46,852 nucleotides of DNA from Chloroflexota bacterium (GCA_024638855.1 JAHEJP010000001.1:2895-49746); one strand, 5' to 3'. Positions 1 through 46,852 are shown, counted from the stretch's first letter. Made by a program: numbers and translations. The notes: generated by a model not told the origin, from the letters alone.

Positions 1-14
1 TTGGAGATATCAAG

Positions 15-2456
15 ATGACGATGCCCTCCTATCTAGGCCAATTTGATTTACAAGGACAACAGGAAAAGCAGCCAAGCAATGCCCTGGTCGTTAGCCTGGC
101 AATCGCCGTTTCCCTGTTTCTGTTAAGTCTTGTGAGCTGGTTCTTATTCGATCCGCTCAACCAACCGCTTCACATTTTTGTGCCCCTGGCAGCTTTGTTC
201 ATCATGATTCCTGGCATCTTGTTTATACGGCGAAAGAAAGTAGTGCTGGGTATCAGCTTATCGCTATTAGGGTTGGCCATAAGTTACCTCTTTCTCATCA
301 CGCAATTTGAAGGCGTTGGTACACTGGCGGCAATCGTCTTTTCTCTGGTCGTCATCAGCGCTGTACGGGAAACCTTTCCTCTAACTTTCGTTTCTCGTCT
401 AGCTATATTGGCGCTCGTCCTCGGCCTGTGTATGCTGATGTTGGATTTGTTTTGGCCGGGAGCCCGACGCCAGGCAGTGCCCCAGGGGTTATCCTTGCTG
501 GTGATTTTGGCCATTGCCGCTGGCCTGATGGTCACGCTTTATTCGCTGCGGCGCTATCCGCACTTCAGTCTTAGAGAAAAATTGGTCGCCGCCTTTGTAG
601 CCGTGGCCTTATTACCTCTGATTACAATCGTCACACTTAGCAATAACTCAACCCAAGATGTTTTAGTTAGGGACGCAAACCAGCGGCTGCAAGCCGCAAG
701 CCGGCAAACGGCCGTGGCCGTCGACGATTATCTTGACAATTACCTGCTCACAATTCGGACAGAGGCCAGCTTGCTCGAAGATAGTGGCTATCTTGATCTG
801 CCAGAAGAGGAGCGCAGTGGATCTGAAAAAGAAGCCAGCATCATGGCCCAGCTGGGGACCTATCGAGATAAAGATCCACTCAATATCTCATCCTATGCCT
901 TGTTGGATATCGATGGGCGTACGCTATTGGAATACCCGACAAATAGCCCTGAGTTGGATGAAGCGGGCCGTGATTACCTCACAGTGCCCCTTGAAACAGG
1001 CCAACCCTATGTATCGAGCGTGGAATTCACACCGGAGATGAGAGGGGCTTTCATCTATTTCAGCGCTCCGTTACACGATGCAACTGACCAGGTAACAGGC
1101 ATCATCCGAGCCCGCGTGAAAGCCAGCATTCTCCAGCAACTTATCGCTCGCAGCACCGGTTTGGTAGGCGGTCAATCATTCGCTGTGCTATTCGATGAGA
1201 ATTACATGCACCTGGCTCACGGCACGGCGCCCGAGACATTATTTAAACTTGTCTCTCCCCTCTCTCAAGAGCGCGTGGCAGAACTACAAGATCAATTGCG
1301 ACTCCCTCGCCTGCCTGTTGGCGGACTATCCACAAATTTGCCGGAACTGGCGAATAAGCTTGATAATGCGCAAGAGCAACCATTTTTCACGGCTGAAGAT
1401 GTGGCCACAGGCGATAAAATTAACCAGGTTGCGGTGATCAGAACCAGTCGCCAACCGTGGCTGGTGGCATTCTTCCAACCACAAGAAGTGTTTTTAGCTC
1501 CCGCCGAAAGCCAAACCCAAACGGCCGTCATCTTATCTGTAGTCGTTACTGCGGCCGTCGTCTTGGTGGCAGTGGTGCTGGCATCATTCCTAACCGGGCC
1601 AATCAACCGGCTACAAGAAGTCGCCGAAAAAGTGGCTCAAGGCGATCTCGGCGCACGGGCTAAGGTGGAATCCGACGATGAGATTGGTTCCTTGGCCAAT
1701 ACTTTCAATCTAACCACCGGCCGGCTCCAAGAAACATTGCTGACCCTGGAACAACGGATTGCTGACCGCACCCGTGCATTGACTATCAGCAGCGAGGTGG
1801 GTCGCCGTCTATCTACCATTCTTGACGAACAGCAATTGGTATCAGAAGTAGTGGAACAAGTACAAAAGGCTTTTGGTTACTACCATGCCCATATCTACCT
1901 GCTGAACGACGAGGGCGATCGCCTGATCATGATGGGTGGCACCGGCCGGGCTGGTCAATTGATGTTAGCACAAGGTCATTACGTCGACAAGGATAAGGGA
2001 TTGGTCGGCCGGGCAGCTAGAGAAAACAGGGTCGTCTTTGTGCCTGATATCAGAAAGGATCCAGAGTGGTTGCCGAATACACTGCTACCAGACACCATGT
2101 CGGAGGTAGCCGTGCCCATCGCCGTCGGCGACCAGGTACTTGGAGTGCTAGACGCTCAGGACGATGAGGCCAATGGTTTACAACAACAAGACGCTGACCT
2201 ACTTTTTTCGATTGCCAACCAAGTTGCCATCGCACTTCAGAACGCCAAAACTTATGCTGAGATTCAACGACAAGCGGAACGACGCGCATTGATCAATGAG
2301 ATCAATCGCAAGATCCAGAACACTTTTGATGCCCAGAAGGCAATGCAGATAGCCGTCCGGGAAGTAGGTAGGGCAGTAGGCGGGCGATCCGCTCGTGTCT
2401 GGCTGAACGATCCGGCGGGCAGCACCAATGGAAACTCATCCGATGCGGAGGAGTGA
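15..2456 (+). CDS. Membrane sensor protein: multi-TM N-terminus + extracytoplasmic Cache-like domain + HAMP + GAF, with no catalytic output domain
   Basis: ATG at 15 is preceded by GGAGA. The first ~200 aa are hydrophobic helices. A ~290-aa extracytoplasmic region follows (ISSYALLDIDGRTLLEYP, PYVSSVEF), then a TM segment. HAMP motifs: GPINRLQEVAEKVAQGDLG...DEIGSLANTFN. GAF motifs: YYHAHIYLL, GLVGRAA, SEVAVPI, GVLDAQ. No H-box, N/G-box, GGDEF or EAL motif follows the GAF. Confidence 0.8.
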   Translation: MTMPSYLGQFDLQGQQEKQPSNALVVSLAIAVSLFLLSLVSWFLFDPLNQPLHIFVPLAALFIMIPGILFIRRKKVVLGISLSLLGLAISYLFLITQFEGVGTLAAIVFSLVVISAVRETFPLTFVSRLAILALVLGLCMLMLDLFWPGARRQAVPQGLSLLVILAIAAGLMVTLYSLRRYPHFSLREKLVAAFVAVALLPLITIVTLSNNSTQDVLVRDANQRLQAASRQTAVAVDDYLDNYLLTIRTEASLLEDSGYLDLPEEERSGSEKEASIMAQLGTYRDKDPLNISSYALLDIDGRTLLEYPTNSPELDEAGRDYLTVPLETGQPYVSSVEFTPEMRGAFIYFSAPLHDATDQVTGIIRARVKASILQQLIARSTGLVGGQSFAVLFDENYMHLAHGTAPETLFKLVSPLSQERVAELQDQLRLPRLPVGGLSTNLPELANKLDNAQEQPFFTAEDVATGDKINQVAVIRTSRQPWLVAFFQPQEVFLAPAESQTQTAVILSVVVTAAVVLVAVVLASFLTGPINRLQEVAEKVAQGDLGARAKVESDDEIGSLANTFNLTTGRLQETLLTLEQRIADRTRALTISSEVGRRLSTILDEQQLVSEVVEQVQKAFGYYHAHIYLLNDEGDRLIMMGGTGRAGQLMLAQGHYVDKDKGLVGRAARENRVVFVPDIRKDPEWLPNTLLPDTMSEVAVPIAVGDQVLGVLDAQDDEANGLQQQDADLLFSIANQVAIALQNAKTYAEIQRQAERRALINEINRKIQNTFDAQKAMQIAVREVGRAVGGRSARVWLNDPAGSTNGNSSDAEE

Positions 2457-2462
2457 TATAGA

Positions 2463-3563
2463 ATGAGGATTCAGAAAGCCTGGCTGGCATTGATATGTTT
2501 ATTCGCCTTTGTGATCTTGGCAGTTGCTTGTAACGCGGCCGATTTGCAGGAGCCCGAGACCGAACTGCCAGTGCAATCTGAAAGTTCAGGCGTATTGAGT
2601 TTTTACAATTGGGATACCTACATCGATCCAGAGATCCTATCCAGTTTTGAGCAGACTTATGGCGTAACTATCGACTACCAGATATTCGATTCCGATGAGG
2701 ATATGTACGATGAATTATTGGCTGGGGGGACCGGCAAATACGATTTGGTCGTTCCCTCGGATATCACCGTCAACGACATGCGTAATTACCGGCTGTTAGC
2801 TCCTCTAAATAAAGAGCAGATCCCAAACTTCGGTAACATTGATCCAACCTTCGTCAGCCCTGCATTCGACCCGGCCAATCGTTACTGTGCCCCTTACCAG
2901 TGGGGAACAGTTGGCATTGGCTATGACCTGGCTGCGACTGGTAGAGAGATCAATAGCTGGGAGGATGTTTTCGATCCGGCTTTCGCCGGGAGAGTAGCTT
3001 TGCTGGATGACTACCGAACCACGATGGGGTTGGTCTTGATCATGCTAGGATACAGCCCAAATACTAGTAATGCGACATATATCACCGAGGCCACTGAATT
3101 CCTAAAGGAACACAAGGAACAAATAGGTGGATACGTTGGAGATAATGCACAGGATCTGCTATTGGCAGGTGAATATGATCTGGTCATGGAGTGGAGTGGC
3201 GATATTTTCCAGATAATGGAAGAAAACCCCAATATACAATACGTGATCCCCGCTGAAGGTTCGATCATTTGGGTAGACAATATTTGCATCCCGGCCGATG
3301 CTCCCAATAAAGAGATGGCTGAAACGTTTATCAACTATCTCCTAGAGCCGGAGGTAGGGGCCACATTAACCAATTACGTTCAATATGGCTCACCGAACCA
3401 GGCTTCGCTGCCCTATATCGAAGATGATATTCTAAATGACCCGGCTATTTACCCGTCGGAGTCAGTTCGGGAGCGCTTATTTTTTCTGGTCGACGTAGGT
3501 ATGGCGATTGATGATTCTTACCAGCTGGCATGGGAAGAAATACTTTCTGGTCATGGATCTTGA
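2463..3563 (+). CDS. PotD/PotF-family (spermidine/putrescine-type) periplasmic substrate-binding protein, probably a lipoprotein
   Basis: Signal peptide ends in Cys (FVILAVAC). YNWDTYIDPE...YGVTIDYQIFDSDEDMY...KYDLVVPSD is typical of polyamine-binding proteins. GGAGGAG lies 9 nt upstream of the ATG. No potABC-type permease or ATPase is adjacent. Confidence 0.85.
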   Translation: MRIQKAWLALICLFAFVILAVACNAADLQEPETELPVQSESSGVLSFYNWDTYIDPEILSSFEQTYGVTIDYQIFDSDEDMYDELLAGGTGKYDLVVPSDITVNDMRNYRLLAPLNKEQIPNFGNIDPTFVSPAFDPANRYCAPYQWGTVGIGYDLAATGREINSWEDVFDPAFAGRVALLDDYRTTMGLVLIMLGYSPNTSNATYITEATEFLKEHKEQIGGYVGDNAQDLLLAGEYDLVMEWSGDIFQIMEENPNIQYVIPAEGSIIWVDNICIPADAPNKEMAETFINYLLEPEVGATLTNYVQYGSPNQASLPYIEDDILNDPAIYPSESVRERLFFLVDVGMAIDDSYQLAWEEILSGHGS

Positions 3564-3604
3564 TGCCTAGCAAAATGTTTCAGGAACATTCCAAGGCAAA
3601 TCTC

Positions 3605-5542
3605 ATGAAACGCAAGTTGTCTATTGAAAAACTCAGACCAAACAGCATTAAGACCCAGATCATATTGGGTTTTAGCATCATTCTCAGCTTGACCTTACTC
3701 ATTGCGGTCATCAATCTTGTTGCTCTGCAAGTACTGCAAACAAATATCGAAGCAACCATACAGGAAGCCAGCCGGGTCCGTGAATTAAGCCAGGAATTTG
3801 AAAACCAGTTTCTCCTAGCCAGACAAGAGGAAAAAGCTTTCTTGGACAATTGGCGCACCTTGGGCTACGAGATGGCGGCCGAAACACACGTCGCGGCAAG
3901 CCAGGAACATGTCGCGAATGCGCGCCGTAGCCTTGAGGAATTGGGACAATTAATCGACGATAGCTCCTACCAGCACTTGGACCAAATATCGGAAGAATTA
4001 GCTGTTCTGGGCCCTGCGCTCGATAGATATGAGTCTTCGTTCTTAGAAACTGTGGATAAGATTGGCGATCGCAGCCGGGCCGGTGGCTCCGAGTTAAGAT
4101 TACAAAACGCCAAGCGCAATGTGCAAGAATTGGCCAGTACGATTCCGAACAGTATCGAATTGAATCGGACCATCGTACAAATGGATGCCAGCGAACAGGC
4201 ATTTTTCGGCAACGGTCATCAGGAACATGTGGATCAGGCCAGGTTGCTTACCTTAAAAACCAAAGATTTGTTAAACAACACGCCTCACCTCGATTGGGCC
4301 TATTCAGATATGGCCCGACCCCTGCTCGTGAAAGCAGTCGAAGAAAGGCAAGCAGCTTTTGGTGATTTAGTTGAGCTAGATCAAGAGATCTGGATCAATG
4401 CAGCTATATTCCAAGAGACAAACTTGGAGATCAGTGAATTGACCGGTCACATCGGAGAAGATGCCGCAGAGGCTCTAGCCAACGGCAGAACTAACCTAGT
4501 GAGAGCGGTCACTGGCAGTAGCATCATATCCATTATCGTCAGCCTGGCTGTCCTGGCCATCGGTGTGCTTACGGCCTTAGTATTGGGCCGGCGTATCCTT
4601 GGCCCGCTGAACCAATTAACGGAGGCCTCCAGGCAGATCGGCGAAGGTAACCTGCTGGTAACAGTCCCCGTCAGCGGTCAGGACGAATTCGCAACACTTG
4701 GCCAGGCCTTCAACCAGATGGCCAAAGAATTGCGCAGCTTGATTGGATCCTTGGAGCGAATGGTCGCCGACCGCACGCGAGCCCTGTCCACCAGCTTCCA
4801 GGTCAGCCGCCGTCTTTCGACCATCCTAGACCAACAGCAACTTGTGGCCACGGTTGTAGAACAAGTGCAGGCCGCTTTCGACTATTATCACGCCCATATC
4901 TATCTCGTTGATGACTGGACAGGGCAGTTGCGCATGGTCGGGGGGACCGGCGAAGCAGGCCAGGCAATGTTGGCCGCCGGTCATAAATTGGAGAAGAGCC
5001 AGGGTCTCGTTGGCAGGGCAGCAGAAACGCGCAAACCAGTCATCGTACCGGATGTCAGCCAGGACCCACAATGGTTGCCCAACCCGCTCCTTCCTGGCAC
5101 ACGGGCTGAGATCGCTGTGCCCATTATGCTGGGAAATAAAGTCAGAGGCGTCCTTGACGTCCAGCATGACATCCGCGATGGGCTGGATAAAACGGATGCC
5201 GAACTCTTGCAGACAATAGCGAACCAAGTCGCCATCGCGCTGCAAAACGCCCAGCTTTATGAAGATACTCAACAGGTCGCCCAACGCGAAGCGACAGTGA
5301 ACAGCATTAACCAAAAGATACAACAAGCAGCCACGATAGAAAACGTGCTGGAAATTGCGGCTCTAGAATTGGGCAAGGCTTTAGGTAAAAAGCCCACCAG
5401 TGTGCAGCTTGGTTTTTCGACACGAAGCAAAACTACCCTGGCTTCCGGACATCAGTTTACCAACATGCAACCTAAACGTATTGACAATAGGACAAAAAAC
5501 AAGCCGACAAAAAATGGTCACCCACCAGAGTTGGCAACATAG
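3605..5542 (+). CDS. Membrane sensor: TM + helical extracytoplasmic domain + TM + HAMP + GAF, no catalytic output domain (paralog of 15..2456 in the HAMP-GAF part)
   Basis: ATG at 3605 (MKRKL...) has AAGG 8 nt upstream. An alternative ATG at 3563 overlaps the upstream stop as TGATG. HAMP: GPLNQLTEASRQIGEGNL...DEFATLGQAFNQM. GAF: YYHAHIYLV, GLVGRAA, AEIAVPI, GVLDVQHD. The protein ends without kinase or cyclase motifs. Confidence 0.8.
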   Translation: MKRKLSIEKLRPNSIKTQIILGFSIILSLTLLIAVINLVALQVLQTNIEATIQEASRVRELSQEFENQFLLARQEEKAFLDNWRTLGYEMAAETHVAASQEHVANARRSLEELGQLIDDSSYQHLDQISEELAVLGPALDRYESSFLETVDKIGDRSRAGGSELRLQNAKRNVQELASTIPNSIELNRTIVQMDASEQAFFGNGHQEHVDQARLLTLKTKDLLNNTPHLDWAYSDMARPLLVKAVEERQAAFGDLVELDQEIWINAAIFQETNLEISELTGHIGEDAAEALANGRTNLVRAVTGSSIISIIVSLAVLAIGVLTALVLGRRILGPLNQLTEASRQIGEGNLLVTVPVSGQDEFATLGQAFNQMAKELRSLIGSLERMVADRTRALSTSFQVSRRLSTILDQQQLVATVVEQVQAAFDYYHAHIYLVDDWTGQLRMVGGTGEAGQAMLAAGHKLEKSQGLVGRAAETRKPVIVPDVSQDPQWLPNPLLPGTRAEIAVPIMLGNKVRGVLDVQHDIRDGLDKTDAELLQTIANQVAIALQNAQLYEDTQQVAQREATVNSINQKIQQAATIENVLEIAALELGKALGKKPTSVQLGFSTRSKTTLASGHQFTNMQPKRIDNRTKNKPTKNGHPPELAT

Positions 5543-5588
5543 TTGGCAACATTGTTGGATACAAAGTTGAACGAGTAGGTTTACTGCT

Positions 5589-8297
5589 ATGAATAATAAA
5601 TTAACGACAGGTAACGGCGAAGGCAGGAAGAAGACAGAATACTATTTCACGATCCGGTATACCTTGGTGGGTGTTGCCTTCGGGCTTGTGTTCCCATTCG
5701 TGGCCACGATTATCGTCTTGTTTGATAAGGGTTTGTCCTTCAATATCGCCTCTGTCGGCGGGGTTCACTACTTTGAACCGCTCTTGTGGATAATCGACAC
5801 GGCGCCACTTATCCTGGGCTTATTCGCGGCTCTTATTGGCCGGCGTGAAGATCGGCTTGAAAAGTCAAGACAACAGTTAGAGGCTATGGTCGGCGCCCTG
5901 GAAGAACGAGTGACTGCCACGTCTCGTGACCTCGATCGGGCCATTGAAGTCGGTCACACGGTTACCCAGGTCGATAACCTCGACGATATGATAGCCCAGG
6001 CTGTCGAACTCATCAGGGGCAGCTTTGAACTCTATTATGTTCAGGTTTATCTGCTAGATGCCAATGATCATAATTTAATACTGCGCGCCGGGACAGGGAC
6101 TATTGGCCAGACCCTGGTCCATCAAAATCACCGGCTACCCGTAAGCCTAGGATCTATCGTCGGTTCGTCCGCACTGGAAAAGAGGACCATCGTAGTCGCC
6201 AACACGACCACCAGCGAGGTTCACCAGCCGAATCCACTGCTTCCCAATACCTGTTCTGAGATGGCTATGCCGCTCATTCTCGGTGACCAGGTAGTCGGCG
6301 TTCTTGATTTGCAGAGTGATATCCCAGGTAAATTAACCGACGAAACTGTTCCTGCTTTAGAAGCTGTGGCTGGCCAACTTACGATGGCTATCCAAAATGC
6401 CCGTTTGATGGTCCAAACGAAAGAGGCTAGCTTGCAGAGTGATCACCAGGTCCGGCAGCAAACCCGTAAAGGCTGGCAAGAGTTCCTAGATGCAATTGAA
6501 CGAAGTGATTATCTCGGTTACGTCTACGAGGCTGGAAACGTCACGCCTCTAGAACAACCTTTGATAAACAATCTAAGCAAGGATGACCTCTTCATACCAA
6601 TCCTGATCACGGACGAACATGTGGGATCGATTCGAGTTCAAGGAGAGAAGGATCATGAATGGGGCTCCTATGAGAAGGATATCGCCGCGGCTGTGGCCGA
6701 ACAGGTGGCAAAACAGGTAGAAAGCCTGAGATTACTGTCCGAAGCGGATCATTACAGGAGCGAGGCTGAAGATGCTACGCGCCGGCTCACACGAGAAGGC
6801 TGGGAAGATTATCTACTGCAGAAGGTGCCTCATGGAACCGGGTACGAATATCAAGATAATCGGGTGAACATGCTTCTGACGGAACCAAACGGCGACAGGC
6901 GCAACTCAACTATTTACCAAGAGCTTAAGGTTCGGGGTGAGACGATAGGCCAGCTGGAGATCACCCAGGTTGAAGGTCTTGATGACGAAGCTGCCGATCT
7001 TGTTGCGGCAGTGGCAGTACAATTGAGCGCTCATCTCGAAGGTTTAAGGCTGAGCGAACAGACCGAGCGCGCTCTAGCTGAAACAGAGCTGCAGGCGCAG
7101 CGATTCGCCGAGCTCAATAGGTTGAGCCAGGCGCTTTCCAGTGCGGATACGCTCGATGATGTATACAAGGTAGCGGCCGCTAATATCAGCCGGATTGTCC
7201 CAGCTAACCGAATTAGCATCGCGATCCTCGATCCTGGCAAAGATAGTTTCGATATTTTGGCCCTAAACGGTGAATCAGGCGCTACCAAGGTGGGAGTTGT
7301 GACATCCACGGAGGGATCGGTTTTAGCTACCGCTGTCGAGCAAAAACGGGTGGTCGCCAAAAACCAGGCAGATGAAGGTGGGTTGCCTGGAATTGAGTCT
7401 TTCATGGTTGCTCCTCTGACTGCCGGCGGTCAAACCTTCGGAACATTAAATTTGGGTCACAATGAGCCCAATGCATTTGATCCAGGAGATGAACTGCTAA
7501 TGCTCCAGGTGGCATCCATCCTAGCCTCCACTTTAGAGAGCCAGCGACTGTTCGATAAGATAGTTCATAGAGCGGAAGAATTGGCCGCCATCAGTGAAAC
7601 AGCCCAGAACCGAGCAGAAGAACTGGCCATTCTCAATGAAATGGGACGATCCCTGACCTCGATGACCGATCGAGAATTGGTCATGACGACCGTCTACCAA
7701 CATGCAGCCCGTCTTATCCAGGCAGATAGTCTTTATATCTCCCTGTTTGACGCTAATAAAGATGAGATCATTTTCAGGATTTTTGGTGAAGGAGAGGAGA
7801 CAAGCAAATCGGCGTCGCGGAGGCGCAGTGGCAACGGCATAACTGAATACGTCATCAGAACAAGGAAACCACTGCTCATCAAAAATGAATTGGAAAACCG
7901 GATTGAGGAATTAGGAATTGAAGCGCATGGACGGATGGCCGCATCCTGGCTTGGTGTACCCATGACTACCGGCGACCAGGTAGTTGGGGTCCTGGCGGTA
8001 CAAAGTTTCGAAAGAACGAATGCATTCGATGAGCACCACCGGGAATTATTGACGGCCGTTGCCAACCAGGCCGTGATTGCGCTGGAAAATGCGAGCATGT
8101 TTGAACAAGCCCAGATGCGCGCTAAGCAGGAACGACTATTGCGGGAGATCACCGAACGAGTTCGTAATTCGGCCGATGTCGATACAGTCATGCGCACGGC
8201 TGCGCAAGAAGTCGGCCGGGCACTAGGCCGGCAAAGTTTCATTTACCTGGGCGATCATGACGACGGGGTTCCTTTCGATCCGGTAGAGGAGACATGA
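5589..8297 (+). CDS. Multi-GAF protein: 2 N-terminal TM helices, GAF, two degenerate ~100-aa GAF-like modules, two further GAF domains, no catalytic output
   Basis: TM helices: VGVAFGLVFPFVATIIVLF and LLWIIDTAPLILGLFAALIG. GAF1: LYYVQVYLLD...SEMAMPLILGDQVVGVLDLQSD. GAF2: ANRISIAILD...FMVAPLTAGGQTFGTLNL. GAF3: ADSLYISLFD...WLGVPMTTGDQVVGVLAVQS. No H-box or other enzymatic motif. Confidence 0.8.
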   Translation: MNNKLTTGNGEGRKKTEYYFTIRYTLVGVAFGLVFPFVATIIVLFDKGLSFNIASVGGVHYFEPLLWIIDTAPLILGLFAALIGRREDRLEKSRQQLEAMVGALEERVTATSRDLDRAIEVGHTVTQVDNLDDMIAQAVELIRGSFELYYVQVYLLDANDHNLILRAGTGTIGQTLVHQNHRLPVSLGSIVGSSALEKRTIVVANTTTSEVHQPNPLLPNTCSEMAMPLILGDQVVGVLDLQSDIPGKLTDETVPALEAVAGQLTMAIQNARLMVQTKEASLQSDHQVRQQTRKGWQEFLDAIERSDYLGYVYEAGNVTPLEQPLINNLSKDDLFIPILITDEHVGSIRVQGEKDHEWGSYEKDIAAAVAEQVAKQVESLRLLSEADHYRSEAEDATRRLTREGWEDYLLQKVPHGTGYEYQDNRVNMLLTEPNGDRRNSTIYQELKVRGETIGQLEITQVEGLDDEAADLVAAVAVQLSAHLEGLRLSEQTERALAETELQAQRFAELNRLSQALSSADTLDDVYKVAAANISRIVPANRISIAILDPGKDSFDILALNGESGATKVGVVTSTEGSVLATAVEQKRVVAKNQADEGGLPGIESFMVAPLTAGGQTFGTLNLGHNEPNAFDPGDELLMLQVASILASTLESQRLFDKIVHRAEELAAISETAQNRAEELAILNEMGRSLTSMTDRELVMTTVYQHAARLIQADSLYISLFDANKDEIIFRIFGEGEETSKSASRRRSGNGITEYVIRTRKPLLIKNELENRIEELGIEAHGRMAASWLGVPMTTGDQVVGVLAVQSFERTNAFDEHHRELLTAVANQAVIALENASMFEQAQMRAKQERLLREITERVRNSADVDTVMRTAAQEVGRALGRQSFIYLGDHDDGVPFDPVEET

Positions 8298-8298
8298 C

Positions 8299-11200
8299 AT
8301 GCGAACCATGAAGGCTTTAGACTCGGCGCATAAGGCGCTAGAGCCAGAAGAGGCCGCCAGGCTCGTCATGCAAGAGGAGTTGATAGTCGCTTGCAATGAA
8401 AGTGCCCTCGAGCTTTTTCAGTGTGAGCGAAAGGATCTCTTAGGCCGTTCATTCCTTGACTTCTCCGTAGAGGCACAGCCTAATGGCCGGAATTCGGACG
8501 ATGCGCTCCGTCTCAGAGCCGCTGCTGCTCTTGCCTTTCAGAAGCAGAACTTTCAATGGGTTTGCAGGCGCCCTGACGGTGAAGCTTTCAAGGCCCAAGC
8601 TATGCTCGACAGAATTCGCGCTCGTGGCAAAACCTTCATCCAGCTCACGCTTAACCAAATTAAACAACATGACCCGACTGAAGAAGCCTTGCTTAAATTC
8701 AGGATGGGTATCGAGCGCTCGAATGATGCGATCTTCATGACCGATGTGGACGGGCACATCATTTATGCAAATCCGGCTTTTGGACGCGTCTACGGCTTTT
8801 CCCGCCAGGAAACGATCGGTAATACCCCAAGGATTCTCAAATCCGGCATCACCCCTCAAGAAGAATATAGAGATTTCTGGCAAAAATTATTGAAAAAGGA
8901 TGTGGTCTCTGGAGAAATCGTCAACAAGACAAAAGACGATCAGTTAGTTCACATCGAAGGTTCAAATAATCCCATCCTTGACGATTCAGGCAATCTCATC
9001 GGTTTTCTGGCCATCCACCGGGATATATCCGAAAGGAAAAGGACGCAAGAGGCGCTCCAGAAAGCTCATGAAGAATTGGAAAGACGGGTTGAAGAACGAA
9101 CCGAAGAATTGGCCAATGTCAATACGCTTCTCCGAGATCAATACGAGGAAATCGCTGAAGTAAAGGATGCTTTAGAGCGCCGTAATAAGATTCTGGAAGC
9201 CCTTAATCAATTGGCCCGGCAAACGGCCACAAGTATGAAAATGCAGCCCATTTTCGAGACGGTCGTCGAAGTGGCTTCACAACTTATTGATTGCAGTCGT
9301 GCCCATGTTTCTACGATTGATTTGGATAAACATACGACTACGGTTGTTGCCGAATATATCAGCTCAGATGCTTCTGAAGTAGAGAAGGTCTCCGCTCTTG
9401 GAATGACTTATGATCTACTCGAAGAATTTAATAGAAACACCACATCACTTTCGGAGACCGGAAAATTTCTCATCCAGCATGTGGATGATCTTGACTTAAC
9501 TCCTGAAAAACGGGCTTATATGGAACGCTTCGACGCACGCAGCGTTCTTGGAGTCCATTTGGCCGTGGCAGGTGAACTCGTAGCCAAGGTGGAATTTTGG
9601 GAAAGCCGCCAAAGGCGTGACTTTTCTAGCGAGGAAATCGAGCTTGTTCAAGCCGTTGTCCGCCAGGTGATTATTTCTCTTCAGAATGCCCATCTTTACC
9701 AGCAGGCGATGCATGAACTTTCCGAGCGCCGGCAACTGGAACAACAGATCAATCGATCGTATGAACGACGTGGTCGCCAGGTACAGTTGTCGACACAATT
9801 CGCTAAGGACATTGCCGCTGCTACTAACTTAACAGATCTCTACAGACGCGTCGTAAGACAGGTAAAAGAACAATTTGGCTATTATCATACCCAGTTACTG
9901 CGCTACGATTCGAATCTAGATGCGGTAATATTGATCGCCGCTTACGGAGAGGTCGGCAAGAATATGTTGCGTCAAGGGCACCGGATGGCCGTAGGCGAAG
10001 GGCTTATCGGTCAAGCCGCCGCAACCGGTCGCGCGGTTTTGCGGCCCAATGTAACAGTAGACCCTGAATGGCAAGCCAATGAATTGCTACCGCAAACAAA
10101 GGGTGAGCTGGCCGTGCCGATCATGTTGGGCGACGAAGTGCTCGGTGTGCTGGATGTCCAGAGTGATATAGCGGATGCCTTGGATACCGAAGATCAGTTA
10201 GCCCTAGAAGGTCTATGTGGCCAAATCGCTATCGCTATCGAGAGCACACAACTACGCCAGGATATGGAAGAACGGTTGCGCGAATTGAACCAGTTGCAGC
10301 GGATTATGAGCCGGGAAGGATGGCAAGTATTTCGCTCCCAGAGAGATACGGGCACATTGGGCTACCGCTATGATCGATCGGCGCTGCAGTCGGTGGCAAA
10401 TATACAGGCAACCGCTTCCAGAGATGCACTGGCAGGTTCGATTTGGGATACCCAACCGCTTTCTGAATCGCCAAAACCGGTCGTAACTTCTCCTATGAAA
10501 GTCCGCGGGGAAATCATCGGCGCGCTTGGCATTCGTGACGAACCAGATCAACCACTCACGGCGGATGAAAGAGAATTACTGGATTCGGTAACCGAGCAGG
10601 TAGCCGAAGCCTTAGAAAGCGCCCGGTTACTTGAGCAAACCCAAAAACACGCTGTGCAGATGGAAGCGGTGGCTCGGGTAAGCGCCGCTGCTTCAACCAT
10701 CTTGGATGCCTACAAGCTATTGCAGACTGTAACGAACCTGACGAAAGAACGATTCGGATTATACCACTCGGCCGTCTATTTATTGAAAGGTGAAATGCTT
10801 CAAATGACAGCCGGAACTATGCTGCCAAAGATTGCCACTGAAGAATTCGAACCAACCGAAGTCCATATCTTGCAGGAGCAATCAATCATAGCCCGAGCGG
10901 CCCGGGCTAAAGAACCGATCATCATCAACGATGTAGCCAAGGTGCCATATTACTTGGGCCAGACGACTTTACCTGGTACCAGAGCAGAGGCCGCTATTCC
11001 CCTGAAAGTTGGCGACCAGGTGCTGGGCGTTTTCGACCTGCAGTCGGATATGCAGAATAGATTTAATGAGGATGAGGTCCGAATCCATGTCACCCTGGCG
11101 GCTCAAGTAGCTGTCGCCTTGCAAAACGCAATGCTCTATACAGAACAGTTAGCTGTAGCCGATCGCTTACGGGAAGTTGACCGCTTAAAATCGGAATTTT

Positions 11201-11892
11201 TAGCCAGTATGAGCCACGAGCTGAGAACACCTTTGAACTCGATCATCGGTTTCGCCGACGTTTTGCTTGAAGGCATCGACGGCCCATTAAATGATCGAAT
11301 GTCTGAAGACGTCACTCTTATTCGAGATAGCGGCAAACATTTGCGGACACTGATCGGCGAGATCCTGGACATGTCCAAAATTGAAGCAGGCGTCATGGAA
11401 CTTTATTACGACGATATCGACGTGACTGAACTGGCCGAAGAGATCGCATCTTATGCTAGAGCCTTGGCAAAAGGCAAGAAACTTGACATAAATGTGAATG
11501 TCTCGACTACTATACAAACAATTGAGGCCGATCGCACTCGCCTGACACAAGTCTTACTCAACCTGATGGGCAACGCCGTTAAATTCACCGAGGAAGGAAA
11601 AGTGACGCTCACTCTGGAAGATCGAAACGGCGATCTACTGGCATCCGTGCGAGATACCGGCATTGGCATCAAGAAAGAAGATATACCAGCCATCTTTGAG
11701 CAATTTCGCCAGATCGATGGCAGCCTGACGCGAAAAGCAGGTGGCACCGGGCTAGGTATACCCATTAGTAAAAGCCTGGTGGAGCTGCATGGTGGTGAAA
11801 TGTGGGTCGATAGCGAGCCTGGAGAAGGGAGCGTGTTTTCATTCACGATTCCACGCCAGCGAGTTTTAGCCATGAATAAAATTGATGATTGA
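8299..11892 (+). CDS. Soluble sensor histidine kinase: PAS-PAS-coiled coil-GAF-GAF-(degenerate module)-GAF-HisKA-HATPase_c
   Basis: The ATG lies 1 nt after the upstream TGA. PAS: DAIFMTDVDGHIIYANPAFGRVYGFSRQE. H-box: SHELRTPLNSIIGF. N-box: LLNLMGNAVKFT. G1: VRDTGIGI. G2: GGTGLGIPISKSLVELHGG. Confidence 0.9.
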   Translation: MRTMKALDSAHKALEPEEAARLVMQEELIVACNESALELFQCERKDLLGRSFLDFSVEAQPNGRNSDDALRLRAAAALAFQKQNFQWVCRRPDGEAFKAQAMLDRIRARGKTFIQLTLNQIKQHDPTEEALLKFRMGIERSNDAIFMTDVDGHIIYANPAFGRVYGFSRQETIGNTPRILKSGITPQEEYRDFWQKLLKKDVVSGEIVNKTKDDQLVHIEGSNNPILDDSGNLIGFLAIHRDISERKRTQEALQKAHEELERRVEERTEELANVNTLLRDQYEEIAEVKDALERRNKILEALNQLARQTATSMKMQPIFETVVEVASQLIDCSRAHVSTIDLDKHTTTVVAEYISSDASEVEKVSALGMTYDLLEEFNRNTTSLSETGKFLIQHVDDLDLTPEKRAYMERFDARSVLGVHLAVAGELVAKVEFWESRQRRDFSSEEIELVQAVVRQVIISLQNAHLYQQAMHELSERRQLEQQINRSYERRGRQVQLSTQFAKDIAAATNLTDLYRRVVRQVKEQFGYYHTQLLRYDSNLDAVILIAAYGEVGKNMLRQGHRMAVGEGLIGQAAATGRAVLRPNVTVDPEWQANELLPQTKGELAVPIMLGDEVLGVLDVQSDIADALDTEDQLALEGLCGQIAIAIESTQLRQDMEERLRELNQLQRIMSREGWQVFRSQRDTGTLGYRYDRSALQSVANIQATASRDALAGSIWDTQPLSESPKPVVTSPMKVRGEIIGALGIRDEPDQPLTADERELLDSVTEQVAEALESARLLEQTQKHAVQMEAVARVSAAASTILDAYKLLQTVTNLTKERFGLYHSAVYLLKGEMLQMTAGTMLPKIATEEFEPTEVHILQEQSIIARAARAKEPIIINDVAKVPYYLGQTTLPGTRAEAAIPLKVGDQVLGVFDLQSDMQNRFNEDEVRIHVTLAAQVAVALQNAMLYTEQLAVADRLREVDRLKSEFLASMSHELRTPLNSIIGFADVLLEGIDGPLNDRMSEDVTLIRDSGKHLRTLIGEILDMSKIEAGVMELYYDDIDVTELAEEIASYARALAKGKKLDINVNVSTTIQTIEADRTRLTQVLLNLMGNAVKFTEEGKVTLTLEDRNGDLLASVRDTGIGIKKEDIPAIFEQFRQIDGSLTRKAGGTGLGIPISKSLVELHGGEMWVDSEPGEGSVFSFTIPRQRVLAMNKIDD

Positions 11893-11937
11893 TGAACAAT
11901 AGAACTCACAATTATTCGAGCGTTTGTAGGGGTCATT

Positions 11938-12315
11938 ATGCAGAAAAGAATACTAGCAATCGAAGATAATTCTTCAAATATGCTCTTGATTTCTCGGGTA
12001 GTCGAGGCAGAGGGATATGATTTAATACGAGCTGAAGATGGCAACTCGGCTCTGGAGTTACTCAGCCGGGAGACGCCCGATCTCATCCTTCTGGATATTA
12101 ATATTCCGGGGATTCACGGCCTGGACCTGGCGCGGCATTTGAAGGCCGACGACAGGTTGGCACCGATCCCGATTATTGCCACAACCGCCAATGTCCTACT
12201 TGGCGATAAGGAACGCTGCCTGGAGGCCGGCTGCGACGAATATCTACCAAAACCGTTGGATATACGCGAATTACGGACGATGATGCGCAGCTATCTGACC
12301 AATGGGGCAATCTGA
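11938..12315 (+). CDS. Single-domain response regulator (receiver only)
   Basis: Receiver signature: AIEDN acidic pair, phospho-acceptor context DLILLDINIPG, IIATTAN, LPKPLD lysine. Only 125 aa, so there is no output domain. Confidence 0.9.
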   Translation: MQKRILAIEDNSSNMLLISRVVEAEGYDLIRAEDGNSALELLSRETPDLILLDINIPGIHGLDLARHLKADDRLAPIPIIATTANVLLGDKERCLEAGCDEYLPKPLDIRELRTMMRSYLTNGAI

Positions 12316-12369
12316 GCGGGTCATTTATCGAAGCTAACTGGGGTTACATATTGATGAGGTTAAAACGCC

Positions 12370-13026
12370 GTGCACCAGTCAACAGATACAGCCGAAATAG
12401 TTAACCTGGCCAATCCGGCCATCCTCGACAATTTTCAAGATATCGCGATCGTGCTAGACAAGCAGAAATGTATCGTAATGCTCAACGAATCAGGAAGTAA
12501 GATGTTCGCAGATCATAATACCCAACCTCTTGGCAAAGTGATCGATCAAGCGTTACGAGAATTAGCCCTGAATACCAAGGTCAAAATGAGCGGAACGGTA
12601 AACCAGAAGGAAATAAGAATTGGCGATGGTCCAGATGCTGATTTCTACAGCATGCGAATCTTACCCATCCCAACCAACGATGAAGAGAAAATTGGCCATA
12701 TGATGATCCTTCGCAATATCACGCTTACCAAAAAAGCCGATGCTACCATTGAAGCGGAACGGCGGCGCTCCGATTCTCTCTCGAAATTAAGTCACGACAT
12801 CAGGACACCGCTCAGTGGGATCTTGGGCCTGGCTGAGATGCTGGAATTGGGCACATTTGGCCCCTTGAATGAAAAGCAGTTAAAGGCAACCCGGCAAATT
12901 CTGGAACGGTCCGATCACTTAACCAAGCTTCTCAACGAATTGCGCCATATAGTAAAATCAGATTCTGACCAGGGGAACTTACCTAACCGAAGTGTTCCAG
13001 GTATGGTATCATTGGAGTCAGGGTAA
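12370..13026 (+). CDS. PAS + HisKA/DHp-only protein (H-box present, no HATPase_c); candidate Spo0B-like phosphotransferase or phosphatase
   Basis: GTG start with GAGG ~10 nt upstream. N-terminal PAS-like ~120 aa. H-box LSHDIRTPLSGILGLAEML. The ORF stops ~75 aa after the His with no N/G1/G2 boxes, and the next gene starts 33 nt later, so there is no remnant of a lost ATPase domain. Confidence 0.7.
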   Translation: MHQSTDTAEIVNLANPAILDNFQDIAIVLDKQKCIVMLNESGSKMFADHNTQPLGKVIDQALRELALNTKVKMSGTVNQKEIRIGDGPDADFYSMRILPIPTNDEEKIGHMMILRNITLTKKADATIEAERRRSDSLSKLSHDIRTPLSGILGLAEMLELGTFGPLNEKQLKATRQILERSDHLTKLLNELRHIVKSDSDQGNLPNRSVPGMVSLESG

Positions 13027-13059
13027 CGACGAAACCACATCACCAAAGGAGACCATGGG

Positions 13060-13422
13060 GTGACACCAAAGGCGTTGATTATCGAGGATGATGCCACATT
13101 GGCAATAGTATATGCCGAAGCTTTGCGTTCAGCGAAATTCGATACGGCCGTCATTCATACCGGTCAAGCCGCGATGGACTATTTGAAAGTTTCAAGTCCA
13201 CAAATCATTGTCCTCGATCTTCACTTGCCGGATGTTTCGGGCATCAGGATCGTTGAACAGGTCAGGTCACTGGATCATTTAGCGGGGACACGCATCATCG
13301 TCACCAGTGGGGATCCGGGATTGGCCGATACGGTTCGCGAGCAGGTTGACCTGGTGTTAGATAAACCGGTGAGTAACGAGCAACTACAGTTATTAAGCTC
13401 CAGGATGCGCCCGGCCGATTAA
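13060..13422 (+). CDS. Single-domain response regulator (receiver only)
   Basis: GTG start 8 nt after AAAGGAG. IIEDD, IIVLDLHLPDVSG, IIVTSGD and LDKPV match the receiver signature residues. 120 aa. Confidence 0.85.
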   Translation: MTPKALIIEDDATLAIVYAEALRSAKFDTAVIHTGQAAMDYLKVSSPQIIVLDLHLPDVSGIRIVEQVRSLDHLAGTRIIVTSGDPGLADTVREQVDLVLDKPVSNEQLQLLSSRMRPAD

Positions 13423-14580
13423 CACGCTGGGTTCCCCCAGTACTCTCGTTAGAAAAACGACACAACTACCCTCCCCTTTAAGCCGTAGCTGTTGGCGCAA
13501 TGTGTCAGGATCTAGGGGCGAGCCACGTTTCTTTATAGTCGCCTGGCCAATACCGCTCTCACGCAGGTATTTTCTCAATCGTTTAAGACCAAACGGGAAG
13601 CTATCTTCTACGGCGTAACAACGGCCGAATGGCGTCGGCGTGAAATTATCGCTAGTCAGGTAGGCGATGTCGGCATCAATCTTTGTTGCTCCCAGATTAT
13701 GCGCTAGATGTTCCACCAGGTGCGCCCGAATAACCGCGCCATCGGGTTCATAAAGATAGGCCTTCGGCCGGGTGATTGATACCCCTTTTTCTAGCCTTTC
13801 ATCGGTCAATGTTACGCCTTCTGGTAAAAGGGTTGCCCGCCGTCTGGCGGTGGAACGCAGAGCCCCAAACCATAAAACAGCTTCCCGCACTTCACCATTT
13901 ACGGAAATGAATTCCACTTCGGCACCGGCCGGCAACTCTTCATAGTTCACACCCGGGCTAATTTTCACAGCCTGGTTGGGAACGATCTTCCGCCAACGCT
14001 CTAGAAAGCTGATCGGCGGTCGATAGTCGTGGACGGAGTAAATCCGGCGACCACTTGCCGTTCGCCGGCCAGGATCGGCGAAAACTGCCTCAACCGGCAG
14101 CGGACTGAGATCCAACAAGTCCGCTTGTAGGGGATGGAAATGACCGGAAAGACCACTCAGGCGGACATTTTCGCGAGCCATAACCAGTCGAAGCAGATCG
14201 AGATCCACGCCTATGACGAGCCCTATAGCCGCCAAGGCCAACGAGTCGCCGCCGATGCCACAACCCAGGTCGGCTACTTCTTCAAAACCGGCTTGAGCAA
14301 ATCGTCCAGCCCGATAGTCAGCAACGATCTCGGCCGAAGCTTGTTCTAACGCCTGGCGGGTGAAATACATGTCTTGGGCGCGCTGAAATTTTGCGGTCGC
14401 CCGGCGGCGCAACAGGCTTGTTTCCAATAGCGCATGGGCTCGCGATTGCCCGACCTGGTCGCGCAATCTACTGGCGAGGCGCAGATGATCATCGCCATCA
14501 AGCCGCTCTTCCTGGGCTAACTCAGATAGAAGTTGTTGGCCTTCAGAGCCAAGAAGGTAATTCAGATCTTCGAGGCGCAC
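13393..14580 (-). CDS. Class I SAM-dependent methyltransferase with C-terminal THUMP-like domain (PG_1098-like family; probably acts on RNA or a nucleotide)
   Basis: Motif I: VADLGCGIGGDSLALA. VFADPGRR motif. C-terminal ...FPFGLKRLRKYLRESGIGQATIKKRGSP... resembles the THUMP-like tail of this family. The GTG at 14580 (VRLEDLNYLL) lies 5 nt after the upstream stop. The longest ORF runs to 14670 but would overlap the upstream gene by 85 nt. Confidence 0.75.
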   Translation of the reverse strand: MRLEDLNYLLGSEGQQLLSELAQEERLDGDDHLRLASRLRDQVGQSRAHALLETSLLRRRATAKFQRAQDMYFTRQALEQASAEIVADYRAGRFAQAGFEEVADLGCGIGGDSLALAAIGLVIGVDLDLLRLVMARENVRLSGLSGHFHPLQADLLDLSPLPVEAVFADPGRRTASGRRIYSVHDYRPPISFLERWRKIVPNQAVKISPGVNYEELPAGAEVEFISVNGEVREAVLWFGALRSTARRRATLLPEGVTLTDERLEKGVSITRPKAYLYEPDGAVIRAHLVEHLAHNLGATKIDADIAYLTSDNFTPTPFGRCYAVEDSFPFGLKRLRKYLRESGIGQATIKKRGSPLDPDTLRQQLRLKGEGSCVVFLTRVLGEPSVLIGRAHPGA

Positions 14581-14585
14581 TTTGC

Positions 14586-15365
14586 CTACAACCTTGCCGG
14601 CTCTTGGGATGGCTGTTGGTCCTCTTGCTGCCAATCTTCCAGCTCGAGCTGGCCTGTTTGACGGCCGCAATAGACTTGATAGGCGCAGCGACTACATTGG
14701 TTCAAGTCTTCGGTTAGGGGCCAAGCTTCTTGCAGTGGCAACAAGGCGTCGAGTTCATTCACAATCTGATTGAACCGGCCCCAATTGGCTTCGTGCTGGC
14801 GCTGGTCGTAGTTGAAGGCCAGAACCGTATCCGGATCGTTGACGTACCAGTAGGTTAAGGTGATGTTTTGTGGCGCGATGTTTTCTTCCAGAGCGCTGGC
14901 GCCTTCGGCCGCCAGCCACAGATACAGCCTGGTTTGCAGATTCTCTTGAAGAGCTGATTTGTTTTGCGGACGGGCATCGGTTTTCCAGTCAAAGATATGG
15001 GCCTGATCATCGTCGATGATTAACAAATCGAACCGGCCGGTCAGGAAATGACGGCCGACCGGCACGGTCATACTTAGTTCGGGATAACGGTTGCCACGGG
15101 GTAAAGACGGCCCTTGCTTTTGGAATACCCTCCACCAATCGCCTAGATTGGGCACGTGTTTGACCTCTTCCTCGATGGGCAGGGCCAGGAAATGCCGGTG
15201 CATGAGTTGGTGGTAACGGTAGCCTAAGTCCCTCATTTCCCCGGCGTGACTGTCCAAGGGTGCTATTGGCCACGGCAAGTGTTCCCGATACCTCAGTTGA
15301 AATCGCCTCTGGCAAGCGACGAAATCGGCTATTTTGCCCCTGCTCAGAGTTAAGGAATGATCCAT
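14586..15365 (-). CDS. PD-(D/E)XK nuclease family protein, Cas4/AddB-like with a 4-Cys cluster
   Basis: N-terminal ...FVACQRRFQLRY. Core: GRFDLLIIDDDQAHIFDWKTD (D...D-x-K). QTRLYLW (QxxxY). C-terminal CSRCAYQVYC. Together these give the 1+3 cysteine arrangement of Cas4/AddB Fe-S nucleases. Confidence 0.7.
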   Translation of the reverse strand: MDHSLTLSRGKIADFVACQRRFQLRYREHLPWPIAPLDSHAGEMRDLGYRYHQLMHRHFLALPIEEEVKHVPNLGDWWRVFQKQGPSLPRGNRYPELSMTVPVGRHFLTGRFDLLIIDDDQAHIFDWKTDARPQNKSALQENLQTRLYLWLAAEGASALEENIAPQNITLTYWYVNDPDTVLAFNYDQRQHEANWGRFNQIVNELDALLPLQEAWPLTEDLNQCSRCAYQVYCGRQTGQLELEDWQQEDQQPSQEPARL

Positions 15366-15407
15366 TTTCGGGACGCTGAATCAATTAGGATCCAGACAGT
15401 TATTGAG

Positions 15408-16163
15408 CTAATGCTGCAATATCTGGCTCAGGAATAGCTTGGTGCGATCATGCTTGGGATTGTTGAATAATTCATTAGGAGGCGCGACCTCAACGACCTG
15501 CCCGCCATCCATAAACATGACCCGGTCAGCAGCAGCGCGGCAGAAGCCCATCTCGTGAGTGACCACGACCATGGTCATGCCCTCCTTGGCCAGGTCAAGC
15601 ATCACATCCAGCACTTCTTTGATCATCTCTGGATCCAATGCACTTGTCGGCTCGTCAAATAACATGATCTTGGGATTCATGGCCAGCGCTCGAGCGATAG
15701 CCACCCTCTGTTGCTGACCACCTGAAAGTTGTCTCGGGTAATTATTCGCTTTCTCCGGGATCCCGACCCGGGTCAATTGTTCCATAGCAATTCGTTTGGC
15801 ATCTTCTTTCTTGCGCTTGCGCACCAGCCTTTGGGCGAGAGCCACGTTTTCTAAGACTGTCAAATGAGGAAAGAGATTGAACTGCTGGAAAACCATGCCC
15901 ACTTCGGCCCGCACTTTGTTGATATCGGTATCCTTGGCCTCTAAATGGACGCCATCAATATACACGGCGCCGGCCGTAGGTTCTTCGAGATGGTTGATGC
16001 ATCGCAGGACTGTGCTCTTGCCTGATCCGCTGGGACCGACGATGATCACCACCTCGCCGCGCTTAACATTCAGATCGACACCTTTGACCGCCTCGACATT
16101 AGCGAAATATTTGTGTAAATCCTTAATAAGAATAATCTCATTCGGGGGGATCTTATCGTTCAT
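15408..16163 (-). CDS. Polar amino-acid ABC transporter ATP-binding protein
   Basis: Walker [10 protein letters not shown], signature [15 protein letters not shown], Walker [14 protein letters not shown]-loop VVTHEM. The ATG at 16163 is preceded by GGAGGAGG. The longest ORF starts at 16184. Confidence 0.9.
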
Positions 16164-17001
16164 CTGTTCCCAACCTCCTCCCATACCATTGCAACAATAA
16201 ACTCAAGGCAACAGTCATGCTCAGGTAAAGAAATGTTAAAACCAGGTAAGTCTCGCGAAATCGGAAGCTTGAACCGGCGTATAGGCGCGACTGCTGGGTT
16301 ATTTCTCGTACGGCTAATACAGAAAGCAAGGAAGAATCCTTCAAGACAGCGATGAAATCGTTACCCAGCGCCGGTAGAATATTGCGAATCGCTTGCGGCA
16401 AAATAACGTGTCGCATCGCCTGGGCGGCCGTCATGCCCAAGGAGCGGGCTGCTTCTGATTGCCCACCTGGAATCGATTCGATGCCGGCCCGGAAAATCTC
16501 GCCCATGAAGGCCCCATAGAAGAAGGCCAGGGCGATGATGCCCCTTGTCGTTCCCGGAAGAGCCTGGTTATCAGCGCCAACCGCCCGAGATATCTCTGGG
16601 ACAACCACAAAGGCAAAGGTGAAGATCAGCACCAAAACCGGCAATCCACGGACAAACTCAACATAGGTAATGGCCAAATTTCGAATGAAAGTATTTTTGC
16701 TAAGTCGGCCAAGCCCGGCCAACAATCCTAAGATCACTGCTAAAAAAAAGGATACAAAGGTAACATACAAAGTCACCGATATTCCCTTGCCGATAAAGGC
16801 AAGAAATTCGCCGTTCAGTAAATCCTCAATGGATCCAAGCTCGCCTATGATGAACTGAAAAGCTGCATTGTACTCCTCATTCGTTATTATCAGGAAAGCC
16901 ATTAGCGCCAAAAAGGCGACAATAATGACCAGCCACCATGGGAATTGCTTCCAGATATCGTTGCGGTCTTTCCCGCCCAATTGTTCTTCTAAAGTCGCCA
17001 T
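16153..17001 (-). CDS. Amino-acid ABC transporter permease (His/Glu/Gln/Arg-type)
   Basis: Multi-TM protein with an EAA-like loop ([25 protein letters not shown]). GAGGAGGG RBS before the ATG. Overlaps the ATPase gene start by 11 nt. Confidence 0.9.
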
Positions 17002-17190
17002 GAGCCCTCCTCAATTGCTTTTCTATTTAACAGCTTGAAATTAGCTAAGAGTGCCATATGAAGTTGATCATTTTATCCCAAGTGTGTTATCCAGGATGGG
17101 TCAAGAATCTAATCTACAGTGAAGATCATAATAATCGCTTGAAATACCTCCTCTTTTCAAACAAGTCGTAAACACTGCCCCACCCAATTT

Positions 17191-17231
17191 AAGAAAAAGA
17201 AGCGCTGGAGTACAACAAGATCCAGCGCTTC
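17191..17231 (-). terminator. Intrinsic terminator/attenuator between the binding-protein gene and the permease gene
   Basis: An 11-bp perfect stem (GAAGCGCTGGA / TCCAGCGCTTC, 17199-17209 and 17221-17231) with an 11-nt loop. On the minus strand it is followed by TTTTTCTT. Confidence 0.7.
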
Positions 17232-17388
17232 TCTACTATCGTTCACTAATTTATCCGTGGTGTTCGCATGGGGTGTCACAATCTAATCTTGAGAAAAGAG
17301 TGAGCAACACCTCAAAGTGCAAGTGCTCTTCCATTAAGTTTTTTCTTTGAAGAATAGCCTATGCATACGATACCCTGGATTACTGTCC

Positions 17389-19071
17389 TTATTCAAGATC
17401 ATCATAGGTAATGGTGAAGGCATCAGTGAAGTACTTAACGGCCAATTCTTCCAAGGTGCCATTAGCCTTCATCTCAGCCAGAGCCAGGTTTACAGGTTCG
17501 ACCAGGTCACTGCCTATGGGGTAGATGAAGCCTAGCGCGTCGCTAGATAACGATTCACCTACCAGCTTGAGCTCATCGGCATTCACACCCACGTAGCCCT
17601 GGCCGGCCGTCTCATCCATGAATACCACATCGACATCACCGCTAAGCAACGCCTGAACAGCAAACGGGAATGTCTCGTATCCCTTAATTCGATCAGGATC
17701 AAGGTATTGAGTTGCTGTTTCATAATTGGTCGTGCCTGTCTGGGTGCCTGGGATGATGCTTTCGTCATTTTGCACATCCTCAATCGAGTTGATTCGATCC
17801 TCATCTTCCCGAACCAAGAGGCGTTGCTCAATGTTGATGTAGCCTTCGGAGAAATCGACGATCTCAGCCCGATCCTCGGTGATGGTGATGCCATCGGCGG
17901 CAGCATCATACTGGCCGTCGGCCACAGCCTGGATCATACCTTCCCAGCCTGCTTCAACATAGACTGGGGTGCAATTCAGCAACTCGCAAATGGCGTCCCA
18001 GGCATCATAATCCCAGCCTTCCGGCTCACCAGAACTCGGATTGATGTAATTGAATGGCAGGTACTGGTTCTCAACAGCGATAATTACTTCGCGACCTTCC
18101 AAGTCGGGCAGAGCTCCGGCTTCTTCTTCCTCTGGGAATAGGTCGTCATAGGTAATGGTGAAGGCATCAGTGAAGTACTTAACGGCCAATTCTTCTAACA
18201 TACCATTGGCCTTCATCTCAGCCAGAGCCAGGTTTACAGGTTCGACCAGGTCACTGCCTATGGGGTAGATGAAGCCTAGCGCGTCGCTAGATAACGATTC
18301 ACCTACCAGCTTGAGCTCATCGGCATTCACACCCACGTAGCCCTGGCCGGCCGTCTCATCCATGAATACCACATCGACATCACCGCTAAGCAACGCCTGA
18401 ACAGCAAACGGGAATGTCTCGTATCCCTTAATTCGATCAGGATCAAGGTATTGAGTTGCTGTTTCATAATTGGTCGTGCCTGTCTGGGTGCCTGGGATGA
18501 TGCTTTCGTCATTTTGCACATCCTCAATCGAGTTGATTCGATCCTCATCTTCCCGAACCAAGAGGCGTTGCTCAATGTTGATGTAGCCTTCGGAGAAATC
18601 GACGATCTCAGCCCGATCCTCGGTGATGGTGATGCCATCGGCGGCAGCATCGTACTGGCCGTCGGCCACAGCCTGGATCATACCTTCCCAGCCTGCTTCA
18701 ACATAGACTGGGGTGCAATTCAGCAACTCGCAAATGGCGTCCCAGGCATCATAATCCCAGCCTTGCGGCTCACCAGAACTCGGATTGATGTAATTGAATG
18801 GCAGGTACTGGTTCTCAATGGCGATGGTCACTTCCCGGCCGCCAAGATCGGGTAAGCCACCGGTTTCGGCTTCAGCCTCTTCTTGTGCTGCTTCGACTTC
18901 TTCAGCAATTTGTGTCGCCGCGGCTTCAATTGTAGGGGCCACTTCTGTTGCCGCGGCTTCTAATGTCGGTGCAGCCTCCTCAATTGCTTCCTGAACCTCC
19001 CCTCCACAAGCCACCAAGAACAACACTAGAACTAGGAGCGTCAACAATCCGATAACTCGCGTCTTTCTCAT
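17389..19071 (-). CDS. Amino-acid ABC transporter substrate-binding lipoprotein with two tandem, near-identical SBP (family 3-like) domains
   Basis: ATG at 19071 is preceded by AAGGAG. Lipobox LFLVAC. An Ala/Glu-rich linker is followed by two ~248-aa copies (GREV.IA.ENQYLPFNYINPSSGEP.GWDYD...MDETAGQGYVG...). The longest ORF (to 19170) adds an implausible N-terminal extension. Confidence 0.85.
   Translation of the reverse strand: MRKTRVIGLLTLLVLVLFLVACGGEVQEAIEEAAPTLEAAATEVAPTIEAAATQIAEEVEAAQEEAEAETGGLPDLGGREVTIAIENQYLPFNYINPSSGEPQGWDYDAWDAICELLNCTPVYVEAGWEGMIQAVADGQYDAAADGITITEDRAEIVDFSEGYINIEQRLLVREDEDRINSIEDVQNDESIIPGTQTGTTNYETATQYLDPDRIKGYETFPFAVQALLSGDVDVVFMDETAGQGYVGVNADELKLVGESLSSDALGFIYPIGSDLVEPVNLALAEMKANGMLEELAVKYFTDAFTITYDDLFPEEEEAGALPDLEGREVIIAVENQYLPFNYINPSSGEPEGWDYDAWDAICELLNCTPVYVEAGWEGMIQAVADGQYDAAADGITITEDRAEIVDFSEGYINIEQRLLVREDEDRINSIEDVQNDESIIPGTQTGTTNYETATQYLDPDRIKGYETFPFAVQALLSGDVDVVFMDETAGQGYVGVNADELKLVGESLSSDALGFIYPIGSDLVEPVNLALAEMKANGTLEELAVKYFTDAFTITYDDLE
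17403..18817. repeat. 2 x 744-bp tandem direct repeat inside the SBP gene
   Basis: Offset is exactly 744 bp (17403 aligns with 18147). Between 17466-18073 and 18210-18817 I count only 2 mismatches (17909 a/g, 18021 c/g). The unit edges (17451-17465 and 18074-18130) are clearly more diverged. Confidence 0.95.
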
Positions 19072-19184
19072 CTCTTCAATTCTCCTTTTATTTTTTTTCT
19101 TACCAATGAATAAGGTTGTGTTCTGTATTACACTTGACCAGACAATAGGACGGCACTGTTGTTTGGCCAATATACAGATTCCTA

Positions 19185-19213
19185 TTGCTGACAGTATATT
19201 GAAAACAGATAAT
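19185..19213 (+). promoter_or_regulatory. Candidate sigma-70-type promoter for psuG
   Basis: TTGCTG (19185-19190), 17-nt spacer, GATAAT (19208-19213). GAGG lies 6 nt before the ATG at 19244. Confidence 0.3.
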
Positions 19214-19243
19214 TGGTCAATATCATGCGTAACTGAGGCTTTA

Positions 19244-20173
19244 ATGGATGATAATATCGAATTTCACACTGATGTTCAAAAAGCACTAAATGAGCAAAAA
19301 GCTGTCGTCGCTTTAGAAAGTACCGTCATCTCTCATGGTCTGCCTTACCCGGAGAATGTGGAGACGGCGCTCAATATGGAGGCGGCCGTCCGAGATGGGG
19401 GAGCTGTGCCAGCGACTGTGGCTATCCTCCAGGGACAAGTAAACGTTGGCCTGACGCCGGATCAATTAGAATACCTGGCTACACGGCCGGTGGGCCAGGT
19501 GCGAAAATGTAGTCGACGTGATCTCCCCTTAGCTGTGGCTCGCCGGGAAGATGGTGCCACGACCGTAGCTGGGACGATGATCATTGCTCATTTGGCCGGG
19601 ATCGAGATCTTCGCCACTGGGGGGATTGGTGGCGTACACCGAGGACACCCGTTTGATGTAAGTGCCGACCTCAGCGAGCTTGGTCGGACACCGGTCACCG
19701 TGGTTTGCAGCGGCGCCAAATCGATCCTTGACCTGCCTCTGACAAGAGAAATATTGGAAACAAATGGCGTGCCCCTCATCGGTTATGGCGTCAACGAAAT
19801 GCCGGCTTTCTTCTCCCGCAGCAGCGGATTATCTGTCGACGTCCAGCTCGATACAGCGGCCGAAGTAGCGGAGACGATCCTTGCCCGGCGGTCGCTCAAT
19901 TTGTTGTCCGGACTTTTGGTGACGGTTCCAGTGCCAGAGGCTGATGAATTCGATCCGCAGGTCGCCGAAGAGGCCATAGCCCAGGCTACACGAGAAGCGG
20001 ATGAAGCCGGCATCTTTGGACCTGAAACGACACCCTGGTTACTACGCCGGGTTGCCGTATTGACCGGTGGCCGAAGTATGAAGGCTAATCTCTCATTGTT
20101 AGCCAATAACGGCCGGGTCGCCGGCGCTATCGCAGTTGCCTTGAACCGACAGGAAATTGATATTAATTTATGA
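19244..20173 (+). CDS. psuG: Pseudouridine-5'-phosphate glycosidase
   Basis: VVALESTVISHGLPYPEN, GATTVAGTMIIAH and ATGGIGGVHRG motifs are characteristic of PsuG/IndA. ATG at 19244 (MDDNIEF). The upstream part of the ORF has no homology-like signal. Confidence 0.9.
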   Translation: MDDNIEFHTDVQKALNEQKAVVALESTVISHGLPYPENVETALNMEAAVRDGGAVPATVAILQGQVNVGLTPDQLEYLATRPVGQVRKCSRRDLPLAVARREDGATTVAGTMIIAHLAGIEIFATGGIGGVHRGHPFDVSADLSELGRTPVTVVCSGAKSILDLPLTREILETNGVPLIGYGVNEMPAFFSRSSGLSVDVQLDTAAEVAETILARRSLNLLSGLLVTVPVPEADEFDPQVAEEAIAQATREADEAGIFGPETTPWLLRRVAVLTGGRSMKANLSLLANNGRVAGAIAVALNRQEIDINL

Positions 20174-20180
20174 TTTCATC

Positions 20181-21659
20181 ATGACAAGGCCCGGAGGAGC
20201 TTCGCTTTCCAAATATAAACGTTTCTGGTTGCTGGCTTTATTAAGCCTGGCTGGCTACGTGGCCCTAAGCTTGTGGTTCCCTTTGCGCCCCAACTTTAAC
20301 TACAGCCCATCTCCGGATATCCGATCCTTGGCGCCTTCGCTCGTGGAATCGGCTGCCTACGGGATTTTGTTGTGTTTGCTTTTTATCATCTATTGGCTGG
20401 CCTACCGCTACGTGAAGGGACGAGGGACCGGTCTCCCATGGTCCGTTATCCTAATAACTGCGGCCGCCTTCTGCCTGCCGCTCATCTTCACCTTTCCGGT
20501 CAATGCCACCGATGCTTACCGCTACTTCCTACGCGGCCGTATTAGCATTGTTCATGCATTAAGCCCCTTCAGCACCACAGTTGCCGATCTCAGTGATGAA
20601 CCATATGCTTCCCTGGCAGGCGAATGGGCTAGCGAAACCTCACCATACGGACCCATTTGGGAAACAGCTGCAGCCGGTATCACCTTTGTCACAGCGGACA
20701 ATCTTTGGCTTGGTTTACTAGCGTTCAAGATATTCGCGGCCTCCTGTTTCCTTACCGCAGGTGCTATTATCTGGCTGTCTTCGGTTGGCGTTCCTGGTCC
20801 AAGGCGATCCGCCTTGCTTCTGCTATGGGCCTGGAACCCGTCCCTGCTGCTCATTTTCGCCATGGACGGTCATAATGACGCCTTCATGCTGCTTTGGTTA
20901 CTCGTTGGTTGGTGGTTGATCACCCGGGATAAGCCACAATGGGGCATGATCGTGATGTTGCTTGCCCCCCTTGTAAAACCGATCGGTTTACTGCCTTTGC
21001 CCTTTTTTTTCATCAGTATCTGGCAACAATATACGAACGGTAAGAAACGGTTGCGATTCTTGCTGACGACGGTCGTAGCCGCAGTTGTACTGGTAGGAGT
21101 CGCCTTTTCGCCTTTTGGTTCGCCAATAAGCCTGGCCCAACGCTTGATAAGCGAGGCGGGAAGCGGCGGTGGTTTTACGCCCATGGCCTGGCTTATACTT
21201 GAAGGCAGAAACCAGGGTACCAATCTATCAATTCAATGGGCGACCCGTCTGGGATCGCTGCTGCTGATCTTCCTGGCCATCTGGCTGTTATGGCGAACCT
21301 GGCGAGGTCGATCCCCCCTTCGAACGGCGGCCGATATTTTCGCTGGCTATATCATGCAGGCATTCCGATTTCGCATTTGGTATGCTGCCTGGCCTTTTCC
21401 ATGGCTGTTGCTCGACCAGGGAAGCAAAAACGAAAACGATATCCTTTCCAAAGCCAGGCTGGTAACCGGCATCACCTTTCTGCTCACTAGCCAGCTTTCC
21501 GTGCTCATCTATGGCCAAATCAGGACTGAATTATTGGCTAGCTCCCAGCTCCGCGCCCACCGGATCGGCATTCTATTTACATTCTTGTTACCCGTACTTG
21601 CCGGTCTCGCCGCAGCCTTCTATAACGCTCGTTTACGTGACCGCCAAAAAGAAAAATGA
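20181..21659 (+). CDS. Polytopic membrane protein, GT-C-fold glycosyltransferase-like (DUF2029/GT87-like)
   Basis: About 12 predicted TM helices. The first external loop carries acidic/aromatic residues (NATDAYRYFLRG). MDGHNDAFMLLWLL motif. ATG at 20181 lies 7 nt after the psuG stop. Confidence 0.5.
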   Translation: MTRPGGASLSKYKRFWLLALLSLAGYVALSLWFPLRPNFNYSPSPDIRSLAPSLVESAAYGILLCLLFIIYWLAYRYVKGRGTGLPWSVILITAAAFCLPLIFTFPVNATDAYRYFLRGRISIVHALSPFSTTVADLSDEPYASLAGEWASETSPYGPIWETAAAGITFVTADNLWLGLLAFKIFAASCFLTAGAIIWLSSVGVPGPRRSALLLLWAWNPSLLLIFAMDGHNDAFMLLWLLVGWWLITRDKPQWGMIVMLLAPLVKPIGLLPLPFFFISIWQQYTNGKKRLRFLLTTVVAAVVLVGVAFSPFGSPISLAQRLISEAGSGGGFTPMAWLILEGRNQGTNLSIQWATRLGSLLLIFLAIWLLWRTWRGRSPLRTAADIFAGYIMQAFRFRIWYAAWPFPWLLLDQGSKNENDILSKARLVTGITFLLTSQLSVLIYGQIRTELLASSQLRAHRIGILFTFLLPVLAGLAAAFYNARLRDRQKEK

Positions 21660-22476
21660 GCATGCTGACATAGGCCCAGGTCAGAAAGGCAATGATGGTC
21701 GTCAATGAGCCATAGACAATGTTCGACGTAGTCAGAAAATTGCTCACGAAGTAAAAGAAGATATGTTTGGCCAGTTCCCAAAGCACGCCTGCGATAATGG
21801 CCCCGACGACGACATCCCTCCAAGAGAGCTTGGCGTGGGGCAACATCCTATAGAGCACCAAAAAAAGCAGCGCGCTCACAATCGCAGAACCAAAACCGCC
21901 CAAATAAGGCGAAATCTCGATAATCCTTTCGGGAAGCAGGCGATTGACTATGGGGACGGCCACACTCCAGGCAAAGGATCCAATTAGTAGTAGGATGCTC
22001 ACACCAAGGGTGGCCCCGACGGCCATGGCCCGGTGTCGCCAGGCAGGCCGGATCATTACCTCTTCCCAAATATTATCCATTGAGCGAGTCAACATATAAA
22101 AGATAGAAGAAGCTGACCAGATAAGGAGAACAGCAGAGAGCCGGGTGATAGCGCCCCTTGTTCTGTAAATACGCTCCAAATTGGCGCCTAACAATTCGTC
22201 AAGGGCCGGCACGACGAACTCCAGGCGCTCCATAATCATTTGATTGTCCAAGTAGGGATCGAACCAAAAACTGACTATCGCTACGATTAAGAGTATGAGT
22301 GGAAATACGGATAGTAAAGTGAAATAAGCAGTTGCCGCTGCATAGAGAGATGACTGGAAGGATAATACATCTCGTAATGACTCAAAAAGCAGCAAGAACC
22401 AGCCCCTGGTCTGGCGATTGAGCCAGGTCATGCCATCTCGCCCTCGGGTCTGAATATCCGTGATGATGCTCAACAT
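21577..22476 (-). CDS. YihY/BrkB (virulence factor BrkB / former RNase BN) family membrane protein
   Basis: Six-TM pattern and the C-terminal signature ...NIVYGSLTTIIAFLTWAYVSMLIFLFGGHVN. Alternative start at 22431 (MTWLNRQ). Confidence 0.85.
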   Translation of the reverse strand: MLSIITDIQTRGRDGMTWLNRQTRGWFLLLFESLRDVLSFQSSLYAAATAYFTLLSVFPLILLIVAIVSFWFDPYLDNQMIMERLEFVVPALDELLGANLERIYRTRGAITRLSAVLLIWSASSIFYMLTRSMDNIWEEVMIRPAWRHRAMAVGATLGVSILLLIGSFAWSVAVPIVNRLLPERIIEISPYLGGFGSAIVSALLFLVLYRMLPHAKLSWRDVVVGAIIAGVLWELAKHIFFYFVSNFLTTSNIVYGSLTTIIAFLTWAYVSMLIFLFGGHVNERYRRLRRDRQVRVTRM

Positions 22477-22499
22477 GCGACGAAAATAATTCCTTTAAT

Positions 22500-25379
22500 T
22501 CACTCAGCAACCAACGGCCGAAGAATCAAGGCATCATTGTCCACGATTCCGGGCATCCTGACCAATAGTCTACGTCCCGTCTCAGGTAAATAAAGACCAA
22601 CCTCGACTAAATAGTTGCCGGGAGATAGTTCGTCAGGTAGTTCAATGACATATTCATCGACTACAACTTCGCCTGCGATCCACCTGCCGGTAGGGTAGAT
22701 TCCTTGTTGGGGCTGGATATCTTGCTGCCAAACACAGCAGTTACCGTCGGGATCAAGCACATGGACGAAAACTGTATAGTTTTTTGCCGGTTCTTTCAAG
22801 GCTTGCCAAACTAGGCTCAATTCATAACGATCAGGGTCTTTTTTCTCAATGGAATAACCCAGGAGGGAGATTTCTTCGCCAAAAGTCGCTGCCAGAGGGA
22901 ACTGGCTCTTGGGCGGATTAAACAAACGATCGGCCGTCTCTACGGTCAGCTTGCCCAGTCCAGCCGTCATCAAAGTATCTTCAGCGTCGCTCATCAATCG
23001 CATCCTTAGCTCATAATCACCTGGTGGCAACGACTCCGGAACCTGTGGCATCTGGTGATCGATAATGAATTGCGGCTCCGTCCAATCCGAAAACGGGTAA
23101 GTTCCGTGCACGGGCTGGCTATTCAATAAGATCCGGCCGACATTGTTTGGGGCTACTAATTCTAATCTGGTCGTCATGGCAGAAAGGGGAGCTGTCGCTT
23201 CCCACCAAAGCGATAACCAGAATGGGGCCCCAGTCATTACCGTCTCTACCCCTCGCTCGAAACCGAGCAGCGTCAGATCTGGGCTGGCGATTTGATTCAA
23301 CTCATGAGGTATTTCTGGTGCAGTGCCAGGCAGCGAAGGATCAGTCACACGGATATCGTCGATAGTAAAGGAATTTCCTGCATAGCGACGGGCGCTGTCC
23401 AGGTGGGCTAACTGCTGGCCGTCATCAGGATTAAAGAGACCAACCCGCAGCCGGTAGACGGCCGGCGGCATTCCCGGGGGAATAGGCACCTCAACCTGCT
23501 GGATAAAAACGTCTCCCGCCGTCCACTGTTCGGCCGGATAGGTGGACAGTTCTTTTTGGCTCCAACGGTAACCCCATTCATCCTCAAGATGCAGGAAGGG
23601 CACATAATTGCCGGACGGTGGTTTTTCTACGCGCCAATACAACGTCACCGGCATTGTATCACCTGAAGTAGCGGCGCCCAGATCGTAGCCTAACAGGGTA
23701 GCCTCATTGCCGAAATTGGCGTTGGCCTCAACTGATGGGCTGGGCACAGGTGATTGCGATCGATGGTATACAGCGAAGGTGGGTTCACCGTCTGGTCCGT
23801 CTGGTCCTTTGAAGCTGGGTTCGGCCGGAAAAAATGACGCCGCCCACTCTGGCAGAGGGCTATTATGGCTAAAAATATAAGTTGCCGGGCCTTCGGCCGG
23901 AAAAGCCAGGGCCTGGCTCTTGGGCAGCCACTTGAGACGATCATACTGGTTGCTTAAAAATGCAATAGTAGGATGACGATAGTGGAGTGCCGTGACAAAT
24001 AAAGTTCCCTGATCCAGGCCGGCAACTTCCAAATATCGGGCAACTTCGACTAAATCGGCATCCGAATCATAGTAGAGGTCTTCGCGAACTCTCCACTCAA
24101 CGAAATAAGCCTGAGCCGTGGTGACGGCGCCTACCAGCAAGACAAGGGAAAGGATGACGACAGTCAGAACTGATTTTTGATCGTCCAACTGCCGGGCAGC
24201 TATGACGATCCAGAAGCGTCCAAGCCCATGTTGAGTGAGCCTTTCGACTAGACGCTGAATCCAAGTCACTAGCTGAAAAAAACCGACCGCTGGCAGAAAA
24301 TACAAAAATGGCGCTAAACCAATAGCACGCAAATTGCTAGGGACGATTTCACCTACAGCCAAAGCCGTAGGCAATAACATGAAGAACGGTATGAGTAAAA
24401 GCAACAGGTAAGCTGCCCGTCGCCAGTCGCTACTTAGTTTTCGATAATGCACTATTAGATATAGCCAGCCGGCGATGAGTAAGATCCCCCATAAGATGTG
24501 CATGATGGGTTGAAAAGGTATGTTGAAGCGCCAGTAAGGATCACCGTTCAGGAAAATCATCCCCAATGATTCCAGGTAGCTGCTCACCAGGAAAGCGAAG
24601 GAATTTCCGGCCGGGCCAACCTGACCAATTCGAACCCAAAATGTTTCTGGCTGGCGCAGAAAGTAGATGATTAGGGGCAGCAAGACGACAAAGGCGACGA
24701 CAACAGCCAGCGCCAATTGCCGCCAGCGTCCGGGCCGACGACATCGGCCGGCCAACAAGGGCAGAGACGCCAGAAGGAGGGGAATCGGGAATACTCTGGC
24801 TGCTAGATAGGTGTAAGCCGTTAAACCCAAAAACAGGCCGGCTAAAGCCAGCCAGGGCCAGGAATCTCGCCGCAAACCTCGAAACAAGGCAGCAATAGCT
24901 AGTGCCTGCAGCAAGGGCTGGTTGATAGCCCGAAAACCTAAACGGCTGAACAATACCTGCCAGAAGCCAACGGCCAGCAAGATAGCGGTCAAGACTGCCA
25001 GACGGCGGTCGCCAAATAACTCCACTCCTAGCCAGTACGTGACGGCGATGGTTAGCAGGCCGATAAAGGCGGATGCCAACCTTAGGGTAAAAATGGAGGC
25101 GCCAATCGTCCGCATGAGCCCACCTGCCAGGTAGAAGAACAAGACCTCTTTACCTGTATAACTGGCGATAAATATCGGCCGCTCGTCTCCACGCCCAATT
25201 TCAGCTGCCAAAATACCGTTCGCTGCTTCATCATAATGAAGGCCGGGGGGTGTTTCCGTTAAGTTGGTCAGACGAAGCGCTGCAGCAACCAACAAACACA
25301 GTAACATTAGTTGCAAGGCCATACGACGACTCATGTACCCGATTTTATCGGCTGGCAGCTTTTCGGTCGATATGGCCAA
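22500..25379 (-). CDS. GT39/ArnT-PMT-like membrane glycosyltransferase with a C-terminal triple beta-sandwich-like repeat
   Basis: N-terminal ...PPGLHYDEAANGILA... is the GT-C first-loop acidic motif. About 12 TM helices. The C-terminal ~390 aa contain three ~110-aa units, each starting [TS]LLG[YF]. Alternative start at 25334. Confidence 0.8.
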   Translation of the reverse strand: MAISTEKLPADKIGYMSRRMALQLMLLCLLVAAALRLTNLTETPPGLHYDEAANGILAAEIGRGDERPIFIASYTGKEVLFFYLAGGLMRTIGASIFTLRLASAFIGLLTIAVTYWLGVELFGDRRLAVLTAILLAVGFWQVLFSRLGFRAINQPLLQALAIAALFRGLRRDSWPWLALAGLFLGLTAYTYLAARVFPIPLLLASLPLLAGRCRRPGRWRQLALAVVVAFVVLLPLIIYFLRQPETFWVRIGQVGPAGNSFAFLVSSYLESLGMIFLNGDPYWRFNIPFQPIMHILWGILLIAGWLYLIVHYRKLSSDWRRAAYLLLLLIPFFMLLPTALAVGEIVPSNLRAIGLAPFLYFLPAVGFFQLVTWIQRLVERLTQHGLGRFWIVIAARQLDDQKSVLTVVILSLVLLVGAVTTAQAYFVEWRVREDLYYDSDADLVEVARYLEVAGLDQGTLFVTALHYRHPTIAFLSNQYDRLKWLPKSQALAFPAEGPATYIFSHNSPLPEWAASFFPAEPSFKGPDGPDGEPTFAVYHRSQSPVPSPSVEANANFGNEATLLGYDLGAATSGDTMPVTLYWRVEKPPSGNYVPFLHLEDEWGYRWSQKELSTYPAEQWTAGDVFIQQVEVPIPPGMPPAVYRLRVGLFNPDDGQQLAHLDSARRYAGNSFTIDDIRVTDPSLPGTAPEIPHELNQIASPDLTLLGFERGVETVMTGAPFWLSLWWEATAPLSAMTTRLELVAPNNVGRILLNSQPVHGTYPFSDWTEPQFIIDHQMPQVPESLPPGDYELRMRLMSDAEDTLMTAGLGKLTVETADRLFNPPKSQFPLAATFGEEISLLGYSIEKKDPDRYELSLVWQALKEPAKNYTVFVHVLDPDGNCCVWQQDIQPQQGIYPTGRWIAGEVVVDEYVIELPDELSPGNYLVEVGLYLPETGRRLLVRMPGIVDNDALILRPLVAE

Positions 25380-25580
25380 GGTAATGAGTAAGCCGAAATT
25401 AAAGAATATTTCTCCGTTTATGTGTGCAACGGCTCAACTTTTTGATGAATATCATGGTGAAATAACTGTTGTAGCGGTCACATAAGATGAAATAAATCTG
25501 GTCAAGACCGGCTAATAACTACCACATATCCGTCATTTTCTTATGGGACCACTGCATCTGGTACCACAGTAAGGTGTCTA

Positions 25581-25598
25581 TTGTGATGTTTGTCACAA
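25581..25598. promoter_or_regulatory. Perfect CRP/FNR-superfamily-type palindrome TTGTGA-N6-TCACAA
   Basis: The sequence TTGTGATGTTTGTCACAA lies in the divergent intergenic region between the GT39 gene (-) and the candidate sRNA/murJ (+). Confidence 0.4.
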
Positions 25599-25677
25599 GC
25601 GTAGGTTTGGCGTAGGCCGGGCGACGGTTGGGCGTACAGTCGAAATAGGCGGAGTGTCATAAACTATATATCAAGAG

Positions 25678-25791
25678 ACATAAGTACGGTTAAATCTCTT
25701 CTTCTCCTCCTTTTAACGAGAGTCAGGGTTCGGCGTCCCTGACTCTCACAGAAATCTGAGCGGGCTGATTAATCAATCAGCCCGCTTTTTT
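25678..25791 (+). ncRNA. Candidate small RNA or murJ leader: CU-rich anti-SD-like tract + 11-bp hairpin + intrinsic terminator (5' end uncertain)
   Basis: CTCTTCTTCTCCTCCTTTT (25696-25714). Hairpin GAGAGTCAGGG/CCCTGACTCTC (25718-25747). Terminator at 25760-25791. No + strand ORF ends here. Confidence 0.3.
25760..25791 (+). terminator. Rho-independent terminator
   Basis: An 11-bp perfect GC-rich stem (GCGGGCTGATT / AATCAGCCCGC), a 4-nt loop, then TTTTTT. Confidence 0.8.
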
Positions 25792-25831
25792 GTTATTTAG
25801 GCCTCGCCTTGGGCAAATGCGGTTCAACACC

Positions 25832-25860
25832 TTCAATTTTGAAACGTGACACACTATAAT
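25832..25860 (+). promoter_or_regulatory. Candidate promoter giving a leaderless or near-leaderless murJ mRNA
   Basis: TTCAAT (25832-25837), 17-nt spacer, TATAAT (25855-25860). The ATG at 25869 is only 8 nt downstream, and there is no SD motif. Confidence 0.3.
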
Positions 25861-25868
25861 CCTCCCTG

Positions 25869-27467
25869 ATGACAGCTCCACAATTAGAAACAGAGCCGGC
25901 CGGCAGTGATCGGGCGCGAATCGTCCAGGCGGCAACCATAGTCGGCGCGGCTTACATCATTAGCCGCTTGCTGGGATTGTTTCGCGATGTTGTCATCAAC
26001 TACCTCTACGGCATCTCCAGTTTAGAGGCAAACGCCTATTTCATCGCCAATCGTTTCCCGGAAACGATTTTCCTCATCATTGCTGGAGGAGCGCTTGGGT
26101 CGGCATTCATACCTGTCTTCTCAACCTACTTCGTCCGTGATGACGCGGCCGGTGGCTGGCGATTATTCTCAACCGTCCTCAACTTGATTGTGCTCGTAAT
26201 GACCGTGATTTCGGCTATCGCGATGATCCTGACACCGCAAATCATCACCACCTTTTATTCAGACCTGGTGGCCGATAATCCAGAATTGCTGGAGATGACG
26301 ATCGATCTGATGCGCGTGATGTTAATCACCCCAGTCATCTTCGGAGCCAGCGGTGTCATCATGAGCGCCTTGAACGCCCGGCAACATTTCCTGCTTCCTG
26401 CTCTTGCGCCGATCGTTTATAACCTGGGCATCATCGTCGGGGCAATCACCCTTGCTCCAAACGTCATGGGCCTGGCCATCGGCGCCGTAGTTGGAGCGAC
26501 CGGGCATCTGCTGATCCAACTACCCGGCCTGCGCATAAAACACGCTCATTATTCGCCGATCCTGTCAGTTCGTGATGCGGGCGTTCGCCAAGTCCTGCGG
26601 CTCATGGCGCCCAGGGTTTTGGGTTTATCTTTCGGGCAGCTCAATCATATCGTCATCCAATTTATGGCCCAGGCGATGGTCATCGGCAGCATACCAGCCA
26701 TTGGCTACGCCTGGCGGATCATGATGATGCCGCATGGAATTATCGGCCAGGCATTAGCCATCGCCGCCTTCCCAACCTTCGCTGATATGGCGGCCCGGAA
26801 GAAAATGGATGAGATGCGCCGCATCGTAGCCGATACCTTGCGCTTGATATTTTTCCTGAGTCTGCCGGCGGCTCTGATGATGATGCTCCTGCGTGTGCCG
26901 ATCGTGACCGTGCTATTCGAGCGCGGACAATTCAACTCAGAAGACACACAATTCGTGGCCTGGGCTCTGCTCTTTTATGCCCTGAGCTTGATCGGCCTAG
27001 CAGCCATCGAGATTATCTCCCGGGCTTTTTATGCCCTCGAAGATACGTGGACGCCGGTCATAGCCGGTTTTTTTCAATTGATCGGTATGTGGCTACTCGG
27101 TTTGTGGTTGGGAAAGAATATCTTCCCGGCCTTTGGTTGGTTAAGCTTAGGCGGGCTGGCGCTGGGCTTCACCATATCCAGTTTCTTTGAATTAGTTCTC
27201 TTGCTATGGCTATTGCGTAAGAAGATGGGCGGCATCAACGGCCGGCGGGTGTTTTCCGGCCTTTGGCGCATGGTCTTAGCCAGCCTTGTGATGAGTCTAA
27301 TCACTTGGCTAGTTCTTCACCAACTCTCCTCGGCGCCAGCTTTATGGCAATTGTTAGCCGCAAGCTTGGCTGGAGGCATCACTTACTTGCTGGCATCTAT
27401 GGTGCTGGGTGTGACCGAGTTGCGGCAGTTGTGGGATAGCCTCCGTCGCCGGGTGTGGAGTTCTTAG
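25869..27467 (+). CDS. murJ: Lipid II flippase MurJ (MviN)
   Basis: A 14-TM MOP-superfamily pattern. N-terminal ...IISRLLGLFRDVVINYLYG...NAYFIANRFPE... and later ...SRAFYALEDTWTP are typical of MurJ. Confidence 0.9.
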   Translation: MTAPQLETEPAGSDRARIVQAATIVGAAYIISRLLGLFRDVVINYLYGISSLEANAYFIANRFPETIFLIIAGGALGSAFIPVFSTYFVRDDAAGGWRLFSTVLNLIVLVMTVISAIAMILTPQIITTFYSDLVADNPELLEMTIDLMRVMLITPVIFGASGVIMSALNARQHFLLPALAPIVYNLGIIVGAITLAPNVMGLAIGAVVGATGHLLIQLPGLRIKHAHYSPILSVRDAGVRQVLRLMAPRVLGLSFGQLNHIVIQFMAQAMVIGSIPAIGYAWRIMMMPHGIIGQALAIAAFPTFADMAARKKMDEMRRIVADTLRLIFFLSLPAALMMMLLRVPIVTVLFERGQFNSEDTQFVAWALLFYALSLIGLAAIEIISRAFYALEDTWTPVIAGFFQLIGMWLLGLWLGKNIFPAFGWLSLGGLALGFTISSFFELVLLLWLLRKKMGGINGRRVFSGLWRMVLASLVMSLITWLVLHQLSSAPALWQLLAASLAGGITYLLASMVLGVTELRQLWDSLRRRVWSS

Positions 27468-27649
27468 TATAAGCCTAGATCGAGCTTTTCAGGCCAGACT
27501 AGACATGACCATCACCCGGCATGATTGCCACAAAACCTTCGCTGGTAACTGGAAAAAAGCTGAGCATGGTCAGAAGCTGATGGAGCAAACAACACCAATA
27601 ATCACTAGCCTAAATAATAGACCTGGGAATCTGCTCGACATGATCTATT

Positions 27650-27901
27650 TCAATTCACTTTTGGGCCGTCAGTACTCTGATATTCCTCTTCAATGTGGAC
27701 AGCTTTGTTCAAGGTTTCAATAAATTCATCTAGGGGCACACCGTGAACACGAGCCGCCCTTTCAACCGTAAGGGCCTTTGTGATCATCCGCCGCAAGGAA
27801 TAGCGGCCCACACGCTTAACCCCGAACGCCTCCATAACGTCGGCGATATCCCCATACTGCTGCAAAATGTTTGACACTCTGGTATCTTTTGTAATTTCCA
27901 T
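27650..27901 (-). CDS. DUF1858-domain small protein (hybrid-cluster-protein-associated type)
   Basis: N-terminal ITKDTRVSNILQQYGDIADVMEAFG...ITKALTVERAARVHGVPLDEFIETLN resembles DUF1858. AGGAGAA RBS 9 nt upstream. Confidence 0.6.
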   Translation of the reverse strand: MEITKDTRVSNILQQYGDIADVMEAFGVKRVGRYSLRRMITKALTVERAARVHGVPLDEFIETLNKAVHIEEEYQSTDGPKVN

Positions 27902-28023
27902 TATTTGAATTCTCCTGTTTCGGATTTTTTCTGGGAGTAATTCACTCCAGTTTCATAACAGATTAGCAGAAGATTATTGGGAAGTCGCCGACTTTTGTCG
28001 GAAAGCCAGAAGCGATAATCGAT

Positions 28024-28710
28024 CTAAGCGGCCAATTTCTCCAATTCAGCCCGGTTGACGATGAGGATTTGCTGGCGTTCGACTACGATTAAGTTATCGG
28101 CCTCCAACTTGCGTAAGGAGCGTTGTATAACGTCAGTCACAGTACCCAACCTGGCTGCGAGTTCATTTTGTGTATACCAGTCCGGCCGGAACAGTGTTTC
28201 TCCAACTGCCTCATCAAGGATCAGCCGGGCTAATCGGTTTATAACCGGACGCAGGGAAAGATCTTCAACCAGGGTGACGGAATGGCGTAGCCGTTCAGAC
28301 AACACATCTATTATCAATTGGGCGAACATCGCATCCTGCTGAATCAATTGTCTGATAGCGTCTCCCGGGATGTGCCATACTTGCGAGGGTATTAGAGCAA
28401 CTACTGATGCCGGATTAGGCAAAGTCGTAAAAGAGCCTACTTCATTAAACGTTTGGCCCGCAGTAATTAAATGCAGGATTTGCTCCCGACCTGCTGTTGA
28501 ATATTTCACCGCTTTCAAGGTACCTGATTGAAGCCAGTACAGCCCTTGAGAGGGCTCTCCTTCCCCAAAAACAGTCGCACCAGCTTGATAGTTGGTTGGC
28601 TTTGCTCGCTTCTCCAGAAACGCCAGTCCTTCCTCACCTAGCGGTCCGAAGATAGGGCTCTCCCGTAATCGCTCGATAAATGGTGCTAATGGATCCGCCA
28701 GCTTGGACAT
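28024..28710 (-). CDS. Crp/Fnr-family transcriptional regulator (cNMP-binding-like beta-barrel + C-terminal HTH)
   Basis: Effector domain: ...VFGEGEPSQGLYWLQSGTLKAVKYSTAGREQILHLITAGQTFNEVG... HTH: TQNELAARLGTVTDVIQRSLRKLEADNLI. The protein has no cysteines, so it is not an FNR-type Fe-S sensor. Confidence 0.9.
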   Translation of the reverse strand: MSKLADPLAPFIERLRESPIFGPLGEEGLAFLEKRAKPTNYQAGATVFGEGEPSQGLYWLQSGTLKAVKYSTAGREQILHLITAGQTFNEVGSFTTLPNPASVVALIPSQVWHIPGDAIRQLIQQDAMFAQLIIDVLSERLRHSVTLVEDLSLRPVINRLARLILDEAVGETLFRPDWYTQNELAARLGTVTDVIQRSLRKLEADNLIVVERQQILIVNRAELEKLAA

Positions 28711-28916
28711 CAGACAACATTATAAGTTGGGAACAAGGGCTGTGCTACTATTCTCCGACTTCCACTCCCTAGGCCGGCGCAAGCTTGACCTATTCAATGT
28801 TTGCTTCGATGCGCTGCCTGGTTGGAAACACCACGAGGTTTATTTCCAGCAAACAGCACGCTTGGACAATGACCACCTCTGAGGCGTCCGGGTAACTGAA
28901 GAGCGACGTGATTCTA

Positions 28917-28942
28917 CTAAAAACGACCTGGCGTTTGCCAGG
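28917..28942 (-). terminator. Possible intrinsic terminator downstream of 28974..29783
   Basis: On the minus strand, CCTGGC-AAAC-GCCAGG is followed by TCGTTTTTAG, starting 32 nt after the stop. The stem is only 6 bp. Confidence 0.4.
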
Positions 28943-28973
28943 CCTTTCAATACCCCCCCCAGGTATAAAACAG

Positions 28974-29783
28974 TTAGTTGCTAGCCGAGATGCTGTCGAT
29001 GATCATGAAATCGGATTGGGCCATTAGCTCCGTATTGACCCACACCTCTAGGCTATATTCGCCTAGTTGGAAGCCTTCGTCTGGCTTGAAATAAACGTAG
29101 CCCGGACCATCATCACCGTATTGCCAGACTTGATTGCCACCATCGACAACTGCGCCGTTGTGTTTCCAGACCCAGGACCAGGTCATGCCATCGGCCATTT
29201 CTCCGTAGTCGAAGGTAGCGTAAAGGGTATAGAAACCGTCTCCGAATCGTCGGCCGGGATCGACGGCTTCGTAATCGTCAGAAATATCGGCTGAGAATAG
29301 TATGTCCCCAATTTTGGTACTTTCTTTGAGATCAACTTTGGCCTCTAATTGGTTGTACTGCTCGGGAAGAGCTGGCTTAAGCAGAGGATCGGTTAGCGCC
29401 GTTTGGGCGAGACCTTGATTCGAGACCGGGGAAAGATCGATTTCTACCGATGCTGGGGATGCATCGGCAATGATCTCTGATTCTGCAACCGTGGCGGCTG
29501 TTTGAACAATCGGCTTGCTACGACTAAGAACGGCTAGATGGGGGTTAGTTACCGTGGGGGCTTGCCAACCGTAAATCGCGACGATTACGGCCAGCAGGAT
29601 CAGGCTAAGAGACACTAATAGATAGTGCTGCATTCTTTTTGCAGCTTGTACCCGCAAAAAGAAGTAGGGCGAGCGTTTGGCATCACGCCATGATTTGACC
29701 GTGACTGACATTGTCAAGCAGACAAGTAAAACCAGCCCACCCATAAGCCACGGTAAAATTGAGTTAGAAATTGTAGGTATCAA
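28974..29783 (-). CDS. Hypothetical membrane-anchored protein (2 N-terminal TM helices + extracytoplasmic beta-rich C-terminal domain)
   Basis: TM helices: ILPWLMGGLVLLVCLTMSV and YLLVSLSLILLAVIVAIYGW. The C-terminus (...YTLYATFDYGEMADGMTWSWVWKHNG...GEYSLEVWV) recalls the beta-sandwich repeats of the GT39 tail. I recognise no functional motif. Confidence 0.6.
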   Translation of the reverse strand: MIPTISNSILPWLMGGLVLLVCLTMSVTVKSWRDAKRSPYFFLRVQAAKRMQHYLLVSLSLILLAVIVAIYGWQAPTVTNPHLAVLSRSKPIVQTAATVAESEIIADASPASVEIDLSPVSNQGLAQTALTDPLLKPALPEQYNQLEAKVDLKESTKIGDILFSADISDDYEAVDPGRRFGDGFYTLYATFDYGEMADGMTWSWVWKHNGAVVDGGNQVWQYGDDGPGYVYFKPDEGFQLGEYSLEVWVNTELMAQSDFMIIDSISASN

Positions 29784-30152
29784 AACGAGCTTAATTCCTC
29801 TTCCCTTAGGTCTTAGCCGTGTGAAAATTATAACAAACGGAAATTCAATTGCAAGCCAGCACCAAATTCGGTCACTAAAGTGCCCCCAAATTGCCCCCTG
29901 TTTAGTGGGTAGTTGGCGTCTTCACCAGTGCAGATCTACAATTAAATCATATTATGTTCAGAGGTGATACCATGCAGTAAGCTCACCCTGTTGGGTTAAT
30001 CAATGACTCATTTTTCCACGAAAAGCTCACCATCGTTTGCGATATTTATTTTATGTAAACAGGGTTTCAAGATACGGGACCCCTACCTCTCAATGACTTT
30101 CTGCAAGATTTATACTGTTTTCACAACATTCAGCTACCGTATGGAGTAATCT

Positions 30153-30479
30153 GTGTTTAAATTCGTAACGATATATCGTCGGGTCGACGATGAAGCTGCG
30201 CTTGAATCATTCTTTTCTGAAACTCACTTACCATTGGCGGAGCAATTACCCGGTCTTCTAAAAAGTGAGGTGAGCCGGGTGATGGGCAAACCTGGCGGGG
30301 AATCCCGGTTTCATTTGATGTATGAGTTATACTTCGAATCGCCGCAGGTTTTTTTCCAATGTTTGGCAACAGAGGCCGGCAGGCAACTGATGGCCGAGCT
30401 CAAGGAATGGGGTGATGCCAAACTGATCACCTGGTTCTATAGCGATTCATTTGAGGAAAAGATGGCTGATAGGCCTTAG
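30153..30479 (+). CDS. EthD-family (TIGR02118-like) small protein
   Basis: GTG start 7 nt after GGAG. FKFVTIYRRVDDEAALESFFSETHLPLAEQLPGL...YELYFES...matches the ~100-aa EthD-like pattern. Confidence 0.65.
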   Translation: MFKFVTIYRRVDDEAALESFFSETHLPLAEQLPGLLKSEVSRVMGKPGGESRFHLMYELYFESPQVFFQCLATEAGRQLMAELKEWGDAKLITWFYSDSFEEKMADRP

Positions 30480-30622
30480 CCTCTTACCTTGATTTAGGTT
30501 TAGCCACTGGGTGTCCGATGATCACCGGACGCGATCCAAACATTTCTTTTAAGAGAAGACGCCAACCCCTTACTTTCGAGTATAATTTGAACGTTATGGT
30601 TTCCTAGCATTAATAAAAAAAC

Positions 30623-30724
30623 TGTGACGGAAGAAAGCCTGAGTTGTTGATTTGGTTAAGAACATGGTCATTTGGCTTTCTTCAAGAGAAAAGTTCCCTT
30701 GTAACTCATATTCGTATAAAACAA
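30623..30724 (+). repeat. Copy A of a conserved ~100-nt upstream (5'-leader/promoter-region) element
   Basis: Collinear with 44662..44754. It shares TGTGA, the 25-nt core GAAAGCCnnAGTTGTTGATTTGGTT (23/25 identical), and a second block TTCA.GAGAA.AGTTCC...ACTCAT..CGT..AAAACAA. Confidence 0.7.
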
Positions 30725-30791
30725 GGATCTTTTCTCCACAGATAGTTCTTGAATAGCCAGTAGCATCCATTCTGCCCAGGAGGATTTTGCC

Positions 30792-31745
30792 ATGCTCCCA
30801 TTTCGTCGTGCCATACGCTTAATCTTTTTGGTATTTGGCGTCTTTATCGGGATGGTTACCGTCATCGTCGCCTACCTGTCCCGGATGATGATTAGCCCGC
30901 CACGCCAGGCGCTTTGGGCGACACCGGCCGACTTAGGCATGGCTTTTGAAGAGGTCCAATTCCCAGCCCGTGATGGTATACGGTTGTCCGGCTGGTTTAT
31001 ACCGGCCGCAGGTCTTGATGCAGAGAAGAAGACGACCCTCATTCTCGTTCATGGCTGGCCATGGAATCGCTTAGGCACCACGGCCGAGACGTTGTTTACC
31101 GACTTACCGGGCAGTGCCCCCTTGCAGTTACTCCATCTGAGCCAAGCTCTAAATCGTTTGGGCTTCAATATATTGATGTTTGACCTGCGCAACCATGGAC
31201 AAAGCGCCTCATCTATTCCGGTAACTTTTGGCCTTCGAGAATCGAATGACTTACTAGGCGCCCTCGACCATTTAGAAGAAAGGCAAGATGTAGATAGCCA
31301 ACGGATTGGCGTGATCGGATTCTCAACCGGAGCCAATACATTATTATTTGCACTGCCCCGAACTGATCTGATTCGAGCGGCCATTGCCGTACAACCTACT
31401 AGCACCACCGTATTTTCTAGCCGCTATGCCACCTCTTTGTTGGGACCGTTCGGTAGGATACCCTTGGCCATCGCCTCTATGATTTATCAGGCGGTCGGCG
31501 GACTGCGGTTATCGGCCATCGAGCCCATTTTCGCTGCATCTGGTTCGAGCACGACACCGGTCCTTTACATTCAAGGAACTGGCGATCGCTGGGGCAGTGT
31601 TGAGAATGTCGCCGACATGGTGAGGGCCACGCCAAACGCATTAGAACCGATCTATGTTGAAACAGGCCATCGCTTCGACGGTTACCAATACGTCGTCGAC
31701 AACCCTGACCTGCTGCAAACATTTTTTGAAGAACAAATTGGTTGA
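30792..31745 (+). CDS. Membrane-anchored alpha/beta hydrolase (serine hydrolase)
   Basis: AGGAGG RBS. N-terminal TM helix. Oxyanion HGWPWN. Nucleophile elbow GFSTG. Candidate Asp in GTGDRW and His in TGHRF. Confidence 0.85.
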   Translation: MLPFRRAIRLIFLVFGVFIGMVTVIVAYLSRMMISPPRQALWATPADLGMAFEEVQFPARDGIRLSGWFIPAAGLDAEKKTTLILVHGWPWNRLGTTAETLFTDLPGSAPLQLLHLSQALNRLGFNILMFDLRNHGQSASSIPVTFGLRESNDLLGALDHLEERQDVDSQRIGVIGFSTGANTLLFALPRTDLIRAAIAVQPTSTTVFSSRYATSLLGPFGRIPLAIASMIYQAVGGLRLSAIEPIFAASGSSTTPVLYIQGTGDRWGSVENVADMVRATPNALEPIYVETGHRFDGYQYVVDNPDLLQTFFEEQIG

Positions 31746-31992
31746 GCAGAGAATCGTTCAGATAGAAAACCTTGCCCGTTCACATTAGAACTTAAACAAG
31801 TTTCTTGTCCACGGTTTCGCCATAGCCTATCATAATCATGAACCTTTGATTGGCAGATGAAACTATTGATGACAGTTAAGGGGGTCGGATCAGTCAATGA
31901 GCAGGTCCTTTTATTAGTCAGGCAATTTCGACCTGACCCTTTAGAGACAATAGCTACTCCGGACCCATCTATCTGCGACGTAGCGCCGAAAT

Positions 31993-33360
31993 ATGAAACG
32001 ATTTTTAGTTTCCAACAGAGATGACAACAACACCAGGCTGATCCTCGTAATCTTCCTAGCCATGATCCTCGGTCTAGTGGTGACAGTGGCAAAGCCAGTC
32101 TCCGCTCAAAATCAACATGTCCTGGTGGCCAAAATCGAGGGGCCTGTAACGCCAGCTATGGCTAGCTATTTTGACCGGATCATCCAGGAGGCGGAAAGCA
32201 GCAATGCTCAGGCCGCCTTGATTGTTTTGGATACGCCCGGTGGCGCAGTAGACGTTACGCTGGACATCGTCCAATCATTTCGTAACGCCAGCATACCGGT
32301 CATCATCTACATTGGCCCTGCCGGCGCCCAGGCAGCTTCGGCCGGGAGTGTGATCACGGCCGCTGCCCATGCAGCCGGCATGGCTCCGGAGACAGTCATC
32401 GGGGCCGCTTCGCCGGTTGACGGTTCAGGTGCAGATATCGAGGAGACATTATTCCAAAAGATCACGGAAGATTTGAAGGCTACCATGCGCAACTTAGTCG
32501 AACGACGAGGTGAAGATGCGGTAGTCCTGGCTGAATCCATGATAGATGAAGCGCGGGCGGTTACCTCTAAGGAAGCGTTAGAGGTGGGCTTGATCGATGC
32601 GGTCGCAGTAGATGTGGACGACTTGTTACAACAATTAGACGGGAAAGTCGTCGAAGTTGACGGGCAGCAAGTGACCCTTGAGACCGCAGGCGCGAGCCAG
32701 GAATCATTTTCACTGAACCCGATTGAACGAATACTTCATGCCCTATCCAATCCACTGCTCATTGGATTATTAATGACCATTGGCGTCCAGGCTATACTAA
32801 TAGAAATTTCCAACCCTGGTGGTTGGGCAGCGGGCTTCATCGGTGTTTTATGCCTGGGAATGGCTCTGTACGGTCTGGGCACCTTGCCGGCAAATTGGCT
32901 TGGTCTAGGCTTGATCGTCCTGGCTTTCATCCTATTTTTGTTAGAAGTCAAGACGCCAACGACCGGCATCCTAGCGGTCGCCGGTGCTATTACCTTCTTG
33001 GCTGGTCTGCTGGTTCTCTTTAATTCGCCAGGGACACCCGATTTTGCGCGAATCTCGCTCAGTGGCGCTATCGGAATTACGCTATTCACGACCGTCTTCT
33101 TTATCTTTCTGGTGACAAAAGCCGTACAGGCTCAACAGAAAATACCTATCACAGGCGCTGAAGGCATGGTCGGTATGACGGGATTGGTGCGGTACGACCT
33201 GGTTGCCAACGATAAAGTATCCGGCCTTTACCAAGGCACGGTTTTGGTGAATGGTGAACTCTGGACGGCTATGGCGGATGAGGAGATAACCACTGACGAA
33301 CAGGTAGTGGTCAAGGGTGTTGACGGGTTCACTATCCGTGTTAAAAGAATCAGCATCTAA
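31993..33360 (+). CDS. NfeD-family membrane-bound ClpP-class serine protease (long form)
   Basis: ClpP-like N-terminal domain (LDTPGGAVDV, GAQAASAGSVI), a central 4-5 TM block, and a C-terminal OB-fold-like NfeD domain (GTVLVNGELWTAMADEEI). Confidence 0.85.
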   Translation: MKRFLVSNRDDNNTRLILVIFLAMILGLVVTVAKPVSAQNQHVLVAKIEGPVTPAMASYFDRIIQEAESSNAQAALIVLDTPGGAVDVTLDIVQSFRNASIPVIIYIGPAGAQAASAGSVITAAAHAAGMAPETVIGAASPVDGSGADIEETLFQKITEDLKATMRNLVERRGEDAVVLAESMIDEARAVTSKEALEVGLIDAVAVDVDDLLQQLDGKVVEVDGQQVTLETAGASQESFSLNPIERILHALSNPLLIGLLMTIGVQAILIEISNPGGWAAGFIGVLCLGMALYGLGTLPANWLGLGLIVLAFILFLLEVKTPTTGILAVAGAITFLAGLLVLFNSPGTPDFARISLSGAIGITLFTTVFFIFLVTKAVQAQQKIPITGAEGMVGMTGLVRYDLVANDKVSGLYQGTVLVNGELWTAMADEEITTDEQVVVKGVDGFTIRVKRISI

Positions 33361-33379
33361 CAATTTGCGCAGCAAAATC

Positions 33380-33907
33380 ATGCGCTTCAAAATCCTACTT
33401 AACGAAGAAGAAAAAGAAATCGAAGTAATCCGCCAAGGTGATCGCTTGAGCATTAGCTACGATGGGCAAAATTTCGAGGCCCGAATCATTTACACCGACG
33501 GTCCACATTTTGTTCTGGAAGTCGAAGAGCGCGGGCCAGGCGATTTCATCTATCGAAAACGGATTCGTGCGGCGGGTTACCTTGATGGCGATAATCGGCA
33601 ACTATGGGCAAATGGACGATTGGTAAGTTACCGCCGGATCAGTGATGAGGTTCCTGCAATCAGCGATCCTCACTCCGCATCATTGTCGCCAACCATACCG
33701 GCCGTAGTATCCGAGGTTTTGGTCAAAGTTGATCAAGTGGTGAAAATCGGCCAGAAACTCGTTCTGTTAGAATCAATGAAGATGATCATTCCCATACATT
33801 CACCCTGTGATGGCGTTGTTACGGTTGTCAATTGCAGCCCAGGAGAAGCCGTACTGCCAGGGCAGCAATTGGTTGATATCGAAGAACAAAGTCCAGTAAA
33901 GGAATAA
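33380..33907 (+). CDS. Biotin/lipoyl-attachment domain protein (BCCP-like, ESMKM biotinylation motif)
   Basis: ATG at 33380. The C-terminal 70 aa (VSEVLVKVDQVVKIGQKLVLLESMKMIIPIHSPCDGVV) carry the canonical E-[AS]-M-K-M motif. No carboxylase or carboxyltransferase gene is nearby. Confidence 0.75.
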   Translation: MRFKILLNEEEKEIEVIRQGDRLSISYDGQNFEARIIYTDGPHFVLEVEERGPGDFIYRKRIRAAGYLDGDNRQLWANGRLVSYRRISDEVPAISDPHSASLSPTIPAVVSEVLVKVDQVVKIGQKLVLLESMKMIIPIHSPCDGVVTVVNCSPGEAVLPGQQLVDIEEQSPVKE

Positions 33908-33910
33908 ATC

Positions 33911-35014
33911 ATGAACCAGGCCCGTATGCAACGATTGGAAAGAGAAGTCTTGGCGCATGGATTGGATGGCATTGCCGTGATGCCGGGGCCGAATATGGTG
34001 TATTTGAGTGGTATCCATGCCCATGTTAGTGAAAGGCCAATCTTGCTCCTGCTACCTGCCGATGATGATCCAGCGATAATCATGCCATCCCTGGAAACCG
34101 AGAAAGCCCAGGCAGCGGGCATACTTGAAGAAAGAATCTTTGGCTGGAGCGACGACGAAGGCCATACAGGCGCATTTCAATTAGCCTGCGCTCAGCTCGA
34201 ATTATCTGACTTCTTACTTGGTGTCGAAGCGCTGCATATGCGTGTCATGGAATTGGAATTACTCCATCGCTACGCCCCGGGGCTCAGCACAACACATGCG
34301 GAACCGATCCTGGGCGCGCTACGTCAAATCAAGGACGAAGATGAAATCGCGAAGATGGAAGAAGCGATTGACGTAGCTCAGCGGGCGATGGAAAAACTAA
34401 TACCAAGAATTCAATTAGGTCAAAGTGAAAAAAGGATCGCGGCGATGTTGACCCAGGAATTAATCGAGTCCGGCGGCCAATCGGTAGCATTCAACCCAAT
34501 CGTTTCAGCCGGGCCCAATGCTGCGTCGCCGCACGCGGTGCCAACAAACCGGCCGATTCAAGCTGGTGACCTGTTGGTGATCGACTGGGGAGTATTCATT
34601 GACGACTATCCATCAGACATCACCCGTACCTTCGCCATCGGTTCTGTCGAACCAGAATTCGAAACGATCTATGAAATCGTCCGAGAGGCAAATGCAGCGG
34701 CAAAATCAGTCGCCAAACCAGGCGCTACCGGTCGTGATGTCGACCGAGCGGCAAGAAAACTCATCGAAGACGCAAATTATGGACCCAATTTCTTCCATCG
34801 AACAGGGCATGGTCTCGGATTGGAGGTTCACGAACCCCCATACATGATGGAGGGCAATACCGAAAAACTGGTGGAAGGGCAGGTTTTTACCATCGAACCT
34901 GGCATATATCTGCCTGGTAGGGCCGGCGTGCGTATCGAGGATGATATCGTGATCACCGCTGATGGGTGCCGCTCTTTAACTACATTGCCGCGGGAGCTAA
35001 TTCAACTTGCCTAA
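33911..35014 (+). CDS. M24-family Xaa-Pro peptidase (aminopeptidase P / prolidase type)
   Basis: Metal ligand motifs: DWGVFIDDYPSDITRTF, HRTGHGLGLEVHEPP, FTIEPGIY, RIEDD. Confidence 0.9.
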   Translation: MNQARMQRLEREVLAHGLDGIAVMPGPNMVYLSGIHAHVSERPILLLLPADDDPAIIMPSLETEKAQAAGILEERIFGWSDDEGHTGAFQLACAQLELSDFLLGVEALHMRVMELELLHRYAPGLSTTHAEPILGALRQIKDEDEIAKMEEAIDVAQRAMEKLIPRIQLGQSEKRIAAMLTQELIESGGQSVAFNPIVSAGPNAASPHAVPTNRPIQAGDLLVIDWGVFIDDYPSDITRTFAIGSVEPEFETIYEIVREANAAAKSVAKPGATGRDVDRAARKLIEDANYGPNFFHRTGHGLGLEVHEPPYMMEGNTEKLVEGQVFTIEPGIYLPGRAGVRIEDDIVITADGCRSLTTLPRELIQLA

Positions 35015-35054
35015 TATTTTCAAAAAACAACCAAAGCGTAGGCAAGGTCAGAGC

Positions 35055-36422
35055 ATGAGCCAGACTCCTGTCACACACTCCCTTTTCGCCGCTCATTATC
35101 ATCGCCGGGGTCCAGCCATCCTCAGCGTTGCTTTATTCGCGATGATGGTAGTCGTATTGTTGGCTGCTTGCCAAAATTCCGATAAAGCCAGCCCAGTCGT
35201 TGAAGCAGAGATACCGTCACCACCACCAACTTTGGTTAGGAGCCCAGAATCCATAGCAGCTTATCCTGTACCAGCCACGCCTAGCCCGGATGATGGCTCA
35301 CCATATCCGGCCAAGCCAACGCTAGAAGCTCCGCCATCCTTAACTCCTGCCATCCCGGCCGTTACACCGGATGCGATATACGACACCCAAACCTACTTGC
35401 CTTCGATTAGGGTTCCGAAGGAACCAACACCGACACCAACATCTACTCCCAAGCCATCGCCAACGCCGACTATCGACTTTGCTGCCGTACGCGCTCAATT
35501 ACAAGCCCAAGGCCAGGATCTCGGTTTTGCCAAGATCGGGTTTCACACCGGCGTCGGCGGTAATCGCACCGGATTAGGAGATTGGATGCGACGGCTGGAC
35601 GAGGCCGGCGTACCCTTTTTCCTGAAAACTGCCGACGATTCGGGACCGCTTGTCGAAGCGCAAGAAATCATCCGAAACAGTGATGTTCCTCATGTCCTTG
35701 TCTACCGTCGCAGTGGCGATGAATATGATACCCCAGATTATGACCTACCTCCGGCTGAGGCAGCCCAAAAACATTGGCAACTACATCGGGAGGCCTTCCC
35801 GCCGGAATTAGATCCAGAACTAGTTTGGGTAGAAACGCTCAATGAGGTCGACAAGGAACGCTCTGAATGGTTGGGGCAATTCGCTCTGGAAACGGCTCGC
35901 CTGGCACTAGCAGATGGTTTCCGCTGGGCCGCTTTTGGCTGGTCTTCGGGGGAACCAGAGATAACTGACTGGCAAACACCTTCGATGATCGCATTTTTAA
36001 GGCTGGCGGCCGAGAATCCAGATCGATTGGCCGTGGCGATCCATGAATATAGCTTCATCTCCGAAGACATCAGCGATGCCTATCCTTTTAAAGTCGGCCG
36101 TTTCCAATATCTATTTCAAGTTGTGGACCAATTAGGTATACCCCGTCCAACCATCTTGATTACCGAGTGGGGTTGGGAATACCAGGTCGTTCCGTCGGGC
36201 AACGAGGCTATTAGAGACATCGACTGGGCAGCCAAAATGTATGCCCCTTATCCAGAAATTAAAGGAGCCGCCATCTGGTATCTCGGTAATGGCTTTGGCG
36301 GTATCGCCACCGATGCCCAAAGACTCATCGAACCGGTAACTGAATTCTCCCTTGGTACTTATTATCCTATCCCGTTGCCCCTGGAAAGCGCTCCAATTAA
36401 TCCAGAACAGCACCGGCCGTGA
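35055..36422 (+). CDS. Secreted lipoprotein with a Pro/Thr-rich linker and a clan GH-A-like (TIM-barrel glycoside hydrolase-like) C-terminal domain
   Basis: ATG at 35055; the ORF-track start at 35007 is a TTG. Lipobox LLAAC. PTPTPTSTPKPSPTPT linker. Candidate acid/base VETLNEVD and nucleophile LITEWGWE. Confidence 0.5.
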   Translation: MSQTPVTHSLFAAHYHRRGPAILSVALFAMMVVVLLAACQNSDKASPVVEAEIPSPPPTLVRSPESIAAYPVPATPSPDDGSPYPAKPTLEAPPSLTPAIPAVTPDAIYDTQTYLPSIRVPKEPTPTPTSTPKPSPTPTIDFAAVRAQLQAQGQDLGFAKIGFHTGVGGNRTGLGDWMRRLDEAGVPFFLKTADDSGPLVEAQEIIRNSDVPHVLVYRRSGDEYDTPDYDLPPAEAAQKHWQLHREAFPPELDPELVWVETLNEVDKERSEWLGQFALETARLALADGFRWAAFGWSSGEPEITDWQTPSMIAFLRLAAENPDRLAVAIHEYSFISEDISDAYPFKVGRFQYLFQVVDQLGIPRPTILITEWGWEYQVVPSGNEAIRDIDWAAKMYAPYPEIKGAAIWYLGNGFGGIATDAQRLIEPVTEFSLGTYYPIPLPLESAPINPEQHRP

Positions 36423-36537
36423 TACAATTGGGCTTTGAGGATCATCAGGCGTAAAGCGGATAAACACGTAACGTCTTCCACCCATGGACTCCGGTTGATC
36501 CCGGCACATTTCATTGAAGCATCAAAGGAGCATTTTC

Positions 36538-37539
36538 ATGACACAATCCCTAAAACGTAGAAGACTTGAAGCTATCATTAACGGCGAACGACCTGACCGG
36601 CCGCCGGTATCATTGTGGAGACATTGGCCCGGCGATGACCAGGCTGCAGAATCGTTGGCCGCCGCCCATCTGAAGTGGCAAAAGGATTATGATTGGGACT
36701 TGATCAAAGTTTCGCCTGCCAGCAGCTATTGTCTGGTTGACTGGGGTGTAAAGGATAAATGGGAAGGCGCGGCCGAAGGAACGCGCACCTACCAAAAACG
36801 GTTGATCAAAAAGCCAAGCGGTTGGGAAAAACTACAGGTCCTCGATCCAGCGAAGGGCATGCTGGCAACTCAACTCAAAGGGCTGGATCTGGTCGGCGAG
36901 GCACTGGAAAAAGAGTTTGAAGATAGCCCGCCTTTCATCGCGACCATTTTCTCGCCGCTGGCTCAAGCCAAGAATCTGACCGGACAGGGGCGTATGTTAA
37001 GCCATATGCGTAGCCATCCGGATGCCTTCCGTCGCGGCCTGGAAACCATCACCGAGAGCACTATCGCCTATCTTGAGGCAGCCAAAAAAACAGGGATAAG
37101 CGGCATATTTTACGCAATTCAACATGCCCGATACGAAGTGATGAGCCCCGCTGAATATCAGATCTTCGGCCGGCCTTTCGACGAGGAAATCTTGGCTGCA
37201 GCCAGCGACCTATGGCTTAACATGGTTCACATCCATGGCGAGAAGGAGATTATGTTCGACCTGATCGCCGATTACCCAGTACAGCTCCTCAATTGGCACG
37301 ATCGGGATACAGGATTCACCTTGGCCTACGGTTTAGAGCAATCTTCGGCTGCCGTCTGTGGCGGCATTTCTCGCTGGTCACTGTTGCAGGAATCGCCAGA
37401 ACAAGCTATGGCTGAAGCCGAAGAATCTCGTGAATTGACCGGCGGGCAGCGCCTCATGCTTGGGGTTGGTTGTGTGATAATGACCAATACGCCAACTCGC
37501 AACATCCGCGCCTTGCGTGAATGTGCCGATATCGGGTAA
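36538..37539 (+). CDS. Uroporphyrinogen decarboxylase (URO-D) family protein (MtaA/CmuA-like fold)
   Basis: ATG at 36538 lies 8 nt after AAAGGAG. N-terminal RRLEAIINGERPDRPPVSLWRHW and the overall ~330-aa length fit URO-D-like proteins. The call is by pattern only. Confidence 0.6.
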   Translation: MTQSLKRRRLEAIINGERPDRPPVSLWRHWPGDDQAAESLAAAHLKWQKDYDWDLIKVSPASSYCLVDWGVKDKWEGAAEGTRTYQKRLIKKPSGWEKLQVLDPAKGMLATQLKGLDLVGEALEKEFEDSPPFIATIFSPLAQAKNLTGQGRMLSHMRSHPDAFRRGLETITESTIAYLEAAKKTGISGIFYAIQHARYEVMSPAEYQIFGRPFDEEILAAASDLWLNMVHIHGEKEIMFDLIADYPVQLLNWHDRDTGFTLAYGLEQSSAAVCGGISRWSLLQESPEQAMAEAEESRELTGGQRLMLGVGCVIMTNTPTRNIRALRECADIG

Positions 37540-37665
37540 TCGTCGATTCTGGTAGGCTTCCTTGTTTAACCTGGGCAGTATGAAGGCAAGATAGGCAAAC
37601 ACTTTACGATTTTTTCACGCCGGATTATGTGATGATGACAACAACCGTCGGCATGCCGCCAGGTT

Positions 37666-38796
37666 GTGACAATGAAAGATTCTCAAGGACAATTGCCTAA
37701 TAACGCAGCCACCAGCGATAGTTTGCTCCAGGAGAGCAGAGGCGGTTGGCCGCGAGCCATTATGCACCTGGATATGGATGCATTTTATGTCAATGTCCAT
37801 CGTTTGAGCCATCCCGAAGATCAGGGGATTCCCTTGGCCGTAGGTGGCCGACCGGATAGTCGTGGAGTCATCGCCTCAGCCAGTTATGAAGCCCGCCAAT
37901 TCGGTGTACACTCGGCCATGCCCTCAAGCCGGGCCCTACGCCTCTGCCCCCAATTGAAGATCGTAGGGCATGATTGGCGTCAAATTCGCGAGTGTTCACG
38001 TCAGGTGATGGCCATTCTACGTGAATTTGGCCCGGTTGAGCAGATGAGCGTTGACGAGGCTTATGTGGACCTGTCAGCCGACCCTCAGCCAGAAATTTTG
38101 CCCATCACCATTCGCCAACGGGTCAAGGATGATACGGGTTTGCCTGCCTCAGTCGGATTAGCCACCAGTAAATTGGTGGCCAAGGTAGCCTCAGATTATG
38201 ATAAGCCAGAAGGTTGCACCCTCGTCCAACCAGGTGACGAGGCAGCTTTTCTCGCTCCCCAACCCGTCCGCGTCATCTGGGGAGTTGGCCCACGGACCGC
38301 TGAGCGGCTTGCCAGCAAGAGCATCCTAACATGTGGGCAACTTGCCGCATACGATCTGGAAACACTTAAAGAGATGTTTGGACAACAGGCCCACTCTTTA
38401 CAGAAACGGGCCCTTGGACTCGACACGCGCAAAATCCACGTTGAACGCGGGCAACCCAAAAGCATCAGCCAAGAGTGGACGTTCAGCGAGGATGTCGATG
38501 ATCCAGATATTTTATTAGCCCGAATACGAAAACAATCGGCCAGCGTGGCTCGATCCCTTCGGAAGCGACACCTAGTAGCCCACACCATCAGGGTAAAATT
38601 TCGTTTGGCCAATTTCACCACCTTCACCCGGCAGAAATCAGTCCAGGTCGGCATCGACGATGAAGAAACATTATTCGCGATTGCCTCGGCCATCTGGCAA
38701 GAAAACTGGCGAAGCGGTCAGAAATTGCGTTTGTTAGGCGTAGGCGTTAGCAGCCTGGAAACGCCGGCCGCCCGGCAGATTGAGTTCGAATTCTGA
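37666..38796 (+). CDS. dinB: DNA polymerase IV (Y-family)
   Basis: MHLDMDAFYVNVH, SASYEARQFGVHSAMP, SVDEAYVDL and GLATSKLVAKVASD motifs. GTG at 37666, or ATG at 37672. Confidence 0.9.
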   Translation: MTMKDSQGQLPNNAATSDSLLQESRGGWPRAIMHLDMDAFYVNVHRLSHPEDQGIPLAVGGRPDSRGVIASASYEARQFGVHSAMPSSRALRLCPQLKIVGHDWRQIRECSRQVMAILREFGPVEQMSVDEAYVDLSADPQPEILPITIRQRVKDDTGLPASVGLATSKLVAKVASDYDKPEGCTLVQPGDEAAFLAPQPVRVIWGVGPRTAERLASKSILTCGQLAAYDLETLKEMFGQQAHSLQKRALGLDTRKIHVERGQPKSISQEWTFSEDVDDPDILLARIRKQSASVARSLRKRHLVAHTIRVKFRLANFTTFTRQKSVQVGIDDEETLFAIASAIWQENWRSGQKLRLLGVGVSSLETPAARQIEFEF

Positions 38797-39007
38797 ACTC
38801 CAGATCCCCTAACTCTTTACATTCGTATCAAAAGATACTAGACTGTCCTTACTGGCATAGATTGCAGTTTGAATTGGGAGCAATGGGCGACTTTGGACGG
38901 TAGCGCCCCAACCCTTGTGTTGGGAACGGTTGTGATCGTTCTCGAACACTCAATAAATTACTTTTGGATCCAATTCATCCACTAGCCCACATTAGGAGGT
39001 CAACACC

Positions 39008-39460
39008 ATGGCTCAGGTATCTTCCACGGTCTTTCATTTCAAAAGAGAGATCGCGAACGTCACAATCCAGCCGCAAGTATCACAAAAGAAGCTAAAAGCC
39101 ATCGCCTTGAAGTCAAAGACACTGGCCGAGGTGCCTGAAACCCCAGGCGTCTTTAAACCCGGCCGGCTAATTTTTAACTTCGCCATCATCGACGAAGATG
39201 AATCTAAGGATTATCTAGATGAAATTGTTCCTCCCCTGGTGCTTCGGGTCCGTTACGAAGAAGAAGATCTCCTACGCGCAGAAGCGGCCGGCGAACCTTT
39301 GCAATTAGCATATTGGAAAGACAAAGAAGAGCGTTGGATCCTCTTTACGGCCGAAGAGCACAATTTCCGGCTAGAGCCAGATGAGTCTCCGGGTACTGGC
39401 GGTTATGGGGTTGCCGAGATCAGCTATTGGGGTGACCCACAAGTCGGTTGGGGACCCTGA
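39008..39460 (+). CDS. Hypothetical 150-aa protein, no recognised domain
   Basis: A strong AGGAGG RBS lies 8 nt before the ATG. No TM segment or signal peptide. It sits 91 nt upstream of the cyclase-STAND gene. Confidence 0.6.
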   Translation: MAQVSSTVFHFKREIANVTIQPQVSQKKLKAIALKSKTLAEVPETPGVFKPGRLIFNFAIIDEDESKDYLDEIVPPLVLRVRYEEEDLLRAEAAGEPLQLAYWKDKEERWILFTAEEHNFRLEPDESPGTGGYGVAEISYWGDPQVGWGP

Positions 39461-39551
39461 TTTCGTAAAGTCGATCGCTCATCTTAGCCCTTAAGTCCAA
39501 AAACGGTCCGGCCGCCAAGGACTGAGATACCGCGTAACATAGTTGACATAA

Positions 39552-42500
39552 ATGAGTGAATTAAGGCAGCTTCAACAGGCAATTCATGCCCTTGAAGCAT
39601 TGCGGCCGAGCATGGGGGATGAGGTCGTTGACGCTGCCTTGATGCCTTTGCGCCAACGGTTGGTCGCCCTATCCGGCAAAACCACCACAACTGAGGCTCG
39701 CCTCAAACTGGTCACTATTTTATTCGCCGATGTGATCGGCTCGACCTACCTCAGCCGCCAGCTGGATGCCGAAGACATGATGGCCATCATGAATGGCGCC
39801 TTGGAACGTTTTGGCACCATTATCGAACAGCATGACGGTCGGGTGATGAAGTATATGGGTGATGGCCTGATGGCCGTCTTCGGCGAGACGGTTACTCGCG
39901 AAGATGATGCTGAACGGGCAGTACGGGCCGGGCTCGATCTCCTGGAGGAAGCCCGAAGTTATGCCCGCTATATCAAGCGGCGCTGGCGGCTCGGCGGTTT
40001 TGATGTGCGAATTGGCATCGACACCGGACAAGTAGTATTAGGTGGCGGCGTCGAAGCGGATAGTAGTGCCATCGGCATGACCGTCAATCTAGCTTCGCGG
40101 ATGGAAAGTTCAGCCCCTCCAGGCGCGTTGCGTATAACCCAATCAACTTACCGGCAGGTCCAGGGCTTATTCGAGGTTCAAAGTCAGCCACCACTCAAGG
40201 TAAAAGGTCGCGACCGGCCGATTCAGACCTATTTAGTGCTGCGGGCAAATAAGCGCCCCTTCCGTACCATCACAAGAGGCGTTGAAGGCATCGAAACGCG
40301 CATGATTGGCCGGGAAAGGGAGTTGGCTATCCTGCAGGACCATTTCAAGGAAGCCATCCAGGAAAAAAAGGCTCACTTCATCACCATCGTTGGCGACCCG
40401 GGCCTGGGGAAAAGTCGTTTACTTTACGAGTTCGAGAATTGGTTGCGCTTGCGCCCTATTCCGCTGAGTTTCTATAAAAGCCGGGCAATCCTGCAACTAT
40501 CCAAAAACCCCTATAACTTGTTCCGCTTCATGTTCGCTTACCTTTTCAGCATTCGTGGCAGCGATCCGGGACCAGTAGCCAACGAAAAACTGGAAAAAGG
40601 CCTGGCCGAATTCTTAGAAAACGAAGCCCAAATGAAAGCACACCTGATCGGGGCTTTGTTGGGCTACGATTTCTCCGGCAGCCCCCATTTAATGAGTCAT
40701 CAAGATGATCCCTTCCATTTACGCGACCGGGCATTGCTCTACCTGGCCCAATATTTCACGACCGTTGCCAGGCAATCACCAACCGTCATCTTCTTAGAAG
40801 ATATTCACTGGGCCGATCGACCGTCTCTCGAAGCAGTAAAATACCTGGTTCACGAATGCTCACAATTGCCAATACTCTTCATCTGCCTAACCAGGCCCGA
40901 ACTACTGGAACAGTTTGAAGAATGGGGTCGAGAAAGGAGCTTGGGTGATACAAGCCATCAATGGCTAAAGTTAAATCCACTCTCCGACGATGCCTGTCGC
41001 TTGCTACTGGCTGAGATTTTACAGAAAGTTGACGATTTTCCGGAAGAGCTAGCAAGGCGGATCGTAGATCATGCAGAAGGCAACCCCTTTTATATGGAAG
41101 AAATCGTCAAGGTCCTCATTGACGACGGTGTTATTCAAAAAAATCACTCGGGTGAATATTGGAGCCTACGAGTCCAATACCAAGAACAATTACGGATTCC
41201 GCCGACCCTGACGTCGGTGTTGCATGCACGTTTGGACAAACTGCCAGCGGCTGAAAAATCGATCTTACAGAAAGCAGCTGTCGTCGGCCGTATCTTCTGG
41301 CGAGGCGTCTTGGAGACCTTGGAAAACGATGGCACGGCAGTTGAAGCAACATTGCAAGGATTAACCGGCCGGGAACTAATTTATCACCGGAGCGATTCAG
41401 CTTTTGCTGGCGATGATGAATACATTTTCAAACACGCCCTGCTCTGGGAAGCAAGTTACAATACCGTGCTGAAGCCGGCTCGCCAGCGATACCATCGCCA
41501 GGCGGCGGAATGGCTGGTTATGGTGGCCAAGGCTAGCGGTCGGATAAACGAACATGCAGTTCTTATCGGCGAGCACTACGCCCAAGCAGGCGAATCAAGT
41601 CAGGCGGCCGGTTGGTTCACCAAGGCCGGCGAACGGGCCAGGGATCAGGGTACGCACTCTGAAGCATATGATTTCTTCAGCCGGGCTCTCCTGCTTATCC
41701 CCGATGAAAATAGCCAGTCTCGTTGGCCAGCCCTTGTGGGACGCAGCGAGGTCCTAGGCATATTAGGTCGCGCGGAAGCCCGGGCAGCCGACGACGCAAC
41801 TCTTCTAGCCCTGGCTCACAGGGCAGGTGATGACAATTGGCTGGCGGAGGCCTACTATCGCGCCGGTTATCACCTGGCAATTGGCGGTGAGGACCAAGAA
41901 GCCTTGAAATCGTATGAGGCGGCTATAGCTTCAGCCGAACGAGCAAACAACAAAAAACTGGAGACATTAATATTGGGCACCAAAACGATCAGCCTGACAC
42001 GGCTGGGAGAAATTGAGGCTGCCTCGGCTTCGGCCGAAAAAGCCCTGGCCCGCGCGAGAAACCTAGAGGACACACCTACCTTGGCCCGGATCATCACCAA
42101 CGTCGCCCTATTCCACGCCGAAATCGGCAACATTGGCCGAGCTTTGGAGCTACTTGAGCAGCAAGTGGACTTGACGCGCACGCTCGGGGATCGTTTTGGC
42201 GAATCGATTGGTTTAAATAACCTGGGTTACAATTTTTTGATCCTGGGCCAATACCAAAAGGGGCTAGAGATCCTGCAACAATCCTTAGCATTATCTACAG
42301 CAATAGAGGCTAAACGAATCAGCGCCTACAACCGGTTGAATCAAGCTCTAGCTCATTGGCGGTTGGGCAATGGACACGCCGCCCGGCCCATCTTGGCCCA
42401 GGCAATAGCCGATATGGCCGCGGTCGAAGACAATTTCGGTCAGGCGGCCGGCTATTCCTATTTGGCTCAAATCATGGAGAGCGCTGATGAACCAGCCATA

Positions 42501-42890
42501 GCCGGCCAATACTTCGGCAAAGCCAAACAGGCTCTGGAACAAATCGGCGCGCACGCTTATGGTTGCGATGCCCTGGCCGGCCTGGCCCGTTGTGAACTGG
42601 CCCAAGGTCAAGTCGAAGCAGCAAGCCAATATTGTCGAGAGGTTTCGGCCTATATAGAAGAACATGGGGCAAAGGGATTGGAATTCCCAATCCTGGCTTA
42701 CACGAGTTGCGCCCAAGTGTTTCAGGCATCCGGTGAACTAGCGGCCGCCAGAATGGCTATAAAGGCTGGTTATACCGAGTTAATGGATCGCGCCGGCAAA
42801 ATCGACGACCCTATTTGGCATCAATCTCTCTTAGACAATGTGCCAGAACACCGGCAAATCACCAAGATGGCCCAGGCCTTGGGGTGCTAA
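39552..42890 (+). CDS. Class III adenylate/guanylate cyclase domain + AAA/STAND NTPase + TPR-repeat protein
   Basis: Cyclase: ILFADVIGSTYLS, KYMGDGLMAVFG, RIGIDTGQV, GMTVNLASRMES. Walker A IVGDPGLGKSRLL and Walker B VIFLEDIHWAD. The C-terminal ~450 aa are TPR-like helical repeats. Confidence 0.9.
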   Translation: MSELRQLQQAIHALEALRPSMGDEVVDAALMPLRQRLVALSGKTTTTEARLKLVTILFADVIGSTYLSRQLDAEDMMAIMNGALERFGTIIEQHDGRVMKYMGDGLMAVFGETVTREDDAERAVRAGLDLLEEARSYARYIKRRWRLGGFDVRIGIDTGQVVLGGGVEADSSAIGMTVNLASRMESSAPPGALRITQSTYRQVQGLFEVQSQPPLKVKGRDRPIQTYLVLRANKRPFRTITRGVEGIETRMIGRERELAILQDHFKEAIQEKKAHFITIVGDPGLGKSRLLYEFENWLRLRPIPLSFYKSRAILQLSKNPYNLFRFMFAYLFSIRGSDPGPVANEKLEKGLAEFLENEAQMKAHLIGALLGYDFSGSPHLMSHQDDPFHLRDRALLYLAQYFTTVARQSPTVIFLEDIHWADRPSLEAVKYLVHECSQLPILFICLTRPELLEQFEEWGRERSLGDTSHQWLKLNPLSDDACRLLLAEILQKVDDFPEELARRIVDHAEGNPFYMEEIVKVLIDDGVIQKNHSGEYWSLRVQYQEQLRIPPTLTSVLHARLDKLPAAEKSILQKAAVVGRIFWRGVLETLENDGTAVEATLQGLTGRELIYHRSDSAFAGDDEYIFKHALLWEASYNTVLKPARQRYHRQAAEWLVMVAKASGRINEHAVLIGEHYAQAGESSQAAGWFTKAGERARDQGTHSEAYDFFSRALLLIPDENSQSRWPALVGRSEVLGILGRAEARAADDATLLALAHRAGDDNWLAEAYYRAGYHLAIGGEDQEALKSYEAAIASAERANNKKLETLILGTKTISLTRLGEIEAASASAEKALARARNLEDTPTLARIITNVALFHAEIGNIGRALELLEQQVDLTRTLGDRFGESIGLNNLGYNFLILGQYQKGLEILQQSLALSTAIEAKRISAYNRLNQALAHWRLGNGHAARPILAQAIADMAAVEDNFGQAAGYSYLAQIMESADEPAIAGQYFGKAKQALEQIGAHAYGCDALAGLARCELAQGQVEAASQYCREVSAYIEEHGAKGLEFPILAYTSCAQVFQASGELAAARMAIKAGYTELMDRAGKIDDPIWHQSLLDNVPEHRQITKMAQALGC

Positions 42891-44287
42891 ATGTCCATGC
42901 TGGCCAGGGGATATTCTGTGCCTTCAAACCGGTCGGTGTCCCGAGCGAATTTCACCACATCCAGACCAGCCAAGATGATAACGGCCGCAAACAGACCTAC
43001 GGCAGAGATGAAATAGATCGCCCCATACGCCACGTTTTCTGGAGAGCCCATAGCCAGTAATAAATCGCGGATGACGCCGCCCATGAAGGTGCCTAATCCC
43101 TTGGAGACAAGAATGGCCACGGTCCACAAACCTAAGTATGCACCTGCGTTTGGATCAGGCGACATGACAGCCATCAGGCTCAGCCCGCCAAAAGTATAGA
43201 GGCCAAAACCGGCACCAAAGATCACTAGTCCAGTAAGAAATAGAGAGCTGTTCAAGGTGAAGGCGCTTGCCCCAAGCAATGCCATACCCCCGGCCATTAT
43301 CGCCAAGCCAGCCTTGGTCACGCCAGATTGTTCCTCTGGCCGGCGCTTACGCCAGATAATGAATGAGGTTACCAGAATGATAACGGTTGCCGTACCCCAA
43401 TAGCCGGTTAATCGCGTCGTTTGCTCAACCTCCCAATCAAAAACGTCCGCGCCATAAGGTTCCAAAATGTTATCCTGGATCCAGGCTGAAAAAGTGGCAA
43501 CGAAGAGGAAGAGGAAAAAACGGCGGGTCCGGTCGTCAGCCCAAATAGAGTTGAATGTCTCTTTTAAGTTGACTTGCTCACCTGTCGCACGAACCTTGGC
43601 CCAGTGCCGGTTTACCTTTTCAGCGCCGGCTACCGAGAAGAACCAAAAAAATCCACCCACCACGATCACAAATAGTATCAGGCGCCAGAAGAGAGTCGGA
43701 TCATAAGTCGTCAGCAGCCTGCTAAAACCAATGGCCACGATTGGAAACAGGGCAATCAACATCGTCTCGACGATACCAATGGCAATCCCTTGTTTCTCTT
43801 TGGGCGCCGAATCTCGGACTAAGGCCAGGTATGGGCTTCCTGAAAGCAGGGTTCCAAGGCCATAAATCAAGAAGGAAAGCAAGAGAATCGCCCAGGCAGC
43901 AGGATCACCAGTGTTCTTCTCTAGTATCACGGTGCTGCCGCCCAGCAACAACAGGGAAAAAGCCATCAAACCCCTTCCAAGCCATATATAGGATGTCCGG
44001 TACCATCCCCAAAGTGATTTGTTGTCCGAGCGGTAGCCTACCCACAGGCTTATAGGGGCCAGAAGATATTTTAGGGCTAATAACAAACCTACCGGCCAGG
44101 CAGGAATGCCGAAGTCGGAAATCATGATCCGGTTCCAGACTCCAGCAGTTAGGATATCGCCCATGGCGGAGCCAATTTGGAAAGTGCCCAGCCGTAAGAT
44201 GTGCCCGATTTTAAACGGCCGCGCTTCAGATCTATCAGCGATCTCGATGCTTGTAGACGTTGGTTCAATTTGGGTTTCAGTTGTCAT
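42887..44287 (-). CDS. BCD-family (PucC/LhaA-like) MFS transporter
   Basis: N-terminal LRLGTFQIGSAMGDILTAGVWNRIMISDFGIPAW...VGYRSD matches the PucC-family signature. 12 TM helices. The stop overlaps the cyclase gene stop (CTAA). Confidence 0.7.
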   Translation of the reverse strand: MTTETQIEPTSTSIEIADRSEARPFKIGHILRLGTFQIGSAMGDILTAGVWNRIMISDFGIPAWPVGLLLALKYLLAPISLWVGYRSDNKSLWGWYRTSYIWLGRGLMAFSLLLLGGSTVILEKNTGDPAAWAILLLSFLIYGLGTLLSGSPYLALVRDSAPKEKQGIAIGIVETMLIALFPIVAIGFSRLLTTYDPTLFWRLILFVIVVGGFFWFFSVAGAEKVNRHWAKVRATGEQVNLKETFNSIWADDRTRRFFLFLFVATFSAWIQDNILEPYGADVFDWEVEQTTRLTGYWGTATVIILVTSFIIWRKRRPEEQSGVTKAGLAIMAGGMALLGASAFTLNSSLFLTGLVIFGAGFGLYTFGGLSLMAVMSPDPNAGAYLGLWTVAILVSKGLGTFMGGVIRDLLLAMGSPENVAYGAIYFISAVGLFAAVIILAGLDVVKFARDTDRFEGTEYPLASMDI

Positions 44288-44661
44288 CCATGTAGCCTTC
44301 GATGGTTGGGTAAGCCGACCTTTTTAATTTCTGCCATATCGATGATCTGTCGGCTTACTTTAAGAGATAAGTTGTGTCCTTTCTCATCAATTGGATAAAG
44401 TCAGACACTTTTCTTCTCTTGAGTTAGCTGATGTTTTTGATTTGACCAAATCGACGATCCTCCGGCTAATTTCAGAGATCGGGTCATTCGGTTGGCAACT
44501 CGTATTGTATACATTTGTGTAGGTTTCGAAGTATAACAAACGATTGGGGTTGTTCAAGAGTTTTTCGTCTTGCCTATGCATCCCGGCGGCGCACAAAGTC
44601 GCACAACGTTGCCAGATTCGCGCAGAAGCCATGCATTATACTGGTCATTAGTGATATCTAT

Positions 44662-44754
44662 TGTGAGAAAGCCGAAGTTGTTGATTTGGTTGAATTAATA
44701 CTCCTTCTGCTCTCTTTCAGAGAAGAGTTCCGTCTTCACTCATCGTCAAAACAA
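44662..44754 (+). repeat. Copy B of the conserved ~100-nt upstream element
   Basis: See 30623..30724. The order and spacing of both blocks are the same, and it ends 43 nt before the GTG start at 44798. Confidence 0.7.
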
Positions 44755-44797
44755 AATAGGGAACATCACTCTTACCTAATCCAGAGGGAGGTGAAAT

Positions 44798-45505
44798 GTG
44801 CCAGCCAGGTTGATCCTAATCCTATCAGTCTTCGTTTTCCTAGTCGTATCATGCTCGGCCGAGCCGGAAACGATGGTTGAAACTGTGATGCACGAGGCTA
44901 CCGTCGAAGTAGAAGTTACTCGCCTCGTCGAAAATGAGGTGGAAGTTACCCGCGAGGTCGAGATTACTCGTGAAGTCGAAGTACCAGTTGAAGTCACCCG
45001 GATAGTTGAAATCGAGCGCGTCATCACCGCCACACCGGAACCGACGCCTGAACCAACTATGACTGCCACGGTTGCCGCCCTGGCGGCTCCGGCCCAGCCA
45101 GCCACACCTGAACCAGTTCAAGACCTGGCAATAATCTTTCTAGAACAGATGATAAATACCCGGAGGCAAATGCAAAGTTTTGGGGGACAGATTGATGCAG
45201 CATTGAGAGGTGATCCTTTTAGCTGTCTGGATTCTGTCAATCTTTATGATGCGATTGTGAATTCCCCAACGATGGATGTCTCATCTGCTTCGCCTGAGGT
45301 GCAAAATGCTTATGGCCGATACCGTGCTTCTATCGATATTTTTCGAGATGGCGCCAAGGATATGGCTGGTAATTGCCGAGAGGTCGTCGACGGCATCAAG
45401 CAAGGCACAACTATACCGTTTCAGCAATGGGGACTGGCCCGGCAGCAGGTGGACCAAGCAATTGGTATATTGAGCCCGGCAATCCAAATGTTAGGAGGGG
45501 AGTAG
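44798..45505 (+). CDS. Secreted lipoprotein with VEVTR heptad-like repeats, a PT linker and a C-terminal ~130-aa domain of unknown function
   Basis: GTG start after GGGAGGTG. Lipobox LVVSC. EATVEVEVTRLVENEVEVTREVEITREVEVPVEVTRIVEIERV, then TPEPTPEPT. Confidence 0.65.
   Translation: MPARLILILSVFVFLVVSCSAEPETMVETVMHEATVEVEVTRLVENEVEVTREVEITREVEVPVEVTRIVEIERVITATPEPTPEPTMTATVAALAAPAQPATPEPVQDLAIIFLEQMINTRRQMQSFGGQIDAALRGDPFSCLDSVNLYDAIVNSPTMDVSSASPEVQNAYGRYRASIDIFRDGAKDMAGNCREVVDGIKQGTTIPFQQWGLARQQVDQAIGILSPAIQMLGGE
44894..45025 (+). repeat. Short in-frame tandem repeats encoding (V/I)E(V/I)TR units
   Basis: Recurring gaagt(a/t/c)ac(t/c)cg(c/t/g)-type units. At the protein level there are five to six VEVTR-like repeats. 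Confidence 0.8.
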
Positions 45506-46663
45506 AAAGGCCTCTCGCAATTGGCTGAAGCCAAGTCCTAATTCGGCGACGGCGCCATGTGGGTGGACCCAACCGAGGAGCCAGCGATGATGGGTCCCCT
45601 GGATCCATAAGTCGGCCGTCCAGGCACAAAACCCGTACTCGGGTGGTTCGGTACCGTCTCGACTAGGTTCCCATTGGAGCCACAAGATAGGCCCGTCTTG
45701 GGTGGATGCCCACTGGTCGATGTGGTAGAACATCGACTGGCCTTTGTCTCGTAAATACGCCGTCATCCAGGTATTGTAGATGACGATGGTCTCTCTGGGA
45801 CCAGCCGGTAGATTTTGGCTCAAGAAACGAGCCAATTCATCGGGCAGATCAACCTGGTGGATAACCACAGGAGCAGTGGTTGATTCAACCTGGCGAAAGG
45901 CTTCGATCCCTTCCCTAAGTCGGCGAATGCGCCTAACCTGATCACCCCAGATGAAGGCTGCCAAGGTTAATTCGTCCTCCCGGTTTAACAGAGGAAAGGG
46001 CGCAATATCAGATCCCGTGCGGCTGGTAATCCGGGGCGCAGGGCCAAAGTCGGCAAAAAGAGTCGGATCCGGCCGACCACGAAGACTTGTCACAAATTGC
46101 ACTGATTGTCCAAGGCCCAGATCAGCCAATAACTGACCACTCTCTGCCTCCACAAGCTGGTAGGATCGCTGTTCAGCAATCAGATTCAAGCCGGCGCTGG
46201 CTCCCAAGTCTACCAGGTGGATGCTTTCCCAACGGGTGGCTAACACCGGTAAAAGCCAGCATAGGCCCCGTCCGGTTTCATTTGTCTGAACAGTGGCGGA
46301 CTTAATGAAAGGGGTGAATTGCTGACGGTTAGCCATGATCGTTTCTCGTAAAACAGCGACCAAATCATCCTCACCGGGATCAAAACTACCACCTGCTGTG
46401 GGATAAAAGCGCGCAAGGTCAACCGCCTCACCAGACAGGATCTGGCGGTGCAAAGCGGCCGCCAATAGCAAGGTCACGTCCAACGAGCGCCGCTGGCGAC
46501 CGGCATCGATCAGCCAACTGACGCAGGGATCGGTAGCCGCATTCGGGGCTTCCAGCCAACTGGCGACGGCGCTGAATAGGCCAGCGTAGAGCGGAGAGTA
46601 AGTGGTGGCGAATTCTTCCTGTTGCCGAAACCTAGTCGCCAACCGCCGGATCTGATCAGTCAT
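45491..46663 (-). CDS. DUF2332-like protein
   Basis: N-terminal LATRFRQQEEFATTYSPLYAGLFSAVASWLE...RRSLDVTLLLAAALHRQIL...LARFYPT resembles DUF2332. The 3' end overlaps the convergent lipoprotein gene by 15 nt. Confidence 0.6.
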   Translation of the reverse strand: MTDQIRRLATRFRQQEEFATTYSPLYAGLFSAVASWLEAPNAATDPCVSWLIDAGRQRRSLDVTLLLAAALHRQILSGEAVDLARFYPTAGGSFDPGEDDLVAVLRETIMANRQQFTPFIKSATVQTNETGRGLCWLLPVLATRWESIHLVDLGASAGLNLIAEQRSYQLVEAESGQLLADLGLGQSVQFVTSLRGRPDPTLFADFGPAPRITSRTGSDIAPFPLLNREDELTLAAFIWGDQVRRIRRLREGIEAFRQVESTTAPVVIHQVDLPDELARFLSQNLPAGPRETIVIYNTWMTAYLRDKGQSMFYHIDQWASTQDGPILWLQWEPSRDGTEPPEYGFCAWTADLWIQGTHHRWLLGWVHPHGAVAELGLGFSQLREAFLLPS

Positions 46664-46718
46664 ATCGCTGAGGCCTCAACTAGTATGGATCCTTAGCCCA
46701 GCCATCAGGCGCTTAGCT

Positions 46719-46852
46719 TCAATGACCGGGTTTCTTCAAAATGTGGGTGACGACGGTCGCCCCGCTGCCGCCAATATTTTGGGTCATAGCGATTTTCACA
46801 CCACCTATTTGGGCTTTACCGGCCTTTTCGCGTAATTGCAATGTCGCTTCGG
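46719..46852 (-). CDS. C-terminal fragment of a thiolase-like (SCP-x/acetyl-CoA acetyltransferase-type) protein; the 5' part lies outside the window
   Basis: My own translation of the minus strand gives ...EATLQLREKAGKAQIGGVKIAMTQNIGGSGATVVTHILKKPGH*. This matches the thiolase C-terminal pattern (QLRG.AG.RQV...A...N.GG.G). It is absent from the ORF track because it has no start in the window. Confidence 0.5.
   Translation of the reverse strand, partial: EATLQLREKAGKAQIGGVKIAMTQNIGGSGATVVTHILKKPGH

Follow-up and report, generated by a model that had tools for sequence, protein, structure and literature searches.

The eight genes g1 to g8 (Table 1) appear, with somewhat better than even probability, to encode a split multi-input sensor kinase system, in which receptors devoid of a kinase would control a single histidine kinase feeding a His-Asp-His-Asp relay. 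This layout points to an undescribed way to wire several sensors to one kinase. On comparative genomic grounds, the convergence of several kinase-less inputs on one kinase is well supported by the lack of output domains in these proteins, by the conservation of their gene neighbourhood and by the existence of fusion proteins.

Table 1. Genes, domains and modules of the g1 to g8 block, with positions counted from the first nucleotide of the window.
Feature	Position	Strand	Description	Basis
g1	15-2456	+	813 aa	ORF list, translation
g1 domains		+	7 N-terminal TM helices; dCache_1 663-1274; TM; HAMP 1578-1733; GAF 1821-2243	Pfam, NCBIfam, TM scan
g1 tail	2265-2414	+	sensor-type GAF stub, ..INEINRKIQ..REVGRAVG..VWL	tail HMM E=9e-15
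g2	2463-3563	+	366 aa	ORF list, translation
g3	3605-5542	+	alternative starts 3530, 3563	ORF list, translation
g3 domains		+	TM; ~265-aa extracytoplasmic domain; TM; HAMP 4580-4735; GAF 4829-5248; tail	Pfam, TM scan
g3 tail	5270-5419	+	sensor-type GAF stub, ..VNSINQKIQ..LELGKALG..VQL	
g4	5589-8297	+	902 aa	ORF list, translation
g4 domains		+	2-TM anchor; GAF1 5979-6398; mini-A; mini-B; GAF2 7152-7538; GAF3 7668-8087; tail	Pfam, AF2 model
g4 mini-A	6444-6746	+	cluster A	full-coverage profile match
g4 mini-B	6762-7067	+		profile match, clustering, AF2 secondary structure
g4 tail	8112-8258	+	integrator-type GAF stub, ..REITERVR..QEVGRALGR..IYL	tail HMM 9.5e-10
g5	8299-11892	+	1197 aa	ORF list, translation
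g5 domains		+	PAS-like N-terminus; PAS 8707-9033; GAFs 9820-10242, 10714-11127; HisKA 11188-11391; HATPase_c 11530-11859	Pfam
g5 mini-C	10279-10644	+	single mini of kinases placed after a g4-type protein	
g6	11938-12315	+	single-domain receiver; probable acceptor Asp53	REC 3e-25; Asp53 by eye
g7	12370-13026	+	PAS_4 + DHp, H-box SHDIRTPL, no HATPase	HisKA 1e-14
g8	13060-13422	+	terminal single-domain receiver; probable acceptor Asp53	REC 4e-15; Asp53 by eye

The g1 to g8 block and its conservation

Within the window, i.e. the whole stretch of 46,852 nucleotides that was analysed, the ORF list and the translations bear out eight tightly packed genes on the + strand (15-13422) with the spacing reported in the first-pass annotation: from g1 to g8, the gaps are 6 nt, then -34, -1 or 41 nt depending on the start of g3, and 46, 1, 45, 54 and 33 nt. 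Since the g3 orthologues are annotated at 645 aa, the start at 3605, with its 41-nt gap, is favoured. The claim that no terminator separates the genes was borne out as well, as a scan placed none of its 11 terminator-like sites (16.3 +/- 4.6 in shuffled sequence) inside any intergenic gap. Short gaps, the absence of an intergenic terminator-like site and the conserved gene order are consistent with co-transcription of the eight genes. A sigma-70 promoter scan, which is not informative for this phylum, stayed below the shuffled expectation, and neither the window nor three orthologous loci, the leader before g1 included, contained an RNA element according to Rfam. Downstream, the neighbouring gene is convergent (13393-14670, minus strand); upstream, orthologous loci have gatB followed by a gap of ~380-470 nt. 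Exact-sequence look-ups with g3 and g5 matched no record. A cyclase and a Crp-type regulator are also encoded in the window.

Pfam assigns a dCache_1-HAMP-GAF architecture to g1, a HAMP-GAF architecture to g3, and three GAF domains and no HAMP to g4, whose membrane anchor consists of two TM helices only according to the TM scan. The initial description of three HAMP/GAF sensors is thus correct for g1 and g3 and does not apply to g4. None of the three proteins showed a known output domain in Pfam or NCBIfam, nor a HisKA, HisKA_3, HWE or HATPase match at E<=0.01, and none of the 120 best g3 homologues carries an output domain. These scans uphold the proposal that three of the four large sensor proteins lack a catalytic output, and they revealed no enzymatic output in the tails. 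MCPsignal (PF00015) gave no Pfam match, the NCBIfam MCP models cover the HAMP region only, and NCBIfam gives the TM-HAMP-GAF order of the g1/g3 type partial matches to NarQ/NarX. As had been predicted, g5 is the only one of the four to combine HisKA and HATPase_c, as expected of a class I sensor histidine kinase: Pfam detects PAS, GAFs, HisKA (3e-19) and HATPase_c (1e-30), the H-box (SHELRTPL) and the N, G1, F and G2 boxes are all preserved, and no TM segment was found by the TM scan, indicating a soluble protein.

A PDB sequence search with the g3 transmitter yielded generic GAF matches only, and a fold search with the g3 model returned ordinary GAF domains, including ligand-binding ones such as cAMP-bound Lcd1, together with structures of free methionine-R-sulfoxide reductases (fRMsr). 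This GAF domain is near-invariant even where the sensor domains of the proteins differ greatly, and so behaves like a transmitter and not like a variable sensor. As for g2, it is a solute-binding protein (Pfam SBP_bac_8/6/1, PotD/PotF-like in NCBIfam) with a signal peptide and is predicted to be secreted. No cognate permease or ATPase lies nearby, the only ABC transporter near g2 being a polar amino-acid one that comes with a family-3 binding protein of its own. Binding-protein genes precede tail-ended sensor genes in nine related loci, and g2 is probably a co-sensor for g3.

The layout recurs in dozens of species of Anaerolineae (Chloroflexota), where all current matches to the system lie. 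Gene order is kept in the close relatives L001, L002, L003 and L005, with g1 orthologues of 813 aa in the first three and the same 1-nt gap between g4 and g5 in L001 and L002. Among the related loci (n=79, taken as the best matches to the g3 transmitter and not as a random sample of the family), runs contain 1-5 tail genes, and a histidine kinase is encoded directly after the last tail-ended gene in 49 of the 54 informative loci, which come from different species; one locus (L004) has sensors without an adjacent kinase. The neighbourhood, whose conservation the first-pass annotation had suggested checking, is thus strongly conserved in both gene order and kinase adjacency. Single-chain fusions of the type HAMP-GAF-mini-mini-GAF-HisKA-HATPase also exist (the minis are described below), and the loci encoding such fusion kinases still have tail-ended sensors upstream. 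Adjacency and fusions lend good support to the earlier reading that several inputs act on one soluble kinase; the heteromeric GAF or coiled-coil contacts suggested with it would be one possible means. A Pfam scan of the window's ORFs (>=150 aa) revealed neither CheA nor CheW, and the gene tables and domain maps of related loci likewise contained none.

The C-terminal GAF stub and the mini-GAF modules

Alignment shows that g1, g3 and g4 each stop after a GAF domain followed by a shared conserved tail of ~50 aa, as first noticed. This tail is more specific than the "short conserved tail" of the initial description: judged by homology, it represents the first, N-terminal portion of a GAF domain (a GAF stub), comprising the junction helix, helix alpha1 and an orphan strand. 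Its homology to the start of a GAF is supported by the tail HMM, by PDB matches and by the helix pattern in AF2 models. The HMM recognises the beginning of g4's internal GAF2 and, in giant tandem-GAF kinases, that of each GAF. The best PDB match of the g3 tail is 6oap, over an inter-GAF junction and the first helix of the next GAF, and the second is 8w26, over a GAF-to-PHY junction. AF2 predicts the g3 tail as a helix-turn-helix prolonging GAF alpha5; in the monomer models of g3 and g4, the long helix, turn and helix are followed by an unpaired segment that is unstructured and of low confidence, even in g4 with minis in the same chain.

The tail is present in 120/120 of the best g3 homologues, with near-invariant positions, and since it is as conserved as the GAF core, an interface fits better than a relic. 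We consider as members of the system proteins whose C-terminal GAF stub lies no more than ~90 aa from the end, in a chain that lacks a kinase core, a description that covers g1, g3 and g4. Among the best representatives from a whole-database tail search, 92 carry the complete tail, at a median distance of 14 aa from the C-terminus, and a kinase core is absent from all 92. The tail profile retrieves 4431 clusters at 50% identity, a number that includes inter-GAF junction matches in tandem-GAF kinases. These results show that the tail-ended proteins form a large, coherent Chloroflexota family with an end module of its own and a constant partner in the genome. The idea that the stub completes a headless GAF of the next protein was ruled out: g4 starts with a TM anchor and g5 with a PAS-like domain, and the GAFs of both have their own first helices.

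The mini-GAF (mini) is a ~100-aa reduced GAF-like module that AF2 predicts as a spine helix, two beta-hairpins and a second spine helix. This structure excludes that the minis lack the stub elements and makes a simple fragment complementation at the beta1 position unlikely. No Pfam match was obtained for mini-A and no PDB sequence match for the mini pair. Because the mini profile also began to pick up ordinary GAFs by their C-terminal half, only matches starting at profile position <=12 were counted. Minis occur in 49/49 tail-associated kinases versus 0/64 other kinases of the same loci. The system is further defined by at least one mini in the kinase directly downstream of the tail genes, and g5 carries mini-C there. 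In each of the complete operons (44/44), tail and mini subtypes go together, the integrator-type tail and mini-C being both present in 17 and both absent in 27 (0 exceptions), in raw counts that ignore the kinship of the operons. When the kinase cores are clustered crudely, the 17 mini-C operons fall into two groups (10 + 7), a split that is no proof of independent origins. Sensor-type tails and A/B minis stand at 2:2 in 26/44 operons; nine complete operons have one such tail for two A/B minis, and tails never outnumber minis.

Proposed wiring, alternatives and known systems

The g4 family can be aligned along its full length with kinases whose one difference is a HisKA-HATPase end in place of the tail, and we propose that g4 is an integrator. 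In the split system that we favour, g1, with its dCache domain, and g3, probably with the secreted g2, would be membrane receptors whose HAMP-GAF transmitter, on the cytoplasmic side, finishes with a GAF stub in place of a kinase; g4 would be a membrane-anchored multi-GAF adaptor with two minis and its own stub of a different subtype; and g5 would be the only enzyme. The kinase-less proteins and g5 would most likely form one hetero-oligomer, the partners of which would set the rate of g5 autophosphorylation. In the preferred wiring, g4 would receive the stubs of g1 and g3 on its mini-A and mini-B, and its own stub would dock on mini-C of g5. From sequence we infer the contacts, the stub-mini pairing, the direction of regulation, the ligands and the final target. 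As a tentative extension, a plug-and-socket code is possible, in which sensor-type stubs would recognise minis A/B and the integrator-type stub mini-C, ordering receptors, adaptor and kinase in a defined hierarchy. Were this true, inputs could be gained or lost in evolution by moving whole genes, and the stub-bearing transmitter would be a new module class beside kinase, MCP, cyclase and GGDEF outputs.

The sensors could also regulate g5 without stub-mini docking, either by pairing along the GAF/coiled-coil spine or with the stub hairpin as a pseudo-DHp that joins or blocks the four-helix bundle of the kinase, in a RetS-GacS-like manner, the stub being mainly a helical cap. The homology of most of g4 to mini-containing kinases and the end-to-end alignment of its family would agree with this, as would the AF2 position of the stub helix-turn-helix right after GAF alpha5, where g5 has its DHp, and the last strand of the tail, which is not predicted to fold. 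However, both the confinement of minis to tail-associated kinases and the co-occurrence of tail and mini subtypes would be left unexplained, and the stub, which has no His, is homologous to a GAF start and not to a DHp, so that we regard this alternative as rather unlikely. It seems quite improbable that the tail-ended proteins work independently, the GAF itself being the output that binds or sequesters a small molecule or a partner, and the kinase a neighbour by co-regulation only. The likeness to ligand-binding GAFs such as that of Lcd1, the cyclase and Crp-type regulator in the same window and the L004 sensors without a neighbouring kinase speak for such a role, but it fits poorly with the kinase adjacency in 49/54 loci, the covalent fusion of the same modules to a kinase, the restriction of minis to the neighbouring kinase among all those of a locus and the near-invariance of the GAF despite diverse sensor domains. 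Finally, it is hardly credible that the output-less proteins come from kinase genes that were truncated or have decayed, reflect assembly artefacts or act as fRMsr enzymes: the tail is a truncated domain, JGI labels several homologues "putative methionine-R-sulfoxide reductase with GAF domain" and fRMsr structures are among the fold matches, but thousands of clusters share the end point and the strongly conserved tail, and the reading frames are intact in many species. Catalysis by fRMsr is cysteine-based, and the g3 GAF region contains no cysteine; the reductase identity (COG1956) was therefore rejected, the likeness being in fold only, and the pseudogene reading is contradicted by the conservation data.

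The split sensor kinase system that we favour can be compared with several known systems. Like chemoreceptor arrays (MCP-CheW-CheA), it would join varied periplasmic sensors (dCache, 4HB) with HAMP, no enzymatic output and a very conserved C-terminal helical hairpin to one soluble histidine kinase; unlike them, it has no MCPsignal and, in the window, no CheA, CheW, CheB or CheR and no adaptation enzymes, its transmitter is a GAF plus GAF stub, and its kinase is a class I HisKA/HATPase protein with PAS and GAF domains. In three-component systems (UhpC-UhpB, LuxP-LuxQ, TorT-TorS), a non-kinase protein also senses and passes the signal to a kinase, and a transporter-less periplasmic binding protein serves the sensor, as proposed for g2 and g3, whereas the accessory proteins described here are homologous to one another, share a terminal module of their own and can number up to five in an operon, and the kinase lies in the cytoplasm. 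Several sensors likewise act on one kinase in RetS/LadS-GacS, in the case of RetS by direct protein contact and not by phosphotransfer, as the contact would be here; but RetS and LadS are full kinase-like proteins pairing via the DHp, and g1, g3 and g4 have neither DHp nor ATPase. The TM-HAMP-GAF order and the helical spine through consecutive GAFs are shared with NarX/NarQ-type and tandem-GAF cyanobacteriochrome/phytochrome kinases, whose inter-GAF junctions the tail matches; these are single chains ending in a kinase, whereas here the chain stops ~45 residues into the next GAF.

The earlier statement that no characterised system with this architecture was known stands in so far as the searched literature is concerned, although its principle has a precedent in chemoreceptors and CheA. 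In that literature, which includes a study of NarX/NarQ diversity extending to Chloroflexi (PMC8199190), we found no description of tail-ended HAMP-GAF proteins, its coverage being incomplete and the result an absence of evidence only. Since bacterial signalling censuses sort receptors by output domain, they register g1, g3, g4 and their like only under the generic label "GAF domain-containing proteins". Should the sensors indeed control the kinase, the system would be a second solution, besides chemotaxis arrays, for connecting many receptors to one kinase. Synthetic signal integration could borrow its parts, the stub and the mini gain concrete testable partners as two uncharacterised modules, and numerous genes of Chloroflexota living in wastewater, soil and sediment communities could be annotated in this way.

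Relay parts downstream of the kinase

At the level of sequence, g5 to g8 hold the full set of parts for a His-Asp-His-Asp phosphorelay, in which phosphate would pass from the His of g5 to the Asp of g6, the His of g7 and the Asp of g8. The g6 and g8 receivers have acidic residues at the expected positions, and g7 is probably a histidine phosphotransferase. These parts resemble the Spo0F-Spo0B-Spo0A and CckA-ChpT-CtrA relays, including a DHp-type phosphotransferase without ATPase activity, but differ in that g7 consists of PAS and DHp with nothing after the DHp and that the terminal g8 lacks an output domain. In nearly every related locus the kinase gene has a REC gene behind it or, in L003, fused to it, and both g7 and g8 are conserved in L002 and L005. 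In related operons, this portion of the relay is replaced by a REC together with a fusion of a threonine-synthase-like enzyme and REC.

Layout and domain make-up of the eight-gene block

The first-pass annotation described g1 to g8 as one plus-strand block, which the ORF list, the gaps and a terminator scan bear out. The eight co-directional ORFs are separated, in order, by 6, 41, 46, 1, 45, 54 and 33 nt; the 41-nt gap between g2 and g3 corresponds to a g3 start at 3605, preferred since orthologues support it, and would become -1 or -34 with earlier ATGs. A simple scan returned 11 terminator-like sites versus 16.3 +/- 4.6 in shuffled sequence, and none in the intergenic gaps of g1-g8. Beyond g8 lies a THUMP-like methyltransferase gene in convergent orientation; on the upstream side, orthologous contigs have gatB and then a gap of ~380-470 nt before the block. 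The 3' ends of g8 and of the methyltransferase ORF, taken as the longest ORF call with a TTG start, overlap by 30 nt; the called genes at matching positions in the related locus L002 overlap similarly, by 39 nt. A short period-12 tandem array (GTTGGCAACATA / GTTGGCAACATT / GTTGGATACAAA / GTTGAACGAGTA) covers the g3 stop codon and the g3-g4 spacer.

Domain architectures were obtained from Pfam and NCBIfam, and transmembrane (TM) segments from a separate scan. The kinase-less proteins are g1 (seven TM helices, dCache_1, TM, HAMP, GAF), g3 (TM, an extracytoplasmic domain of ~265 aa, TM, HAMP, GAF) and g4 (a membrane anchor of two helices and three GAFs), so that their description as HAMP/GAF sensors stands, except that g4 has no HAMP. 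The secreted PotD/PotF-like binding protein g2 had been called an orphan, and it does lack a transporter of its own, since the single ABC transporter encoded nearby is of the polar amino-acid type and already has a family-3 binding protein. Downstream, g5 is a soluble PAS/GAF kinase with intact HisKA and HATPase_c, g7 contains PAS and DHp (H-box SHDIRTPL) without an ATPase, and g6 and g8 are single receiver domains. These features fit a His-Asp-His-Asp relay that would run from g5 to g8 and end on a receiver without output domain.

The conserved tail of the kinase-less sensors

The last GAF of g1, g3 and g4 lies ~70-100 residues from the C-terminus, and the first ~50 residues past it are conserved among the three proteins in an alignment. 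This tail is conserved in all of the 120 best g3 homologues, and no output domain was found in any of them. In a 70-sequence alignment one of its positions is invariant and over a dozen are nearly so, a level of conservation similar to that of the GAF core. A search of 1.84 billion representatives with a profile built from the g1, g3 and g4 tails matched 4431 clusters at 50% identity, a count that takes in inter-GAF junctions from tandem-GAF kinases too. Among the best 145 matches, at least 92 carry the complete tail, with a median distance of 14 residues to the C-terminus, and a kinase core is absent from all of these.

The best PDB match of the tail is a cyanobacteriochrome kinase (6oap), at an inter-GAF junction and the first helix of the second GAF, followed by the GAF-PHY junction of a cyanobacterial phytochrome (8w26). 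The tail HMM also matches the GAF2 start inside g4 and, in giant tandem-GAF kinases, every GAF start with a spacing of ~175 residues. Both sets of matches show homology between the tail and the start of a GAF domain. In the AlphaFold2 models of g3 and g4 (pLDDT 87 and 81), GAF helix alpha5 continues as a single long helix, followed by a turn, a helix of 15 residues that corresponds to GAF alpha1 and an unstructured segment at the position of strand beta1; the tail-ended chains thus break off ~45 residues into a next GAF. We call the tail of the kinase-less sensors a "GAF stub".

Related loci, the mini module and its subtypes

The organism belongs to the Anaerolineae (Chloroflexota), and the MAGs closest to it are labelled 'Chloroflexia' or Promineifilaceae. 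Conserved synteny, a check suggested for the block, held up: in close relatives the genes run gatB, g1, (g2), g3, g4, g5, L002 and L005 also retain g6-g8, the L003 kinase carries a fused receiver, and the kinase follows the tail genes in 49 of 54 loci. These 54, which have enough downstream sequence, come from a scan of one genome per species that yielded 79 loci, all from Chloroflexota, whose six-frame ORFs were mapped with the tail HMM and the domains of the window itself. What recurs is a co-directional super-operon in which one to five tail-ended genes, often preceded by a binding-protein gene, are followed by the gene of a large multi-GAF kinase and by receiver genes.

The kinase gene comes right after the last tail gene in 47 loci and beyond a split or extra ORF in 2. 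Among the five exceptions, the next ORF (L082) or the second downstream ORF (L051) runs to the contig end, L070 contains downstream GAF/mini ORFs only, of which the last is truncated where the locus ends, and the next ORF of L029 encodes a 1083-aa GAF protein without kinase core. Only L004 clearly has no neighbouring kinase; its shortened g4 homologue (602 aa) is labelled partial, and the absence may reflect a frameshift, a rearrangement or a real loss.

In most Anaerolineales loci, a PAS-GAF kinase, an OmpR-type regulator and a REC-REC-GAF kinase lie upstream of the tail-sensor block, and a threonine-synthase-like PLP enzyme fused to a C-terminal receiver, an unusual response-regulator output, follows the kinase together with a small receiver. 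The window's clade has gatB in place of the former, and REC, PAS-DHp and REC instead of the PLP fusion. The binding-protein genes found in the same place, directly before a tail sensor or sensor kinase, come from three unrelated families (PotD-like, NMT1/SsuA-like, ABC_sub_bind), which suggests interchangeable ligand-binding partners.

Coordinates of features in the window and in related loci
Sequence	Position	Strand	Feature
Window	15-13422	+	g1-g8
Window	2463-3563	+	Binding-protein gene before tail sensor or sensor kinase
Window	5530-5577		Period-12 tandem array
Window	13393-13422		g8/methyltransferase overlap
Window	20157-21659	+	ORF, 500 aa, no Pfam match at thresholds used
Window	28024-28710	-	Crp-type cNMP-binding regulator
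Window	28974-29783	-	ORF, 269 aa, no Pfam match at thresholds used
Window	35007-36422	+	ORF, 471 aa, no Pfam match at thresholds used
Window	39552-42890	+	Adenylate/guanylate cyclase-AAA-TPR protein, 1112 aa
L004 (CP070688.1, complete MAG)	7554-13760		g1- and g3-like sensors, shortened g4 homologue, no adjoining kinase
L074	517-7886		Conserved upstream block (example; also in many other loci)
L074	7837-8904		Binding-protein gene, same position
L074	17755-19410		PLP enzyme-receiver fusion
L084	4534-5631		Binding-protein gene, same position
L085	5725-6822		Binding-protein gene, same position
L085	8851-9942		Binding-protein gene, same position
L085	13191-14849		PLP enzyme-receiver fusion

g4 and g5 also contain ~100-aa repeats (GW..Y ... 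GY.Y ... VRGE.IG ...), here called minis, which Pfam does not recognise and for which a sequence search returned no solved relative. Homology to GAF strands beta4-beta5 and helix alpha5 is seen in their C-terminal half, and AlphaFold2 predicts a spine helix, two beta-hairpins and a second spine helix. Counting full-length matches only, at least one mini is present in all 49 kinases that follow a tail gene (the 2 split cases included) and in none of the 64 other kinases >500 aa of the same loci (Fisher's test, 7e-30, without phylogenetic correction).

Clustered by identity, the minis form three groups, with A and B the first and second member of a pair and C the lone mini in kinases downstream of a g4-type protein; the tails form two, the sensor type (..QKIQ..) and the integrator type (..ITARVR..). 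In the window, g1 and g3 carry sensor tails, g4 carries minis A and B and an integrator tail, and g5 carries mini-C. Among 44 complete operons, which are not independent events, 17 have the integrator tail together with mini-C, 27 have neither, and none has one without the other. The ratio of sensor tails to A/B minis is 2:2 in 26 operons, and no operon has more tails than minis. The 17 mini-C operons fall into groups of 10 and 7 by a crude clustering of kinase cores, a split that is compatible with one origin as well as with several.

Probable coupling of kinase-less proteins and kinase

The g4 homologues share a GAF-mini-mini-GAF core that is followed either by the tail or by HisKA-HATPase. 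Single-chain HAMP-GAF-mini-mini-GAF-HisKA-HATPase proteins exist (e.g. P0170, P0207, P0219, P0232 and P0238) and are classical fusion evidence that a HAMP-GAF transmitter and a mini-GAF kinase would function jointly; tail-ended sensors and binding proteins precede even fused kinases. The first-pass annotation had kinase-less inputs converging on one kinase and, judged from gene order, fusions and the exclusive co-occurrence of two uncharacterised modules, the kinase-less proteins are very likely functionally coupled to the kinase. The most economical mechanism would be a hetero-oligomeric receptor-adaptor-kinase complex, in which we favour docking of stubs on minis because it would account for both exclusivity and subtype matching. 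The last tail segment is unfolded in the monomer models.

Heterodimerisation through the spines, or a pseudo-DHp role of the stub, is also plausible. Independent function of the GAF proteins is unlikely, since kinase adjacency and the fusions count against it. Decay of the sensor genes is contradicted by the conservation data, as is an enzymatic (fRMsr) role, the g3 GAF moreover having no cysteine at all.

The closest functional analogue of this tail-sensor/mini-kinase system is the chemoreceptor/CheA array, and accessory-sensor systems and RetS-GacS share with it the idea of a kinase controlled without phosphotransfer; the defining domains of these families were not found in g1, g3 or g4. The system can be regarded as two-component signalling with kinase-less receptors. 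Neither tail-ended HAMP-GAF proteins nor the mini module were described in the literature covered by full-text searches or in a relevant review, and the chance that stub and mini together represent a novel kind of wiring module is substantial. Finally, with a cyclase and a Crp-type regulator encoded in the window, cyclic nucleotides are candidate ligands of the very conserved GAF domains.
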